A stretch of DNA of 64,000 nt, taken from the NCBI GenBank assembly GCA_947084965.1, contig CAMTUG010000001.1, forward strand, positions 211,914-275,913. Reading direction: 5' to 3'. Below the pieces are notes generated by a model. It was not told the origin of the DNA. It saw only the letters and a list, made by a program, of their open reading frames with translations, and made no database searches. Source of the stretch: an uncultured Parcubacteria group bacterium (GTDB lineage Bacteria; Patescibacteriota; Patescibacteriia; UBA9934; CAMTUG01). The position numbers and the translations under genes were made by a program. This document shows positions 1 through 64,000 of this stretch, piece by piece (within the stretch, counting starts at the first letter, position 1; the number at the start of each line of letters is the position of its first letter).

Positions 1-243
1 GCGGCGGGCGGCGGCCACCTTGCGCTTCTCGGCGGCGTTGGCGCGGCGGGCGGCGTAGCGGGCGGCGCGCTCCTCGCGGGCCTTCTTGTTCGCCGCGGTC
101 TTGGCCTCGCGCTCGGCCTTCGCCGTCGCCTTCGCCTCGGCCCGCATCTGCCGGACCACGGCTTCCTTCTCGGCCTCCGTGGTGTCGGGGTTGAGGTTCT
201 GGATGGCGGCCTTCTCGGCCGAGGTCAGGTTGCGGAAACGCAT
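1..243 (-). CDS. hypothetical Lys/Ala/Glu-rich protein, 3' end cut by window edge (ATG at 241-243 on minus strand)
   Basis: Open minus-strand frame from ATG(243) to position 1 with no stop (MRFRNLTSAEKAAIQNLNPDTTEAEKEAVVRQMRAEAKATAKAEREAK...). AGGAG SD 7 nt upstream. GC3-rich codons like neighbouring high-GC genes. Absent from the ORF track because no stop lies inside the window. Confidence 0.45.
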   Translation of the reverse strand, partial: MRFRNLTSAEKAAIQNLNPDTTEAEKEAVVRQMRAEAKATAKAEREAKTAANKKAREERAARYAARRANAAEKRKVAAARR

Positions 244-331
244 GGCAGACTCCTGTGGTTGGACGTGAATTGGGATTGTGAGACGTTCTCTGGGGAGAGA
301 ATTCGCGGGGGAGACTTTTTAAATCTCATTC

Positions 332-378
332 CCGCAACAGATGCCACGAGTTATCTCGCGATCTCTGTTGCGGAGGGG
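332..378 (-). promoter_or_regulatory. palindromic element A1 (CCGCAACAG-N24-CTGTTGCGG, with conserved CTCGTGGCATCTG core) upstream of gene 1..243
   Basis: Near-identical copy at 1480-1522. The 9-bp inverted repeat arms and the 19-nt core CCGCAACAGATGCCACGAG are read directly from the sequence. Confidence 0.5.
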
Positions 379-409
379 ACAAGCCGTAGTGCCTGTCCCA
401 CTCCATCGA

Positions 410-667
410 TCACTCGACACCGCTGTCGGTGTCGGCTGGTTGGCCGGTATCGACCTCGACATCGACCTCGTCGCTGTCGATCGAGAGTTCCTCGACCAGG
501 ACGACGTATCCGGTGTCCTGCTTTCTGCAGCCGACGTCGCTGGTTCTGCTGAGGACCCCGTCGACGACGATCAGGGCGCAGACGATTCCGATGAGGACGA
601 CGACGAGCGCCCCGATCGTGGCGCAGACGTCGTATGCCACTTCCCAGACCATATCGATGATTTTCAT
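410..667 (-). CDS. small hydrophobic membrane protein (85 aa)
   Basis: ATG at 667 (MKIIDMVWEVAYDVCATIGALVVVLIGIV...) preceded by a GGAGAC SD. One predicted TM helix and an acidic C-terminus. The 361-aa ORF 410..1495 listed in the track is a spurious 5' extension across two other genes. Confidence 0.5.
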   Translation of the reverse strand: MKIIDMVWEVAYDVCATIGALVVVLIGIVCALIVVDGVLSRTSDVGCRKQDTGYVVLVEELSIDSDEVDVEVDTGQPADTDSGVE

Positions 668-714
668 GGTGTCTCCATGTCGGCGTTGCCGACGCGTGTG
701 AACGGACAGTGTGT

Positions 715-788
715 GTCCGCGAAAGAGGTGGCGAGCGATGCTCGTAAGCTCTTTTGCGGAGAGGATCGACCGTAGTGTCGATCCTCTC
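715..788 (-). promoter_or_regulatory. conserved intergenic element B1: 12-bp-stem hairpin (GAGAGGATCGAC..GTCGATCCTCTC) plus conserved 45-nt CCGCAAAAGAGCTTACGAGCATCGCTCGC..CTCTTTCGCGGAC
   Basis: A second copy at 1907-1973 has an identical 45-nt core but a different-sequence hairpin (GGGAAGTG..CACTTCCC). It sits upstream of gene 410..667 and downstream of gene 829..1401. Confidence 0.5.
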
Positions 789-828
789 TCACGCTGCAGA
801 CAGTGCCGGGTCTGCGAGCCGGGGCTGG

Positions 829-1401
829 TCAGTCCGCCACGACCTGCCAGGCGTCCCAGTAGGCCACGACCTCGACGGCCCGGGCCCGGATCTCGTCGCC
901 GGTGAGCGCCAGCGCCTCGTTGTTGCCGCCGGCGAGGTTCTTCACGAACCGCTCGTACCCGACCGGCGCCTTCGGACCGGCGAAGGCGAGGACCGCCACA
1001 AGGACGTGGGTGCAGTCCCTCTCCGAGATGTGGTGGAACTTCTCGGGCGTGCGCATCACGTCGGGGTCGGCGAGGTAGGCCTCGCGGGTGTACACGATCG
1101 CGGCGCAGGACTCGGCCGGGGCGGCGCAGGTGCGCTTGAGGAACAGGGAGGCCTGGCCGCGGTGCATCCGCACCACGTAGTCCTCGGGGTTCTTCGTGGT
1201 GCGCCCGACGCCCGCGCTGACCGTCTCGAGCACCTCGCTCGGCAGCATGATGAAGTGCTGGCCGGTCTGGCGGTCGGTCGACGGGTCGTGGGCGGCGACG
1301 GCGGCCTTGAGGACCTCCATGAAACGGGTGGGGTTGGTGACCTTCGTGCCGATCGTCTCGGTGGCGAAGGCGGTGAGGATGGACGAGTGGGCGATACGCA
1401 T
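829..1401 (-). CDS. hypothetical protein (190 aa)
   Basis: ATG at 1401 (MRIAHSSILTAFATETIGTKV...) with a GGAGAA SD 7 nt upstream. Strong GC3 bias. Track ORF 829..1446 is the same frame with 15 extra residues. Confidence 0.55.
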   Translation of the reverse strand: MRIAHSSILTAFATETIGTKVTNPTRFMEVLKAAVAAHDPSTDRQTGQHFIMLPSEVLETVSAGVGRTTKNPEDYVVRMHRGQASLFLKRTCAAPAESCAAIVYTREAYLADPDVMRTPEKFHHISERDCTHVLVAVLAFAGPKAPVGYERFVKNLAGGNNEALALTGDEIRARAVEVVAYWDAWQVVAD

Positions 1402-1463
1402 CTGTTGTTCTCCGTTCGTGTTGACTGATGCCGGACCTTTGGCCACCGGCTTCCCCTAGGGAG

Positions 1464-1527
1464 CGTTGCGGAAGTTTTTCCGCAACAGATGCCACGAGCT
1501 TAGCTCATGAATTCTGTTGCGGCGGGG
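1464..1527 (-). promoter_or_regulatory. palindromic element A2 (copy of A1) with an extra TTGCGGAA/TTCCGCAA hairpin
   Basis: CCGCAACAG 1480-1488 and CTGTTGCGG 1514-1522. The shared 19-nt core CCGCAACAGATGCCACGAG is identical to 332-350. Lies 63 nt upstream of the start of gene 829..1401. Confidence 0.5.
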
Positions 1528-1580
1528 AACGATGTGTTGCTCCCCGTCCACGTGAGTTCTCCAGGGTGAAGGTGCGTTGC

Positions 1581-1856
1581 TCAGTTGAAGGTGATGGCCA
1601 CCTCCAGCTCGTTCGCCTGCGCCTCGAGGCTGCGGGCGACGGCCTCCGGGCTGAAGGCCTCCGGGTTGGTCGCGAGAAGCTCCGTGAGTTCCTCGATGAA
1701 GATCGCACTCACGCGGTTGAGTGCTTCAGGCCTCTTCCCTCCGAGGAGGAGGATGAACCAGTCCGGGCGCTTGCGCAGCAGCTCGGCCTGCGCGCGCAGG
1801 ACGCCGATCTGCTTCTTCACGAACGCGACTTGCGCGTCCAGTTCTTCTTCCTTCAT
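1581..1856 (-). CDS. hypothetical small helical protein (91 aa)
   Basis: ATG at 1856 (MKEEELDAQVAFVKKQIGVLRAQAELLRKRPDWFILLLGGK...) with an AGGAG SD. Track ORF 1581..2036 is the same frame extended. Confidence 0.5.
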   Translation of the reverse strand: MKEEELDAQVAFVKKQIGVLRAQAELLRKRPDWFILLLGGKRPEALNRVSAIFIEELTELLATNPEAFSPEAVARSLEAQANELEVAITFN

Positions 1857-1906
1857 GGGGGACTCCTGGTGGTTGTTGGGGGAGAGTTGCGGTTGCCGTG
1901 AAGGGC

Positions 1907-1973
1907 GTCCGCGAAAGAGACAGCGAGCGATGCTCGTAAGCTCTTTTGCGGAGGGAAGTGAGTGCACTTCCCG
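1907..1973 (-). promoter_or_regulatory. conserved intergenic element B2 (copy of B1)
   Basis: GTCCGCGAAAGAG...GCGAGCGATGCTCGTAAGCTCTTTTGCGGAG is shared with 715-760. It is followed by a compensatory hairpin GGGAAGTGagtgCACTTCCC. Confidence 0.5.
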
Positions 1974-2036
1974 CCTAGCGTCGTTAGCGCGAATGAACGA
2001 TTCAGTCCTCCTAGTTGGTTTGTTGTTGGTTGTCAT

Positions 2037-2666
2037 CTAGGCCGCCGCCTGCTTCTTGTTCGCCGCGTAGCACGTCTCGCAGAGGATCCCGCGGGCGGGG
2101 TCGAGCAGCTTGCTCTCCTTGCCCATGACCTTGGCGGTGACGAACCCGCCGCAGGTGGTGCAGGAGTAGTGGGCGTGCTTCTTCCCTTCCAGCTTGCAGT
2201 GGCAGGTCTTGTCCTCCGGCAAGATCACGGCGTTGAAGACGATCTTCGCCGGGGCCGCGGCGAGCTTGTGGGCACGGGCGGCGTCGCGGCGCTTCTTCTC
2301 GTCCCGCACGTAGCGCCACCAGGCGATCTCGTGCTGGTCCTGCACGTGCGGCGGCTCCTCGTCCTCGTCGACCATCTCCTCGTCCTCGTCGGCCTCGCTC
2401 TCGCTGCCGCCGATGAGGTCGACCCAGGACTCGACCCCCGGGCTGCGGTAGACGAGGTCGGCCGGGCCCCAGGCGCTGAAGCCCTCGAGGTCCGAGTCGT
2501 CCAGCCCCTGCTCCTGGGCCAGCGCGAGGATCTCGTCGAGCTGGTCCTGGTTGAAGGTGCGGGACTTGTTCCCGATCTCGTACATGTCGCGCTCGGTGGC
2601 GCGGTCGTTCATCTCGCCGGCGTAGCGGGCGGCGGCGAGGGCGACGACGTTCTGGGGCTTGGTCAT
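2037..2666 (-). CDS. hypothetical acidic protein with C-terminal Cys-rich zinc-ribbon-like motif (CHC..H..C..C...C..C)
   Basis: ATG at 2666 with an AAGGAG SD. Asp/Glu-rich middle (EADEDEEMVDEDEE). C-terminal KTCHCKLEGKKHAHYSCTTCGG...CETC. Confidence 0.55.
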   Translation of the reverse strand: MTKPQNVVALAAARYAGEMNDRATERDMYEIGNKSRTFNQDQLDEILALAQEQGLDDSDLEGFSAWGPADLVYRSPGVESWVDLIGGSESEADEDEEMVDEDEEPPHVQDQHEIAWWRYVRDEKKRRDAARAHKLAAAPAKIVFNAVILPEDKTCHCKLEGKKHAHYSCTTCGGFVTAKVMGKESKLLDPARGILCETCYAANKKQAAA

Positions 2667-2835
2667 GGGATGCTCCTTCGGCTCAGTACGAGCAGATGGT
2701 TGTCGGTGGTGTCAAAGAGACCGTTTGGTAGTGGTCAGCTATCCGCAGCAGGGGTTGCTTGCCGGAACTCAGGAGCGAATCAAGGATTCGCTTCTAGGTT
2801 CCGGGTAGGGTGCGAGTGCACACCCTCCCGAGAGA

Positions 2836-3057
2836 TCACTTGGCCGCGATCGAGTCGCGGACGTTGGTCATCGGGACGCCGCCGTGGCGCCAGACGATGA
2901 CCTTGGCCGCCAGCTGGGGGTTGCCGCCGTAGCTGACGCGGCTGGTCGTGGCCCAGCTCATGGCGATCATGGCGATGGCGAAGCCGATGGTGATGAGGGT
3001 GGCGATCTGGATGTTGTTGGGGTTCGAGGCGTACTCGATGATCTGGGTGATGTCCAT
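2836..3057 (-). CDS. small membrane protein (73 aa)
   Basis: ATG at 3057 with an ACGGAG SD. Nearly every codon ends in G/C. Hydrophobic core IATLITIGFAIAMIAMSW. Confidence 0.5.
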   Translation of the reverse strand: MDITQIIEYASNPNNIQIATLITIGFAIAMIAMSWATTSRVSYGGNPQLAAKVIVWRHGGVPMTNVRDSIAAK

Positions 3058-3205
3058 GTGGGCTCCGTGGAAGAGGCATGGTCGTGTGACCGCGCCGGGG
3101 TGGGTGTTCTGGGCGGTCGGTGCCCAGACCGGAGAGGAGAAGAGATTCTCCGCTTTGGTCTGGGCCGGGCGCGCGTAGTTCGCACCCGGTCCGGAGAAGT
3201 GCGGC

Positions 3206-3433
3206 CTAGGCGGCCGCGGTGGTGTAGATCTCGATGATGCAGGCGGCGGCGGCCTGCTCGTGGGTGTCGGCGTCGATCTCGCCGATCACATGGCGGAGCT
3301 CGAGCTCCTCGGCCGCCATCCACCCGGAGGTCTCGCCGTCGGTCGCCTCGTCGCAGGCCACGAGGTCGAGGTCGATCGCGGGGGTGGCGTGGCAAGTGCA
3401 CTTGGCGGGGAAACAGGGGATACAGAGATACAT
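3206..3433 (-). CDS. small Cys-rich hypothetical protein (75 aa)
   Basis: ATG at 3433 with an AAGGAAG SD. N-terminal CIPCFPAKCTCH cysteine cluster. Confidence 0.4.
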   Translation of the reverse strand: MYLCIPCFPAKCTCHATPAIDLDLVACDEATDGETSGWMAAEELELRHVIGEIDADTHEQAAAACIIEIYTTAAA

Positions 3434-3924
3434 GGGGGCTTCCTTGGGTGAGGGACACTGACTGGCCGTGTGGCCGACGATCTACTGAGCGACGTTTCGC
3501 CCATGAATCTGGAGGGTAGGGACGCAGTGACCTGCCAAAGGCTGGTGTGCGTCATGACCGTCGAGTCCGTAGCAAGTGAGCTTGCGCCCAGTCGCTACGT
3601 TCGCCGGTCGACCGACTCGGTTTCCCGAGGTACGGCTACTCTCTCCTCCAGGTTCATGAACAAAAACCGCTTGTCTGTCTTGATCCTTTGGAGATCAAGT
3701 CAAACAAGCGGTAACGAACCCACCTATTCCTGCGCCCTCGTAAGGCGCCCAAATAGGTAGTTCGCGTTGACTCTCTCCCCAGAGAATATATGAGTTGTGA
3801 ATCCTGGGCGGTGAGCTCGTGACTCATCGTTCCAGGAGACTATTTATATCACATTTTGACCCTTCTGTCAAGGGAGTCAGGTGGTATTTGGGCCTAAGTT
3901 AGCCAAAATATTATCGGTAAATTC

Positions 3925-4055
3925 GAAGCACGAAATCCGAAATTCAAAACAAATTCGAATCGGAAAGGAGGAAGTTTTTAAAACTTCACTTTTTCCGAAT
4001 TTCCCGATTGTTTCGTATTTCGATATTCGAATTCCGCATTTCACGTTATAATGTC
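3925..4055. repeat. AT-rich palindromic repeat R1 built from CGAAATACGAAA / TTCGTATTTCGAA units around a central AAGTTTTTAAAACTT palindrome
   Basis: Same unit family as 6050-6148 and 6508-6565. The right arm TTGTTTCGTATTTCGATATTCGAATT is the reverse complement of the left arm of R2. A TATAAT box at 4047-4052 lies just before the holB ATG. Confidence 0.6.
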
Positions 4056-4061
4056 TCCACT

Positions 4062-4925
4062 ATGGATCAGTTGATCGGACACAGCGTGGCAAAAGAACTC
4101 CTTTTGCGGATGGTCAAAAGCGGTCGTTTGGGATCGGGGCTGATTTTGGTCGGGGCAGAAGGGGTTGGGAAAAGGAAAATGGCTGATTGGTTGGTGGAGG
4201 GTGGTTGGAAAGAGGAAAGAGGTGAGAGCAAAGAAGAGATGCGAGCGGATCTGATGGTTATTGAACGTCAACGTAATGACAAGGGCGATCTCAAAAAGAA
4301 CATCAGCATTGAACAGATCCGAGATCTGATTCAACGCCTTTCCATGAGTTCGTTTTCTGGGGGCGCGAAGATCGGTTTGATTGATGGGGCGGAAACGCTT
4401 TCTCTTGATGCGGCCAATGCGCTCCTCAAAACGCTCGAAGACCCTTCGGGAAAAACACACGTGATATTACTTGCGACTTCGGTTGCAAATCTCCCAGCCA
4501 CGATCCTTTCGCGCTGCCAAGTGATTCATCTCGGTCTCGTGCCGCGATCAGAGATCACCACAGCACTTGTCGACCGCGGCGCACCTCGATCGCTGGCAGA
4601 AGAGATCGCCGGATTCGCCGCCGGTCGTCCCGGCATCGCTCTCACGCTTTTGAAGGATGCCGAAGCGCTGGAGTCCGCGGTCGCGAGCAAAGATCGTCTC
4701 CGCGAACTCCTCGCCGCTTCACTCAGTCGGCGATTCGGGATCATTCAGGAATCGGTCAAAGGTGAAGACAAACGCAAAGAGGAGATTTCGCAGATGCTGA
4801 ACGTCTGGGAAACGACGCTCCACGACCTTGGCGAAATCACTCTGCTCGCTCGATTGACCGAAGCCCGCCGCGCCATCGCCCAAAATGTCAGTCCGCAATT
4901 AGCCCTTGAACACGCGTTTCTTTAA
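4062..4925 (+). CDS. holB: DNA polymerase III delta-prime subunit (clamp-loader AAA+ protein), divergent
   Basis: GHSVAKELLLRMVKSGRLGSGLILVGAEGVGKRK Walker-A-like segment, SRCQ sensor motif, HolB-like C-terminal helical domain. The ATG at 4062 follows TATAAT at 4047-4052, suggesting a leaderless or short-leader transcript. The track ORF starts at a TTG inside the repeat. Confidence 0.65.
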   Translation: MDQLIGHSVAKELLLRMVKSGRLGSGLILVGAEGVGKRKMADWLVEGGWKEERGESKEEMRADLMVIERQRNDKGDLKKNISIEQIRDLIQRLSMSSFSGGAKIGLIDGAETLSLDAANALLKTLEDPSGKTHVILLATSVANLPATILSRCQVIHLGLVPRSEITTALVDRGAPRSLAEEIAGFAAGRPGIALTLLKDAEALESAVASKDRLRELLAASLSRRFGIIQESVKGEDKRKEEISQMLNVWETTLHDLGEITLLARLTEARRAIAQNVSPQLALEHAFL

Positions 4926-4982
4926 AACTCCAAATCTCAAATTCCAAGTAACAAATAATTTTCAAAAGATCAATATTCCAAT

Positions 4983-6041
4983 ATGAAAACGCGACTACCA
5001 TTTTTCCTTATCCTTACCGTGTTGCTTACCACTGGCGCGGGGTGTATTTCATTCAAAAGTTCGGAGGTTTCGGGTAACGGCGGTGTGTGGACAACGGCCG
5101 ACGCCGGGGCGACCTGGGTCGCGAGCAGTACCGTTCCGACGCCAGAAGGGACCTCGACGATCAGCGGCGGTAACGTCACTGCGCTCCACTTCGATCCTTC
5201 GGATCCAGATGCTGTTTACCTTGGCACACGCGAGAACGGACTTTTTTATTCCTACGACAACGGTGCAGGTTGGATGCGGGTAAAAGAAGAGGCGTTGCGT
5301 ACAGGGTGGATTCGGGCGGTGGCCGTTGATCCTTCAGACAAGTGTACGGTGTACGTAGCCAAAGGAAATAACGTCATGAAGTCCACGGACTGTGCTCGCA
5401 CCTGGGATCTGGAAACGTTTGTAGAAACGAACGGAAAGATTATTTTGTCCCTCAGTGTGGATTGGTTCAATCCTCAGATCGTCTGGATCGGTACCGAAGC
5501 GGGGGATGTGGTGAAATCCACGGACGGAGGAGCTACCTGGTCGACCCTTGCGCGGGTGAAAGATGAAGTCGTGCACCTGATGGTGAGTAATGCCGATTCG
5601 CGCATCGTGCTTGCCGCGACCGAAGGCAAGGGCCTTTGGCGGACAACGGACGGCGGAGCGACCTGGACGCGCCTGGAAGACGAGTTGAAGAGTTTCCAAG
5701 ACAGCGAAGATGGATACCTTTTGGCACAAGACAAGGCAGGAACGGTGATGTACTTCGCCAACAAGTATGGGTTGTTGAAGTCGGTCGATAGTGGCGCGAC
5801 CTGGGAAGGATTGACGCTCGTGACCAAGCCGCGCAGCGTGCATATTTACTCGTTGGCGGTGAATCCTGATGACGGCAACAATGTTTTTTACGGAACAGCG
5901 ACGACGTTCTACGCCTCGACCGACGGCGGCGCGAGTTGGTCCACCCGCGAATTGCCTTCGACCCGCTATGCAACGGCACTTGCGGTTGACCCGAATGCCG
6001 TTGGTACGGTGTTCCTGGGGTCCTCGACGATTGAGGAATAA
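4983..6041 (+). CDS. BNR/Asp-box repeat beta-propeller lipoprotein (Ycf48/sialidase-like)
   Basis: Signal peptide plus lipobox LLTTGAGC. Five S/T-x-D-G-G-x-T-W motifs (TADAGATW, STDGGATW, TTDGGATW, SVDSGATW, STDGGASW). Confidence 0.75.
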   Translation: MKTRLPFFLILTVLLTTGAGCISFKSSEVSGNGGVWTTADAGATWVASSTVPTPEGTSTISGGNVTALHFDPSDPDAVYLGTRENGLFYSYDNGAGWMRVKEEALRTGWIRAVAVDPSDKCTVYVAKGNNVMKSTDCARTWDLETFVETNGKIILSLSVDWFNPQIVWIGTEAGDVVKSTDGGATWSTLARVKDEVVHLMVSNADSRIVLAATEGKGLWRTTDGGATWTRLEDELKSFQDSEDGYLLAQDKAGTVMYFANKYGLLKSVDSGATWEGLTLVTKPRSVHIYSLAVNPDDGNNVFYGTATTFYASTDGGASWSTRELPSTRYATALAVDPNAVGTVFLGSSTIEE

Positions 6042-6049
6042 CTGAGATT

Positions 6050-6148
6050 AAATTCGAAATACGAAAAACGAAATTCGAAACAATCGGAAATCGAAAAGGG
6101 AAAGGTTTAAAACTGTCTATTCGAATTTCGTATTTCGAATTTTTTAAG
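6050..6148. repeat. AT-rich palindromic repeat R2 (17-bp stem AAATTCGAAATACGAAA / TTTCGTATTTCGAATTT around a TTTAAAAC centre)
   Basis: Arms are reverse-complementary as read. It sits between the BNR lipoprotein gene and the four-helix-bundle gene and may act as a bidirectional terminator. Confidence 0.6.
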
Positions 6149-6150
6149 AT

Positions 6151-6507
6151 ATGCCTCAGTATGATCTTGAGGGGCGGACCCTACAGTTTGCGATGGATGT
6201 CCGTAAGTTTGTGAAGTGTCTTCATCGATCTGTGGCAAATACAGAGGATACCAAACAGGTTATCAGATCATCTGGATCGATCGGAGCAAATTATATCGAA
6301 GCCAATGAATCTCTTGGAAAGAAAGATTTTTCCATGAGGATTCGGATCTCAAGGAAGGAATCGAAGGAGACGAGATTTTGGTTATTCCTGATTGACACAG
6401 GCGACAACCAGGAGCTGGAAGTCGAGCGCCATCGGCTCATTAAGGAATCGACAGAGCTTATGTTGATTTTCGGTTCAATTCTTCAGAAGAGTTTGCGCAT
6501 TTCCTGA
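6151..6507 (+). CDS. four-helix-bundle protein of the 23S rRNA intervening-sequence / Avd-like family
   Basis: 118 aa. Motifs ...RSSGSIGANYIEANES...KKDFSMRIRISRKESKETRFWLFL... are typical of the 'S23 ribosomal / four helix bundle' family, which also includes DGR Avd proteins. Confidence 0.75.
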   Translation: MPQYDLEGRTLQFAMDVRKFVKCLHRSVANTEDTKQVIRSSGSIGANYIEANESLGKKDFSMRIRISRKESKETRFWLFLIDTGDNQELEVERHRLIKESTELMLIFGSILQKSLRIS

Positions 6508-6565
6508 TTTTTCTATTCGAATTTGTTTCGTATTTCGATTTTCGTATTTCGGATTTCATGAATTG
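6508..6565. repeat. AT-rich repeat R3 (TTCGAATTTGTTTCGTATTTCGATTTTCGTATTTCGGATTTC)
   Basis: Third member of the CGAAATACGAAA unit family. It lies immediately 3' of the four-helix-bundle gene, so that gene is bracketed by R2 and R3. Confidence 0.55.
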
Positions 6566-6600
6566 CCAAAACCGATCAATTCAGCTAAGCTTCAGAAACT

Positions 6601-7158
6601 ATGGCATCAACATTTATTGCGAAACATAAACCGGATTTTGACAAAGTCATCGATCATTTGCAGGCCGAACTCAATGCGATTCGTACCGGACGCGCCAATT
6701 CGGCGATCTTGGATTCCGTTCAGGTGGAAGCCTACGGATCGATGATGGAATTAAAAGGGGTGGCGTCGATCAGTGTGCCGGACGCCAAGACGATCACCAT
6801 TGAGCCGTGGGACAAATCCGTTCTGCACGCGATTGAAACCGCCATTCAAAAGTCCGACATCGGGATCAATCCGGTCAACGATGGCAAACTGATCCGGTTG
6901 ACGATGCCGCAAATGACCGAGGAATCGCGTTTGCGTTTGGTGAAGGTGGTGAAAGAAAAGATCGAAGAAGGTCGCGTGGCCATGCGCCAAGTGCGCGAAA
7001 AGGTACGCGACGAAGTGATCGCCAAAGAAAAGGCGAAAGAGATCCCTGAAGATGAGCGCTTTAAGGTCCTCGAGGAATTGGACAAGTACGTCAAAGAATT
7101 GGGGGGCGAGATCGACGCGATCGGAGAGAAGAAGGAGGAAGAAATCATGACGGTGTAG
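6601..7158 (+). CDS. frr: ribosome recycling factor
   Basis: Full-length RRF-like sequence (LQAELNAIRTGRANSAILDSVQVEAYG...LIRLTMPQMTEESRLRLVKVVKEK...). Confidence 0.9.
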   Translation: MASTFIAKHKPDFDKVIDHLQAELNAIRTGRANSAILDSVQVEAYGSMMELKGVASISVPDAKTITIEPWDKSVLHAIETAIQKSDIGINPVNDGKLIRLTMPQMTEESRLRLVKVVKEKIEEGRVAMRQVREKVRDEVIAKEKAKEIPEDERFKVLEELDKYVKELGGEIDAIGEKKEEEIMTV

Positions 7159-7191
7159 GACGAAAGAGGTTAGAGGTTAGAAGAAAAAAGA

Positions 7192-8523
7192 ATGACTATG
7201 GCAGACGTAACGATGGAGAAATTGGTGAATTTGTGTAAGGCTCGGGGGTTCGTGTACCCGGGCTCTGACATTTATGGTGGGCTGGCCAACTCCTGGGACT
7301 ACGGTCCGCTGGGGGTGGAGTTGAAAAAGAATATTGTGGACGCCTGGTGGAAGCGCTTTGTGACGTCACGTCGCGATATGGTTGGGATCGATGCCGCCGT
7401 GATCATGAATCCGAAAGTGTGGGAGGCGTCGGGACACTTGGCCGAATTCACGGACCCGCTCGTTGAATGTAAAAAATGTCACACCCGTTATCGTGCTGAT
7501 CAGATCGATGTCTCTGCTGCTTGCACGCATTGCGGCACCAAAGGGGAATTCACCGACGCCAAGAATTTCAACTTGATGTTTAAGACGTTCCTCGGTTCAA
7601 CCGAAGACGCCGCTGGTGTTGCCTACTTGCGCGGGGAGTTGGCGCAGGGGATGTTCGTGGATTTTCCGATGGTTCAGCAATCATCGCGCAAGCGCGTGCC
7701 GTTCGGGATCGCCCAGGTCGGAAAGTGTTTCCGTAATGAAATCACTCCAGGCAATTTCATCTTCCGTACCCGCGAATTCAACTTGATGGAGTTTGAGTAC
7801 TTCATCCATCCGTCAGAATGGGAAAAGCATTTTGAGTATTGGCTTGGAGAAATGAAAGCCTGGCTGAAGTTTTTGGGTGTTGCGGACGATAAGCTCGTCT
7901 ATCACGACATCGAAGATGGAGAACGTGCCCACTATTCCAAGCGCACCGTTGATATTGAGTATCACTATCCGTTCGGCCAGAAGGAATTGTATGGTCTCGC
8001 GTATCGTACGGATTTTGACTTGAAGAATCACATGGAAAAGTCTGGCAAGGATCTGCGCTACACCGATCCGATGACCAATGAAAAGTATTTGCCGCACGTC
8101 ATCGAACCGACGTTTGGTATTGATCGTTCGCTTCTTGTAACCCTCCTCGAAGCGTACCGCGAAGAAGAAGCGCCAACGAGCGAAGAGGGGGAATCGGCGA
8201 CGCGTGTTGTCCTGAGGCTTCCAAAGTCACTCGCCCCGTACAAAGTGGCTGTGCTTCCATTATCCAAAAAAGACGAACTTTCGAGTGTCGCGTTGAAACT
8301 CGCCGATGATCTGCGCACCCAATTCGCCTGCGACTACGATGAAACGCAATCGATCGGCAAACGCTATCGCCGCCAAGACGAAATCGGCACGCCGTTCTGT
8401 GTGACCGTGGACTTTGACTCGCTCACCGATCAATCGGTCACGGTGCGGGATCGCGACACGATGGCCCAAGAACGGGTGAAGATCGCCGAACTCGCGGACT
8501 ATTTGAAAAACAAATTGGCATAG
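7192..8523 (+). CDS. glyQS: glycine--tRNA ligase, single-chain alpha2 type
   Basis: Class II GlyRS hallmarks (GFVYPGSDIYGGLANSWDYGPLG, FRNEITPGNFIFRTREF, C-terminal anticodon-binding domain). 443 aa. Confidence 0.9.
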   Translation: MTMADVTMEKLVNLCKARGFVYPGSDIYGGLANSWDYGPLGVELKKNIVDAWWKRFVTSRRDMVGIDAAVIMNPKVWEASGHLAEFTDPLVECKKCHTRYRADQIDVSAACTHCGTKGEFTDAKNFNLMFKTFLGSTEDAAGVAYLRGELAQGMFVDFPMVQQSSRKRVPFGIAQVGKCFRNEITPGNFIFRTREFNLMEFEYFIHPSEWEKHFEYWLGEMKAWLKFLGVADDKLVYHDIEDGERAHYSKRTVDIEYHYPFGQKELYGLAYRTDFDLKNHMEKSGKDLRYTDPMTNEKYLPHVIEPTFGIDRSLLVTLLEAYREEEAPTSEEGESATRVVLRLPKSLAPYKVAVLPLSKKDELSSVALKLADDLRTQFACDYDETQSIGKRYRRQDEIGTPFCVTVDFDSLTDQSVTVRDRDTMAQERVKIAELADYLKNKLA

Positions 8524-8528
8524 GCGAT

Positions 8529-9803
8529 ATGTTGAAAGGGAAAACGCTGAAGAACGGAACGCGCGTCCATCTAGTGCCAACAGAAGGAACAGAAGCGACA
8601 ACCTTACTTGTTCTTTTTAAAGTCGGTTCGCGCAACGAATCGCTGCCGGTGTGGGGCGGATCACACTTTGTCGAACACTTGATGTTTAAGGGAACAAAGA
8701 AGCGGGGGACCACGCTCGATATTTCACGCGAACTCGATCGCTACGGCGCTGAATACAACGCCTATACCGGAAAGGACTTAACCGGCTATTGGGTCAAAAT
8801 CGAAAGTGGCAAAATTGGTGTCGCGGTCGACTTGTTGCACGACATGCTGTTTCACTCGAAGTTCGATGCGACCGAAATGACGCGCGAGAAAAAGGTGATC
8901 ATTGAAGAGATCAAGATGTACGAAGAGAATCCGATCATGCACATCGAAGACTTGCTCGAAGAGGCGATGTTCGATGGTCACGTGCTCGGACGCAACATCG
9001 CTGGCACGGCCAAATCGATGATCGCCATGAAACGCAACGACGTCGTTACTTATCACAAAAATTACTACGTCCCGGAAAACATGGTAGTCGTGATGGCCGG
9101 AAGCGTGCCAAAGAATGCCTTGGCCATGATTCAAAAAACGTTCGGCGGTGTTTCGTCCAAAAAGATGAAACGGCTCGACGAGCCGTTTGCTGGAGTGCTG
9201 GCAGCCAAATCGATTCGTGCTCGCATTCAGACGAAGCCGGTTGAGCAGATTCAGTTGGCACTCGGATTTCCAACGGGCGGCCGGGCGCATAAAGATATGG
9301 ACGCGCTGAAACTCTTGGCTTCGATTTTAGGTGGAACGATGTCTTCGCGGTTATTTGTCGAAGTGCGCGAGAAACGCGGGTTGTGCTATACCGTGCGTGC
9401 TGGACTTGATGCTTATGATGACGTCGGTGTTTTCCAGATTCGCGCCGGGCTCGACGCCAAGCGATTGAAGGAGGCGATGAAGGTGATTATCGATGAAGTG
9501 AAGAAGGTGGTCAAAGATGGCGTCTCTGCGAAAGAATTACAGATGGCCAAGGATAATGTCCGCGGCGGTATGCTCCTCCAGCTCGAGGACTCATCCGCTA
9601 GCGCAGAATTTGTCGCCCGCCAAGAATTATTTTTGCGTGAAGTGCTGACGCCAGAAGAACGGATGAAGCGCTTCGATGCGGTGACGCGTGAAGACGTCCT
9701 TCGTGCCGCGCGAGAAGTTCTGGATTTTCGTCTGATGTCCGCGGCAGGGATCGGTCCATACAAAACGACAACGGAGTTTTTGAAACACTTTCCTAAACTA
9801 TGA
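8529..9803 (+). CDS. M16 family zinc metallopeptidase (insulinase/pitrilysin-like)
   Basis: Inverted zinc motif HFVEHLMFKGT (HxxEH), a downstream E in REKKVIIEEI, and a two-domain M16 length. Confidence 0.8.
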   Translation: MLKGKTLKNGTRVHLVPTEGTEATTLLVLFKVGSRNESLPVWGGSHFVEHLMFKGTKKRGTTLDISRELDRYGAEYNAYTGKDLTGYWVKIESGKIGVAVDLLHDMLFHSKFDATEMTREKKVIIEEIKMYEENPIMHIEDLLEEAMFDGHVLGRNIAGTAKSMIAMKRNDVVTYHKNYYVPENMVVVMAGSVPKNALAMIQKTFGGVSSKKMKRLDEPFAGVLAAKSIRARIQTKPVEQIQLALGFPTGGRAHKDMDALKLLASILGGTMSSRLFVEVREKRGLCYTVRAGLDAYDDVGVFQIRAGLDAKRLKEAMKVIIDEVKKVVKDGVSAKELQMAKDNVRGGMLLQLEDSSASAEFVARQELFLREVLTPEERMKRFDAVTREDVLRAAREVLDFRLMSAAGIGPYKTTTEFLKHFPKL

Positions 9804-10564
9804 AGACGCTCGTCGCCAACTGGAAGATGCACTTGACGGTGCGCCAGTCGGTCGCCTTGGCGAAGGTGTCCGTTGCTGCGTTGCGTGGTAAAACGGCGCT
9901 GCCTGAGGTTATTCTCGCTCCAAGTTTTCCAGCGCTCGAAGCGGTGCACCGGGTGATAGCGAAAAGTCGCCTTGGCCTCTGCGCTCAGGATGTTTCCTTT
10001 GAAGACGCCGGCGCCTTTACCGGCGAAGTTTCTCCGCGACAACTCAAAGATCTCGGAGTCACCCATGTGATCATCGGTCACAGTGAACGCCGAGCGATGG
10101 GGGAAACGGATGCGACGATTAACAAGAAGGTGATCGCTGTGCTGGCTGCCGGAATGACGCCGATTATCTGCGTTGGGGAAAGGAAAGAGGAAAGAGGAAA
10201 GAGGAAAGAGATCGTCACCCGTCAAGTTAAAGCCGCGCTGGCGACACTGAAGACCCGGGCCAAGGAACACCTTGTTTTCGCTTATGAACCGATTTGGGCG
10301 ATCGGCACGGGTGATGCGGCGACTCCAGAAGATGCGGTTGCCATGCATGCCTGCATCCGGGAAACGGCGCTTGGGGCCATTGACGGACTAAAAGAAAAAC
10401 AACTGCGTGTGCTGTATGGTGGAAGCGTCAACGGAAAAAATGCGCAGAGTTTCTTGTGTGAAGATCAGATTGACGGATTGCTCGTCGGCGGGGCCAGTTT
10501 GAAACCTGTCGAATGGAAGGCGATTATCACCGCTGCGATCAAGATTCAAAATGGGAAACGTTAA
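9800..10564 (+). CDS. tpiA: triose-phosphate isomerase
   Basis: NWKMH, IIGHSERR, ICVGE, AYEPIWAIGTG and YGGSV motifs. Start overlaps the M16 stop (ATGA). Contains an in-frame (AGGAAAG)4 tract at 10181-10210 encoding RKEERGKRKE. Confidence 0.9.
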   Translation: MKTLVANWKMHLTVRQSVALAKVSVAALRGKTALPEVILAPSFPALEAVHRVIAKSRLGLCAQDVSFEDAGAFTGEVSPRQLKDLGVTHVIIGHSERRAMGETDATINKKVIAVLAAGMTPIICVGERKEERGKRKEIVTRQVKAALATLKTRAKEHLVFAYEPIWAIGTGDAATPEDAVAMHACIRETALGAIDGLKEKQLRVLYGGSVNGKNAQSFLCEDQIDGLLVGGASLKPVEWKAIITAAIKIQNGKR

Positions 10565-10565
10565 T

Positions 10566-11351
10566 ATGCTCTCCCTCTGGATTCCGCTCGGTATCATCAT
10601 CCTGTCGGTCATCCTTCTGCTCGTCTTGGCGATCAGAAAGATTCCGTATTTGCGCGCGCTTGATGTCCTTTCTGCACCGGAGCAAAAGGCTAAAGAGTTG
10701 AAACGTGCGCTGATCGCCTCGCGCCTTTCGCGTGCTGGGGCAAAATACGGAGGACAGATGAAGAAGATTTTTTCGCCGATCGTTGGAGCCGCCAAGTCGA
10801 GCGGAAGAAAGGCGGCAGAAAAAGTTTCTGCCCTTGAAGAACGCTATCAAAAGCTTCGGCGGGAAGCGATGGGACCGCACGCTCTGACTCCAGCGATGAT
10901 TAAAGAGATGATCAGTAAAGCCGAAGCGTTCATTAAGGATGAGCGATACGGCGAAGCGGAAAAAGCGTTAATCGAAGTTCTCTCCCACGATGCCAAGAAC
11001 GCTGAGGCGTACGAAACGCTCGGTTATCTATTCATGCTTCAGAAGAATTACGATCAGGCAGAAGAGACGTATAACTTTATCTTGAAAATTCAGCCAGGAG
11101 ACGCCTCGGTCCTAACGTCATTAGGGGAAATTGAATTGGCTCGAAATAATCCGGAGAAGGCGAAACAGTACTTCGATAAGGCGGTGAAGAAGCGTCCGCA
11201 TAATCCGAAGTATCTCGATTTTCTGCTGGAAGCATCGATCCAGGCTAAGGATGCTTCCGCAGCTCGCTGGGCGCTCGAGCAACTTCGCGGGGCGAATCCA
11301 GAAAATAAGAAACTCGGCGAATTTGAAGAGCGCATTCAATCGATTTCATAG
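10566..11351 (+). CDS. TPR-repeat protein with N-terminal transmembrane anchor
   Basis: N-terminal TM helix (LSLWIPLGIIILSVILLLVLAI), then about three TPR-like helical repeats (AEAYETLGYLFMLQKNYDQAEETYNFILKIQPGD...). Confidence 0.6.
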   Translation: MLSLWIPLGIIILSVILLLVLAIRKIPYLRALDVLSAPEQKAKELKRALIASRLSRAGAKYGGQMKKIFSPIVGAAKSSGRKAAEKVSALEERYQKLRREAMGPHALTPAMIKEMISKAEAFIKDERYGEAEKALIEVLSHDAKNAEAYETLGYLFMLQKNYDQAEETYNFILKIQPGDASVLTSLGEIELARNNPEKAKQYFDKAVKKRPHNPKYLDFLLEASIQAKDASAARWALEQLRGANPENKKLGEFEERIQSIS

Positions 11352-11365
11352 CTCGCGCACGAGCG

Positions 11366-11400
11366 ACCCTTTACAAAAGGGTCGTTTGTGTATAAGCTTG
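11366..11400 (+). terminator. intrinsic terminator after TPR gene (CGACCCTTtacaaAAGGGTCG + T-run)
   Basis: Perfect 8-bp stem followed by TTTGTGT. Marks the left edge of the high-GC island. Confidence 0.55.
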
Positions 11401-11452
11401 GACATCCTGTCTACCCAAATCAGGATGCCCCTGAACCTTCCCGAGGTGCCCC

Positions 11453-12589
11453 ATGTTCATCGCGCCGTTCATCCTTTCGCTCTTCGCTCCGGCCTTCGCC
11501 GAGGAGCCCGTCCCCGTCGTCTCGCCGGTCGCCGCGCCCAAGACCTACATCCTCGTCGCCGGGACGAGCGAGTACCAGAACGCGCCGGACCTGCCGGGCG
11601 TCGAGGGGGCGACCAAGGACTGCCAGACGATCGGTGCTCGGCTGATCGAGGTCGGGTTCACCACCGAGCAGGTCACCGCGCTCTGCGGCGACAAGCTCAC
11701 CAAGCCGGCGGTCGTCGAGGCGGTCAACACCCTGGCGCCCCGACTTGTTGCCGGGGACACCTTCGTCGTCGTCTGGATCGGCCACGGCGGCCAGGACCCG
11801 AAGGACGAGACCAAGAAGTACTGGCAGGGCTACGACGGCAGCTTCGTCGTCGATCCGGCCGCCCCGACCAACTACTTCACGACCGGGATCACCCCGACGA
11901 TGCTCACGAAGGCGATCAAGAGCAAGACGCCGGCCGGGACCCCGATCGTCCTCATGACCGACACGTCGGACAGTGGGTCCTACAACGGGATCCCGCTCAG
12001 CGGGCCGGTCGCCGACACCTTCGAGAAGGAGGTCTACATGATCTCCCCGGGGATGGCGCTTGGCAAGTCCGGGGCGCTCACGAAGTCGTTCATCGGCTGT
12101 CTCGAGCCCCGCATGCGCTACGGCGTCGCCGAGGAGCACACCGCGATCGAGGTCCAGGCCTGCATGTCGAACGGTCTCAGGGCCAGCAACATCGAGTCGT
12201 GGCTTTCCAGCGCGGACTGGGATACGATCACCACGCTCATCTGGTTCCCGCCGCTTCCGCCCGCGCTTCCCAGGCCACTCCCTGAGCAGACGGCCAGGAA
12301 GCCGTCGACGGTGAAGCCGGCGATGCGCTGGGGCGGTGTCGCCCTCGCCGTCATCGGTGGCGGTGGAGCAGCCGCGTCGTACCTCCACGCGGACGGCATC
12401 GCGGGACAGATCGCTGACGAGAACGGCGTCGTCGATCCCCGGGACGCGGCCGCGCTCGAGGAGTACAACCTGTTCAAGACCCTGACCTACGTCGGCTACG
12501 GTGTCGTCGGCCTCGGTGCGATCAGCTTCGGCGGTTCGCTCGTCGTCGCTCCCGCCCCGACCGGTGTCACGGTCAGCGGAACGTTCTAA
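11453..12589 (+). CDS. caspase-fold (peptidase C14-like) domain protein with signal peptide and C-terminal TM segments; catalytic Cys position occupied by Ser
   Basis: YILVAGTSEY...DCQTIGARLIEVGF...VVVWIGHGG...PIVLMTDTSDSGS matches the caspase/metacaspase strand order with His retained. DTSDSG sits where D-A-C-H-S-G is expected. N-terminal MFIAPFILSLFAPAFA signal. Gly-rich hydrophobic C-terminus. About 68% GC. Confidence 0.55.
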   Translation: MFIAPFILSLFAPAFAEEPVPVVSPVAAPKTYILVAGTSEYQNAPDLPGVEGATKDCQTIGARLIEVGFTTEQVTALCGDKLTKPAVVEAVNTLAPRLVAGDTFVVVWIGHGGQDPKDETKKYWQGYDGSFVVDPAAPTNYFTTGITPTMLTKAIKSKTPAGTPIVLMTDTSDSGSYNGIPLSGPVADTFEKEVYMISPGMALGKSGALTKSFIGCLEPRMRYGVAEEHTAIEVQACMSNGLRASNIESWLSSADWDTITTLIWFPPLPPALPRPLPEQTARKPSTVKPAMRWGGVALAVIGGGGAAASYLHADGIAGQIADENGVVDPRDAAALEEYNLFKTLTYVGYGVVGLGAISFGGSLVVAPAPTGVTVSGTF

Positions 12590-12614
12590 CCGTTCCGACC
12601 TCTCTAACGTGAAG

Positions 12615-12650
12615 CCCCCGACTGCAGACGGCAGTCGGGGGTTCGCATTT
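12615..12650 (+). terminator. intrinsic terminator (CCCCCGACTGC agacg GCAGTCGGGGG + TTCGCATTTTGT)
   Basis: 11-bp perfect stem and a T-rich tail just 3' of the caspase-like gene. Confidence 0.6.
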
Positions 12651-12694
12651 TGTCCGAGGTCCGGAGAGCGAGTGGCGCGCTCCGGACCGTCTGA

Positions 12695-13528
12695 CTAGCG
12701 GAAGTAGAGGGTGTGGTTGGACGCCTTGGGGCGTTGGCCGGCCAGTCGGTCGAACTGGGTGGGGACGAATCCCCCCAGGTTGACCCCCTGGAGACGCAGG
12801 GCCGAGGTTGCGTCGACGTCGCCGACCAGCCAGGCGTTCCACAGCGACTCGGCGAAGTCGCCGCCGCGGGTGCGCAGGGCACTCTCGATCACGGGCCAGG
12901 CTTCGTCCGAGTGCCAGTGATCGAACGGCGTGTACTCCGGCGGGAAGGTTGCCGGGAACCCGAACAGGGCGCGGAACCAGTTGGGGATCGCGCGGCGGGT
13001 TGCGATCTCCTGGTTGCGGAGATCGACCTTGGTGCGGTTCTCGCTCCAGAAGTCGATCTCGATGAAGGGCGTGTCCGTATCGCCCCCCTTGCGAACCGGG
13101 CAGAAGAAGATGGAGAACCCCGCGCTCACCTTGGCGCCGCGAAGGATCAGGAGGTTGAGCAAGGGTTCGAGCCGGGCCTTCATGCCCTTCTCGTCTCGCA
13201 TCTTGTCCAGGATCTTCGGGTGCTTCGGTCCGGCGCTGATCACCCAGCTCCCGAGCGGCACGGGGCCGGTCGTCTTGAGATCTTCGAGCACCGCCCGGAC
13301 CTCGACGAGTGCCGGGACGGACACGGGCTTCTGCCGTTCGCGGAACGGGGTGAGGGTCACCCAGGGCAGGCTCGGGTCGACCTCGTCCTTGTCGATCACG
13401 CGGTCGGTGGGGAGACGCAGGACCCGGCTCTTGTTGTCCGGTCGGTCGATGTCCGGCGTCCGGATGAACGAACGCACTTCGGGTGCGCCCTTCTTGGGAA
13501 CGGCGAAGGGGAGAGATCTCTGGGCCAC
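12695..13528 (-). CDS. hypothetical protein (about 277 aa, high GC), likely GTG start
   Basis: Long GC3-rich frame. The first 35 residues of track ORF 12695..13633 lie in AT-rich promoter DNA. GTG at 13528 is preceded by GAGGT. No recognisable domain. Confidence 0.45.
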   Translation of the reverse strand: MAQRSLPFAVPKKGAPEVRSFIRTPDIDRPDNKSRVLRLPTDRVIDKDEVDPSLPWVTLTPFRERQKPVSVPALVEVRAVLEDLKTTGPVPLGSWVISAGPKHPKILDKMRDEKGMKARLEPLLNLLILRGAKVSAGFSIFFCPVRKGGDTDTPFIEIDFWSENRTKVDLRNQEIATRRAIPNWFRALFGFPATFPPEYTPFDHWHSDEAWPVIESALRTRGGDFAESLWNAWLVGDVDATSALRLQGVNLGGFVPTQFDRLAGQRPKASNHTLYFR

Positions 13529-13589
13529 GGCTACCTCGGGGTTAAGGGTTTGCACATGAAAGCATTTTTTCAAATGAACGTCAATGATT

Positions 13590-13647
13590 ATTGACAATTC
13601 GCTTATTTTCGTGTTAAAGAACCGTTGGCACATTCACGGAGGTCTAG
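13590..13647 (+). promoter_or_regulatory. AT-rich divergent promoter region with TTGACA box and GGAGGT SD for the kinase gene
   Basis: TTGACA at 13592-13597. GGAGGT sits 6 nt before the ATG at 13648. This is the only AT-rich stretch inside the high-GC island. Confidence 0.35.
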
Positions 13648-15366
13648 ATGCAAGAACACCCAACGTCGTTTGGCGAAGGACGCTACCGCGTCGAGCGGCT
13701 GATCGGCCAAGGAGGGATGGCCAGGGTGTACCTGGCCTACGACACCCGGAACCACCGACCGGTCGCGATCAAGGTTCCGAACCCCAACCTGCTCACCCCG
13801 GACAAGGTGGTGCACGTGCGGGCGCGGCACGACAACGAACGTGCGGTCCTCGGAATTCTGGTCCACCCGTTCGTTCCGGCGCTCTACGATCACGGTGAGG
13901 AGCCGTCGGGGAAGGAGAACAACCCGACCACCACGCCCTACATCGTCATGGAGTACGTGCCGGGACGCGACCTCGAAGAGTGTCGGACCGAGTTCGGCGC
14001 ACTGCCGCCTCGGGTCGTCTGTCACGCCATGCTCCAGGTCCTCTCGGTTCTGGCTCAGCTCCACGCCGACGTTCGCGGGATCGTCCACCGTGACGTCAAG
14101 CCGGCGAACATCCGTCTGCGTGCGGACAAGCTCGTCAAGCTGATGGACTACGGGATCGCCAAGGTGCATCGCACCAGGGGCTCTGCCGGCAAGACGATGT
14201 TCCAGCCCAACATGACCCGGAGCGATTCACCGATCGGCACCCGCGGGTTCATGGGGATCGCCCAGATCTCGATGGATGCGGACCTCGGACCGCGGGCGGA
14301 TCTCTACGGCGTCGTGGCCACGATGGTCGCGCTCCTCACCGGCAAGGACCGCGCACCTGATCTGTGGAACGTGAAGGGCGAAGTGCACACTGCGCTCACC
14401 GGTGTGCCGCGGATCCTGCGGCCGATCATCATCCGCTGTGCGAGCGAGGTGATCCCAGACAACCAGAAGGTCACCTCGGCCGAAGAGTGCGCGCGCCTGC
14501 TCGAGGCCCTGATCGCCAAGCTTCCGGAAGATGACAGCGATCGCTTCTGGAAGTGGTTCCGGAAAGAGGGGATGACGATCGTTCCAGACGTCCTCGTGCC
14601 GAGCTCCTGGCCCGGTGGCGACATCGATGAGCACCTGCGTGAACTCCCGTCGGTCGATCGCTTCGTCCCCGAACCCGCGGAAGCGGAAGGGGAACCGGCG
14701 GAGTTCGATGACGAGGGATCGGCCCCGGACGATGAGGAGTTCGTCCCGGCTCGTCGATCGCGAGTCCTGCCCTTCTTCGGAGGGGCGGCTCTGCTCGCGG
14801 CTCTCTTCGGACTCGGCGTCGTGTTCTGGGGTGACGAACCGAGCGTGGTGCAGGAAAGTCTCATGCCGGCTGTCGCGGCCCCATCGAGCGCGGCCGTCAT
14901 CGAGATCGATCGAAGGGATACCCAACCGTCCCTCACCAGGATCGCCACATCGGATCCTGCGCCTTCACCCCCGCCTGAATCGGTCGGCGGTGTCCCAGCG
15001 ATCAACACGCCGCCCACACCAGCCGAACAGACCGATCGTCCGAAGATCGATCGGCCGGTCCGCGATCGTGTCCCGGCAACCGTCACCCCTGCGCCGGTCG
15101 TCACCCCACCCCCTCCGATCCCGGCCCAGGCCCCTCCGGCTCCGGTCGAGGAAGAAGAGAAGGGCACGGTGCGTGTCACGGGCGGAGTTCCGGTGCGGCT
15201 CAAGAAGGGGGGAGCGATCTTCTCCGCCCCGGGCTCGGTCAAGCCGGGCACCTACACGGTCGAGGCACAGTTCGCCGACACCTACACCCCGCAGATGGAG
15301 ATCACCGTGAAGCCCGGGGAGACACGGACCGTCTCCTGCGACCGCGACTTCACGTCCTGCGAATAG
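13648..15366 (+). CDS. Hanks-type Ser/Thr protein kinase, single-pass membrane, with Pro-rich linker and C-terminal PEGA-like beta domain
   Basis: GQGGMARV (G-loop), VAIK, HRDVKPANIRL, DYG (DFG variant), one TM helix (VLPFFGGAALLAALFGLGVVFW), PAPxPPP-rich region, and a terminal KPGTYTVEAQF...TVKPGETRTV motif. Confidence 0.85.
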   Translation: MQEHPTSFGEGRYRVERLIGQGGMARVYLAYDTRNHRPVAIKVPNPNLLTPDKVVHVRARHDNERAVLGILVHPFVPALYDHGEEPSGKENNPTTTPYIVMEYVPGRDLEECRTEFGALPPRVVCHAMLQVLSVLAQLHADVRGIVHRDVKPANIRLRADKLVKLMDYGIAKVHRTRGSAGKTMFQPNMTRSDSPIGTRGFMGIAQISMDADLGPRADLYGVVATMVALLTGKDRAPDLWNVKGEVHTALTGVPRILRPIIIRCASEVIPDNQKVTSAEECARLLEALIAKLPEDDSDRFWKWFRKEGMTIVPDVLVPSSWPGGDIDEHLRELPSVDRFVPEPAEAEGEPAEFDDEGSAPDDEEFVPARRSRVLPFFGGAALLAALFGLGVVFWGDEPSVVQESLMPAVAAPSSAAVIEIDRRDTQPSLTRIATSDPAPSPPPESVGGVPAINTPPTPAEQTDRPKIDRPVRDRVPATVTPAPVVTPPPPIPAQAPPAPVEEEEKGTVRVTGGVPVRLKKGGAIFSAPGSVKPGTYTVEAQFADTYTPQMEITVKPGETRTVSCDRDFTSCE

Positions 15367-15373
15367 CTCAACG

Positions 15374-15400
15374 CCCTCCTCGGTACTCGAGGGGGGCGCT
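15374..15400 (+). terminator. GC-rich hairpin after kinase gene (GCCCTCCTCGgtacTCGAGGGGGGC)
   Basis: Read directly from the sequence. The T-run is weak. Confidence 0.4.
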
Positions 15401-15456
15401 GCATTTATACGCTTGTCATTCCAGGACCGTTCGGGTATATTGACGCGGCAATATTA

Positions 15457-15531
15457 GCCGCAGTAGCTCAGTGGTAGAGCACCTCCATGGTAAGGAGGGG
15501 GTCTCGGGTTCAAATCCCGACTGTGGCTCCA
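15457..15531 (+). tRNA. tRNA-Thr (anticodon GGT)
   Basis: Cloverleaf GCCGCAG/ta/GCTCagtggtAGAGC/a/CCTCCatGGTaaGGAGG/gggtc/TCGGGttcaaatCCCGA/CTGTGGC/t/CCA. CCA is encoded. Confidence 0.85.
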
Positions 15532-15532
15532 T

Positions 15533-15568
15533 GAAAATAGATCAGAAGTTTCTGATCTATTTTCATTT
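15533..15568 (+). terminator. intrinsic terminator after tRNA-Thr (GAAAATAGATCAG aagtttc CTGATCTATTTTC)
   Basis: Perfect 13-bp stem with a T-rich 3' side. Confidence 0.7.
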
Positions 15569-15666
15569 AAGGGTGGGGATTTGAACCGTGGGAAAGGGGT
15601 ACGGGGAAAACGAACACGAGGGAGACCTGTTTGTGTTACAATTAAACAAAGGATGCATGAATATTT

Positions 15667-16677
15667 ATGAAAAAATCGACGCTTACGTATCTTAGTTTGT
15701 TGATCGTTCTTGGCCTGGCGATGGTTACAGGATTTTCTGTGATCAAGGATCGTTTTTTCACATCAGACAATTTGATCGCGGATAACACGAATGAGAGGGT
15801 GTTGAATGCCTTTAGTTGTAATAGCAGTCAAATGTTCATACCCCCGACAAGCGGAGAAGACTTAACGGAGATTCAATTGTATACCGCGCGAAGTGATGAT
15901 GGTGTTACTTTTGCAGATGAACGGGAGTTTATAAAAGGTGCGGGCGTACCAAGTGTGACGCAAGGTGAGGACGGAACGCTCTTTGCTGTTTTCAATTGGT
16001 TCCCATCCTATGCAGAAAATCCAGATTGCTATAACAAAATCGCCATGATGACTTCGAACGACGCTGGTGTTACATGGGACGGTCCGTTCGGTTTATTTAT
16101 CGAAGAGTTCCCGGACGATTATCAACTGCCTTATGATCCTACGATTGCACGAGACGCTGAGGGGAAATTTAGGATGTTTTTCACGACACATAAATTAGGT
16201 ATGGACGAGCCGTTTATTTACGGGAGTGCAGTATCTGAAGACGGTCTTCACTTTACTTATGACGGTATCGTATTTGAAAGTAAAGGTAATCATGTTGTGG
16301 ATGGCTCAGAAATATATTTCAACGGCAAGTGGATTATGATTGCCCCGCTCGCTAAGCAAAACGGCGAGGCCCTTCAGGCGACTTCCATTGATGGACGTTT
16401 GTTTGAGGTGGTGAATAGTAATCGGCCAAAACGCAGTATGTATTGGGTAGGAAATATGGTCGCACTTGCTGACGAAGTCCGTTTTTATGGTTCGTGCGGT
16501 GAAGAAACGGATCTTCGTGGACTTTGTTATAGTGCGACAACGGATGGGAATGTTTGGGATGATCCGGTCCTTACAAACGGTTACGCCGGTGATCCGGGGG
16601 TTGTATATCTGGATGATGGACAGTTCGTCATTATTTATGCAGAGCCTCGTGCGCCTGTCGTACCAATAGAACGATAA
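15667..16677 (+). CDS. secreted BNR/Asp-box beta-propeller protein (sialidase / glycoside-hydrolase-like), low GC
   Basis: Signal/TM N-terminus. S-x-D-x-G-x-T-W/F motifs (SDDGVTF, SNDAGVTWDG, SEDGLHF, TTDGNVWD). About 42-45% GC versus about 50% for the backbone. Confidence 0.6.
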   Translation: MKKSTLTYLSLLIVLGLAMVTGFSVIKDRFFTSDNLIADNTNERVLNAFSCNSSQMFIPPTSGEDLTEIQLYTARSDDGVTFADEREFIKGAGVPSVTQGEDGTLFAVFNWFPSYAENPDCYNKIAMMTSNDAGVTWDGPFGLFIEEFPDDYQLPYDPTIARDAEGKFRMFFTTHKLGMDEPFIYGSAVSEDGLHFTYDGIVFESKGNHVVDGSEIYFNGKWIMIAPLAKQNGEALQATSIDGRLFEVVNSNRPKRSMYWVGNMVALADEVRFYGSCGEETDLRGLCYSATTDGNVWDDPVLTNGYAGDPGVVYLDDGQFVIIYAEPRAPVVPIER

Positions 16678-16803
16678 AAGTGAGCGTCCGACGATCAACT
16701 TTTTAAAACACTGTTGTTGAAGCTCTTTTAGCTTGCCTAGAATAGTCCCTCACCAGGCCTTGCTTTTTAGCTTCCGTTTGTATATCATGCTCACGCAAAA
16801 CAT

Positions 16804-16890
16804 GGGCAGGTACCGAAGTGGTCAAACGGGGGAGACTGTAAATCTCCTGGCTTTACGCCTTCGATGGTTCGAACCCATCCCTGCCCACCA
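16804..16890 (+). tRNA. tRNA-Tyr (anticodon GTA), long variable arm
   Basis: GGGCAGG acceptor pairs with CCTGCCC. Anticodon stem-loop GGAGA-CTGTAAA-TCTCC. Type II variable arm. T-arm GATGGttcgaacCCATC. CCA encoded. Confidence 0.8.
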
Positions 16891-16891
16891 G

Positions 16892-17017
16892 ACCGGTCCG
16901 CAGATTTTGGTCCAGGACTGTGTTGCGGGGCCCTGTCGTCTTGTCGCCGTACGTTTCAGTACGGCTCCTGCGCCGACGTCCCGCGCCTTGTCCTGAACAC
17001 AAAATCTGCAGACCGGC
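16892..17017. repeat. 18-bp inverted repeat (ACCGGTCCGCAGATTTTG / CAAAATCTGCAGACCGGC) enclosing a GC-rich 90-bp spacer between tRNA-Tyr and tRNA-Thr
   Basis: Arms match 16/18. The spacer GC is much higher than the flanks and contains a CCGTACGtttcaGTACGG hairpin. Confidence 0.5.
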
Positions 17018-17027
17018 GCTAAAACAG

Positions 17028-17101
17028 GCCGGCGTAGCTCAGTGGTAGAGCAACACTTTTGTAAAGTGAAGGTCGTCGGTTCAAATCCGACCGTCGGCTC
17101 C
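17028..17101 (+). tRNA. tRNA-Thr (anticodon TGT)
   Basis: GCCGGCG acceptor pairs with CGTCGGC. D-arm GCTCagtggtAGAGC. Anticodon loop tTTGTaa. T-arm GTCGGttcaaatCCGAC. CCA encoded. Confidence 0.8.
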
Positions 17102-17157
17102 AGAGTATTGACGAAATCAGCCCGTTTTGTTACTATCCCAGCACATAAATTTGCCAT

Positions 17158-17313
17158 ATGCCACAGGATCAACGCGCCAAAATGGAATGCACCGACTGCA
17201 AACACGTTGGCTATAACACCACTCGCAACAAAAAGACGCTTAAGGAACGCCTTCAGCTCTCCAAGTTCTGCAAGTGGTGCCGTCACCACACGACGCACAA
17301 AGAAACGAAATAA
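17158..17313 (+). CDS. rpmG: 50S ribosomal protein L33
   Basis: 51 aa, MPQDQRAKMECTDCKHVGYNTTRNKKTLKERLQLSKFCKWCRHHTTHKETK, with the L33 zinc-ribbon pattern C..C...C..C. Below the ORF-track length cutoff. Confidence 0.8.
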   Translation: MPQDQRAKMECTDCKHVGYNTTRNKKTLKERLQLSKFCKWCRHHTTHKETK

Positions 17314-17376
17314 TCAAAAGCCGCCTCCGGGCGGTTCTTGATTTTCCCCCAAGGAGTCGGTATAGTTCCGCCGCAT

Positions 17377-17451
17377 AGGGGTGTAGTGAAATGGTTATCA
17401 CTAGGGTCTCCAAAACCCTCATTCAGAGTTCGAATCTCTGCGCCCCTGCCA
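17377..17451 (+). tRNA. tRNA-Trp (anticodon CCA)
   Basis: AGGGGTG acceptor pairs with CGCCCCT. Anticodon stem-loop AGGGT-CTCCAAA-ACCCT. T-arm CAGAGttcgaatCTCTG. CCA encoded. Confidence 0.8.
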
Positions 17452-17602
17452 AAAATTCCGACGGCTTTTGCCGGCGGGATTTTTGATAAGGCAGAGATTC
17501 GAACGGAGGGATGGTAAGGGAGGATACTCCCTTACATGTCGGGGGTGACAGGAGCGAAGCGACGACCAGAGGGGCGGAAGCCCCTCTGGGTTCGGTGAGA
17601 TT

Positions 17603-17618
17603 CTCTGCGCCCCTGCCA
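17603..17618 (+). repeat. direct duplicate of the 3' end of tRNA-Trp (CTCTGCGCCCCTGCCA), about 150 bp downstream of the tRNA
   Basis: Exact 16-nt match to 17436-17451. An inverted tRNA-like fragment (GGCAGAGATTCGAAC, 17491-17505) and three perfect hairpins (17619-17640, 17641-17668, 17691-17717) lie around it. Confidence 0.6.
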
Positions 17619-17690
17619 CGTCGGTCGCGACCGACGTGGCCTGCCACTTGCGTTGGGTGGCAGGCCTCCGGGGTCGTGCCAACATGATTC

Positions 17691-17717
17691 AAAAGAACGC
17701 CGAAAGGCGTTCTTTTG
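17691..17717 (+). terminator. hairpin AAAAGAACGCCgaaaGGCGTTCTTTT
   Basis: Perfect 11-bp stem with a GAAA tetraloop and a U-tail. Confidence 0.6.
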
Positions 17718-17846
17718 TTATGGTAGAATAATGTTGGTATATGGTACTTCTACATCCTACAAAGCCAGAAGGATACGAACTACGATAGCCTGGCACCATA
17801 ATTTGAAATCCATTAGAAGACTCTGCGATACTATTTTCCTACCTGT

Positions 17847-18473
17847 ATGCCAAGACTTCTCGTTAGCGAACCGATGCCGTGGGCGATCATGGTCTTTGGA
17901 TTCCTGAGCATCATTCCGTTGTTGACTACAGCACTGTTCGGTTGGCGCACGTTCGATGCAGCATCAGCGATGCTCCGCGGAGAGGAGCGCTTGCAGACGA
18001 TCTGTCTCGACGTTGCCCCTCCGCCGATCTGTATGACCACTGAGGCCTATCCGGCATTCCTGCCAAGTGCGGTGGGGCTTGTGATAAGCATTCTCGGCCT
18101 CGTTGCTTGTTGGGTGTTGGCGGCTAGAAAGCGGGCTGTGTGGATGGATGGAGACGGAACGATGCGCGTGACGTGGGGCGACGGTCGTGGCCCTGTGGTG
18201 TTGCGTCGGTTTTTGCTTGAAGCGCTGAGTGACTTTTCTGTCACGCGCGAGCGGCGCGTAACCCTTTCACCTATTGTTGGCACGAGCGTCACGCGCGTGG
18301 GACGAGCACCAGATCGTTGGCGACTGCGTGCGACGTTCAAAGGCGGAACGGCAGACTTGGGGAGCTACCCGAGTGAGGAAGCGGCGAAGAAGATCGTCCG
18401 TCTGGTCACATCAGTGCGGAACAATGAGCAGGACGATGAAAGCGGCATCTGGTATTATGGTCGTTCAAATTGA
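17847..18473 (+). CDS. hypothetical membrane protein (two N-terminal TM helices plus soluble domain)
   Basis: TM helices WAIMVFGFLSIIPLLTTALFGW and AVGLVISILGLVACWVLAA. No recognised catalytic motif. Confidence 0.5.
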   Translation: MPRLLVSEPMPWAIMVFGFLSIIPLLTTALFGWRTFDAASAMLRGEERLQTICLDVAPPPICMTTEAYPAFLPSAVGLVISILGLVACWVLAARKRAVWMDGDGTMRVTWGDGRGPVVLRRFLLEALSDFSVTRERRVTLSPIVGTSVTRVGRAPDRWRLRATFKGGTADLGSYPSEEAAKKIVRLVTSVRNNEQDDESGIWYYGRSN

Positions 18474-18481
18474 AACGATGT

Positions 18482-18691
18482 ATGGAAACAGATCAACCAG
18501 CACAAACGATCGATGACCTGATGGACGCAGGGACGGGTTTGGTCATCGAGGTTAGTCGACTGGATGCGGCGCTCGCCAAGCGACTTGGGGAGCATCTGTT
18601 TGCCTGGCGCTCACTTGCTTGCCGCGGGTTCGGTGTTTCCGAAGATGGTTTAGATGTGTTACGTAGGCATTTCGATCGTAGGGGTGAATAA
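18482..18691 (+). CDS. small hypothetical protein (about 70 aa)
   Basis: Track ORF 18470..18691. A start at METDQ avoids overlap with the upstream gene. Support is weak. Confidence 0.3.
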   Translation: METDQPAQTIDDLMDAGTGLVIEVSRLDAALAKRLGEHLFAWRSLACRGFGVSEDGLDVLRRHFDRRGE

Positions 18692-18712
18692 AATAATTGT
18701 ACATCGAAACGT

Positions 18713-19180
18713 ATGCGCACGTTTACGCGTAAACCGTGGCTTGTGAAAACGGATCGACTGTTCTATGGACTTTTTCCTGCGTTCATCGGGATCGGGCTTA
18801 TCGCAGCTGCATGGGGGTTGCAGGGCACGGCCGGGGTGCCGGCGGTGGCCATTTGGCTCTGGGGTACGATGGGGATCTTATTGATCGGATTTGGAGGTTG
18901 GCTGTATAAGCGCGCTCCTGTCCCGACGCGGATCAGTATTGATGAAACTTCCGTACGCATTGAGTATGATCGTATGACACCTGTCATCATTCCGCGGAGC
19001 GCCGTGACCAATGTGAATATAGGAATGGTGCGCACCCAGTCTAGCAACAACCATATAACGTATCGTGAAAACGGGATCGTAAAGCACGCGATTCTCCTTA
19101 GTGGGTATCGTGACGACGAAGGGAAAAGATACAGTGGGCGGGCTCTTGTCAAAGAATTGCGCTCAATCCTCCTTTCATAA
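18713..19180 (+). CDS. hypothetical membrane protein (two TM helices plus PH-like soluble domain), architecture parallel to 17847..18473
   Basis: TM helices LFPAFIGIGLIAAAWGL and IWLWGTMGILLIGFGGWLY, followed by a beta-rich domain. Confidence 0.5.
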   Translation: MRTFTRKPWLVKTDRLFYGLFPAFIGIGLIAAAWGLQGTAGVPAVAIWLWGTMGILLIGFGGWLYKRAPVPTRISIDETSVRIEYDRMTPVIIPRSAVTNVNIGMVRTQSSNNHITYRENGIVKHAILLSGYRDDEGKRYSGRALVKELRSILLS

Positions 19181-19211
19181 AAAAGATCTCTCGGGTGAGA
19201 GATCTTTTTTA
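19179..19211. terminator. bidirectional intrinsic terminator AAAAAGATCTCTCgggtgAGAGATCTTTTTT
   Basis: Perfect 13-bp stem with A/T runs on both sides, between convergent genes. Confidence 0.7.
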
Positions 19212-19224
19212 TGATGGATGTTTG

Positions 19225-19773
19225 TTAGTCGATCTTGAGGGTGGGTGCCACGGCCGTGCGGATGACGTCGCAACCGTTTTCTTTGCCCGCTGAGTAACCG
19301 CTTCCACAGCTGCCGGCGAACAGGAGTGTTGATGCACTGACGGCGGTCGGATAGAGCGTCCCACCCGCGGCACAGATATCAAAGTCTTGTTTAAAACTCT
19401 CAAGGGTTCCGTAAGCCGGAACGTTCGGTGCGAGAGTGACGGTCCAGGTCGGCATTTCATAGTCGCCGGCGATCGTAAACGTGTATCGTTGTTGAGCTGT
19501 TCCAGCGAAGAGGCGTTCGAGGTCTAGATAATACGAAGCATCGCGGGCATAGCCACATTCTTCGGCTTGGGTATAGAGCGTTTCTGCATCGATCAATGAT
19601 GCATCGGTTCCATCTGGCAGGATCGTCTCTGTGGTCACGGAGATCTTCCCATCCGCCGGGAGAGTGTATTGGAGCGGAGAAAGACTCCAAGGCTCTGATG
19701 TTGGCGCCGACGATCCGGCACACCCCCCGCCGACCAAAAGGAGGGCGATGCTTAGGATAAGAAGATTGCGCAT
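19225..19773 (-). CDS. hypothetical lipoprotein
   Basis: Signal peptide with lipobox LLLVGGGC. Secreted-type composition. Six Cys. Confidence 0.55.
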   Translation of the reverse strand: MRNLLILSIALLLVGGGCAGSSAPTSEPWSLSPLQYTLPADGKISVTTETILPDGTDASLIDAETLYTQAEECGYARDASYYLDLERLFAGTAQQRYTFTIAGDYEMPTWTVTLAPNVPAYGTLESFKQDFDICAAGGTLYPTAVSASTLLFAGSCGSGYSAGKENGCDVIRTAVAPTLKID

Positions 19774-19899
19774 AGCAGACAGAATTTACATGACAATACC
19801 TTTAGGATACCCCAAAACGTGATGGGGGCAAAAGGTCCTTTTTCTAATGACAGGATAACGCGTTCCTAGTATACTTACGCTATTCTTTCTTTTGCCTTT

Positions 19900-22800
19900 A
19901 TGTTTAAGCGGTTCGTCTGTCTGCTCGGGGTCCTTTCAGCAGTTTTTATTTTTGCCGGGGCAGAACCGGTGCACGCCGCGGCCTACACCTGGGATGGCGG
20001 GGGATCGACGAATAATTGGAGCGATTGTTTGAACTGGTCGACTAATGTCTGTCCGGTCGGAGCTGATACCGTAACCTTTGATGCCACCAGCACCAAAAAC
20101 GCTTCGATCGATGCCTCATGGGGTGGTTCAATTACGGGAATCACGATCGCCTCGGGTTATTCAGGAACGGTCTCTGTTGATCGTTCATTGGCGGTTAGTG
20201 GCGCATTTAGCATTGCCGCTGGCGCCTTTAACGGCACATCACAAAGCATAGACTTCAACGGGTCAGTGACCATTTCCGGAGGAACATTCACGGCTTCTTC
20301 TGGCTCGATGACTATGGCCGGCGGGTTTACCCATACAGCCGGGGGAACGTTTGCTCACAATAACGGTTCCATCACCATGGACGGCAGTACAGCGTTCACA
20401 TGGAATGTCGCTGTCACCGAGGAACTCTATAATCTCACCATCAACAACACCAGTACATCGGCGATCACTGTTGCGAGCGGCGACACATTGAATGTTAATA
20501 ACACCTTGACCTTCACTGACGGCTCGATCGCGACGGGTACGATCGCCGGTAAAGGGGCGACGATCGTCGTCGACGCTGGATGGGGAACGGGTTCAAACTC
20601 GAGCGGGACGTTGCTTGTGAACGGTGGCGGTGCGCAAACAGTCACCATCGCCCCACAGTCGAACGCCTCATTTGAAGCCTTTGATCAGCTCACCTTGAAC
20701 AACGCCTTAGCATCGATCACAGGGACAGGCGGCGCGGGTGCCATCGGTCTGGATAAGATTACCCTGACCGCTGGAACATTGAACGTTACTGGGTACACCT
20801 TGATCGCCAACGAAACGATGACGATTAACGGCGGTACCTTGACGCTCGGCACGACGGGGACATCGACGATCGGTTCAACCTTCAATCTTTCTGCTGGCAT
20901 CTTCAACGGCGGTTCTGCGACCGTTGATTTTAATGGCACTGTGACGATCTCTGGCGGGACGTTCAACGCATCTTCCGGTTTGCAGACGATGGACAGTAAT
21001 TTCACCCATACTGCGGGCGGGACGTTCAATCATGGCAACGGCTCGATCACGATCGATGGGAGCACGGCCGTGACCTGGGACGTGTCGACCACGGAAAATC
21101 TGTATAATCTCACGATCAACAATACGAGTACGTCAGCGATGACGGTGGCAAGCGGGGATACTCTGAACGTCAACAATAACGCAACATTTACCGATGGTGG
21201 GATTATCACCGGAACGATCGCGGTCAAAGGGCCTGCCGTCTCGATCGGGACAAACTTCGGTTTTTCTGCTTTCTCCAACGGTACTTTGACGATCAACGGT
21301 TCCGGAGCGCAGACGGTGACGATGGCGGTGCTGGCGGGTGCGGGTTTTGAGCCGTTTGATCAGATTATCTTGAATAACGCTGCGGCCACCTTTGGCGGAA
21401 CAGGCGCGGCTGGCACATTAGCTTTCGATAAAGTGACGGTTACTGCCGGTGTCTTTGACATGACTGGCTACACATTTTCGGCCAACGAAGCGGTCGTGGT
21501 CAATGGGGGGACGATGACCATGGGAACGTCTGGAACAAACACGTTTAGCGGCACATTCAGTCTTTCTTCGGGGACGTTCAACGGTGGGTCCGGGAATGTG
21601 AATGACTTTAACAGCACCATCACGATTTCCGGTGGAACGTTCAACGCTTCATCGGCCACAACGACTGCGGCTGGTGACTACACTCACTCGGCAGGCGGAG
21701 TGTTCAATCACAACAATGGGTTGTTTACCATCGACGGATCCTCTGGCTCGACGATTGATATTGGTACCACCGAGACGTTTTACGACTTGACGATAAATAA
21801 CAGCGCCACGACGGCGTTAACGCTCACGAGCGGAACGACACTGAATGTCAATAATGCATTGACGCTGACGGATGGAGGTTGGCTCTCGGGTACGATCGCG
21901 GCTAAAGGGCCAACGACGACGATCGGGGCCGGCTTTGGTTTCGCGACGATCGCCGCTGGTACGCTGACCATTAATGGCGTCGGTGTCCAATCGGTGACGA
22001 TGGCCGCTCTTGCCGCCGGGTTTGAACCCGTTGATCAGCTGACGATCAACAACGCCTCAGCAACCTTGACGGGCACTGGGGCGTCCGGGGTGTTGGCTTT
22101 TGATAAGGTGACGGTCACAGCGGGTTTGTTTGACGCCACGGGATATACGGTTTCCATCAATGAACCGGTTATCATCAACGGCGGTACCATGACCATGGGT
22201 AACTCCGGCACGAATACGTTCAACGGTACCTTCGCTATTTCTTCCGGAACGTTCAACGGCTCTGCTGCGACTCTGGATTTCAACAGTACCGTTACTGTGT
22301 CTGGGGGTATCATGAATTTCTCCTCAACCGTGACGTCGCTGGCCGGGACGTACACCCACACTGCCGGCGGCACGGTCAACTATAACGGCACGACCTTGAC
22401 CATCGATGGGGGCAGCGGCTCAACGTGGGACGTCTCGACCAACGAGACGGTACCGGCTTTGACCGTGGCTAAAACAGGAAGCGCGACATGGACGATCGCG
22501 ACGGGTGACACGATGATCGTTACGGGCACAACGCTTCTTACGGACGGCGAACTTTCTACGGGTGCGATTTCCGCCCGTGGCGACGTAACCGTTTCTTCCA
22601 CCTGGGACGGTGGGGCGGGGACATCCGTTCTCAGCTTGGATGGCTCGGGCGTTGTTGTGATGACCCACACCAACGGCGGCAACAACACGGAGCCAGCAAA
22701 TACCTTGATCGTGAATAATGCCAACGCGACGGTCAACATGCCGGCGACAGGCGCTTCATTTGTCTGGGGGTTGGATATTCGTGCTGGTGTGGTCAATGTC

Positions 22801-25800
22801 AATGGTGGTGATCTGACTGTGGGGAGTACCTATACACAGTCCGGCGGGACATTCAACGGCGGAGCGGGGAGTGTGACTACTTCCACCACGTACACCCTTT
22901 CCGGCGGGACGTTCAATGCGCCAAGCGGCACCTTGAATCTTGTTGATGACTTCACCCATACCGCTGGTGGAACGTTCAATCATAACAACGGCTTGGTGAA
23001 GACGATCAATGCCGTGGATCTTACCTTTGACTTCAACGTCTCTGAGACGTTCTATAATTTTGAATCTTCAAAAACAACGAACTGGCAGACGATCATCACT
23101 TCTGGGGATTCGTTGATCGTCCTGAATACAGCGACCTTGACTGACGGTCGAATCATGACCGGAACACTTGAAATCAAAAATACGTTATCGATCGCATCGA
23201 CGTACGATTACGGCAATGCGAGCCTAACGTTTTCGGGAACGGTCGACCAAACATTCACACTTCCTTCAGGGCAATCTGCTTCCTGGGACATGCCGGCGCT
23301 TACGGTTAACAAGGCTTCAGGTACGCTGACGTTCGGTTCGGATGTGACGTTGGATTGCGGGGGCACGAGTTGCAACCTCGTTTTGCAACAAGGGGTGCTT
23401 TCTCTTAACGGGTTTGGCCTGCGAGTTAATGATTTCTCGATCAGTAATGGAACGTTTATTTCCGGAGCGAGCACGGTTGATATCGATGACGACTTGACGA
23501 TTACTGGCGGAACGTTTAACGCCACGACAGGGACGACCATCATCGGCGGGGATTTTACCCATACCGCCGGTGGGGTGTTCAATCATAATAACGGGACGGT
23601 GGAGTTCGATACGTCAAATGATCAGACCATTAACGTCAATGTTAACGAAACGTTTTATACGGTTCGCATCAGTAAAAACGGTTTTCAACAGACGATTACT
23701 GCGGGGGACACGATTACGGTTCTCGGCAACCTATTGTTGACGGACGGTCGTTTTGGAACAGGAACGATTGATATGCAAGGCGCGGCGACGACCATCGCTT
23801 CAACTTATGACCCCAGTGATGTCACATTGAAGTTCACCGGTACGGCAGCACAGACGCTTGACTTGACCGGAGCGGCCGCCGTATTTGATGGGCCAGTAAC
23901 GATCGATAAGCCTTCTGGCGAAGTTGCTTTGCTCTCTGCTCTGACGATGGACACAAGCAGTCGCACCTTGACGTTGCAATCCGGAACGCTGAATCGGAAC
24001 GGGTTCGCTTTGACTGTCCACCACTACACCCAGACAGGCGGGACGTTCTCAAGTAGTGCGGGCAACGTTGACGTGAACGGTACGTTTACGCTTTCTGGGG
24101 GTACGTTCTCTGCCTCATCTGGAACGACGTTTTTTGGCGGTGCTTATACCCATACCGCCGGTGGAACGTTCGATCACAATAACGGTCGGGTGGAATTTGA
24201 CACCGCGGTGGACATTACTGCAGACGTTATCGGATCGGAGACGTTTTATGATCTGGCCATTACCAAAGCTGGGAATCTGGTCACGTTGGGGGCGGGCGAC
24301 ACGTTGATCGCCACCGGCGATCTGTATCTCACAGATGGTCGTTTTGGTGGCGGCACGATCGAAGCACGCGGCAACGTGACCGTGGCCTCGACGTTTGATA
24401 TTGGTAATGCTGCCTACACGTTTACCGGGAGCGCTGTTCAGACCTTTACTCTCGGAGTTGCTGCCAACATCGACGGCGACGTCACTGTGAACAAGAGCGG
24501 CGGATCGGTGGTACAGGTCGGAACGCTTACCCTGAACGCCGCATCACAAGATCTGACGATCGTTTCCGGAACGTATGATTTGAACGGCTCCAATCTCACT
24601 GTGAACGGCAGTAGCGGTACGTTAGTTGTACAGAATGGGGGTGTGCTTCAGCTTCAAGGTGGAGAAGTGGTCACTCTGAATGTCAGTAACCCGACGTTCC
24701 AGGCCGGAAGTTTGGCTCGCTACACCGGAACGGTCGGCCCGTATACCCTCAAGAACTGGACGTACAGATCGATCACGGTCGACGGAGGGGCAGCATCTGT
24801 TTTTGCTCTGCCAGGGGCGCTTTCTCTCCCTGCAGATCTGACGATCACTTCTGGAATCGTAAGTTTGGGGGGCAATGCGTTGACCGTTTCAGGAACGTTC
24901 TCAAATGACGGCACATTACGATTACGCGGGAACGAAACGGTGACGCTCACCAACGATGCTGATTCTGGAACGGTGGAATATGTCGGCGACGGCGATGCTG
25001 CGGCCGATGCCTATGTTCTTCAGAACTGGCCGTACTACCATCTCACCTTGGCCTTTGTGGACGCCCTTGATTCCGCGTCAGCCGGTGGAACACCGCTCGA
25101 CATCAATGGATCGTTTACGCTCAGCGCGGGGACGTTTACCGCTCCAGCGACGATGACCGTAGCTGGAAATTTTGCCCATAGTGGTGGGGTGTTCACGCAT
25201 AACAACGGTACGGTGGTTCTTGATGGGTTGAATCAGACCGTCTCAGGGACAACGACCTTTAATCACTTCACAAAATCTGTTAGTTCAGCAGCGACCCTGA
25301 CTCTTCCGGCAACAGCGACCCAGACGTTTGTCGGGACGATGACGCTGACGGGTGCGAGCGGGCAGCGTCTTTCCTTGCGCAGTTCTACGCCGGGGGTGCA
25401 GGCGCTGATCGATCCACAAGGGACTCGGACCGTTTCCTATCTCGACGTCCAAGACAACAATAACGCCAATGCAACGATGATCGTCTGCTCGACGGGGTGT
25501 GTTGAAGGCACCAACGTGACAAATTGGTCGTTCACCACGCCAGGGATCACAGTCGGAGCCATCTCCGGTGACACCACTGAAGCGGGGGGTACCGCCACCT
25601 TCACCGTCGTTCTCGAATCTGAACCAACCGCAGACGTGACGATCGGCGTGAGTTCTTCGGACGTAACCGAAGGGACGGTTGATCCGGCCTCCCTCACCTT
25701 TACTTCGCTCAACTGGGATACTCCACAAACGGTCACGGTTACTGGCACCGATGACTTCGTGATTGATGGCAGTGTTGTCTTCTCGATCGTTCTTGAGCCA

Positions 25801-28557
25801 GCCGTCTCAGCCGATCTTGGTTACAACGGCCTTGATGCAGCAGACGTAAGTGTTACGAATGGAGACAATGATGTCGCTGGTGTGGTCGTGACCGAGTCTG
25901 CAGCGTCAACAGATGTGACCGAAGGCGGAGCGACAGATACGTACACCCTCGTCTTGACCGCAGAACCGACTGAGGATGTCACCATCACGATAACTGCAGA
26001 CGCCTTGATCACTACAGACCTGTCTGAGGTCGTGTTTACCGCGCTGAACTGGAGCACCCCACAGACAGTTACGGTAAGTGCGGTTGATGATGACATCGCG
26101 TCTGGGGCTCTGACGCCTTCGATCAGTCACACAACGGACAGCTTGGACGGAGATTTCTCCGGACTGGTTGTGGCGGATGTCGTTGTCAATCGAGCGGATG
26201 ACGACTCTGCTGGTATTACGGTCGGAGCCATCTCTGGCGACACCACTGAAGCGGGCGGTACCGCCACCTTCACCGTTGTTCTTACTTCTGAACCGACCGC
26301 AAACGTGACGATCGATGTGAGTTCATCAGATACAACAGAAGGAACGGTTCTTCCAGCAACGTTGACCTTCACAGCGCTTGACTGGGACACTCCGCAAACG
26401 GTGACCGCGACCGGCGTGGACGATGATCTCGTCGATGGTTCCGTTCCTTATACGATTCTCCTTGATGCCTCTGTTTCGGTCGATCCAAATTATTCCGGGA
26501 TCAATCCAACCGACGTCGATGTAAACAACACCGATGACGATTCCGCCGGTGTTCTTGTAACCTCTTCGGGCGGATTGACCGAGGTCAGTGAAGCGGGTGC
26601 AACGGATACCTACACGATCGTTTTGACGGCTGAACCAACGGCGGACGTTGTAGTCTCGGTCAGCCCGGAGAGTCCGGTCGAAACGGATCTAAGCGAAATT
26701 ACCTTTACGTCTGGGAACTGGAGCGTTGCACAGACGATCACCGTTTCTGCCGAGGATGATTTCATCGCTCAAGGAACGCACGTCCATCCTATCGTTCACG
26801 GAACGTCTTCTCTCGACCTGGTGTTTGATGGTCTCGTCGTTTCTGATGTCAACGTCAGTGTCCTGGATAATGATACGGCCGCGATTACGGTCGGCGCGAT
26901 TTCTGGCGACACCACTGAAGTCGGCGGTACCGCCACCTTCACCGTTGTTCTTACTTCTGAACCGACCGCCGACGTGACGATCGATGTGAGTTCATCAGAT
27001 ACAACAGAAGGAACGGTTCTTCCAGCAACGCTGACCTTCACAGCGCTCAACTGGAGCACCCCACAAACGGTGACCGCGACCGGCGTGAATGACGCCGTTG
27101 ACGATGGTGATGTTGCCTACACCCTTGTCCTTGCTCCATCTGTATCAGACGACACGTCGTATGACGCGATCAATCCAGCTGATGTTGCTGCGGTCAACGA
27201 CGATGATGATACGGTCGGTATCACCCTGGTCGAAAGTGATGGCGAGACGATCGTAACGGAAGGGGGAGCAAGTGATGCCTACACCGTTGTGTTGAACAGC
27301 GAGCCGACCGCGAACGTCAACGTCTTTTTCATCGGGGATGGAGACGTGACCACATCGACCGCACAGATGATTTTTACTTCCCTGAATTGGAGCACCCCGC
27401 AGGCCTTGGTCGTTTCGGCCGTAGACGATTCGGCTGTGGAAGATACGGAGATGCACTCGATCTTGCACGTCGTTACTTCAGCAGACCCACTTTATGGCGA
27501 CGTTGATCTTGATGGTGTTCCGGTAACGGTTATCGATGATGATGAGGAAGAGGCCGAAGAGGAAGAGAGTGGTGGAAGCAGTGGCCGTGGGGGATCTCCC
27601 GTGGGATCAAACAGACCGACCATCGATATTCGTCGTCCTGCGGACGGGACCACCTACGCTCTCGGTTCATTGGGTGTGTCATGGACGTGGACCGGGACGA
27701 TTCCGTCGGTGAACGTGTACCTTTCCTGGGATAGCGGAACGACTTGGGCGCTCCAGCGCTACTTCATCACCAACACAGGACAAACGACGATTGTCCTCGA
27801 TCGGGAATCAACGACGGCTCGTGTGCGTGTGGAGGGAACGGATTTTATCCGATCGCTCACGAACGACCAGACCGGAACCTTCTCCGTTTCTGCAGACGCA
27901 TCTCCGATCGTCAACGAGGCGGATAGCGTCAATCAGGGCGGACTGACAGAAGAAGAGCAGATCGCCGCCATTGCTGCTCGTGTCGCCGCTCTGCCTTCAG
28001 TGATGACACTGCACGGACTCGTTAAGCTCGCTGATGACGGCAATCCTGAAACGCATAACGATACGACGGTGTATTACGTCGGTGCTGACGGGTATCGCCA
28101 CCCATTCCCGAATAGCCACGTCTTTGGAAGTTGGTTCTGCGTCGCCCCTGAGCTGGTTTCCAGTCTTGGGACGGTCCTGGCCGATCAGGTGACAGAAGTG
28201 ACACCTTCGCAGCTGGCGTCCGTGCCCCTTGGGCCGAACGTCACGTATCGCCCGGGGTACAAGATGGTGAAGTTCATCACCGATCCGCGCGTCTACGCGG
28301 TCGATGCGGACGGAAGTTTGCGATGGGTGCTCTCAGAGACCGATGCCCAGACGATTTACGGCGAGGAATGGCGATTCGAGATTTACGATATCGCCGACGT
28401 GTTCTATCGCAACTATCGGTTCGGTGTGCCGCTGACCGACCTTACCTGGGATCCAGAAGTTGTCCGACGTCAGGTGCGTTATCCGAGTGATGTCATGAAA
28501 ATCCCCGGATACCTTGTTGAACTTGCCGCTGAAACAGACCTTTGCCCGACGATGTAG
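19900..28557 (+). CDS. giant secreted surface protein (2885 aa): signal peptide, about 12 tandem 170-190-aa beta-helix/PATR-like repeats, 6 Calx-beta/cadherin-like domains, poly-Glu linker, C-terminal domain
   Basis: N-terminal signal MFKRFVCLLGVLSAVFIFAGAEPVHA. Reiterated ...GGTFNASSG...FTHTAGGTFNHNNGSITIDGS...YNLTINNTSTSA...TLNVNN... units. C-terminal reiterated ...ISGDTTEAGGTATFTVVLTSEPTADVTIDVSSSDTTEGTV...LTFTALNW.TPQTVTATGVDDD... Then EEEAEEEESGGSSGRGG. Copies at 26221-26420 and 26886-27085 are near-identical at the DNA level. Confidence 0.8.
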   Translation: MFKRFVCLLGVLSAVFIFAGAEPVHAAAYTWDGGGSTNNWSDCLNWSTNVCPVGADTVTFDATSTKNASIDASWGGSITGITIASGYSGTVSVDRSLAVSGAFSIAAGAFNGTSQSIDFNGSVTISGGTFTASSGSMTMAGGFTHTAGGTFAHNNGSITMDGSTAFTWNVAVTEELYNLTINNTSTSAITVASGDTLNVNNTLTFTDGSIATGTIAGKGATIVVDAGWGTGSNSSGTLLVNGGGAQTVTIAPQSNASFEAFDQLTLNNALASITGTGGAGAIGLDKITLTAGTLNVTGYTLIANETMTINGGTLTLGTTGTSTIGSTFNLSAGIFNGGSATVDFNGTVTISGGTFNASSGLQTMDSNFTHTAGGTFNHGNGSITIDGSTAVTWDVSTTENLYNLTINNTSTSAMTVASGDTLNVNNNATFTDGGIITGTIAVKGPAVSIGTNFGFSAFSNGTLTINGSGAQTVTMAVLAGAGFEPFDQIILNNAAATFGGTGAAGTLAFDKVTVTAGVFDMTGYTFSANEAVVVNGGTMTMGTSGTNTFSGTFSLSSGTFNGGSGNVNDFNSTITISGGTFNASSATTTAAGDYTHSAGGVFNHNNGLFTIDGSSGSTIDIGTTETFYDLTINNSATTALTLTSGTTLNVNNALTLTDGGWLSGTIAAKGPTTTIGAGFGFATIAAGTLTINGVGVQSVTMAALAAGFEPVDQLTINNASATLTGTGASGVLAFDKVTVTAGLFDATGYTVSINEPVIINGGTMTMGNSGTNTFNGTFAISSGTFNGSAATLDFNSTVTVSGGIMNFSSTVTSLAGTYTHTAGGTVNYNGTTLTIDGGSGSTWDVSTNETVPALTVAKTGSATWTIATGDTMIVTGTTLLTDGELSTGAISARGDVTVSSTWDGGAGTSVLSLDGSGVVVMTHTNGGNNTEPANTLIVNNANATVNMPATGASFVWGLDIRAGVVNVNGGDLTVGSTYTQSGGTFNGGAGSVTTSTTYTLSGGTFNAPSGTLNLVDDFTHTAGGTFNHNNGLVKTINAVDLTFDFNVSETFYNFESSKTTNWQTIITSGDSLIVLNTATLTDGRIMTGTLEIKNTLSIASTYDYGNASLTFSGTVDQTFTLPSGQSASWDMPALTVNKASGTLTFGSDVTLDCGGTSCNLVLQQGVLSLNGFGLRVNDFSISNGTFISGASTVDIDDDLTITGGTFNATTGTTIIGGDFTHTAGGVFNHNNGTVEFDTSNDQTINVNVNETFYTVRISKNGFQQTITAGDTITVLGNLLLTDGRFGTGTIDMQGAATTIASTYDPSDVTLKFTGTAAQTLDLTGAAAVFDGPVTIDKPSGEVALLSALTMDTSSRTLTLQSGTLNRNGFALTVHHYTQTGGTFSSSAGNVDVNGTFTLSGGTFSASSGTTFFGGAYTHTAGGTFDHNNGRVEFDTAVDITADVIGSETFYDLAITKAGNLVTLGAGDTLIATGDLYLTDGRFGGGTIEARGNVTVASTFDIGNAAYTFTGSAVQTFTLGVAANIDGDVTVNKSGGSVVQVGTLTLNAASQDLTIVSGTYDLNGSNLTVNGSSGTLVVQNGGVLQLQGGEVVTLNVSNPTFQAGSLARYTGTVGPYTLKNWTYRSITVDGGAASVFALPGALSLPADLTITSGIVSLGGNALTVSGTFSNDGTLRLRGNETVTLTNDADSGTVEYVGDGDAAADAYVLQNWPYYHLTLAFVDALDSASAGGTPLDINGSFTLSAGTFTAPATMTVAGNFAHSGGVFTHNNGTVVLDGLNQTVSGTTTFNHFTKSVSSAATLTLPATATQTFVGTMTLTGASGQRLSLRSSTPGVQALIDPQGTRTVSYLDVQDNNNANATMIVCSTGCVEGTNVTNWSFTTPGITVGAISGDTTEAGGTATFTVVLESEPTADVTIGVSSSDVTEGTVDPASLTFTSLNWDTPQTVTVTGTDDFVIDGSVVFSIVLEPAVSADLGYNGLDAADVSVTNGDNDVAGVVVTESAASTDVTEGGATDTYTLVLTAEPTEDVTITITADALITTDLSEVVFTALNWSTPQTVTVSAVDDDIASGALTPSISHTTDSLDGDFSGLVVADVVVNRADDDSAGITVGAISGDTTEAGGTATFTVVLTSEPTANVTIDVSSSDTTEGTVLPATLTFTALDWDTPQTVTATGVDDDLVDGSVPYTILLDASVSVDPNYSGINPTDVDVNNTDDDSAGVLVTSSGGLTEVSEAGATDTYTIVLTAEPTADVVVSVSPESPVETDLSEITFTSGNWSVAQTITVSAEDDFIAQGTHVHPIVHGTSSLDLVFDGLVVSDVNVSVLDNDTAAITVGAISGDTTEVGGTATFTVVLTSEPTADVTIDVSSSDTTEGTVLPATLTFTALNWSTPQTVTATGVNDAVDDGDVAYTLVLAPSVSDDTSYDAINPADVAAVNDDDDTVGITLVESDGETIVTEGGASDAYTVVLNSEPTANVNVFFIGDGDVTTSTAQMIFTSLNWSTPQALVVSAVDDSAVEDTEMHSILHVVTSADPLYGDVDLDGVPVTVIDDDEEEAEEEESGGSSGRGGSPVGSNRPTIDIRRPADGTTYALGSLGVSWTWTGTIPSVNVYLSWDSGTTWALQRYFITNTGQTTIVLDRESTTARVRVEGTDFIRSLTNDQTGTFSVSADASPIVNEADSVNQGGLTEEEQIAAIAARVAALPSVMTLHGLVKLADDGNPETHNDTTVYYVGADGYRHPFPNSHVFGSWFCVAPELVSSLGTVLADQVTEVTPSQLASVPLGPNVTYRPGYKMVKFITDPRVYAVDADGSLRWVLSETDAQTIYGEEWRFEIYDIADVFYRNYRFGVPLTDLTWDPEVVRRQVRYPSDVMKIPGYLVELAAETDLCPTM

Positions 28558-28559
28558 TT

Positions 28560-29279
28560 ATGGGCATTGCTCTGAAGATCGATACTCTCCAGAAAACGTA
28601 CAAAACCGGGACGCAGGCGCTCAAAGGTGTGTCCTTTACAGTGCAAGCCGGGGAGATGTTCGCCCTGCTTGGGGCGAACGGGGCAGGGAAGACGACCTTG
28701 ATCGGCGTGCTGTGCGGGCTGGTTGCCAAAACAGGCGGCAAGGCCGAGGTATTCGGGATCGATATCGATGCGGAGCCGGAAGAGGCCCGCCGCCTGATCG
28801 GCGTTGTGCCGCAAGAATTCAACTTCAATATTTTTGAGCGGGTCATTGATATCGTTGTCGATGCTGCCGGGTATTACGGCGTGCCGCGTTCGGTCGCCAC
28901 TCCGCGAGCAGAGAAACTACTGAAAGATCTCGGGCTCTGGGAAAAGCGTCACGTTGCTTCGCGTACGCTCTCGGGGGGAATGAAGCGTCGATTGCTGATT
29001 GCACGTGCCTTGGTGCATCAACCGAAGTTGTTATTGCTCGACGAACCTTCCGCGGGTGTGGACGTGGAGTTGCGTCGTGGGATGTGGGAGTTCATCAGCA
29101 GCTTGAATGCGCAGGGGACGACGGTGATCCTTACGACGCATTATTTGGAAGAAGCAGAAAAGCTGTGCAAGCGCGTGGTGATTTTGAAGCAGGGTGTCGT
29201 TGCCAAGGAAGGGGAGATCGCTGCGCTTGTTGCCGCGTCCGGAGAAAAGAATCTTGAAGATTTCTATTTAAGCGTATGA
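28560..29279 (+). CDS. ABC transporter ATP-binding protein (ABC-2 exporter type)
   Basis: Walker A GANGAGKTT, signature LSGGMKRR, Walker B LLLDEPSAGVD. ATG at 28560 follows the giant gene's stop. The stop overlaps the permease start. Confidence 0.85.
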   Translation: MGIALKIDTLQKTYKTGTQALKGVSFTVQAGEMFALLGANGAGKTTLIGVLCGLVAKTGGKAEVFGIDIDAEPEEARRLIGVVPQEFNFNIFERVIDIVVDAAGYYGVPRSVATPRAEKLLKDLGLWEKRHVASRTLSGGMKRRLLIARALVHQPKLLLLDEPSAGVDVELRRGMWEFISSLNAQGTTVILTTHYLEEAEKLCKRVVILKQGVVAKEGEIAALVAASGEKNLEDFYLSV

Positions 29280-30046
29280 TCCGTCCTTCCTTGGTGGGTG
29301 CGGCGACGATCTTCCGCAAAGAAACGGTACGCGTGTTTCGTATTTGGACGCAGACGATTCTACCATCCGTTGTTTCTCAGACGCTCTACTTTGCGATCTT
29401 CGGCGGGATCATTGGTTCAAAGATCGGGGAAGTCGGCGGAGCAAGTTATGCCGCTTTTCTCGTTCCTGGTCTGATCATGATGTCATCGATCACCAACGCT
29501 TTTAGTAACGTCGCGAGTTCGTTTTTCGGTGCTAAGTTTCAACGCTCGATCGAGGAAATTCTCGTTTCGCCGATGAAGCCGTGGGCCGTGCTGGCAGGAT
29601 ACATCTCCGGTGGGGTCATGCGCGGCATGGTCGTCGCCTTGGCGGTTTTTCTCGTCTCGATCGCCTTTGTTCACCCTACAGTTGCTCACGCAGTTCCACT
29701 GATCTTCTTTATCTTCATTACCTGTCTCATCTTCTCTCTTCTCGGGTTTTTGAACGGGATGTTCGCGCGCAAGTTTGATGACGTGGGAATCGTCCCGGTT
29801 TTCGTGCTCACGCCGCTCACATATCTCGGCGGGGTATTTTACAGCTTGGATTCACTGCCGTCGTTCTGGCGCTCCCTGTCCTACGTCAATCCGATCGTCT
29901 ATATGATTGATGGGTTTCGTTACGGGTTCGGTGGTGTTGCCGCAACGTCGGTGCTTGCAAGCGCCGTTGTGCTGACTCTTGTCGCTGTCATTCTTGTCGT
30001 GATCAACCTTACATTGCTACGTCGCGGAATCGGCCTCAAATCATAA
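29276..30046 (+). CDS. ABC-2 family transporter permease
   Basis: Six predicted TM helices. Translationally coupled to the ATPase (ATGA overlap). Confidence 0.75.
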   Translation: MIRPSLVGAATIFRKETVRVFRIWTQTILPSVVSQTLYFAIFGGIIGSKIGEVGGASYAAFLVPGLIMMSSITNAFSNVASSFFGAKFQRSIEEILVSPMKPWAVLAGYISGGVMRGMVVALAVFLVSIAFVHPTVAHAVPLIFFIFITCLIFSLLGFLNGMFARKFDDVGIVPVFVLTPLTYLGGVFYSLDSLPSFWRSLSYVNPIVYMIDGFRYGFGGVAATSVLASAVVLTLVAVILVVINLTLLRRGIGLKS

Positions 30047-30097
30047 ATGTCTATTTTTGTGCTACACTGAGAGGAGTTTATTAACTAACTTCTTTTT

Positions 30098-30349
30098 ATG
30101 GGGATCATCCTTTGGATCATCTTCGGCGGGATCGTGGGCTGGATCGCTTCGATGCTCATGGGTACCAACGCGCAGATGGGACTGCTCATGAACGTGATCG
30201 TCGGTGTGATCGGGGCGATGCTCGGGGGCTGGATCTTTTCCATGCTCGGTGAAACGGGGGTCACAGGCTTCAACATTTGGAGTTTGATGGTCGCGGTGAT
30301 CGGTGCGGTCGTTTTGCTCGGGATCGTACGTTTGGTCCGAGGCAAATAA
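30098..30349 (+). CDS. GlsB/YeaQ/YmgE family (transglycosylase-associated) small membrane protein
   Basis: 83 aa with GGIVGWIASMLMG...GVIGAMLGGWIF...AVIGAVVLLGIV glycine-zipper TM repeats typical of this family. Confidence 0.7.
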   Translation: MGIILWIIFGGIVGWIASMLMGTNAQMGLLMNVIVGVIGAMLGGWIFSMLGETGVTGFNIWSLMVAVIGAVVLLGIVRLVRGK

Positions 30350-30367
30350 GGGACTTGCCCGTTTCTA

Positions 30368-30396
30368 CAAAACCTCCATTATTTTGGAGGTTTTGT
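30368..30396 (+). terminator. intrinsic terminator ACAAAACCTCCattattttGGAGGTTTTGT
   Basis: Perfect 11-bp stem with a U-rich 3' side. Confidence 0.65.
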
Positions 30397-30418
30397 GATA
30401 AGATGAGGGAATTCAATT

Positions 30419-32056
30419 ATGGCCAAAAAGTCTAGTACCAGTGCATTAACGGCGGAACAGCACGCGGCCCAGGACAAGCGCTATGCCGAAGGGCACGAGT
30501 ATGATTATGTGATTATCGGGACGGGAAGTGCGGCGTTAACGGTCGGATCCTTGCTTGCCCATGCCGGACACAAAGTCTGTCTGCTCGAAGCACATGATAT
30601 TCCGGGCGGGTACTGCCAAACGTTCCGCACCGGAGATTTTCACTTCTGTGCCCAGGTTCATTACATCTGGGGTTGTGCCCCGGGCGGCCGTATCTACGAG
30701 TTTTTGAAACACATCGGGTTAGAGAAGGAGATCACCTTCTCGCTCTTCGACAAAGAAGGATACGATCACATGGTCATGCCTGATGGCACCCGAGTGAAAA
30801 TTCCGTACGGATGGGACAAGCTCGTGGAAAGCATCTGTTCGCACTATCCGGATCAGCGTGCCCCCATGAAAAAGTTTGTGAACGTGATGAAAACGTTGCG
30901 CGCCGAGTTTCATCATCTGCCAGAAGGGGAACCAAAGTGGTGGCAGTACTTGCAGGCCTACAAAGTGCCGACGATTCTAAAGTACAAAATGTCGACCCTG
31001 CAGGATCTGTTTGATGAGTGCCGATTGAGCAAAGAGGCTCAAGCGGTTTTGTGCGCCCAGGCCGGGGACTTCATGGAACCGCCAGAGCGGTTGTCGCTTC
31101 TCATGTACGTGGCGCTCTTTGGTGGTTACAACACCGGTGCCTACGCTCCAACCAAACATTTCAAGTATTATGTCGACCGATTAGCACAATCGATTACAGA
31201 CCAGGCAGGCTGTCACATCTATTACGAAACAGAGGTGACCAAGGTGAACGTCGAAGGCGATCGGGTGGTCAGTGTCGGTACGGCCAACGGAAAGACGTTC
31301 ACGGCCAAGAATTTTATTTGTAACGCGGATCCGAAAAAGATGTCCGAGATTATCGGTCGGGAAAAGTTCCCGGCGGGCGAGCAGAAGAAACTCGATTACA
31401 CCTATTCTCCAGCCGGGGTGATGATCTACCTTGGGCTCAAAGATATCGACCTGCGCAAGTACGGATTCGGTTCGTTCAACATCTGGCATTTGGAGGACTG
31501 GGACATGAACAAGATGTGGAAAGAGATGGGGAAGGTCAATTTTGAAAAGCCGTGGATCTTTATGTCCACGCCAACGCTTCACTCAGAGGAAGGTGGGACA
31601 ACGCCCGGCCCGGATCATCAGATTTTGGAGATCGCCGCTTATACCGAATACAAACCGTTCAAAGATGCCCAGAATCGCAGTTACGCAGAGTACGCCAAGC
31701 TGAAGCAGAAGATCGCGGAGCGGATGATCGATATCGTCGAAGAAAAATATATCCCTGAGCTGCGCAAACACATCGTGGTCAAAACGGTTGGTACCTCCAC
31801 GACCAACGAGGATTTTATCTTGGCGCCGACAGGGAATGCGTATGGGGCGACGATGACCCCAGAGCAGGTGACCAAGGTGCGCTTAAAAGCAAAAACGCCG
31901 TTTGAAAATTTCTGGTGGTGTAATGCTTCGAGCGGCTGGGCCGGGATGTATGGCACGGTCACGACGGGGGTGCAGTTGTACGAAGATTTAACGGGAGACC
32001 GATTTTACGTTCACAAAAAGGCGAAGTCAGACGACGACATGATCGCCGCGCTTTAA
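30419..32056 (+). CDS. FAD/NAD(P)-binding oxidoreductase of the amine-oxidase / phytoene-desaturase (CrtI-like) superfamily
   Basis: YDYVIIGTGSAALTVGSLLAHAGHKVCLLEAHDIPGGY dinucleotide-binding motif. 545 aa. Specific substrate not inferable. Confidence 0.6.
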   Translation: MAKKSSTSALTAEQHAAQDKRYAEGHEYDYVIIGTGSAALTVGSLLAHAGHKVCLLEAHDIPGGYCQTFRTGDFHFCAQVHYIWGCAPGGRIYEFLKHIGLEKEITFSLFDKEGYDHMVMPDGTRVKIPYGWDKLVESICSHYPDQRAPMKKFVNVMKTLRAEFHHLPEGEPKWWQYLQAYKVPTILKYKMSTLQDLFDECRLSKEAQAVLCAQAGDFMEPPERLSLLMYVALFGGYNTGAYAPTKHFKYYVDRLAQSITDQAGCHIYYETEVTKVNVEGDRVVSVGTANGKTFTAKNFICNADPKKMSEIIGREKFPAGEQKKLDYTYSPAGVMIYLGLKDIDLRKYGFGSFNIWHLEDWDMNKMWKEMGKVNFEKPWIFMSTPTLHSEEGGTTPGPDHQILEIAAYTEYKPFKDAQNRSYAEYAKLKQKIAERMIDIVEEKYIPELRKHIVVKTVGTSTTNEDFILAPTGNAYGATMTPEQVTKVRLKAKTPFENFWWCNASSGWAGMYGTVTTGVQLYEDLTGDRFYVHKKAKSDDDMIAAL

Positions 32057-33327
32057 GATCTCTCGATACTCAAGCAAACTTGCTTGGCGACGCGCTGACC
32101 GCAACGGAGCGCTCCTTCGGTCCATGGGCTGTTCAAGTAATCGCCGCAGAGGAAGACGTGATTGGCGCCTTGGCCCGTGCTATCCATAAATGTTTTGACC
32201 CGAGTTAAATGACCGTGCGAGAACTTCGGCATCGCTTCCGGCCAGCGCTGGAGGTCAAATGACTCGAGATCTTGCGTTCCATCGAACCACGGGCAAACCC
32301 GGGTGAGTTCTTGTTTCACGGCGGCGAAAATCTCTTCGTCTGTTTTTTCCATCAGCGTCTTGGCAAATGCTTCGTGGAGCCAGGTGGAGATGAGTGACTT
32401 TCCGTCGTGTACCAACTCGTCGCCTTTCATCGCTTCGTTAACGTAGCCCGAGATTTGATTGCTCTCGACAAACGGCACCCAAACGATCGCCGTGTCTGGG
32501 AGCTTTTTGCGGTCAACGCGGAAGGCGACGCTGATCGTTGCGGCGTAGTGCGATTGATCGAGGAGGTCGCGTTGATGTTCGGTTGGATTTTTATAAAACG
32601 TTTTTGTTTGTGTGGCCTGGCTGGCGATGACTACCGCATCAAACGTTTCGCCATCAACGACAACCTGATTGCCTCCGATGACTTCTGCTACCGGATGATT
32701 CAATCGCACGTCGAGGTGTGAAGCAAAGGCATCAGGGAGTGCTTGCATGCCGCCCACGGTGCGATGTAAGTCCCATCGCGCCTGGTCTTGCCTGATCGAG
32801 CGCATAATGCCGAAGAGCGCCCCAACGGAAATCTCTTCCGCTCGGTGAAATTGATACGTTGAGGTAAAGGCATCAACAAAATAATCACTGACCTCTTTTC
32901 CTGCGCGTCGTTTCATGAACGCATAGGCGTTGTCTTTGTCATGATCAACAAAGTTATTGAGATCAAAAAAGTCATGCACATCCGGCGTCAGGAGATACTG
33001 CATCGCCATGCGCATCTTTGAAAACGTGCTGATCGCATCTTTCATCGCCAACACCTTGCCGCTGCGAAAAATACCGTACTTTAAAAAGCGCATCTTTTCC
33101 CAGGGGATGCCAAACTCTGTACAGTACGCTTTGATCGCGTCATAGAGGTCACACAGATGATCGGCGCCGATGTCAAAGATGAATCCGTCTTTAATCCGCG
33201 ACGCCATCCGTCCGCCGACATGGTCGTTCTTTTCAAAGACAACGACGGTATTCCCAGCGCGTTGAAGTTCGTAGGCACAGACGAGGCCACTGATTCCAGC
33301 TCCAATAACCGCGATCTTCTTGTTCAT
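32053..33327 (-). CDS. FAD-dependent amine-oxidase / protoporphyrinogen-oxidase-like oxidoreductase
   Basis: IAVIGAGISGLVCAYELQRAGNTVVVFEKNDHVGGR Rossmann motif. Convergent with the previous gene, with a 4-nt stop overlap. Confidence 0.6.
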   Translation of the reverse strand: MNKKIAVIGAGISGLVCAYELQRAGNTVVVFEKNDHVGGRMASRIKDGFIFDIGADHLCDLYDAIKAYCTEFGIPWEKMRFLKYGIFRSGKVLAMKDAISTFSKMRMAMQYLLTPDVHDFFDLNNFVDHDKDNAYAFMKRRAGKEVSDYFVDAFTSTYQFHRAEEISVGALFGIMRSIRQDQARWDLHRTVGGMQALPDAFASHLDVRLNHPVAEVIGGNQVVVDGETFDAVVIASQATQTKTFYKNPTEHQRDLLDQSHYAATISVAFRVDRKKLPDTAIVWVPFVESNQISGYVNEAMKGDELVHDGKSLISTWLHEAFAKTLMEKTDEEIFAAVKQELTRVCPWFDGTQDLESFDLQRWPEAMPKFSHGHLTRVKTFMDSTGQGANHVFLCGDYLNSPWTEGALRCGQRVAKQVCLSIERS

Positions 33328-33377
33328 ACCCGTACATCCTACAACTCTGACGGGTTTTCTGCTATAACACCTTCATT

Positions 33378-34385
33378 ATGCATGCGCTTTTACCCACACT
33401 CATCAAAAACCTTAAGGATACGCTTGATTTAGCGATCTGCCACACACCTGACCACCGAGCGCTGGTCGTCTACGACCGTCAGTCGCCACTGGCGGCATTG
33501 ATTACGGAAGGCTACAAAGCCGTACTCCCGAAGGCGACCTTTCTTGATTTTGAAGAAGCTGGGGCCGATGAAATCCGTGCTCTGATGAACACACTTGCTC
33601 CACGTGATCTGGTCGTTCTGATCCAATCGACTTCGTTTCGTCTGAATGACTTTCGTTTTCGTCTTGAACTGTTCAATCGCTCGCTCGCCGTGATCGAACA
33701 CCCACACCTCGGCCGCATGCCGGAAGGGGAGCATCAAACGTACGTTGACTCGCTAGCCTACGATATCAACTATTACCGCACCGTCGGCCCGAAGCTGAAG
33801 GCGATGATCGACATCGCCAAGCGCGTTGTTGTTTCTTGCGAAGGAACAGAGCTTGTCTATGACGGCCCGTTGGAGTCCGGCAAACTGAACACTGGCGACT
33901 ACACCGGGATGAAAAATATCGGTGGACAGTTTCCGATCGGGGAAGTCTTCACAGAATTGGTCGACCTGTCGCAGGTCAACGGGCAGGTGAAGATCTTTGC
34001 GTTCGCCAATCGCGAGTTCCGTGTGATCGTTCCGGAGATTCCGGTGCTGGCCACGATTGAAAAGGGGATCATCACCAAAACAGAAAACGCCACAGAGGAG
34101 TTTATCTCCATCCTCGATCAAATCCGCACCGATGAATTACTCACCATTCGCGAACTCGGCTTTGGGATGAATCGGGCGATGACCCGCAGGCGAACGCTGG
34201 CCGACATCGGGAGTTATGAACGGATGTGCGGCATTCATCTTTCGCTCGGAGCCAAGCATACGATTTACGCCAAACCAGGATTTTCCAAACGCCAAAGCCG
34301 TTACCATGTCGACGTCTTTGTGGACGTTACAACAGTCACGATCGACGGGATAACGGTCTTTAAAGACGGGGCGTACACGGTGTGA
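33378..34385 (+). CDS. hypothetical protein (335 aa)
   Basis: Long frame with normal codon usage. No motif recognised by eye. Confidence 0.5.
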   Translation: MHALLPTLIKNLKDTLDLAICHTPDHRALVVYDRQSPLAALITEGYKAVLPKATFLDFEEAGADEIRALMNTLAPRDLVVLIQSTSFRLNDFRFRLELFNRSLAVIEHPHLGRMPEGEHQTYVDSLAYDINYYRTVGPKLKAMIDIAKRVVVSCEGTELVYDGPLESGKLNTGDYTGMKNIGGQFPIGEVFTELVDLSQVNGQVKIFAFANREFRVIVPEIPVLATIEKGIITKTENATEEFISILDQIRTDELLTIRELGFGMNRAMTRRRTLADIGSYERMCGIHLSLGAKHTIYAKPGFSKRQSRYHVDVFVDVTTVTIDGITVFKDGAYTV

Positions 34386-34398
34386 TATTATAAATCAT

Positions 34399-34620
34399 AT
34401 GGCAGAACAAACGTTCGACCAGGAACGGGCAACTCGGACCAACCGCGAACTGATCGCCGAAGCGCAGCGTATCCGCGACCTTTTGAGTAAGGAAGTGATC
34501 GATTATTATTGGGAGGCACCAACATCCGAAGCAGAGGAGCGCGAATACCATGACGGTATGCGTAAGTTTTTGCGCCAGGCCGTTGAACGGATCGACGATC
34601 TTTTGCGCAGGCTTGCTTAA
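34399..34620 (+). CDS. small hypothetical helical protein (73 aa)
   Basis: Starts 14 nt after the upstream stop. Charged helical composition. Confidence 0.4.
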   Translation: MAEQTFDQERATRTNRELIAEAQRIRDLLSKEVIDYYWEAPTSEAEEREYHDGMRKFLRQAVERIDDLLRRLA

Positions 34621-34628
34621 CCCTTTTT

Positions 34629-35345
34629 ATGAAACATCATTGGCGCCTTCTGCTTCTCGTCGTCATCGTCGTCATTGCCGCGTCGCTGTATCGACAATCA
34701 TCCGAACTAGTAGATGTGTATGCTCCAACAATCAACCCAACGGAGTTTACCAAGGTGATTGATAATCCTTATTTAACGTTGATTCCCGGCTGGACCCGTG
34801 TGTTCGAAGCAGAAACGGAAGAAGGGAAAGAGCGGATTGAAGTGACAGTTACGTCTGATACAAAAGTCGTCATGGGGATCGAGGCGGTTGTGGTTCATGA
34901 TCGCGTTTGGTTGAACGACGTGTTGATTGAAGATACCTTTGATTGGTACGCACAAGATGCGGCGGGGAACGTTTGGTATTTGGGCGAGGCGACGATCGCT
35001 TATGCCGAGGACGGCACTACAAGCACCAAGGGATCCTGGGAGGCTGGGGTGAACGGCGCACAGCCGGGGGTGGTGATGTGGGCCGATCCGCAGGTCGGGC
35101 AGGTCTATCGCCAGGAGTACTTCGCCGGAGAGGCTGAGGATATGGGTGAGGTGATCGCTCTGGGGGAATCTGTGACTACCGCCCTAGGATCATACGAAGG
35201 ATGCGTCAAAACGCGTGACTACACGCCGCTCGAAGCGCAGGTTGATGAGTATAAGTGGTACTGTCCAGCAACGGGCGGGCTGACGCTTGAAGAAGGGATC
35301 TCCTCCGGGGAACGTGTGGAGTTAGTCCGTATTTATAAAGAGTAA
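34629..35345 (+). CDS. hypothetical membrane-anchored extracytoplasmic protein
   Basis: N-terminal TM helix (WRLLLLVVIVVIAASLY) followed by a beta-rich domain. Confidence 0.5.
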   Translation: MKHHWRLLLLVVIVVIAASLYRQSSELVDVYAPTINPTEFTKVIDNPYLTLIPGWTRVFEAETEEGKERIEVTVTSDTKVVMGIEAVVVHDRVWLNDVLIEDTFDWYAQDAAGNVWYLGEATIAYAEDGTTSTKGSWEAGVNGAQPGVVMWADPQVGQVYRQEYFAGEAEDMGEVIALGESVTTALGSYEGCVKTRDYTPLEAQVDEYKWYCPATGGLTLEEGISSGERVELVRIYKE

Positions 35346-35349
35346 TACT

Positions 35350-35736
35350 ATGATACAGAAATCAACGCTCGGATTGTTTGCGGTCGCTGGACTTGTTGTC
35401 ATCGGATTAGTCGGTCTTGCGGTGTATAAAAACGTCGCTCCGTCACCCTATGACGCATTTGCCCAATGCTTGTCCGATGAAGGCGTGACGATGTATGGAG
35501 CCTGGTGGTGCCCGCACTGTCAGAACCAGAAGGAACTTTTCGGCAATGCCTTCCGTAACATTAACTACGTGGAATGCTCTGCTCCGGGATCTCGTTCCAT
35601 GCTCCCGATCTGTAGCTCTGCGGGGATCACCGGTTATCCAACCTGGCGGTTTGCTGACGGGTCAGAACTGAACGGCGAAGCGCCGCTCGCGTCATTAGCA
35701 GAAAAAACGACCTGCCAGCTTCCAACGATTGAGTAA
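35350..35736 (+). CDS. membrane-anchored thioredoxin-fold protein (WCPHC active site), putative redox partner of VKOR
   Basis: N-terminal TM helix. GAWWCPHCQNQKELFG CxxC motif. Immediately upstream of the VKOR gene. Confidence 0.7.
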   Translation: MIQKSTLGLFAVAGLVVIGLVGLAVYKNVAPSPYDAFAQCLSDEGVTMYGAWWCPHCQNQKELFGNAFRNINYVECSAPGSRSMLPICSSAGITGYPTWRFADGSELNGEAPLASLAEKTTCQLPTIE

Positions 35737-35738
35737 GT

Positions 35739-36179
35739 ATGAAAAGGCGTTTGTTGATGGCGATGGTCGTCCTCTCTGCTTTTGGTGTGATTATTTCAGG
35801 GTATTCTTTGCTCCAAAAGCAAGGACTCGCCAGCGGATCGTTCTGTACGATTAACGCCACGTTTGATTGTGATGTCGTTAATAAGGGGCCGTATGGAAGT
35901 TTGTTCGGCGTTCCGGTGTCGCTGATCGGCGTCGTTGGTTATGGGTTGCTGCTCATCGGATCGGTGATGCACCTTCGTTCGTTGTCTGATCGTTTGCTCT
36001 CCGGTTTTCTTCTCGTAAGTTCTACGGGCGGCCTCGGGTTTGCGCTTTACCTTACCGGGATCGAAGCATTTGTGCTCGATACGTATTGTCTGCTCTGTCT
36101 AACCTCGCAGGCGTTGATCCTCGGACTTTTCACCCTTAGTGTTGCCGTTTTTAAACAAAAAGAGTCCGGCCCCGCGTAA
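35739..36179 (+). CDS. vitamin K epoxide reductase (VKOR) family protein
   Basis: Four TM helices. Loop Cys pair (SGSFCTINATFDCD). Active-site CxxC in a TM helix (TYCLLCLTSQ). Confidence 0.75.
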   Translation: MKRRLLMAMVVLSAFGVIISGYSLLQKQGLASGSFCTINATFDCDVVNKGPYGSLFGVPVSLIGVVGYGLLLIGSVMHLRSLSDRLLSGFLLVSSTGGLGFALYLTGIEAFVLDTYCLLCLTSQALILGLFTLSVAVFKQKESGPA

Positions 36180-36195
36180 GTCCAACGCGAGGCCG

Positions 36196-37071
36196 TCAGC
36201 CGGTGTGAGATGATCCTTCCTGCCGCAGATCGTGCAGGAAGTGATTTTTTGCGAGGAAGCTGTCGGCCAGGTACTGGCGACGGCCGATGAGGTCGAGGGG
36301 GATGAGCCCGGTTGCTTCCTGTCCGCGCAGGTGGAAGGTGCGGCCCACGATCCGGAACCGATCTGCGAACCAGCCGCTCGTGGTCACGTCGAACCCGCAG
36401 GTCAGGTCGAGGATCCGGTAGGGGAGATCGAGGTCCTGCATCGTCTCCATGATCTCGCCGACGCCACCGGCCCGCGGGGCGAGCGTCGTCCCGGGCCAAT
36501 CCGTGAATCCAGGGATCTTTGTCCCGAAGTTTTCGCGGTCTCGCGCGAGTTTCTGTTCTGACCAGCGGCTCTGATCGACGAAGATCACGAGCGTTGTCCC
36601 TGGGAGGAAGACGCGCGGGACTTCGGTCCGCAACGTACGCTTGGCGGACGCGGTGCTCGCACGGTTGATGAACATCCCCATCTTCGCCGCGGCGATCGCT
36701 GTGCCGAAGAACGGGATGAACTGGTAGAGCTTGCGGGCCACGAAGGCGAGGTGCGGCCGGGCGGCCCGCCGGGTCAGGGCGTGGATGAACGGAACGGTCT
36801 CGAGCGTTGCGGGGTGGTTGGCGATCGCCAGCACCCGGTCGTTCGGGGCGAACGTCGGCCAGGGGCCTGGGTCATCGATCGTGACTCCCATCGGGACGTA
36901 CAGCTCGTTCCACACCGCTCGCGCCCAGATTGCAGGCATCCGGCTTGCCTGCACCTTGCCCGTCGCTCCGTACCAGCCGAGCGCGTTCTGGTGGGTGCGC
37001 CAGCCGGCCGCCAGCGTCATCGAAATCCCCGGCCACAGTGGGTCGGGGACTGGCCGTTGCAGTGCGTTCAC
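36196..37071 (-). CDS. lysophospholipid (1-acylglycerol-3-phosphate) acyltransferase-family protein, high GC, GTG start
   Basis: NHPATLE (HxxxxE/D acyltransferase motif). GGAGGAGG SD 7 nt before the GTG at 37071, directly downstream of typA. About 66% GC versus about 52% for typA. Confidence 0.5.
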   Translation of the reverse strand: MNALQRPVPDPLWPGISMTLAAGWRTHQNALGWYGATGKVQASRMPAIWARAVWNELYVPMGVTIDDPGPWPTFAPNDRVLAIANHPATLETVPFIHALTRRAARPHLAFVARKLYQFIPFFGTAIAAAKMGMFINRASTASAKRTLRTEVPRVFLPGTTLVIFVDQSRWSEQKLARDRENFGTKIPGFTDWPGTTLAPRAGGVGEIMETMQDLDLPYRILDLTCGFDVTTSGWFADRFRIVGRTFHLRGQEATGLIPLDLIGRRQYLADSFLAKNHFLHDLRQEGSSHTG

Positions 37072-37087
37072 TGAACCTCCTCCGGCC

Positions 37088-38893
37088 TTAGCCGTTGTTG
37101 GATTTTTTGCGTTGCGTGGCGTCCAAAATTGCTTTACGAATGCGCAAAGATTTTGGTGTTACTTCAAGGAGCTCGTCTTCGCCCAAGTATTCGAGCGACG
37201 TTTCGAGCGTCATCTGGCGCGGGACATCAAGCCCGGCGGACGGGCCGTCACCCTTGGAGCGCATGTTGGAGAGTTTCTTTTCTTTGCACGGGTTGACTTC
37301 CAGGTCCTCGCCCTTGTTGTTTTCACCGATGACCATCCCAGCGTAGACCTCGGTACCAGGTCCGACGAACATCACCCCGCGTTCCTGCAGGTTGGCGAGG
37401 GAATAGCCCATCGTTTCTCCGTTTTCCATCGAAATCAAGGAACCGTGCGGGTTAGTGGCGATCTCCCCGATCTCTGGGCGGTAGCCCAACAGAAGGGTGT
37501 TCAAAATCCCTTGGCCTTTGGTGTCGGTCATAAACTCTGTGCGGTAGCCGATCAACCCACGGGTTGGAATGTCGAATTCCATGAAGGTCGTGCCGTTCTC
37601 AACTTTCATATCCTTCATTTCGCCTTTGCGGCGACCCATCTTTTCAATCACCACCCCACCGAATCCTTCTGGGCATTCAATCGAAACAGCTTCGAACGGT
37701 TCGTTTTCGACTCCGTCGATCGTGCGGTAGATGACTTTCGGACGCGAGACTTGGAATTCGTATCCTTCGCGGCGCATCTTTTCAATCAAAATGGCGAGGT
37801 GTAATTCACCGCGGCCGCTGACATGGAACGTCCCTTCGCCTTCGCCAGCGAGAATTTTCAAAGCGACGTCATTTTGGAGTTCACGTTCCAGACGTTCTTT
37901 GATGTTGCGGGCAGTAGAAAACTCACCTTCACGCCCAGCGAACGGGGAGGTGTTGACCGAGAAAGTCATTTTGACCGTCGGTTCTTCAATATGCATGACC
38001 GGAAGGGCGACGGGGTTGGCAGCATCCGCAATCGTTTCACCGATCGTCACATCTTCAATACCAGAAAGCAAAACAACTTCGCCCGCTTCGGCCGATGCGA
38101 CCTCCTTTTTATTCAATCCTTCAAAGACCTGAAGGGCGGTGATGCGGGCAGATTTCATCTTTCCGTCGCGGTCGATGTGCATCACGTTCATCCCGACTTT
38201 GGCCACGCCGTTGACCACGCGACCGATCGCCGAGCGGCCCTTGTAGTTATCATACAAGACGTTGATGACCGAAAACTGGAACGGCTTTGCGGCGTCGCCG
38301 GTCGGGAGCGGAATGTGTTCTACAACCGCGTCCAAGAGCGGGGCGATATCTTTCATTGATTCCATTTTCGGTTCTGGACCGGCCACACCGTTGATCGCCG
38401 AAGCGTAAACAACGGGGAAGTTCGCCTGCTCTTCGGACGCCCCGAGGTCAATAAAGAGATCGAATGTCTTGTTTAAAACCCAGTCCGGTCGAGCTGCCGG
38501 CTTGTCGATCTTGTTGATCACCAAAATGATTTTGTGTCCGGCTTCGATCGCCTTTTTGAGTACAAACTTGGTTTGCGGCATCGGCCCTTCCTTGGCGTCA
38601 ACCAACAGGAGACAGCCGTCAACCAAATTCATGATGCGTTCAACTTCGCCGCCGAAGTCGGCGTGGCCAGGGGTGTCGACGATGTTGATTTTGACGTTGT
38701 TCCAATTGATCGAACAGTTCTTGGCCAAAATGGTAATCCCGCGTTCGCGTTCCAGCTCGTTGCTGTCCATGATGGTGGTACCCATCGCGTCGGCGTTGCG
38801 GAAGGTGTTCGATTGTTTAAGCAAAGCATCCACGAGCGTCGTTTTGCCGTGGTCAACGTGAGCGATAATAGCGATATTGCGGATGTCTTGCAT
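37088..38893 (-). CDS. typA: translational GTPase TypA/BipA
   Basis: MQDIRNIAIIAHVDHGKTTLVDALL, DTPGHADFGGEVER, NKIDK. Collinear with E. coli BipA over the full length. Start at the ATG of MQDIRN (38893). Confidence 0.9.
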   Translation of the reverse strand: MQDIRNIAIIAHVDHGKTTLVDALLKQSNTFRNADAMGTTIMDSNELERERGITILAKNCSINWNNVKINIVDTPGHADFGGEVERIMNLVDGCLLLVDAKEGPMPQTKFVLKKAIEAGHKIILVINKIDKPAARPDWVLNKTFDLFIDLGASEEQANFPVVYASAINGVAGPEPKMESMKDIAPLLDAVVEHIPLPTGDAAKPFQFSVINVLYDNYKGRSAIGRVVNGVAKVGMNVMHIDRDGKMKSARITALQVFEGLNKKEVASAEAGEVVLLSGIEDVTIGETIADAANPVALPVMHIEEPTVKMTFSVNTSPFAGREGEFSTARNIKERLERELQNDVALKILAGEGEGTFHVSGRGELHLAILIEKMRREGYEFQVSRPKVIYRTIDGVENEPFEAVSIECPEGFGGVVIEKMGRRKGEMKDMKVENGTTFMEFDIPTRGLIGYRTEFMTDTKGQGILNTLLLGYRPEIGEIATNPHGSLISMENGETMGYSLANLQERGVMFVGPGTEVYAGMVIGENNKGEDLEVNPCKEKKLSNMRSKGDGPSAGLDVPRQMTLETSLEYLGEDELLEVTPKSLRIRKAILDATQRKKSNNG

Positions 38894-38968
38894 AAATCTG
38901 GGTAAACCTATTAACGGGCGGATTATGCCCCGAAAGTGGCGTCTTGTCAACGATTGGCCTAGAATAAA

Positions 38969-39493
38969 ATGATTATGGCTGATCTCTTGTCCCTCTTTCT
39001 GATCGTTTTGTTGGTTTCCCTAGCCGTTGCTGCTCTTTCTTTTGCGCCGTGGGTGCCGGTGCCGAAAAAGGAATTGCGGCGCATTCTCGGGCTTGCTGAG
39101 CTCAAGACAGGAGAGGTCTTTTATGATTTGGGATGCGGTGATGGGCGAGTCGTTTTTGCGGCGGCCGAGATCCCGGGAGTACAGGCGGTTGGTATTGAAC
39201 TCGCATTACCGATGTATCTTGTCTGTCGGATTAAACAGGTCGTTTGGCCTGAGGCACGACGGGCGAAGATCCGGTTAGCGAACTTTTTTCGTGTCGATCT
39301 TCAGCATGCGGACGTCATCTATCTGTTCGGTGTGCCGCGGACTTTGCGTACACGATTGACGAACAAGCTCAAAGCCGAGTGCAAGCCAGGGACCCGCGTC
39401 CTGTCTTATGCGTTTCCTGTTGACGGGTGGTCATCGATGGCTGAAGACGTTCATCCACAGAGCGGTGTAACGATTTATCGCTACGTGTTATGA
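38969..39493 (+). CDS. class I SAM-dependent methyltransferase with N-terminal TM helix
   Basis: Motif I VFYDLGCGDGRVVF. Alternative ATG at 38975. Confidence 0.6.
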   Translation: MIMADLLSLFLIVLLVSLAVAALSFAPWVPVPKKELRRILGLAELKTGEVFYDLGCGDGRVVFAAAEIPGVQAVGIELALPMYLVCRIKQVVWPEARRAKIRLANFFRVDLQHADVIYLFGVPRTLRTRLTNKLKAECKPGTRVLSYAFPVDGWSSMAEDVHPQSGVTIYRYVL

Positions 39494-39524
39494 TGAAACT
39501 ATTAACCCTTAATGTTCCTTCGTT

Positions 39525-39737
39525 ATGATGCATGAGAAGATGTGCGGCGTGCACAAGATCGGTGCCGCCCTTGTGGTTGTCGGTGCGATTAACTGGGGCC
39601 TGATCGGACTCCTTCAGTGGAATCTGGTCGAGGCAGTGCTCGGAACGGGGACCGTGACCCGCGTCGTGTACATCCTTGTCGGTTTGGCGGGCATCGCCAT
39701 GCTCGGGATGTGTAAGTGTTCGGGATGTAAAAAGTAA
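39525..39737 (+). CDS. DUF378-family small membrane protein
   Basis: 70 aa. KIGAALVVVGAINWGLIGLL...VVYILVGLAGIAML pattern typical of DUF378. Confidence 0.65.
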   Translation: MMHEKMCGVHKIGAALVVVGAINWGLIGLLQWNLVEAVLGTGTVTRVVYILVGLAGIAMLGMCKCSGCKK

Positions 39738-39740
39738 GGA

Positions 39741-39762
39741 AACGATCTTCGGATCGTTTTTT
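39741..39762 (+). terminator. intrinsic terminator AAACGATCttcgGATCGTTTTTT
   Basis: 8-bp stem, tetraloop, and a U6 tail. Confidence 0.7.
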
Positions 39763-39836
39763 GATAAAGGCGGGCTTTCGGGCTCGCTTTTGGTTTAACG
39801 GCAGCGCCCCCAGGGAGTGTCCCTGAGGGCGTGGCG

Positions 39837-40445
39837 TTAGCCGAGAGCGGAGAGGATGATCCAGCGGATGTCGTCCGCGGATTCGATCTCTCGTTCGGGA
39901 GGGCAGCGGAGTGTCAGAACGCGATCGTCGGGCGTGAAGAGTCGTCGGATCCCGCAGAGCTCGCGGCGGTCGAGCATCTCAGAGACGGGGTCTTCGACGA
40001 CCCCGCGCGTCTTGTTGCTGGCGTGGATCACCGTTCCTTCGCCGGTTGCGAAGACGACATGTCCGATCCCTTGGTTTGGGTCGGACTCGTAGCGGTTGAT
40101 CCATCCTTTGGTGAACAGAAGGTCGCCCATGATCGGCGGTTGATCTGGCTCGATCCCTTGGCCGAAGCGGAACTGCTGGATCGCTCGGCGCGGCAGATCG
40201 ATTCCGCGGTGACGGTAGAGCCACTTCATCAGGCTCGAGCAGTCGAAGACGCTCGGGGCCTCGCGAAGACGCGCGCCGCGGCGGTAGGTCGAGCCGATGG
40301 CGCTCCGTGCAGTGGCGAGGAGGTCGACGTCGATGACCTCGAAGCCACGTTCCGCGAGGATGTTGATCGCTTCGTCATCTGTCATCGGCAAGTGCATCTG
40401 TCGAACGCTCACCGCCTGGCGGTTGCCGTGTCCTCGAAAGTCCAT
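39837..40445 (-). CDS. NlpC/P60 (C40) family cell-wall peptidase, high GC
   Basis: FDCSSLMKWLY (catalytic Cys) and IGHVVFATGEGTVIHAS (His). GAGGT SD before MDFRG. About 66% GC. Own terminator hairpin at 39775-39833 on the minus strand. Confidence 0.65.
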   Translation of the reverse strand: MDFRGHGNRQAVSVRQMHLPMTDDEAINILAERGFEVIDVDLLATARSAIGSTYRRGARLREAPSVFDCSSLMKWLYRHRGIDLPRRAIQQFRFGQGIEPDQPPIMGDLLFTKGWINRYESDPNQGIGHVVFATGEGTVIHASNKTRGVVEDPVSEMLDRRELCGIRRLFTPDDRVLTLRCPPEREIESADDIRWIILSALG

Positions 40446-40531
40446 GTCATACCTCGGTGGGCGCATTCAAACATAGATGAACAGATAAATCCATGTGCAG
40501 GTTCAGGTCCCAAACCGTGTCTGCGGGACTA

Positions 40532-40639
40532 CTCAAAAAATAATTTCCGCAAAGTGGAAGTACACAGGGTTTATTTTATACTAAGCTTAGTAAAAATTGA
40601 GGTCTATGTACTTCCACTTTGCGGAAATCTATTTTTGAG
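40532..40639. repeat. MITE-like element: 33-bp terminal inverted repeats (CTCAAAAAATAATTTCCGCAAAGTGGAAGTACA / TGTACTTCCACTTTGCGGAAATCTATTTTTGAG) around a 42-bp AT-rich core
   Basis: Arms match 31/33. Outer flanks GTTCAGGT...ACCTGTCAAC are also partly complementary. Lies between two minus-strand genes. Confidence 0.55.
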
Positions 40640-40736
40640 TACCTGTCAACCTGACGAGCTTACCTTAAAGAAGACGCGAATCATCGACTCGCATGGTGAA
40701 GCATTCGGCTTCGATCAGGTCATTTACAGGACCTGA

Positions 40737-42758
40737 TTACCGGATAAACGTAAACACGGTTGTGGCGCCGTTTGAAAGAGAGATCCAGTGGTCGGCTTCG
40801 CGTTTAGCGTTTTCGATGACTTTGTCAGACATCCACCAATAGTCGTTGACGACGAAGTAGGCGGTGTCGACGTCGGCCAGATTCATCGCTGCTTCAGCGC
40901 GTTCTCGGGTCGGGCCAATGTTGACCATTTCGAGATACAGTTGATAGAGCGGTCCACCGGTCGGGATCGGGTAGTAAAAGATATCGCCCTCGGAATATTT
41001 TAAAAATCCATATTCTTGCACGGCCGCGGCACTCACGGCCTGGTTGGCAAGAACAACGTAGTCGATGGTACTCGTATCAGAGAGCCCATGAATGTAGCGC
41101 ACCGTTTCGAAATCAGATTGCCCGACGTTAAATCCACGGCTGATCTCGTAATTATCATGACGCGGGTAGGTCATGTACACACTAGCGGTCAGGATCATGG
41201 CGGTGAGAAGAGTGAAACCGAAGCGGAGCGGAGCTGGTTTTTCTTTCAGAACTTCGAAGATGCGTCCGACCACGATTCCCAGAATTGGCAAGAGCATGAA
41301 CTGCATCATCTCGAAGATGCGCGCGCTGTAATTGCTCCGTTCATAGTCGATCAAAAAGTCAAAACCGATCAGGGTGGAGAGAAGCAGATAGTTGATCAGC
41401 ATGATCGCTGGAGGAAAGAGGAAAGAGGAAAGAGGAAAGGCGGGGCCGCTGCGTCCCGCAATACGGCGAAGGATGATAATCCCAGCGATCGTGAGGGTGA
41501 GAAGAATCAAGATGCGATTCCATCCGAAGAGATATGCGGCATCAAGAAAGGGATGGAAGCGATTTTCGACAAAAAGGTGCAAGCCGAGGAGCTCCGTCCA
41601 TGGCGTGGTGAAGATATTTTTGAAAGAAAGGGTGACGTTGAGACCAGAGATCTTGGCGTTCAATAAAAAGATCGCAGGGAGTGAAATCGATCCGAGGCCA
41701 GCGGTCAGATAGCCCAGGCGTTTGTAATCGCGGGTGAACAGTTCAAGCAAAACGGCGTAGATGATGATTGGGATGCCAGCGAGTGGATGAGTAAAAACAG
41801 CGGCGACGGCGAAGATCCACAATGCGAGATGATCCTGGTTGGTGCGTTTTTCTTTTTTAAGCAGGGGGATCGAAACGAGAATGGCGGCGAGCGACCAGGT
41901 GTTGGCGAGAGCTTGCGGGGTGGTGGCGATGAACGACGAAAGGGGGAGGAGGAAGAGGACAAGAGCGCCGGATTTTAATGAGCGCCAAGCGAGGAGCGGA
42001 AGCAATAGCCCGGCGAGGAGGGGAACAAGGTAGCTGTCCGCCAGCGCCACCGGAATTGAAAATCCATGCGCGGCGATCAGGACAAGGGCGTATTGTCCGG
42101 CGTAGTAGAGCGGCTTGGGGGTAATGGTGCCGTGTTCGAGGATGTGTGATTCCGTCGCTTTATGGATGAAGGAATCAAATCCGTAGCCGAGCGGGTAGGA
42201 GAGAAGGGCGACCGAGATCGTAAGTAAGAAAAAGATGGTCAGGGTTAGGCGGGACGGTTTGCTTGCGAGCAAGAGGGCGAGGAAAAAGATTCCGATAAAA
42301 AAAGCTGTCGGAATGACGAGCCAGGGGGAGCGGACCGGTTCGATGATCTCCGTTCGTGTGAGGATGGAGGTGGTGGCAAGAATGATAAATAGGAAGAAAG
42401 TGGTAAGTGGTAAGTGGTAAGTGGAGGGGCGGGAGAGGAAAGAGGAAAGGCGGGGCCACCGTGTCCCGCCACTGGTCTGCATCGGTCGCCAGAAACAGAT
42501 GAGGGGGACAGCGATCACCACACCCGTTGCGAAGGGGAGAGTGAGCAGGTCGAGATAGTAAGCGATCCCTCCGAGAATGGAGAGGAGGGCGATCAGCTGT
42601 GCCGCACCGATAGGACTTCGGCCGTAAAACAGTAGCATCCCAGCAAGGAGCACGAGCCCCAACCACGTCGCCTGAAGAAAAAAGGCGTTGGCAACAAACA
42701 GGACTAGAAAAACAAGGGAAACGGTGATATATTTAAGAAGTGATCCTACCGATTGCAT
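40737..42758 (-). CDS. large polytopic membrane protein (>12 TM) with C-terminal extracytoplasmic domain, glycosyltransferase-like; start uncertain
   Basis: Long frame 40737..42812. Start chosen at MQSVGSLL to avoid overlapping the divergent gene. Carries two in-frame heptamer-repeat + GC-hairpin inserts (41409-41459, 42399-42470). Confidence 0.5.
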   Translation of the reverse strand: MQSVGSLLKYITVSLVFLVLFVANAFFLQATWLGLVLLAGMLLFYGRSPIGAAQLIALLSILGGIAYYLDLLTLPFATGVVIAVPLICFWRPMQTSGGTRWPRLSSFLSRPSTYHLPLTTFFLFIILATTSILTRTEIIEPVRSPWLVIPTAFFIGIFFLALLLASKPSRLTLTIFFLLTISVALLSYPLGYGFDSFIHKATESHILEHGTITPKPLYYAGQYALVLIAAHGFSIPVALADSYLVPLLAGLLLPLLAWRSLKSGALVLFLLPLSSFIATTPQALANTWSLAAILVSIPLLKKEKRTNQDHLALWIFAVAAVFTHPLAGIPIIIYAVLLELFTRDYKRLGYLTAGLGSISLPAIFLLNAKISGLNVTLSFKNIFTTPWTELLGLHLFVENRFHPFLDAAYLFGWNRILILLTLTIAGIIILRRIAGRSGPAFPLSSFLFPPAIMLINYLLLSTLIGFDFLIDYERSNYSARIFEMMQFMLLPILGIVVGRIFEVLKEKPAPLRFGFTLLTAMILTASVYMTYPRHDNYEISRGFNVGQSDFETVRYIHGLSDTSTIDYVVLANQAVSAAAVQEYGFLKYSEGDIFYYPIPTGGPLYQLYLEMVNIGPTRERAEAAMNLADVDTAYFVVNDYWWMSDKVIENAKREADHWISLSNGATTVFTFIR

Positions 42759-42779
42759 ACCGCCGTATTCTATCATGTT

Positions 42780-43355
42780 ATGGCTCGCGATCCATCGCTT
42801 CTCTACCCGCATGACCGTATTTTAGCGAAAACGGTTTTGCCACTCATCCCTCGCGTCGTGACACCGAATCATGTCACGATCTTTCGCTACGGCACGATCC
42901 CCTTCATCATCTATTTTTTGTTCAACGAGAATTATCTGATCGGATTGCCGCTCTTTGTTTTTTCTGCCTGCACGGACGCGATCGACGGCTCACTTGCACG
43001 TACGCGTAAAATGATCACTCGCTGGGGGACGTTTTATGACCCGGTCGCTGATAAACTGCTGATCATGAGCACGATCCTCCTCCTTGTGTTTCGTTTTCTC
43101 CCACCGTGGTTTGCGGCGGTGATCGTCCTGCTTGAATTGCTGATCGGCATTGGCGGTTATGTCTATCGTAAGGAAGGCAAGATGCAGAGCGCTAACGTCT
43201 TCGGGAAGTGGAAGATGTTCGCTCAGAGTACTGGCGTGACCCTTATTTTGGCGGCGGCGGCGTTTGGGGCGCCATGGCTCATTCCGTACGCCATGGTTAC
43301 CCTTTCCGTGGCTATCGTGCTCGCGGTTATCTCGCTCTATACCTACGGCTTGTGA
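42780..43355 (+). CDS. CDP-alcohol phosphatidyltransferase family protein
   Basis: D-x2-DG-x2-AR-x8-G-x3-D-x3-D motif (TDAIDGSLARTRKMITRWGTFYDPVADK). Multi-TM. Start could be 42753 or 42780. Confidence 0.7.
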   Translation: MARDPSLLYPHDRILAKTVLPLIPRVVTPNHVTIFRYGTIPFIIYFLFNENYLIGLPLFVFSACTDAIDGSLARTRKMITRWGTFYDPVADKLLIMSTILLLVFRFLPPWFAAVIVLLELLIGIGGYVYRKEGKMQSANVFGKWKMFAQSTGVTLILAAAAFGAPWLIPYAMVTLSVAIVLAVISLYTYGL

Positions 43356-44899
43356 TCAAACCTCGTGCAGACTTTTTGATCCTCACGTTCGCCGCGCTCT
43401 TCTTTTTTGTGTCGAGTGGTATTTTGGCGTTCAACATGCCGGCCGTCTATAACTCGCCGGATGAAAATGCCAACGCCGTTTTTACAGAGCAGGTACGCCT
43501 GACCGGCACGCCGGACATCTTCGATCCGTTTCTCGCGCTGAGCCCGCTTTTGCATCCCCGTAGTGTGATTAACACCGGGCTGCATGTACTCCCAGGGAGT
43601 TTTCTCGGTCTGCCGTTTTATTACGGCTATCTCGCGCGTGCTACCGATGTTGAACTTTTGCGTTATTTCACCCCCTTGCTCGCCGTACTGGCGATTTTTT
43701 GCTGGCGTCGCATTGTTGAAGAGGTTTTTCGTTCCCGTACGGTGGCATTGGTCGCCGCTCTCGGGCTGATGTTTCACCCGGCGTTTTGGTATTGGAGCGC
43801 CAGGTCGATGATGCATAACGTTCCGTTCATCGCGCTCATGATCATCGCCCTGTATGTCGCCGTGGTTCGGCCGCGTTTCCTCTGGCTTTCAGGTCTTCTC
43901 TTCGGCACTGCGATCATGTTCCGCTCGGTAGAACTTTTTTGGATCATCCCGATCGTGTTTCTCCTCCTCGTTCGTTTTCAGCGTGAGCTTGGACTCGGAC
44001 GGATTATCGGATTTATGATCGGGGTGGCGATCGCTATCGCCCCGATGCTGGTGTTGAATCAACAGCTCTACGGCAACATGTTTGAAACGGGGTATACCTA
44101 TCATCAAACTTCTGATGCAGCGATCACGGCGAGTACACTGCCTGTCCCGAATGCGTCCTTTTTGGAATTGGGAAAATCTATCTTGCGAAACAGTTGGCAC
44201 TATTCCGTCACATTGTTTCCGTGGCTTTCCTTTGCCGCTGCTCTCGGATTTCTGACGCGCATACAGGAACGCCGTGAACGTCTTTTCGCCGTCGTGGCGG
44301 TACTGACCACCGCATTATTGTGGATCTTTTATGGGTCCTACACCTTCCGTGATAACCCTGATACCGATCTCATCACCATCGGCACGTCCTACACGCGCTA
44401 CTGGTTGCCGATCTTCGCTTTGGCCAGTCCGTACGTCGCCTGGCTGATCGTTTGGTTGAGTGATCGGGTACGGGTGGTCACAGCCAGGAAGATCGTCCTG
44501 GTGGGATTAACCGTTTTGATGATCACCCTTTCCATCCGCCCGGTGTTTCTGGCTGAAGACGGGTTGATCGGCGTTCGCGCGGCGCTCTTGGGATCGTACG
44601 AAAAGCAACAGCGCGTGCTGGCGGTCACTGAAGAAGAAGCGGTCATTATCGTCGATCGTGCGGATAAGTTCCTCTGGCCCGATCGTCACGTCGTCTATCC
44701 GCTTCGTTCTGAAGAAACGTATGCGGCCATGCCCAAGCTCGCCGCCGGCGCTCCGCTTTATTATTTCGGCATCACTTTGCCAGAAGGGGACCTCGTCTAT
44801 TTGAATACGGAAAAGCTCCCGCCGCTCGGCCTGCAGATTGAACACGTCGTGACGGTTGAGGATGAATCGCTCTACCACATCTATGAAGCGCTTCGTTAA
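43352..44899 (+). CDS. polytopic membrane protein, GT-C-fold glycosyltransferase-like (ArnT/PMT-like), GTG start overlapping upstream stop
   Basis: More than 10 TM helices. DE motif in the first extracytoplasmic loop (NSPDENANAVF). GTGA overlap with the upstream stop at 43352-43355. Confidence 0.5.
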   Translation: MIKPRADFLILTFAALFFFVSSGILAFNMPAVYNSPDENANAVFTEQVRLTGTPDIFDPFLALSPLLHPRSVINTGLHVLPGSFLGLPFYYGYLARATDVELLRYFTPLLAVLAIFCWRRIVEEVFRSRTVALVAALGLMFHPAFWYWSARSMMHNVPFIALMIIALYVAVVRPRFLWLSGLLFGTAIMFRSVELFWIIPIVFLLLVRFQRELGLGRIIGFMIGVAIAIAPMLVLNQQLYGNMFETGYTYHQTSDAAITASTLPVPNASFLELGKSILRNSWHYSVTLFPWLSFAAALGFLTRIQERRERLFAVVAVLTTALLWIFYGSYTFRDNPDTDLITIGTSYTRYWLPIFALASPYVAWLIVWLSDRVRVVTARKIVLVGLTVLMITLSIRPVFLAEDGLIGVRAALLGSYEKQQRVLAVTEEEAVIIVDRADKFLWPDRHVVYPLRSEETYAAMPKLAAGAPLYYFGITLPEGDLVYLNTEKLPPLGLQIEHVVTVEDESLYHIYEALR

Positions 44900-46325
44900 G
44901 CTATTGGCCGCTGCCCTTATCATCACCGCACCGATCGCTCTTTTCGTTTGGCTCTTTTTGAAAGATCTCACTCCGAGCGGCGTCTTAACGATCAACCACT
45001 CCGTGACCGATGCATCGCCGTTCATCGATCGGTTTTTGCCGGACACGCGGGCGATCAACGGGGAGGTGATCGTCGACGAACCGGTGTACGCGGCGGTGCA
45101 TCTGCCCGGAGACTTTGAAACGGTGACGGTTGATCTGTTTTACGAAAACGCCTATCAGCCGATCGTTCAAGTCGGATTTTTAGCGAGCGAGGATCCGCTG
45201 CAATATGTGTTGGAGCCGTTACAAAACTTGTTGATCGACCGTTCAGAATGGGATCGAATCGACGCAGGGGGTCTCGTCCTTCTCCAGCGCTACAAAGTGT
45301 TCGAATCGATCGATACCTTTCTGGCCGACCCACCGTTGCGTGGCACGATCGCTACCTTTAACACCTCGCTTACGACCCCGTACCGTATCCCTGATTACTA
45401 CCCAACGAATACCTTGCAGACGATCGATACTTCACTGCGCGGGTATCATGAATTTTTGACCTACGTCAAAAACGAACCGCTTCTCGTTCAGGCCGAGTTC
45501 CAGGATATGAATCGCGATTTTGGCGAAGATCCAGTTGAACTTCTGGTCTTTAACGAGGAGAACGATCTCGTCGGGTCTCAGTCAACGTTGGATGATGGGG
45601 TCATCGAGGCAACCGCTAAGGGCAGCACATTACGCTCAACGACGGTCGTCTTGAATGATCTTCCGGAAGGGGTTTATAAAGTGATTCTCAAAGCTCCGCG
45701 AGATATTTTTTTTCGTAAGATCATGAGCCGTCAGCGTTACCTGACATTCGTCGGCCCGATCTTTTTCGGTGACGATGTCGGCTATCGCGATGATATTCGC
45801 CCGGTTGATTACTTCACCGATGCCAAGCACGTCAGTTTTTTCACCTATCATGCCGATGCTGCACAAAAGGTAACGATAGGTGCGTCTGAAGTGCGATTGC
45901 CGGAAGCGCAGGTACGGTATGATCACGACGTGACCGAGGCGGGGCTCGTTGCGGTGCACGCTCCGGCCTCTGACTTCACTTTTACCCATGACGGCAAGGT
46001 TGCCTTTCGGGCCGATCAGTTTTTCAACCCCGATCCGGTCAACCTGAGCTGGAACACTGATCTCGACGCGCTTGGTGTGAATTTTGTTCTGGCGGATTAC
46101 ACCTCGCCGCCCACCGAAGAGGGAATTGTTCATGCCCAGGCGACCTTTGATCTGCAGGAGGTGATGACCAAGGATGGGGAGGTAAAGCTCGTTCTTTCGG
46201 CGCCAGGGATCAGGTCCCTGCAGCAACAGCTGACCTTGCGTGATCTGCAATTAACGTTTGAACGACCTCAGATGTCTGGAGCTGACATCTGGAACAAGCT
46301 CAGAGAATTTCTCACCTTCTTATGA
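44883..46325 (+). CDS. hypothetical membrane-anchored extracytoplasmic protein (480 aa)
   Basis: N-terminal TM helix (LLAAALIITAPIALFVWLFL). Overlaps the upstream gene end. Confidence 0.5.
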   Translation: MKRFVKLLAAALIITAPIALFVWLFLKDLTPSGVLTINHSVTDASPFIDRFLPDTRAINGEVIVDEPVYAAVHLPGDFETVTVDLFYENAYQPIVQVGFLASEDPLQYVLEPLQNLLIDRSEWDRIDAGGLVLLQRYKVFESIDTFLADPPLRGTIATFNTSLTTPYRIPDYYPTNTLQTIDTSLRGYHEFLTYVKNEPLLVQAEFQDMNRDFGEDPVELLVFNEENDLVGSQSTLDDGVIEATAKGSTLRSTTVVLNDLPEGVYKVILKAPRDIFFRKIMSRQRYLTFVGPIFFGDDVGYRDDIRPVDYFTDAKHVSFFTYHADAAQKVTIGASEVRLPEAQVRYDHDVTEAGLVAVHAPASDFTFTHDGKVAFRADQFFNPDPVNLSWNTDLDALGVNFVLADYTSPPTEEGIVHAQATFDLQEVMTKDGEVKLVLSAPGIRSLQQQLTLRDLQLTFERPQMSGADIWNKLREFLTFL

Positions 46326-46642
46326 ATCTCGCGCGTCTCGGCTATTGCGTCTCGTTTTTCTCCTACCTGTTTTTTCTGATGCTTGAATATCTGCGTCCGG
46401 GTTTTGTTTCCAATTATCTTTCCGTGCACCTCTTTCTGATCCCCGCAATCATCTTCGGGATCCTTTGGGCGCGCAAAAGCCCATCCTATCCTTTTTCCTC
46501 TTTCCTTTTTCCTCTTTCCATTTCCATCCTCTTCTCCGTATTTACTTGGCGTGAAGGACGGGCTTTTGAGGATTATCGGGTGCTGATGACCTTGGTCGCC
46601 TTTTTCCTCCCGATGCTCGTCTGGAGACAAGTCCAGAAATGA
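46322..46642 (+). CDS. small membrane protein (106 aa) containing heptamer-repeat-encoded segment
   Basis: ATGA overlap with the upstream stop. 46467-46527 carries a GC hairpin + (CTTTCCT-like)n tract that encodes KSPSYPFSSFLFPLSIS. Confidence 0.45.
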   Translation: MNLARLGYCVSFFSYLFFLMLEYLRPGFVSNYLSVHLFLIPAIIFGILWARKSPSYPFSSFLFPLSISILFSVFTWREGRAFEDYRVLMTLVAFFLPMLVWRQVQK

Positions 46643-46726
46643 TTTGACAGGTCCTCAAGGACTGGTATCCTTAATGCGTTATGATGATGCATCGCACAAC
46701 AACGTCGACGACCACGACCCCTTAGC

Positions 46727-46772
46727 GCGAGGGCCATCTTGTTGTGTGGCGGCCCTCGGGGCCGTTTTTGTT
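46727..46772 (+). terminator. GC-rich hairpin(s) + T-run (GAGGGCC...GGCCCTC / GGCCCtcgGGGCC + GTTTTTG)
   Basis: Alternative overlapping stems also include CACAACAAC...GTTGTTGTG (46694-46747). Lies between the 46322 gene and the HAD gene. Confidence 0.45.
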
Positions 46773-46782
46773 TATCAAGCCT

Positions 46783-47430
46783 ATGACCAATTACAAACAG
46801 ATTTTCTTTGACTTTGACAGTACCCTCGTCCGTGTCGAGACTCTGGATCAACTCGCTTCTGATCCCGTGAAGCGAGCAGAGGTTGAAGCTCTGACCAACG
46901 CGAGCATGAACGGGGATCTCTCCTTTGCCGAGGTGTTTCCGAAGAAGATGGCGATTCTTGCTCCGTCGATCGGTGACTTAGAAGCGCTTGCTCAGCGTTG
47001 TATGGATGAGTGGCTTGTCGCTGGGGTACGCGAAGCGATTGAGCGCATTCAGGCGAACGGAGGGGAGGTCTGGATGATCACCGCCAATTTTCATCCGCTC
47101 GTTGATCCCGTTGCTGAGCATCTCGGCATCCCATCTGAACGCGTGCTGGCCAACACGATCTGCTTTGATGAAGAGGGGAACTATCTTCGTTGCGAAGCGT
47201 CGGTATTGATGGGCGATGGCGGAAAGGCGGTGGCGATGCGGCCGTGGGTTCGTAACCGTGAGGAGGCGGTGATGATCGGGGACAGTGTCAGTGATCTGGC
47301 GTGCGCAAGTGAGGTCGGACTTTTTGTCGGGTTCGGAGGCGTGGTTGTCCGGCCTGCGGTCCAACATGCGGCATCGGTTTTTGTTGAAGAACCCAACATG
47401 CTGGCCGTCCTTCGTCATCTTTATCCTTAA
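46783..47430 (+). CDS. HAD-superfamily hydrolase, phosphoserine-phosphatase-like (subfamily IB)
   Basis: FFDFDSTL (DxDxT), later MIGDSVSD. About 215 aa. Confidence 0.65.
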   Translation: MTNYKQIFFDFDSTLVRVETLDQLASDPVKRAEVEALTNASMNGDLSFAEVFPKKMAILAPSIGDLEALAQRCMDEWLVAGVREAIERIQANGGEVWMITANFHPLVDPVAEHLGIPSERVLANTICFDEEGNYLRCEASVLMGDGGKAVAMRPWVRNREEAVMIGDSVSDLACASEVGLFVGFGGVVVRPAVQHAASVFVEEPNMLAVLRHLYP

Positions 47431-47493
47431 GGGTTTTCCTCTGCCGTTGTCGTCCTGATGACGGTAGTCTGAACTCTTGAGGAGGAATGACCG

Positions 47494-48834
47494 ATGTCCG
47501 AAGCCATCGACTTTCACAGCCCGCTCCCGTACCGTCGCGCTGACATGAGCGCCTACTGCCGCCAGAAGGGGGTCACGCTCATCGAGCATCCGTCGGTCGA
47601 TTGTTCGGCTCTCGGTTCGAGCGATTCCGCTGTGCCGCGGGGGATCGATCCGTTCGCCTGGGCGCACTTCTGGTGGCCGCGGCTGCACGCCGCCGCTCTC
47701 GGGGATCTCGGAGCGCTCTGTGCCACGCGCTTCCCGGGGGAGATCCTTCCCGGACCGGGCGGCCACGGGGCGACCTGTGTCACGGAGCGCCTGGCCTACG
47801 GGCGGTACCAGAGCTTCCGGAGCGACCAGCGCCTGCTGCCATCCGTGCCGGCGTTCGCGCGCCGCAAGGTCGGCGCGATCGCCGACTGGCCCTGGGGAGA
47901 AATTCGGGAACCCCAGCTCGAAGAGGTCGTCTTCAATCTCGATCCATCGAACGCGACCGACAAGCCGTTCGACGTCGACGGGATCACCTGCGATCCCGAG
48001 GGGATCCGCGTGATCAGCCGTCTGTGGTGCCCGGGGAAGGAACATCTGTGGAGCCGGCAGGAAGAGACGATCGAGCGTTTCCTGAGCTTGCTTCCTGAGC
48101 CCGTCCGTCCGGCGGTCCTCGCCTTCGAAGTCGAAGAGTGCCTGGCGCACGCTTACGAAGCACGTGAGTGGAACGGCCACGGGCACGGGATGTGCAACGG
48201 GGTCTGGCTCGAAGTCGGCCTGGCAGCGATCGAGAAGATCCGCCCGACCGAGCTCGCCGTCACCGCGCGCATCGCGGCTGAACTCATCACCCTGACGGAG
48301 TCCGGGTTCGCCCCGATCGTGGTCAACGAGTGGGGGTGTGACACCGACGGCACCCACCGCCTGATGGCCGCCTGGATCTTCAACCTCTGCCGCGACCTCG
48401 ATCCGTCCGTTCTCGCGAACCTGGACGTCGGTTGTCGCTTGGTTCACGTGAAGGAGCGGCTTCGTCTCTGGCTCGACGCGCGGATCGCTCCGTTCGTCCG
48501 CCCGCGGCCGCTGATCGTCCGTGAAGCTCTGCGCTTCCTTGCCGAAGCGATCCGTGATCCCGACCTCCTCGCCACGCTGATCGAGGTCGTCCGTCGCGCC
48601 AAGCACGCTCCGCCCGTGGCTCGACTGCCTGTGACCTTCCTGCGTGAAGCAAGTTGGGGAACGGTGGTCAAAGGACCGTACGACAGCGGGGAAGCGATCA
48701 TCCGGGTCGATCCGCGGATCTACGCCGAACTGGCGGATCACCCGCATCTGGTCCTGCCGCCGCGCGGGCCTTACCACATGACCGACGAGCTCGAGATGCT
48801 CTGGTTCGACGTCTTGCGCATCAACGCGACCTAG
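47494..48834 (+). CDS. hypothetical protein (446 aa), high GC
   Basis: GGAGGA SD. About 67% GC. No recognisable motif. Own terminator. Confidence 0.5.
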   Translation: MSEAIDFHSPLPYRRADMSAYCRQKGVTLIEHPSVDCSALGSSDSAVPRGIDPFAWAHFWWPRLHAAALGDLGALCATRFPGEILPGPGGHGATCVTERLAYGRYQSFRSDQRLLPSVPAFARRKVGAIADWPWGEIREPQLEEVVFNLDPSNATDKPFDVDGITCDPEGIRVISRLWCPGKEHLWSRQEETIERFLSLLPEPVRPAVLAFEVEECLAHAYEAREWNGHGHGMCNGVWLEVGLAAIEKIRPTELAVTARIAAELITLTESGFAPIVVNEWGCDTDGTHRLMAAWIFNLCRDLDPSVLANLDVGCRLVHVKERLRLWLDARIAPFVRPRPLIVREALRFLAEAIRDPDLLATLIEVVRRAKHAPPVARLPVTFLREASWGTVVKGPYDSGEAIIRVDPRIYAELADHPHLVLPPRGPYHMTDELEMLWFDVLRINAT

Positions 48835-48859
48835 CCGCTCGTTCGCGTGACTTCTTGTC

Positions 48860-48897
48860 CGGCCCGCCAGTACGTGGCGGGCCGCTGACATTTTTTT
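48860..48897 (+). terminator. intrinsic terminator CGGCCCGCCAgtacgTGGCGGGCCG + T7
   Basis: 10-bp perfect stem. The CCAGTACGTGG core is shared with the hairpin at 50849-50871. Confidence 0.65.
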
Positions 48898-48951
48898 AAG
48901 GGATTGTTGTATACTAGTCGTGAGCATCATTGATTCATTACAGGAGATTCT

Positions 48952-49359
48952 ATGCCCGTCGATTGTCTGTTTTGTAAAATTATCGCCGGCGAGATCCCGT
49001 CGCACACGATTTACGAGGACGAAAAGACCGTGGCTTTTTTGGATATTCTCCCGGTAAGCGTCGGGCATACGCTCGTCGTTCCCAAAGCGCATAGCGAGAA
49101 TTTACTCGAAGCCGATCCAGAGGATGCTAACGCTGTCCTTGCCACTATGCAAAAAATTGCGCCCGTTCTTCGTGTGGCGCTTGAAGCAGATGGAATGAAC
49201 GTGGGGATCAATTGCGGCGAAGCGGCCGGACAGGTCGTCTTTCACACCCATGTCCACATGATGCCGCGTGTTGCTGGAACCCCGCGATCGTTTGAGCACA
49301 AGAGTGTCTCGCAGGAAGAATTAGCCGCGACTGCCGAAAAGATCCGCGCCAAGATGTAA
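48952..49359 (+). CDS. HIT-family (histidine triad) nucleotide hydrolase
   Basis: HTHVHMMPR histidine triad. AGGAGA SD. Confidence 0.8.
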   Translation: MPVDCLFCKIIAGEIPSHTIYEDEKTVAFLDILPVSVGHTLVVPKAHSENLLEADPEDANAVLATMQKIAPVLRVALEADGMNVGINCGEAAGQVVFHTHVHMMPRVAGTPRSFEHKSVSQEELAATAEKIRAKM

Positions 49360-49360
49360 T

Positions 49361-49903
49361 ATGGCACTCAAAGTAAAACGTTGGAAACAAGTTGCGGTCA
49401 AAACGCTCGGGAAGAACGCCTACTTTGATTATGTGTTGGAAACGTATCTGCTGCCGAATGGCAAGCTAGTGGAGTATTACGCCGTTCGCAAATCACATGC
49501 GGCTACCATGGTCGGGGTGCTTGATGACGGCCGGGTGATCCTCGTCAAACAGTATCGTGCCCTGTTCGATAAGGTCAGTTTAGAAATTCCGGGCGGTGGG
49601 GGCGGAAAACGCGAACGACCAAAGACGATCGCTCGCCGCGAATTTGAAGAAGAGACCGGATATTATGCCGGCTCGGTCCAAGAGATCGGCACCTGGGCCA
49701 CGGACAACAGTTTAATGGACGAGGTGATTCACACTTTTTTGCTGACCAATTTGAAAAAGGGGAAGAAGATGTACGATGGGGTAGAAGAGACCGATCTTGT
49801 CCTCATGACTCCCAAGGAGATCGACCGGGCTATCGCCAACGGTACCATCTGGCACGGCCAATCGATCGCGTCCTGGCACCTGGCCAAGCCGCATTTGTCT
49901 TAA
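49361..49903 (+). CDS. NUDIX hydrolase (ADP-ribose pyrophosphatase-like)
   Basis: Nudix box GGGGGKRERPKTIARREFEEETG. Confidence 0.8.
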   Translation: MALKVKRWKQVAVKTLGKNAYFDYVLETYLLPNGKLVEYYAVRKSHAATMVGVLDDGRVILVKQYRALFDKVSLEIPGGGGGKRERPKTIARREFEEETGYYAGSVQEIGTWATDNSLMDEVIHTFLLTNLKKGKKMYDGVEETDLVLMTPKEIDRAIANGTIWHGQSIASWHLAKPHLS

Positions 49904-50037
49904 ACAATCAGAAGGTCAGCCGATTGACAGGTCGGTTGATTTTTTGTATTGTCTTTTCTTCTTCGGCAGGAGCCGGAGGAGATTCAGGCACCGTACTTGG
50001 TGCATCACCACCCCGCAGGAGCGGGAACGGAGCAGAG

Positions 50038-50826
50038 ATGAACGGCAATCTGATGGTCGACAAAGGTCGTGAACGTGAAGACGGCATCCAGGACCGCGAA
50101 GAGCGGCTGGTCGCGGTCAACGCCCTGCTCGCAGAGCGGCACCTGAAGCCGCGCGGCAAGCTCGGGCTCGCCAGCGAGAACGAGCAGGAGATCCTCGGGA
50201 TCTACCACATCGACGACCGCACGCCGCAGTTCCACACCACCATCTACTACGCCGTCCTTCTGAAGGACGGCCGGGTGATCGAGCTCCCGGTGCGCTACAA
50301 CGCCAACGGGGACAAGTGCGACGGGGTCGTCTTCGTCATCCTCCTGAACGGCACGCACCTGGTGCTCGTCAAGGAGTGGCGTCACAGCCTCGCCGAGTGG
50401 GTGACTGGCATCCCGCGCGGCTTCACCGAGCTCGAGGACGTGATGCAGATGCCCCAGGGCGGCCCGATCGGCAACCCGGCCGACCTCAAGATCCCGGCGC
50501 TGCGCGTCCTCTTCCGTGAGCTCGGCGAGGAGGTCGGCGATCCCTCGACGCTCGCCCTGACGCAGATCGCCTTCCTCGGCAAGGTCTACCAGAACACCGG
50601 GACCGACTCGGCCGCCCCGGACTACGTCCTCCTCTCCCTCCGCGGCCCGACGAACTTCAAGTCGACGCCCAAGGACCCGGACCACAAGGTCCGCGTCTGG
50701 AGCGTGGAGCAGGTCCGCGAGGCGATCGGCGGGGAGCTGAACGACAGCCATACGCTCACCGCGCTGGTCCTCCTCGAGCGGTTCGCTCGTTCGCTCTCCG
50801 GAGCGCCTGCGGGCCGCTTCCTGTAG
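50038..50826 (+). CDS. NUDIX-like hydrolase, high GC
   Basis: GIPRGFTELEDVMQMPQGGPIGNPADLKIPALRVLFRELGEEVG (Nudix-box-like RELGEEVG). GGAGCAGAG SD. About 66% GC. Confidence 0.5.
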   Translation: MNGNLMVDKGREREDGIQDREERLVAVNALLAERHLKPRGKLGLASENEQEILGIYHIDDRTPQFHTTIYYAVLLKDGRVIELPVRYNANGDKCDGVVFVILLNGTHLVLVKEWRHSLAEWVTGIPRGFTELEDVMQMPQGGPIGNPADLKIPALRVLFRELGEEVGDPSTLALTQIAFLGKVYQNTGTDSAAPDYVLLSLRGPTNFKSTPKDPDHKVRVWSVEQVREAIGGELNDSHTLTALVLLERFARSLSGAPAGRFL

Positions 50827-50848
50827 GGTCCCCGACCCTGTCGCTTCC

Positions 50849-50885
50849 GCCGGTCCAGTACGTGGGCCGGCGTTGCGTTTTCTGC
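50849..50885 (+). terminator. terminator hairpin GCCGGTCCAgtacgTGGGCCGGC + T-rich tail
   Basis: Stem with one G-U pair. Shares the CCAGTACGTGG core with 48860-48884. Confidence 0.55.
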
Positions 50886-50940
50886 ACTGATAAACAAGGC
50901 GATTGACGGGGCAAAAGCTCCATACTAAGATGCCACTGCT

Positions 50941-51960
50941 ATGAAATTGCTGGTCACAGGTGGTTGCGGGTTTATTGGGTCGCATTTTATCCGGGTCGTT
51001 CTCACCGAACGCCCAGATTGGGATGTGATCAATTTGGATGCGTTGACCTACGCCGGCAATCTCACCACGACGATGGATATCCAAACCCATCCGCGGTATC
51101 GATTTGTTTACGGTTCGGTCACTAATCGTGAGTTAGTCGAAAAGTTAGTGGCTGAAGTTGATGCGGTTGTGCACATCGCTGCCGAAACACACGTTGATCG
51201 GTCGATCGTCGACGTGGAGCCGTTCATCATGACCAACATTTTAGGGACCCAGCGTTTGATCGATGCCTGCAGAAAACATGGCAAGCGCTTGCATCATGTT
51301 TCTACCGATGAAGTGTTTGGTTCGCTCGGTCCAAACGATCCAAAGTTTACCGAATCCACACCATACGATCCGCGCAATCCTTATTCCGCCACCAAGGCGG
51401 CGGCTGATCACTTGGTGCGTGCCGCGGTGCATACGCACGCCTGCAAAGCGACGATCAGTAACTGCACCAACAACTACGGACCGTTTTTGTATCCAGAAAA
51501 GTTTTTGTCTATTGCGATTACTAATATTCTCGAAGGCAAGCCGGTGGTGATTCACGGCGATGGCGCGCAGAAGCGCGACTGGATCCACGTGCAAGATCAT
51601 GCTCGTGGTATTTTGGCGATTCTCGAGCGCGGACGGATCGGCGAGACGTACATGATGGGCGGCGGAACAGATGTTTCTGTTGCGGAAACGGCGCGGCTTC
51701 TTTTGCTCGTGATGGGTCATCATGAAAACATGCTGGTCTATCTGCATGATCGTCAAGGACAAGATCGTCGCTATGCGATCGATCACAGCAAGATTGAGCG
51801 CGAGCTTGGTTGGCGTCCGAGCGTTACCTTAGAGCAAGGATTGAATGAGATGGTTGAGTGGTATCGCAAGAATCATGATTGGTGGAAGCCGATCAAGGAA
51901 AGCGCCGGGTATCGACAGTGGTACCAGCATCAGGTCGAGGGGGCGAAAAATCAACTCTAG
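50941..51960 (+). CDS. rfbB: dTDP-glucose 4,6-dehydratase
   Basis: MKLLVTGGCGFIGSHF, YAGN, DEVFG, YSATKAAADHL (YxxxK) motifs. 339 aa. Confidence 0.85.
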   Translation: MKLLVTGGCGFIGSHFIRVVLTERPDWDVINLDALTYAGNLTTTMDIQTHPRYRFVYGSVTNRELVEKLVAEVDAVVHIAAETHVDRSIVDVEPFIMTNILGTQRLIDACRKHGKRLHHVSTDEVFGSLGPNDPKFTESTPYDPRNPYSATKAAADHLVRAAVHTHACKATISNCTNNYGPFLYPEKFLSIAITNILEGKPVVIHGDGAQKRDWIHVQDHARGILAILERGRIGETYMMGGGTDVSVAETARLLLLVMGHHENMLVYLHDRQGQDRRYAIDHSKIERELGWRPSVTLEQGLNEMVEWYRKNHDWWKPIKESAGYRQWYQHQVEGAKNQL

Positions 51961-51967
51961 TGCGCGT

Positions 51968-52810
51968 ATGAAAATTTTGATCATCGGTCGCGGATACATG
52001 GGAGAGAGGATTCATGCCGCTTGGCCAGATTCGATTTTGTCAGATGCCATGATTGCGGATAAAGCATCGATGCTGGCGGAACTTCGTAAGCACGAGCCGG
52101 ATGTAGTCTTGAACGCCGCGGGGGTGCGCGGCCGCCCCAACGTGGATTGGTGCGATGACAATCAACTGGAGACGATTCGGGGAAACACCTTGCTCCCCAT
52201 CATCATGGCCGATGCTTGTGCGGAAGCCGGTGTCTATCTGCTGCACATGGGTTCAGGGTGCATTTTTTACGGTCCGTCTCAGCACCCAGATCACGCCTGG
52301 CGCGAAGAGGATTTTGGGAATCCCAAGCCGACCTATTCGCGTTCCAAGTACGCCGCTGACCTTGTCCTTTCAACCTTGCCTAACGTGGGGATCGCCCGCA
52401 TCCGTATGCCTATCGACCACATTCCTTCACCAGGGAATCTGATCGACAAGCTTTCTTCTTTTGCCAAAGTGGCCGATGTGGAAAACAGTGTGACGATCGT
52501 CGATGATATGATCGATGTTTTTCATCAACTGTTGGAAAAGCGTGCTCAAGGGATTTTTCATGTGGTCAATCCTGGGACGCTCAAGTTTCGTGATCTGATC
52601 GCGTTGTACGAAGAGTTGGTCGACCCAACACACACCTGCGAGTGGGTCAGTGACGACGCCTTAAACGCCGCAGGGATCAACAAAAAACCGCGCTCCAATA
52701 ATTTCCTTTCCTCGGAACGATTGAAAGAAGCGGGGATCACCGTTCGTCCGGTTGCTGTGGCTTTGCGCGACACGATGCAAAAGTACGCAGAAGCAAAAAA
52801 AAAGATGTGA
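51968..52810 (+). CDS. NAD-dependent sugar-nucleotide epimerase/reductase, RmlD (dTDP-4-dehydrorhamnose reductase)-like
   Basis: MKILIIGRGYMG N-terminus and YSRSKYAAD (YxxxK). About 280 aa. Confidence 0.55.
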   Translation: MKILIIGRGYMGERIHAAWPDSILSDAMIADKASMLAELRKHEPDVVLNAAGVRGRPNVDWCDDNQLETIRGNTLLPIIMADACAEAGVYLLHMGSGCIFYGPSQHPDHAWREEDFGNPKPTYSRSKYAADLVLSTLPNVGIARIRMPIDHIPSPGNLIDKLSSFAKVADVENSVTIVDDMIDVFHQLLEKRAQGIFHVVNPGTLKFRDLIALYEELVDPTHTCEWVSDDALNAAGINKKPRSNNFLSSERLKEAGITVRPVAVALRDTMQKYAEAKKKM

Positions 52811-53670
52811 ACGGACAAGCAAAGCCACAGATCAGCCTGATCATCGTGAGCTTGAACGTGCGTGATTTGCTCCGCAAGAATTTGGATTCTATTTTTTCTA
52901 CCGACTCCGCCTGCACGTTCGAAGTGATCGTGATCGATAATGGATCGGAAGACAAAACAGCCAGAATGGTCCGCGAGGATTTTCCTCAGGTACATCTGAT
53001 TCAGAACGACTACAATTCGGGGTTTGCCCACGCCTGTAACCAGGGTCTTGCCGTAGCCCAGGGCGATGTTCTTGTCTTGTATAATCCAGATATGCTTATG
53101 GGCGATGGGGTCCTTGATCACACCTGGAACACGCTTACGTCCCGATCAGAGATTGGTGTCCTCGGGGTGCAGTTGCGCAAAGAAGACGGATCGTTGGTGC
53201 GTTCCGTCCGGCGTGATCCGGGGCTTCAAGACCAGTTGGCGGTTTTGCTCAAGCTCCCGCATCTTTTTCCAAACGTCGTGAAGCAGTACCTGGCCGAAGA
53301 TATAGACCAGCGGGTGAGTCAAGAAGTCGAGCAGCTGCGTGGTTCGTATTTCGCTTTCCGTCGTGATGTCATGGAGAAGATCGGCGTGCTGGACGAAAAG
53401 AACTTTTTTGTCTGGTTTGAAGAAGTCGATTTTTGCAAACGTGTCCGTGCGGCTGGGTTGAAGGTTTGGTTTAGCGCCGAAGTTTTCTGCACCGACCTTG
53501 TTGGCCAGACGTTTAAAACGCAGCCCACGGCGTTAAAGCAAGCACGATTCTCAAAAAGTTTGGCCAATTATTTTAAAAAGTGGCATCCGCGCTGGCAGTC
53601 CGTCGTCATCACGATCCTTCGTCCGTTGGCGATTGCTGCTGGATACGCCCACGATCTATGGCGACGTTAG
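52807..53670 (+). CDS. family 2 glycosyltransferase
   Basis: ISLIIVSLNVRD...EVIVIDNGSEDKT... GT-A DxD-type N-terminus. Confidence 0.75.
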   Translation: MNGQAKPQISLIIVSLNVRDLLRKNLDSIFSTDSACTFEVIVIDNGSEDKTARMVREDFPQVHLIQNDYNSGFAHACNQGLAVAQGDVLVLYNPDMLMGDGVLDHTWNTLTSRSEIGVLGVQLRKEDGSLVRSVRRDPGLQDQLAVLLKLPHLFPNVVKQYLAEDIDQRVSQEVEQLRGSYFAFRRDVMEKIGVLDEKNFFVWFEEVDFCKRVRAAGLKVWFSAEVFCTDLVGQTFKTQPTALKQARFSKSLANYFKKWHPRWQSVVITILRPLAIAAGYAHDLWRR

Positions 53671-54521
53671 TCCTTCAACTCGGGACCCATCATCGCACGG
53701 AAACGCTTCCGGCGTTATTCGCGTCGCTTTCATCGCAGACAGACAAAGATTGGACTCTGTACTGGTGTGATGACGCTTCGACGCCAGAAGAACGGGCGAT
53801 GATGCGTCAGATTCTCGAGGAATCACATCCCAGTTACACCGTCGTGACAGCGGACAGCGATCTGAACATCGGTTTTTCTGGCGTGCACGAGCGATTATAC
53901 GAAATGCACGATGCGGATTACGTGATGCTCGTCAATGACGACGCGATTCTCGAGCCTGGTTATGTTGCCGGGCTTCGGGCCCATCTCGATACGCACCCGG
54001 ATGTTGCTTCTGTCAGCGGAAAGATTCTTCGTTATAACACGGATGCATCTGGCGCTATTGTGAAGACGGAGGTGATTGATTCGCTCGGCTTAGCACGAAC
54101 GCGCTATCACAAAGTGTATGATATCGGAGCGGGGGAGCGAGCGCCGGAGATGATAGGGCCGGTACAGGTTTTTGGTGTCTCTGGCTGTCTGCCGATGTAT
54201 CGTCGAAGCGCAATCGGCGATCAACTGTTTGATCCTTCATACTTCATGTATAAAGAAGATGTTGATGTCGCCTATCGTCTACAGGCCGCGGGGTTTGAGG
54301 CGGCGATCGTGCCGGAGGCCGTTGCGTATCACAAGCGTAGTTTTCGCAAGTCCGTATTGCACCTGGGCGTTTCTCGTAAATCACAATGGCTGTCGTATCG
54401 CAATCATTGGCGCAACTTGCGCAAGCATCTCACCTTGAAAGATTGGCTCTTAGATGGTTGGGCCATCCTTCCGTTTGAAGCGGCGAAGGCGATCTTTATG
54501 CTCGTTCGATCTGTTGTATGA
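53658..54521 (+). CDS. family 2 glycosyltransferase
   Basis: WTLYWCDDASTPEE, VMLVNDDAIL. Start MATLVLQL overlaps the upstream stop. Confidence 0.65.
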   Translation: MATLVLQLGTHHRTETLPALFASLSSQTDKDWTLYWCDDASTPEERAMMRQILEESHPSYTVVTADSDLNIGFSGVHERLYEMHDADYVMLVNDDAILEPGYVAGLRAHLDTHPDVASVSGKILRYNTDASGAIVKTEVIDSLGLARTRYHKVYDIGAGERAPEMIGPVQVFGVSGCLPMYRRSAIGDQLFDPSYFMYKEDVDVAYRLQAAGFEAAIVPEAVAYHKRSFRKSVLHLGVSRKSQWLSYRNHWRNLRKHLTLKDWLLDGWAILPFEAAKAIFMLVRSVV

Positions 54522-55318
54522 AATACGATATCGCTATTGTCACCGTTTCTACCAACATGCTCCATGAAGCCTGTCTGACTTCGGTTCGGCAGTTGATGGA
54601 TGCCACCCCGCTCAAGATCGCGTTTGTCCTCGTTGATAACGGTTCCACGAAATTTAATGCCCATGCGCTCGCCAAATCACACCTCAAAGAGGCACACGTT
54701 ATTTTGCGCAACGGCAATCATGGGTTTGGGCGCTCTAGCAATCGTGGCGCACGAGAGGTTGAAGCGGACTACTATTTCTTTTTAAATCCCGACACCTGCA
54801 TTAAAGATCTCACCCTGCTTTCACGACTGCATGACTTCATGAAGCAACATCCGAAGGTGGGGATCGCTGCGCCAAAGATTTTGTACATGGACGGCCGGGT
54901 GCAAGAAACGTGTCGTCGTTTTCCAAGCTGGTTTGCTCCGATCGCCCAGCGCACCAAGCTGTTACCGAAGAAATTAACCGAAGAGCATCGTAAGCGATTT
55001 TTGATGGAGGACTTTGGGCACAACAAGCGCCGGATGGTTGATTGGGTGCAAGGAAGTGCGTTCATGATTGAAGGCGAGTTGTTTCATCAGTTGGGCGGAT
55101 TTGATGATCGTTTTTGGATGTACTATGAGGACGTGGACTTGTGTCGCCGTTCTTGGAACGAAGGTCGACCGGTGTATTACCTGCCTGATGTGGAAATTTA
55201 TCACGCCTATGGCAAAGAGTCGGCCAAGGTGGAAGGGATCGTCAGCGGGATCGTCAAAAACAACAAAGCACGTCAGCATATTTTGAGCTGGATGAAGTAC
55301 ACCTTAAAGTGGCTATGA
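54518..55318 (+). CDS. family 2 glycosyltransferase
   Basis: IAIVTVSTN...FVLVDNGS...YFFLNPDT. Confidence 0.7.
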   Translation: MKYDIAIVTVSTNMLHEACLTSVRQLMDATPLKIAFVLVDNGSTKFNAHALAKSHLKEAHVILRNGNHGFGRSSNRGAREVEADYYFFLNPDTCIKDLTLLSRLHDFMKQHPKVGIAAPKILYMDGRVQETCRRFPSWFAPIAQRTKLLPKKLTEEHRKRFLMEDFGHNKRRMVDWVQGSAFMIEGELFHQLGGFDDRFWMYYEDVDLCRRSWNEGRPVYYLPDVEIYHAYGKESAKVEGIVSGIVKNNKARQHILSWMKYTLKWL

Positions 55319-56370
55319 ATCCATTAGTCGTAGTTCAAATTCTTCTGTACAACGAGCCGTTCGATGGGATCGATCGGTTGCTTGCTTCGCTTGAGGCAGT
55401 CGATTATCCGCTTGGTCGCTGGAAGGTGGTGATCGTCAATAATCAATGTGCGGGTTTTGATATTGCCGGACATTTTGAAAAGAAATGGCGGGCCAAGGTC
55501 GGCGTGTCGCTTCCGGAAACGGTTTTTCAGGTGCAGAAAAATAATGGGTTTGCCGGTGGACACAATTCTGCTCACGCGATCAGCAAAACGTTTCACCCGG
55601 AGTATATCTACTTGCTGAATGGGGATGCGCATGTAGACCATCAGTTTTTGTGGCGAGTGGTGCAGGCGGCGGAAGCACATCCGAACGCGGCACTCGTTCA
55701 GTCGCGCATCCTGTTAGATCAAGATCGCGAGAAGATTAACTCGATCGGCAATGCGTTGCATTTTCTCGGGTTTGGGTTTTCTAAGACGACCGATGAATCT
55801 TCTCTCCCGACCTTTTATGCTTCTGGTGCGGGGGTGTTGATTCGCACGGCGATGTTGCACGGACGGATGTTTGACGACGGGTATTTTATGTATCACGACG
55901 ACGTTGATCTTGGCTGGCGTGCTCGGCTGGCCGGTCACGATATTGTGATCGCCAATGATTCCGTGATTTATCATCACTACGAGTTTTCGCGCAGCATTAA
56001 AAAGTTTTATTGGATGGAACGCAATCGTCACCTGACCAATCTTGCCAATTATAAACTGGGCACGTTGATCTTGATCGCACCCGCGGCGATCATCATGGAG
56101 TTCGGGACACTGATTTTTGCGATCAAAGGTGGGTGGGCGAAAGAAAAAGTCCGCTCGTGGCTGCATTTCTTTAAACCGTCCACATGGAGATGGATTTTCC
56201 GTACCCGTTACGAAGTCGCTGGTTTGCGCAACGTGACCGATCGCGTGATTCTTTCAAAGATGGTTGGGGTAATCGAGAATCAGGAAACAAATAATCCATT
56301 CGTTCTCTATCTCGTTAATCCGCTGATGTCCTTGTATCTCGTCATCCTGCGCACCCTTGTCAGGTGGTAG
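55309..56370 (+). CDS. family 2 glycosyltransferase with C-terminal membrane segments
   Basis: VVVQILLYNE...VVIVNNQ...LLNGDAHV. C-terminal TM helices. Confidence 0.7.
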   Translation: MAMNPLVVVQILLYNEPFDGIDRLLASLEAVDYPLGRWKVVIVNNQCAGFDIAGHFEKKWRAKVGVSLPETVFQVQKNNGFAGGHNSAHAISKTFHPEYIYLLNGDAHVDHQFLWRVVQAAEAHPNAALVQSRILLDQDREKINSIGNALHFLGFGFSKTTDESSLPTFYASGAGVLIRTAMLHGRMFDDGYFMYHDDVDLGWRARLAGHDIVIANDSVIYHHYEFSRSIKKFYWMERNRHLTNLANYKLGTLILIAPAAIIMEFGTLIFAIKGGWAKEKVRSWLHFFKPSTWRWIFRTRYEVAGLRNVTDRVILSKMVGVIENQETNNPFVLYLVNPLMSLYLVILRTLVRW

Positions 56371-56408
56371 GGAACGTGATACGTTCACCCGTCCCAAGGA
56401 GGTCTTTC

Positions 56409-56846
56409 ATGCCGTTCCGCATCCTGTTCAAGCTCTTCGGTCTCTCTGCTCTCGCTGCCCGTTTCGGACGACGGCGGGGTGTCGAGACGATCGAGGTGGA
56501 CGATACTCCGCTTCCCCTCGACGTGCAGATGGAGCTGGCGCTCATGACGATCACGGCGTTCGTCGAGGTCGGCGCCTCGGACAGGTCGCTCGCGACGATG
56601 CGGATGCTGCAGCGGAACGCAACGTTCGCGATGTACGAACAGGCCAAGACCCGGCGCGAGCGGGCGGCGGTCGATCTCTTCGCCCTGGCGATCGACTTCT
56701 GCCTGAGGGACGTCACCGTCGAGGAGTTCTCCCGAGGGGTCCAGGTGCATACGCAGACGTCTCGGCCGCTCCTGCCGCAGGTCGGGCGCCTCATCGAGCT
56801 CTTCCCGTTCCTTCGGGAGAAGATCCCCATCAGCGTTTCCTGCTAG
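56409..56846 (+). CDS. hypothetical protein (145 aa), high GC
   Basis: GGAGG SD. About 66% GC. Followed by the hairpin CCGCGCTCC...GGAGCGCGG + CTTTCGTTTT. Confidence 0.45.
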   Translation: MPFRILFKLFGLSALAARFGRRRGVETIEVDDTPLPLDVQMELALMTITAFVEVGASDRSLATMRMLQRNATFAMYEQAKTRRERAAVDLFALAIDFCLRDVTVEEFSRGVQVHTQTSRPLLPQVGRLIELFPFLREKIPISVSC

Positions 56847-56907
56847 ACCGCGCTCCCGGCGCCCTTCGACACGAAGTCGCGCCACACTCTGGAGCGCGGC
56901 TTTCGTT

Positions 56908-58032
56908 TTAACGCGTCAGACCGATGCTATATATTCCCTCCGTACCCTGAACGCTCCCGACGAAGAAGCCGGTGCGGCCGCGGGTGTCGATCCAGAAGGT
57001 GTCGATCGCCTCTGCCGAAATGATGGGAACAAGAACGGGGCGCGCAGGATCAGAATAGTCCACAGCCGTCACCGCTGTTTCTGTGACAAGAAAGACCGTT
57101 GCGGTGGCGGGAAAGGGAACGGCGTCCTGTAAATAGACCCCGGAGCGTGTCAGGAGCGTATCGTTTCCCGTTGCTGGATCAAAGCGATGCACTTCGAATC
57201 CATCGCTGTAAAGCAGTCCTGTCGATTCCCAATGGAACGATTCCGCCCGAACGTTCAAGAGGATCGGCGGTCCTTCCGTTCTGATATCAACAAGGACGAG
57301 TCGTGCGGCGCGTTGATCGAAAAAAAGAAGGAGATTACCGCGCTGTTCTTCGATGGTGTACGTGCCGGATGGCAAGACAGCGATCGTGGCTTTGTCTATT
57401 GTTTCGATAAGCTGAATACCGTCCTCCGTTTCTTTCAATGCGTAGAGTTCTGTGGTCGATGGAGGGTGGGCCAGCTCGTGGATCATCGTGATGAGTTGAT
57501 CCGGGCTGACGGACGCGGCGCTTAACCGGTCGCGTAAGACGACTTCACCGGTTTCCACGTTTTCCGTCCACAGCTCAATCCAAGAGCCAACGATCGTGGC
57601 ATAGGCAACGCTCGGTCCATTGCCGGTCGCCGCGCTTGCCACCAGGTCGATGCTGCGTAAGAGCTTCGGTTCTGTTGCTAAGAAGAGGACGACATCTTCC
57701 ACATACGTTGTCTGTCGACTGCGCACCTCGATGTCGCGTTCCCATGTTTGATATCCTTCCTTTTTAAAACTGAGGTGATACGTTCCCGGCAACGTGCGTT
57801 TGACAATGGCTGGGGTCGTGTCCGAAAAAACGTTATGGTCGAGGGAGACCGTGGCCCCGCGTGGAACGGTCGAAAGGGAAAGGGCCCCCGTTTGCACGAG
57901 CGAGCGCGTGGTCAGATCCAGTCGAAATCCCATGGTGTACAAAACGACCGTCGGAGCGGCGATCAGAAAGAGGGTGATGTACAACCAGAAGAACGCTTTG
58001 CGAATCCGCAGTGACATAGTGGCCGTAAGCAT
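56908..58032 (-). CDS. PEGA-domain membrane-anchored protein
   Basis: N-terminal TM helix. LPGTYHLSFKKEGYQTWERDIEV matches the PEGA consensus. Alternative start at 58017. Confidence 0.55.
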   Translation of the reverse strand: MLTATMSLRIRKAFFWLYITLFLIAAPTVVLYTMGFRLDLTTRSLVQTGALSLSTVPRGATVSLDHNVFSDTTPAIVKRTLPGTYHLSFKKEGYQTWERDIEVRSRQTTYVEDVVLFLATEPKLLRSIDLVASAATGNGPSVAYATIVGSWIELWTENVETGEVVLRDRLSAASVSPDQLITMIHELAHPPSTTELYALKETEDGIQLIETIDKATIAVLPSGTYTIEEQRGNLLLFFDQRAARLVLVDIRTEGPPILLNVRAESFHWESTGLLYSDGFEVHRFDPATGNDTLLTRSGVYLQDAVPFPATATVFLVTETAVTAVDYSDPARPVLVPIISAEAIDTFWIDTRGRTGFFVGSVQGTEGIYSIGLTR

Positions 58033-58081
58033 AGTCGATTTTGCCCGCTGCGTCGAGGGGTGGTATGCTAATCGGCGTTTT

Positions 58082-59305
58082 ATGGCAACGTCAACGTTTC
58101 AACGTCCGTTTAAGATTCTGATCATCCTTTTGCTCGTCATCGGGACGTTCTCGATTGGGTTCGAATTGGGAAAAGGTGTTGGGGTTCGCTCCGTGGTGCC
58201 AGAAGGTGAAGGCAAGGTTTTGGGGCAAGGGGAGATCCCAGCCGGACTCGGCGAAGATGTCAATTTTTCGCTCTTTTGGGACGTCTGGGATTTTATCAAG
58301 GACGATTACGTGGATCAGCCAGTTTCGGAAAAGGATCTGTTTTACGGAGCGATGCAAGGACTCGTTTTCGGACTCGGGGATCCGCACAGTGTCTTTTTTA
58401 CCCCCGAAGATGCGGCAGAATTTCAGCAGGATTTGAGTGGGGAGTTTTCTGGGATCGGGGCGGAGATCGGTTTAAAGGATGATCAGCTGCAGATCGTCGC
58501 GCCGCTTCCGGGCACGCCCGCGCAACGTGCTGGGCTCCAGGCGGGGGATGGCATTTACGCGATCGACGGGGTCGACACGGCCGGGATGGCGGTCGATGAA
58601 GCGGTCAGTCGGATTCGTGGAGAAAAGGGAACCCCGGTCGTTTTGACGATCTCCCACAACGGCGTGGATACTCTGGAAGAGGTGACGATCATCCGCGACA
58701 CGATCACAGTGGAAAGTGTGAAGTTGACGATCCGCGAAGACGGGATTGCGGTGATCGATATCTATTTCTTCAACGAAGATACGACGGCGTTGTTTGATGC
58801 GGCTGTGCAAAAGATTCTGACGAGCGATGTCAGCGGGTTGGTCGTTGACTTGCGTAATGATCCTGGGGGGTATCTCACTTCCGCGATTGACGTAGCGAGC
58901 GCTTGGGCCGGGCGCGATGTGATTACGTATGAATCGCAAAAGGATCAAAAGCGTCCGCTGATCGGGACGGGTGAAGCTCTCCTTGCCGGGCTCCCGACCG
59001 TTGTTCTGGTAAACGGTGGGAGCGCTAGTGCATCAGAAATTGTTGCTGGAGCGCTTCAGGATTTTGATCTGGCGACGATCGTTGGCGAACAGACGTTCGG
59101 CAAAGGCTCTGTTCAGGATTATCGCGATTTACCAGACGGTTCAGCGATCAAAATCACGATCGCCAAATGGTTAACGCCAAAGGGGCGTTCGATCGATCAA
59201 CTCGGGATTACGCCAGATGTGATCGTTGAGTTTACGGAAGAGCAGTTTGTGGCCGGAATCGATCCGCAGATGGACAAGGCGATCGAGGTCTTGAATGCAG
59301 AATAG
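58082..59305 (+). CDS. ctpA: C-terminal processing peptidase (S41 family) with PDZ domain
   Basis: PDZ segment (GIGAEIGLKDDQLQIVAPLPGTPAQRAGLQAGDGIYAIDG), LVVDLRNDPGGYL, and the S41 Ser/Lys region. N-terminal TM helix. Confidence 0.85.
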   Translation: MATSTFQRPFKILIILLLVIGTFSIGFELGKGVGVRSVVPEGEGKVLGQGEIPAGLGEDVNFSLFWDVWDFIKDDYVDQPVSEKDLFYGAMQGLVFGLGDPHSVFFTPEDAAEFQQDLSGEFSGIGAEIGLKDDQLQIVAPLPGTPAQRAGLQAGDGIYAIDGVDTAGMAVDEAVSRIRGEKGTPVVLTISHNGVDTLEEVTIIRDTITVESVKLTIREDGIAVIDIYFFNEDTTALFDAAVQKILTSDVSGLVVDLRNDPGGYLTSAIDVASAWAGRDVITYESQKDQKRPLIGTGEALLAGLPTVVLVNGGSASASEIVAGALQDFDLATIVGEQTFGKGSVQDYRDLPDGSAIKITIAKWLTPKGRSIDQLGITPDVIVEFTEEQFVAGIDPQMDKAIEVLNAE

Positions 59306-59783
59306 TATGGGAGCAGACGTTGAAGTCATTGAAGAAAAAGCACGGCTGGAAGTTTCTGCTGGTGCGCTCACATTCAAGCGCGGCAAGGACGGCGTGTTTT
59401 TTGCGATGGTCATGGATTCCTACGGCAAGTGGACATTTCCCAAAGGTCATGTGCGTCGCGGGGAAACCCTTTCCGAAGCAGCGATGCGTGAGTGTATGGA
59501 AGAGACCGGGTTGCGCGGGATTCGCCTGAAGCGCAAGCTCGGTTCGATCGATATCTACTTTCGCGATCGCTTTGTCTTCAAAGGACGAATGATTCACAAG
59601 TTCATCCATTACTATCTGTTCGAGGCGTCGCCTCATGCCAAGGTGCGGGTGCCAAAACATTTGGAAGGGGAAAAGATTCAGGAAGTAGCGTGGATTCCGC
59701 GCGAAGTATTACTTGAACGTTCGGCGTATAAAGACATGAAAGAGATCGTCCAGCTGGCAATTTCCGCCACGGGGAGGGTGTGA
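59295..59783 (+). CDS. NUDIX hydrolase
   Basis: Nudix box GHVRRGETLSEAAMRECMEETG. Start may be 59307. Confidence 0.75.
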   Translation: MQNSMGADVEVIEEKARLEVSAGALTFKRGKDGVFFAMVMDSYGKWTFPKGHVRRGETLSEAAMRECMEETGLRGIRLKRKLGSIDIYFRDRFVFKGRMIHKFIHYYLFEASPHAKVRVPKHLEGEKIQEVAWIPREVLLERSAYKDMKEIVQLAISATGRV

Positions 59784-59798
59784 TATACTTGGCCTCGT

Positions 59799-60242
59799 AT
59801 GAAAGTTGTTCTTCTCAAAGATGTAAAGACCGTAGGAGCCGAAGGGTCGGTTGTCGAGGTATCTGAAGGATACGCTCGAAATTTTTTGTTCCCGCAAAAT
59901 TTGGCGGTGCAGGCAACACCTCAAGCGATCGCTGCGGCTACGGATAAGAAAAAGCGCATTGCCGGGAAAGAAAAAAAGGAATTGGCGACGGAGCGCAAGT
60001 TAGCTACGAAGCTCGACGGTCTGGAAGTGACGGTTAAGGTGAAGGTAAACGAAAAGGGGGTGCTTTTTGCCGCGGTTTCAGCCAAAGAAGTCGCGAAGGC
60101 GCTCAAAGGATTAAAGCTTGCTGTAGAACCGGATTGGATTATTTTTCAAAAACCGATTAAAGAGACGGGCACGCATCGCGTCACGGTGGACCTTCCGCAC
60201 GGACTTGAGGGGGAGATTCAACTGATCGTCGAGGCGGAGTAA
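59799..60242 (+). CDS. rplI: 50S ribosomal protein L9
   Basis: MKVVLLKDVKTVGAEGSVVEVSEGYARNFLFPQNLA N-domain plus C-domain. 147 aa. Confidence 0.9.
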   Translation: MKVVLLKDVKTVGAEGSVVEVSEGYARNFLFPQNLAVQATPQAIAAATDKKKRIAGKEKKELATERKLATKLDGLEVTVKVKVNEKGVLFAAVSAKEVAKALKGLKLAVEPDWIIFQKPIKETGTHRVTVDLPHGLEGEIQLIVEAE

Positions 60243-60249
60243 ATGAGGT

Positions 60250-61869
60250 ATGACCAAATACATTTTTATTTGTGGGGGTGTGATGTCTGGTATTGGAAAG
60301 GGGATTACAACGTCATCGATCGGACGGGTGTTGAAAGATGATGGTTTCTCAGTGACGGTGGCGAAGATTGATCCGTATTTTAATGTCGATGCGGGTACGC
60401 TCAATCCGATCGTTCACGGGGAGGTCTTTGTGACGGACGACGGCACGGAAGCGGATCAAGATTTGGGAAACTACGAACGTTTTCTTGAACAGGACATGGG
60501 CGCCCTGAACATCATGACCTCGGGTCTTGTGTATCGCTCGGTCATTGAACGCGAGCGCAATTTGGAATACGGCGGGAAGGACGTGCAGATGATGACAGAC
60601 ATCGTCGACGAAGTGATCCGCCGTCTGCACGCCCTTGCCAATGCTTCAAAAGCTGATTTTGTCCTTGTGGAAATCGGGGGCACGGCCGGTGACGTCGAAA
60701 ACCTGGTCTTCTTAGAAGCTGCCCGTGTGATGAAGCTCGCTCAACCAGAAGGCGTGCTTTTTGTTTTGGTCAGCTACTTGCCGGTGTTGAACAACACGGG
60801 AGAAATGAAATCAAAGCCAACACAGCACGCTGTGCGCGCCCTCAGCTCTGTCGGTATTCAAGCGGATATTATCATCGCCCGTTCGAGCGTGCCGATGGAT
60901 CAACCGCGCAAAGAAAAGATTTCACGTCTCTGCAACGTACAAGCTCAGGACATTATTTCGGCACCGGATGTGCCGAGTATTTACGAAGTGCCGCTTAACT
61001 TTGAACGCGACCAGATCGGTCGTCGCATTTTGGAAAAAGTGCACATGAAAGCAAAGAATCATAATAACGCTGTTTGGAAGAAACTTGTTGGTACTATTCA
61101 AAAAGCGAAGAAGCCAGTGAACATCGCTATTGTAGGGAAGTATTTCACCAGCGGGGATTTTTCGCTGACAGATTCTTATCTCTCTGTCATCGAAGCGATC
61201 AAGCACGCCTCGTGGTCCGTCGGTCGTAAGCCGGTGATTACTTGGCTTGGTGCGGAATCGTATGAAAAGGATCCAAAGAAACTAAAAGAACTGAGTGCCT
61301 TTGATGGTGTTGTCATTCCTGGTGGTTTTGGTGGGCGCGGGATCGAAGGCAAGATCGCGGCGATCAAGTATCTGCGCGAACACAATATTCCGTTCCTCGG
61401 ACTTTGTTATGGTTTGCAACTCGCTGTTGTGGAATATTCCCGCAACATCCTCGGACTCAAGAAGGCACATACAACCGAGATCGATCCCAAGACTCCGCAC
61501 CCTGTCATCGATACGTTGCCAGATCAGGTTGCCAAGATTATGGCTAAACAGCTTGGGGGGACGATGCGTCTCGGTGCCTACGATTGCAAATTAAAAGCGG
61601 GGAGTGTTGTTCGTAAGCTGTACGGGAAAGAATTGATTAGCGAGCGTCATCGTCATCGTTACGAAGTCAACAATGATTATAAGAAGCAGTTGGAAGATGC
61701 TGGGCTCGTGATTTCTGGTATCAATCCCAAAACTAACTTGGCCGAGATGATTGAACTTCCTGGACACAAGTTTTTCGTCGGAACGCAGGCGCATCCTGAA
61801 CTCAAGTCCCGTCCGCTCCACCCCCACCCGCTGTTTGTTGGGCTTATTAAGGCGGGGATCAAGAAGTAA
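60250..61869 (+). CDS. pyrG: CTP synthase
   Basis: KYIFICGGVMSGIGKG, DPYFNVDAGTLNP, glutamine amidotransferase domain with GLCYGLQ and H-x-E. 539 aa. Confidence 0.9.
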   Translation: MTKYIFICGGVMSGIGKGITTSSIGRVLKDDGFSVTVAKIDPYFNVDAGTLNPIVHGEVFVTDDGTEADQDLGNYERFLEQDMGALNIMTSGLVYRSVIERERNLEYGGKDVQMMTDIVDEVIRRLHALANASKADFVLVEIGGTAGDVENLVFLEAARVMKLAQPEGVLFVLVSYLPVLNNTGEMKSKPTQHAVRALSSVGIQADIIIARSSVPMDQPRKEKISRLCNVQAQDIISAPDVPSIYEVPLNFERDQIGRRILEKVHMKAKNHNNAVWKKLVGTIQKAKKPVNIAIVGKYFTSGDFSLTDSYLSVIEAIKHASWSVGRKPVITWLGAESYEKDPKKLKELSAFDGVVIPGGFGGRGIEGKIAAIKYLREHNIPFLGLCYGLQLAVVEYSRNILGLKKAHTTEIDPKTPHPVIDTLPDQVAKIMAKQLGGTMRLGAYDCKLKAGSVVRKLYGKELISERHRHRYEVNNDYKKQLEDAGLVISGINPKTNLAEMIELPGHKFFVGTQAHPELKSRPLHPHPLFVGLIKAGIKK

Positions 61870-61937
61870 GGCGGGCTCTTGACCAATTTGCAGGGATTAT
61901 CTATACTTCCCTCACAAATCTCAAGCAATAAGCCATT

Positions 61938-62225
61938 ATGGCACATAAGAAAGCCGCGGGTTCCACAAGTCTAGGCCGCGATAGCGCTGGAAAGCGCCTC
62001 GGGGTCAAAGTTCCAGACGGCGCCTTTGCTAAGGCCGGCGTCATTTTGGTCCGCCAGCGCGGCACCAAAATTCATCCTGGGAAGAACGTCGAACGGGGGT
62101 CAGATGACACCTTGTTCGCTAAAGTCGCTGGATTGGTGAAATTCACCAAAAAGCAGAAGGAAAACTTTCATGGTGCGCTTCAGTTGCGGACCTACGCACA
62201 CGTGGAACCGGTGAAATCGAAATAA
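61938..62225 (+). CDS. rpmA: 50S ribosomal protein L27
   Basis: [28 protein letters not shown]...[16 protein letters not shown]. Confidence 0.9.
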
Positions 62226-62252
62226 CAAGAAGCAGTAAGTGGTAATTGGTAA

Positions 62253-62288
62253 GTAGAGATGCTCAGTGAGCGTCTCTACTTTCTTTTT
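62253..62288 (+). terminator. intrinsic terminator GTAGAGAtgctcagtgagcgTCTCTAC + TTTCTTTTT
   Basis: 7-bp stem with a nested inner stem. Preceded by GGTAAGT-like heptamer repeats (62239-62256). Confidence 0.6.
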
Positions 62289-62338
62289 ACTGCTTACCAC
62301 TTTCCAAAGACCTTAGATTTTGATACGATCGTACCGAT

Positions 62339-62566
62339 ATGAAAGAGATGATTGAGCAACTTCTGAACGAAATGCGACCGGCGTTCGAACGCCATCGCGG
62401 CAACATCGAACTGGTCGATGTGAACGTGGAAACGGGCGTTGTTTCTGTACGGTTGCAGGGCGCCTGCAAACACTGTCCATTGTCCGAGATGACGTTGAAG
62501 GGCGCCGTTGAATCAACGCTCATGGCTGAAGTTCCTGGCGTGACCGAAGTAATCGCCGTGGCATAA
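62339..62566 (+). CDS. NifU-like (Nfu-type) Fe-S cluster assembly domain protein
   Basis: 75 aa with the GACKHCP CxxC motif of the NifU C-terminal domain. Confidence 0.7.
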   Translation: MKEMIEQLLNEMRPAFERHRGNIELVDVNVETGVVSVRLQGACKHCPLSEMTLKGAVESTLMAEVPGVTEVIAVA

Positions 62567-62568
62567 GT

Positions 62569-62949
62569 GTGATGCTGTTCAAAAAAACTCAACGTCCAAC
62601 GCTTGTTATCGCTCGAACACACCCGTTCGAGCGTGTGGTGATTAGCATTTCGCTGGTGCTGATCGTGCTATCGATCCTCCTCCCGCTCTGGAAGTTGATG
62701 CCCCTTGAAGATAAGTCTGCCATCCCGTTGCACTACAGCGTCATTTTTGGCGTTGATCTTCTAGGTCCGTGGTATCAGGTGTTTTATCTTCCGGCCCTCG
62801 GACTCGTTCTCCTCGGCGCAAATCACGCTTTTGGAAAGATGTTGACCGGGAATGAAAAAATTCTCAGTCGATTTTTTCAAGTGGCAACGTTGATCTGCGA
62901 AGTCGTTTTATTTGTGGCCGTTATCTTGATCGTTTTGCTTAATTTATAG
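62569..62949 (+). CDS. hypothetical membrane protein (126 aa)
   Basis: Three to four TM helices. Confidence 0.45.
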   Translation: MMLFKKTQRPTLVIARTHPFERVVISISLVLIVLSILLPLWKLMPLEDKSAIPLHYSVIFGVDLLGPWYQVFYLPALGLVLLGANHAFGKMLTGNEKILSRFFQVATLICEVVLFVAVILIVLLNL

Positions 62950-62951
62950 CT

Positions 62952-64000
62952 ATGTTGGAATCTGTTGCTGCCTTAAAGATTATTCTGTTAACGACGTTGT
63001 CGTTCGGTTTGGCAATGCTTTGGATGCCGATCCTCCTTCGGATTTTGCACAGATATAAATTAGGCAAGTCCATTCGCGATTCGTTGACCGCCCCGATTTA
63101 CGCCGCGCTTCACGCCAAAAAGTCTGGGACGCCGACCATGGGCGGGGTGCTCGTTTGGGGGACCGTTTTGATGCTGGCACTTATCGTCATGATCATTTCT
63201 CGCCTGGCTCCGGATACCTTTTTTGGTTCACTGAATTTCATCTCTCGCGAGCAAACCTTGTTGCCGTTTGGGGCGTTGATCGCTTCCGGTCTCATCGGGT
63301 TAATCGATGACTACATGAACGTGCGTCGCATCGGCCCCCATGGCGGCGGGGTGCGCTTCCGTCACCGGTTGATGATGTATGCCGCGATCGCCGCGGTTGG
63401 AGCCTGGTGGTTTTACGCCAAGCTCGATTGGGACTTGCTGCACGTGCCGTTTTTTGGTGACTTCGAACTCGGCTGGATCTATCCGATCTTCTTCCTGCTC
63501 GTTATCGTCAGTACGTCGTTTTCGGTTAATCAAACCGACGGCCTGGACGGGCTCGCGGGCGGATCGTTGTTGACGTCCCTCGGTGCTTTTGGAGCGATCG
63601 CTTTTTTGCAGGGGCGGTTCGATCTTACGGCACTCTGCGGTGTGGTCATCGGTGCCTTGCTCGCCTTCCTCTGGTGGAATATTCACCCAGCGAAATTTTT
63701 TATGGGCGACACAGGGGCAATGTCGCTTGGGGTTCTGCTCGGAATCGTGGCGATGCTTCTTAATCAGCCTTTGCTGCTCCCGATCGTCGGGATCGTTTTC
63801 GTGATTGAAGGGGTCAGTACCCTCGTGCAGATCTTTTGGAAAAAGGTGTACGGCAAAAAACTTCTCCTTTCCTCGCCCATCCACCATCATTTTGAGGCGC
63901 TCGGATGGGGAGAATGCACGATCGTAATGCGTTCCTGGGTGATCTCCATCGTCGCAGCGGCTCTCGGTGTCGTCCTGGCGCTGGTCGATATGGCGCGGTA
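62952..64000 (+). CDS. mraY: phospho-N-acetylmuramoyl-pentapeptide transferase, 3'-truncated by window edge
   Basis: ATG at 62952, then MLESVAALKIILLTT... with MraY motifs (DDYMNVR, NQTDGLDGLAGG, HHHFE). Runs to the window end with no stop. Confidence 0.85.
   Translation, partial: MLESVAALKIILLTTLSFGLAMLWMPILLRILHRYKLGKSIRDSLTAPIYAALHAKKSGTPTMGGVLVWGTVLMLALIVMIISRLAPDTFFGSLNFISREQTLLPFGALIASGLIGLIDDYMNVRRIGPHGGGVRFRHRLMMYAAIAAVGAWWFYAKLDWDLLHVPFFGDFELGWIYPIFFLLVIVSTSFSVNQTDGLDGLAGGSLLTSLGAFGAIAFLQGRFDLTALCGVVIGALLAFLWWNIHPAKFFMGDTGAMSLGVLLGIVAMLLNQPLLLPIVGIVFVIEGVSTLVQIFWKKVYGKKLLLSSPIHHHFEALGWGECTIVMRSWVISIVAAALGVVLALVDMAR

Follow-up and report, generated by a model that had tools for sequence, protein, structure and literature searches.

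Tandem heptamers are dispersed through a 64-kb stretch of DNA (hereafter the window) from an uncultured CPR/Patescibacteria bacterium, and at two sites within one membrane-protein gene they adjoin a GC-rich hairpin (Table 1). We favour, with somewhat better than even confidence, a reading in which these arrays form a dispersed heptamer family akin to cyanobacterial short tandemly repeated repetitive (STRR) sequences. In this view the tolerance of protein loops decides where arrays survive, ectopic gene conversion keeps them alike, and the hairpin was co-copied from site 1 into site 2. The family units in this genome are best read as (AGGAAAG)n beside (GGTAAGT)n. A new kind of mobile element is not supported. 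Dispersed heptamer repeats have long been noted in some bacterial genomes and are still unexplained; here the family belongs to a reduced CPR genome, and its arrays are almost wholly intragenic and occur even in tpiA and in a clamp-loader subunit gene. The sequences hint that arrays overwrite look-alike native sequence and are translated in whichever frame they land, that their strand is sorted by soluble versus membrane host protein and that nearby copies exchange sequence. The case should be of use to annotators, since such segments mimic insertions or low-complexity artefacts, and bears on the question of how short repeats remodel protein loops.

Table 1. Coordinates of the host gene, the heptamer arrays and the associated hairpins and palindrome in the window.
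Feature	Position	Strand	Product or setting	Source
Host gene of both copies	40737-42812	-	Intact ORF, 691 aa	ORF analysis
Site 1 array, (AGGAAAG)x4	41412-41439		Coding-strand reading CTTTCCT; AFPLSSFLFP, residues 458-467	TRF
GC hairpin 1, GCGGGGC-CGCTGC-GTCCCGC	41440-41459		AGRSGPA, residues 452-458	
Site 2 second heptamer family, (AAGTGGT)x3.9, equivalent to GGTAAGT	42398-42424		STYHLPLTTF, residues 130-139	TRF
G-rich linker GAGGGGCGGGAG	42425-42435		Between the two site 2 arrays	
Site 2 array, (AGGAAAG)x2	42436-42449		LSSFL, residues 122-126	TRF
GC hairpin 2, GCGGGGC-CACCGT-GTCCCGC(C) = GCGGGGCCACCGTGTCCCGC(C)	42450-42470		GGTRWPR, residues 115-121	
Third array, TCCTTTT/TCCTCTT x5	46489-46523		In 106-aa membrane-protein gene 46322-46642 (+); PFSSFLFPLS	
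tpiA array, (AGGAAAG)x4.3	10181-10210	+	In frame in tpiA (9800-10564); RKEERGKRKE	
holB-like array, degenerate (GGAAAGA)x4	4207-4234	+	DNA polymerase III delta' gene, in frame; WKEERGESKE	
Palindrome after rpmA	62231-62304		Intergenic; GGTAAGT-type heptamer arms	

The gene that carries both hairpins encodes a polytopic membrane protein whose C-terminal domain is soluble. An alternative start at 42776 would give 679 aa, and this version is identical in a second assembly from the same run. No family was matched in Pfam or NCBIfam, and the search for relatives returned 269 homologues, those with names belonging to Ca. Uhrbacteria/Patescibacteria. The closest relative found is 54% identical. The AF2 model (pLDDT 85, pTM 0.88) has STT3, PglB, DPY19 and ALG12 as its top Foldseek matches, with a probability of 0.99-1.0 yet TM scores of just 0.26-0.36 and E ~1e-3. 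The protein is probably a GT-C-fold glycosyltransferase. Its gene neighbours code for a CDP-alcohol phosphatidyltransferase, GT2s and dTDP-sugar enzymes, and the gene probably sits in an envelope-glycan gene cluster.

The two copies of heptamers plus GC hairpin that a first-pass annotation had described in this gene are present as claimed. Their common unit is 36 nt long (41424-41459 and 42434-42469), consists of (AGGAAAG)2 followed by GCGGGGC-N6-GTCCCGC, is identical at 33/36 positions and recurs at a distance of 1,010 bp. The GCGGG/CCCGC stem noted in both copies holds up as a 7-pair stem, GCGGGGC/GTCCCGC, around a 6-nt loop. One of its pairs is G-T (or G-U) on the + strand and becomes an A.C mismatch on the coding strand. 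The identity of the GC segments, given as 18/22, is in fact 18/21. At site 1 the hairpin sequence GCGGGGCCGCTGCGTCCCGC directly adjoins the array and codes for a loop between two TM helices, and the array itself codes for the start of a TM helix in the AF2 model. At site 2 an alternative stem can form between the 3' arm of hairpin 2 and the linker that separates the two arrays (fold of 42390-42485, + strand). Residues 113-119 around hairpin 2 have pLDDT <50 in the same model, and the loop is presumably disordered.

The common DNA is read in codon phase 0 at site 1, giving GPAFPLSSFL, and in phase 1 at site 2, giving WPRLSSFLSR. Translation of one and the same DNA in two frames makes the repeat a nucleotide-level one and no peptide duplication, in line with its earlier description as a structured repeat of 45-70 nt. 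Its copies lie in variable loops. The encoded peptides had also been called similar, and 'LSSFL' does occur at both sites, but with the codon phases differing this likeness follows incidentally from the heptamer periodicity. Protein-level selection for a loop motif, (S/Y)-P-F-S plus an F/L-rich stretch, with the DNA periodicity as a secondary effect, appears disfavoured already by the frame difference. P-F-S-like motifs do stand at the loops in three genomes (SYPFSS, SPFSI, SPFSH, YPFSP), but the frame differs between copies in this genome and in a second one described below, within-genome copies are near-identical as DNA with few and mostly non-synonymous differences, and the peptide made from the purine-strand arrays of tpiA and holB is unrelated; we regard such selection as barely credible.

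The 3 differences between copies 1 and 2 are all transitions and every one lies inside the 6-nt hairpin loop. By our own arithmetic the chance of this is ~0.003 over the 36 nt and ~0.02 over the 20-nt hairpin, which hints at constraint or at a stem-tied mutational bias that a purely neutral copy does not predict. A stem so perfectly kept could belong to a functional nucleic-acid signal made of the hairpin and the polypurine/polypyrimidine tract, such as an intragenic pause or attenuator in the sense RNA, a binding site for antisense RNA or protein, or a site for recombination of the array at 41.4 kb with the inverted one at 46.5 kb. Both the order on the sense strand (GC stem, then U/C-rich tract) and the inverted arrangement of the arrays of the two divergent genes, where 26 nt of the array at 46489-46523 show 96% complementarity to site 1, would fit such roles. 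Folding of the RNA, which had been proposed as a check, speaks against them: the sense-strand stem contains the A.C mismatch and RNAfold predicts this hairpin on the sense strand at neither site. Over RNA and DNA, both copies and both strands, no stability beyond that of shuffled sequence was found (z -0.1 to -0.7 at site 1) except for the short DNA fold of site 2 (z -1.8 to -2.0). Nothing was called at either site in a terminator and promoter scan, and an Rfam search of the window returned four tRNAs only, with no match at the sites. A second lineage with repeats at these loops, described below, has no GC hairpin at either site. All six loci examined in relatives have their genes in the same order, so that no inversion is seen. 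Jointly, we take these signal functions to be very unlikely.

Could the hairpin instead be the core of a miniature mobile element (RPE-, MITE- or SDR-like), capped by heptamers and inserted twice in frame? The first-pass annotation had pointed in this direction, its comparison system probably being the SDRs of Nostoc. These are reportedly hairpin-forming units of 21-27 nt, often nested in tandem heptamers (Elhai et al. 2008, Genome Res 18:1484; cited in PMC3116915), and are said to be near-identical and highly multicopy genome-wide; the hairpin of the window differs from them in having two copies and in being partly native coding sequence. The exact hairpin pattern, also written GGCGGGGCC-N5-GTCCCGC, occurs in the window at sites 1 and 2 only, and the 4 occurrences found with up to 3 mismatches, against 1.03 expected, represent background. 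This copy count covers 64 kb out of a contig of ~476 kb. A wider search brought nothing related from three public collections. Among GTDB species-representative genomes the exact pattern had 65 matches, none titled Patescibacteria or Uhrbacteria, and these are probably terminator-like stems. The single match in JGI metagenomes is a canonical terminator between convergent genes on an unrelated contig, and IMG/VR gave no match. The two query sites were not themselves returned, so the source genome is evidently outside the scanned collections, the scans are silent on the other 410 kb of its contig, and the hairpin may yet belong to a genome-wide family. A candidate third 'hairpin + array' at 46466-46523 was rejected since its stem encodes a conserved W-A-R-K-S that is present in an orthologue too.

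Neither terminal inverted repeats nor a target-site duplication were seen at the two copies, whose flanks share nothing, and we found no reverse transcriptase, transposase or recombinase among ~40 ORFs of the window. Alignment with orthologues, which had been recommended for recognising insertions, gave a divided answer. The site 1 loop, from the conserved RR to NY, spans 23-30 aa in genomes with repeats versus 15-19 aa in those without, and is 4-12 aa longer where repeats are present, as an insertion would have it. The orthologue P0005, which has no repeat, reads K-R-A-G-R-S where the window protein reads R-R-I-A-G-R-S, and because these residues are common to both, the A-G-R-encoding arm of hairpin 1 is native coding sequence. 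Site 2 is hypervariable in all sequences compared, and a GGTRWPR-like sequence is absent there from every orthologue. Together, the A-G-R-S of P0005 and the lack of such residues in the site 2 orthologues point to site 1 as the donor. Orthologues with homologous residues at both sites, free of any repeat, and no further genomic copies had been named as the outcome that would speak against insertions: site 1 does have homologous residues and the hairpin turned up nowhere else in the sequences searched, yet the heptamers are dispersed, and orthologues bear repeats of their own at the same loops.

A mobile element would agree with a DNA-level repeat that is read in two frames and keeps its stem while its loop varies, as well as with the longer site 1 loop and the heptamer-armed palindromes elsewhere in the window (62231-62304, 3919-4048 and 6047-6559), and in-frame selfish palindromic insertions in Rickettsia provide a precedent (PMC10969869). 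Like those RPEs and other intragenic MITEs, the window arrays are repeated DNA found in frame in unrelated functional genes at fold-compatible positions (PMC10969869). However, RPEs are palindromes of ~100-150 bp that occur in tens of copies and encode one conserved peptide in one frame, whereas the window repeats are tandem heptamers of 14-50 nt read in any frame, with a palindromic piece in just two copies, 1 kb apart in a single gene. The native origin of the hairpin 1 arm, the lack of terminal inverted repeats and of a target-site duplication, a fold no better than that of shuffles and the same heptamer entering tpiA by replacement with no net insertion weigh further against a mobile element, which we consider unlikely.

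The heptamers themselves, in contrast to the hairpin, are dispersed. Exact period-7 repeats number 11 in the window versus 3.3 in shuffles and include the three longest perfect arrays, which makes heptamer arrays its outstanding tandem-repeat class; TRF reports period 7 at 100% match at 10181, 41411, 42398 and 42434. The 14-mer AGGAAAGAGGAAAG occurs 14 times with up to 2 mismatches, against 0.37 expected. Single AGGAAAG heptamers are about equally common outside and inside arrays and are unremarkable in a ranking of 7-mers. Five AGGAAAG-type arrays lie in four genes over the 64 kb, all five within ORFs and in frame. The coding strand is the purine strand in tpiA and holB and the pyrimidine strand in the two membrane proteins, the third array coding, like hairpin 1, for a loop between TM helices.

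The residues of the tpiA array are homologous to SLEEREAGQT / STKERTSGKQKR, and in length the triosephosphate isomerase of the window falls 2 aa short of solved TPIs and of its CPR orthologues; the array is therefore a replacement and no insertion. A 65%-identical tpiA orthologue has GAAAGAG in a purine-rich stretch at the position of the array. In an alignment with gamma/tau, the holB-like array falls opposite the Zn-module region. The GGTAAGT and TTCGWAT families have some intergenic members, unlike the AGGAAAG arrays, which are all intragenic. In the palindrome after rpmA (-38.7 kcal/mol, z -7.7) the GGTAAGT heptamers are non-coding and in a terminator-like setting; it shares with site 2 a heptamer arm and the general layout, the alignment between them being weak.

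If the arrays are indeed an STRR-like family, they would arise and stay perfect through replication slippage and would spread into, or overwrite, look-alike sequence by homology-dependent copying, that is ectopic gene conversion or template switching, persisting only where the encoded peptide is tolerated. The K/E/R-rich peptides of a purine coding strand would be tolerated in surface segments of soluble proteins, and the F/L/S/P-rich peptides of a pyrimidine coding strand at membrane-helix boundaries. The GC hairpin would be loop-coding sequence next to array 1 and no element core, carried over into array 2 along with two heptamer units, where it would have landed out of its original frame in a disordered loop. 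Both conversion as the copying mechanism and the direction from site 1 to site 2 we infer from sequence comparison. No dedicated function would be needed, and the outcome would be loop expansion or replacement along with a latent risk of frameshift by slippage.

A second lineage offers a parallel. The locus of the orthologue P0004 (L071/L074, 54% identical) carries another heptamer-periodic repeat, TCCATTT/TCCAATC, at the same three loops, namely those of sites 1 and 2 and of the third array. Within that genome the copies agree at 97% of positions over 31 nt and at 89% over 45 nt, and the two genomes have only 11-13-nt words in common. The common core is read in two frames there too, and over 20.8 kb of that genome the repeats are confined to these three loops. 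Decayed pyrimidine tracts occupy the same loops in L002, and repeats are absent at the P0002, P0005 and P0006 loci. Their presence in two lineages at ~54% identity and absence from these three loci calls for multiple losses or else for recurrent gains at the same positions; a phylogeny favoured neither a single origin with losses nor recurrent gains, and the latter would suggest targeting or function.

One such function would be that of contingency loci, in which slipped-strand mispairing of the 7-nt units switches the GT-C-like enzyme and with it the envelope glycan ON and OFF, as in neuO of E. coli K1. The neuO VNTR (5'-AAGACTC-3') and the host gene have in common translated tandem heptamers in a gene for a (here probable) surface-glycan-modifying enzyme and a frame that is intact only at certain copy numbers (PMC13001214). 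Three arrays cluster in the envelope-glycan locus, the unit length is not divisible by 3 within coding sequence, arrays are perfect at 4 units and the second lineage has repeats at the same three loops, all of which would suit a switch. But neuO is one locus with 3-53 units and documented slippage, whereas the window arrays are spread over several loci with 2-4 units each, housekeeping genes among them, tpiA and the holB-like gene being presumably essential. No polymorphism was observed in the assemblies compared; the host gene does not differ between the two assemblies from one run. In the P0004 population (five full-length and two partial assemblies) the repeat peptides, encoded by imperfect repeats, are invariant wherever the sites are covered, and two independent switches per ORF would yield mostly null alleles. 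We hold switching of this kind to be quite unlikely.

An equally speculative idea, to which we likewise attach little weight, is that heptamer-periodic repeats are kept or repeatedly re-created at the same three loops encoded by two divergently transcribed genes for envelope glycosylation, in two or more Uhrbacteria-like lineages of ~54% identity, and are homogenised within each genome; far from being junk, they would serve as substrates of a dedicated process that varies or switches the glycosylation machinery. Were this true, the process would be homology-targeted copying or switching based on slippage or inversion, its recognition site would include the conserved stem with the mutable loop, and the surface glycosylation of episymbiotic CPR bacteria would be varied or switched via loop repeats.

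The STRR-like reading that we prefer places the window arrays beside the species-specific dispersed heptamer families established in Xanthomonas, Nostoc and Calothrix, for which slippage is the proposed source (PMC4692102). STRR sequences are known from Calothrix, Anabaena and Nostoc, and other dispersed heptanucleotide families include GGGAATC in Xanthomonas and GGGGAYT in Nostoc PCC 7120 (PMC4692102). A full-text literature search returned no report of such heptamer repeats in CPR/Patescibacteria. The window arrays differ from the known families in their CPR/Patescibacteria host, in a purine-only AGGAAAG unit that is not G-quadruplex-forming and in lying within ORFs, whereas STRR-like families are mainly intergenic. 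They agree with them in having 7-nt tandem units with few copies per array, one unit at many dispersed loci on both strands, a unit sequence specific to the species or lineage, some inverted-repeat layouts that form stem-loops, and positions that are kept among relatives while sequence and length vary (PMC4692102).

Reading of the sequence from 41200 to 42700 confirmed the layout described in the first-pass annotation, namely two copies of heptamer repeats followed by a GC hairpin within one membrane-protein gene. Both copies (site 1 and site 2) lie in an intact open reading frame (40737-42812, minus strand; the host gene), and the contig of a second assembler (run ERR3478686) is identical base for base over 38841-52776. 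All three arrays of the two sites are 100% perfect period-7 repeats according to TRF, and a repeat finder delimited a 36-nt unit common to both sites (41424-41459 versus 42434-42469, 33/36 identical). The GC part of each copy comprises a stem of 7 pairs and a loop of 6 nt; at the sixth stem position the + strand has a G-T (G-U) pair, the coding strand an A.C mismatch. The three differences between the hairpin copies are all transitions and all fall within the loop, a placement for which our own arithmetic gives a chance of about 0.003-0.02. This is a small unexplained point that could reflect stem constraint or a greater mutability of unpaired loop bases.

Heptamer arrays and GC hairpins of the host gene, and AGGAAAG-type arrays elsewhere in the window
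Feature	Position	Context	Peptide
Site 1 array (AGGAAAG)x4	41412-41439	abuts GCGGGGCCGCTGCGTCCCGC	
GC hairpin 1, GCGGGGCCGCTGCGTCCCGC	41440-41459	adjoins site 1 array	
Site 2 first array (AAGTGGT)x3.9	42398-42424	followed by G-rich linker	
Site 2 second array (AGGAAAG)x2	42436-42449	3' of linker; abuts GCGGGGCCACCGTGTCCCGC(C)	
GC hairpin 2, GCGGGGCCACCGTGTCCCGC(C)	42450-42470	adjoins site 2 (AGGAAAG)x2	
AGGAAAG-type array	10181-10210	in tpiA, in frame	RKEERGKRKE
AGGAAAG-type array	4207-4234	in holB-like clamp-loader gene (Pfam DNA_pol3_delta2), in frame	WKEERGESKE
AGGAAAG-type array	46489-46523	reverse orientation, in 106-aa membrane protein of host locus, in frame	PFSSFLFPLS

In + strand RNA the 7-pair stem is predicted, the 76-96-nt + strand contexts being no more stable than dinucleotide-shuffled sequences (z -0.1 and -0.3); in the sense-strand RNA the hairpin is predicted at neither site. 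Isolated as DNA the hairpins reach -6 to -8 kcal/mol, with z-scores of -0.5 to -0.7 for site 1 and about -2 for site 2. A terminator scan called neither of them and an Rfam search of the window returned tRNAs only. The search for further copies yielded no related match in the window, species-representative genomes, JGI metagenomes or IMG/VR. Within the window the exact pattern is confined to these two places and, with three mismatches allowed, 4 occurrences were found versus 1.03 expected, which is background. Among 185,579 species-representative genomes AAAGGCGGGGCC-N5-GTCCCGC matched 65 contigs, probably terminator-like GC stems; their titles are mostly Alphaproteobacteria and other unrelated taxa, with no Patescibacteria or Uhrbacteria. 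The stricter AGGAAAGGCGGGGCC-N5-GTCCCGC gave zero matches in IMG/VR and one contig in the JGI metagenomes, where the match is a textbook terminator that separates two convergent genes and lacks tandem heptamers. The scanned collections, from which both query sites went unreturned, are evidently without the source genome, within which the search covered the window only. The reading as a mobile composite element, for which Rickettsia palindromic elements are the relevant precedent (PMC10969869), fails on copy number in the DNA scanned and on TIRs and TSD, with mixed signs as to clean insertion; what stands of the first-pass interpretation is a nucleotide-level repeat within protein loops. The ORFs scanned in the window yielded no reverse transcriptase, transposase or recombinase.

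The 691-aa host protein has no family match in Pfam or NCBIfam. Its named homologues (269 homologues in all) are Candidatus Uhrbacteria or Patescibacteria, the nearest non-self one being merely 52-54% identical. An AlphaFold model built with 21 sequences is confident (pLDDT 85, pTM 0.88) and its top PDB matches are the GT-C glycosyltransferases STT3, PglB, DPY19 and ALG12, with a Foldseek probability of about 1 and low TM-scores (0.26-0.36). Its neighbour genes (a CDP-alcohol phosphatidyltransferase, more large membrane proteins, enzymes of the GT2 family and of dTDP-sugar metabolism) give the region the look of an envelope-glycan locus. A 112-nt near-perfect palindrome (40530-40641; RNA fold about -60 kcal/mol, z -12 to -13.6) lies downstream, about 95 nt past the host gene stop, and has no second copy in the window. 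When residues are mapped onto the model, hairpin 2 and its arrays (residues 115-139) form a loop of low confidence (pLDDT ~47-53), hairpin 1 a short inter-helix loop (residues 452-458) and array 1 the beginning of the following TM helix (residues 458-467). The likeness of the two encoded peptides noticed previously is a by-product of periodicity, because a heptamer array encodes one and the same cycle of 7 aa whatever the frame; the core GGCCCCGCCTTTCCTCTTTCCTC begins in codon phase 0 at site 1, giving GPAFPLSSFL, and at site 2 it begins in phase 1, giving WPRLSSFLSR. The repetition is one of DNA and not of peptide.

Period-7 arrays are the notable tandem-repeat class of the window. Those of AGGAAAG type follow a striking strand rule: arrays with a coding purine strand sit in soluble hosts and give K/E/R/G-rich peptides (tpiA and holB-like arrays), and arrays with a coding pyrimidine strand sit in membrane proteins and give F/L/S/P-rich peptides (FPLSSFLFP and that of the 106-aa protein). 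The tpiA array matches homologous positions in solved TPIs and CPR orthologues (..GESLEEREAGQT.., ..GESTKERTSGKQKR..) and the window TpiA is 2 aa shorter than these; the array thus replaces sequence and inserts none. A 65%-identical tpiA orthologue has GAAAGAG within a purine-rich stretch at the array position, and the holB-like array lies in a stretch matching the gamma/tau Zn-module region, likewise with no added length. Single AGGAAAG heptamers are about equally frequent outside and inside arrays and unremarkable in the 7-mer ranking of the window. GGTAAGT, the second unit, is present at site 2 and makes up the arms of a strong, terminator-like palindrome immediately after rpmA (62231-62304; -38.7 kcal/mol, z -7.7). 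The purine/G-rich strand is the + strand in 6/7 AGGAAAG/GGTAAGT arrays; the + strand, which may be the leading strand, has a positive GC skew over the entire window.

Whether the two segments are insertions received a divided answer from the 21-sequence alignment, in which both sites lie within hypervariable loops. The site 1 loop is longer in the repeat-bearing sequences: from the conserved RR to NY it measures 15-19 aa in most sequences, 23 in the window protein, 28 in the orthologue P0004 and 30 in the orthologue P0003, and pyrimidine-rich periodic DNA is present there in exactly these three. The length of the site 2 loop falls within the orthologue range. However, the repeat-free orthologue P0005 has K-R-A-G-R-S where the window protein has R-R-I-A-G-R-S; the hairpin 1 arm encoding A-G-R is therefore ordinary homologous coding sequence. 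No orthologue in the alignment has a GGTRWPR-like stretch at site 2. From this absence and the P0005 match we infer that site 1 would be the original context and site 2 the recipient of a copy.

Six loci of relatives were compared at the DNA level. At the P0004 locus (L071 and the long-read contig L074) heptamer-periodic repeats occupy the same three loops as in the window, with a different repeat type (TCCATTT/TCCAATC, compound unit of ~45 nt) whose common core again differs in reading phase between two sites (0 and 1). Copies within the P0004 genome reach 97% identity over 31 nt and 89% over 45 nt, and share with the window repeats matching words of 11-13 nt only; no additional copy was found within 20.8 kb of that genome. 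Decayed pyrimidine tracts persist at the same loops in L002, the P0003 locus, and L070, L072 and L075 have no repeats there. A neighbour-joining tree is compatible both with one origin followed by losses and with repeated gains. The greater similarity within genomes than between orthologous sites is the signature of concerted evolution, and the 22 nt of non-repeat flank common to sites 1 and 2 are the most direct trace of such copying. At L002 583-601 a GT2 glycosyltransferase gene carries an in-frame (AGTGGTT)x2.7 (peptide PLTTNHSAT), one base off the window's AAGTGGT.

In the P0004 population (five full-length and two partial assemblies) the repeat-encoded peptides show no length variation where the sites are covered. 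A contingency switch at the envelope locus, like that of neuO, the E. coli K1 gene with a coding heptanucleotide repeat (PMC13001214), seems a weakened explanation, as identical arrays are also translated in the housekeeping genes tpiA and holB and no polymorphism was observed. The best-supported reading is that sites 1 and 2 belong to a family of dispersed heptamer repeats, of the STRR (short tandemly repeated repetitive) kind, similar to those of Calothrix, Nostoc and Xanthomonas, which are attributed to polymerase slippage and in which positions are conserved while sequence turns over (PMC4692102). Such a family would be filtered by the tolerance of protein loops and homogenised by ectopic conversion, and the composite of heptamers and hairpin would be an intragenic co-conversion product. 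The repeat type is already known; the literature searched surfaced no earlier report of it in Patescibacteria.

Other features of the window include a PF05635 (23S_rRNA_IVP / Avd-like four-helix-bundle) ORF (6151-6507, within 6047-6559) bracketed by inverted arms of TTCGAAT/TTCGTAT heptamers (51 nt, 80% complementary). The same arms without an ORF form a hairpin just upstream of holB (3919-4048, z -3.1), and the two look like a small element and its miniature derivative. GC-rich islands are found at 1-3400 and 11400-15400 (GC 0.60-0.67 versus 0.50-0.55 elsewhere); the former, whose junction near 3400 was confirmed by a second assembly, has three 47-nt hairpin-like repeats (at 715, 1478 and 1907), and the latter carries a caspase-like C14 peptidase and a Ser/Thr kinase and adjoins tRNA-Thr. 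A 2,885-aa ORF (19900-28557) with internal DNA repeats of ~670 nt and ~335 nt (families D1-D5 and D7) presumably encodes a giant repeat-domain surface protein.
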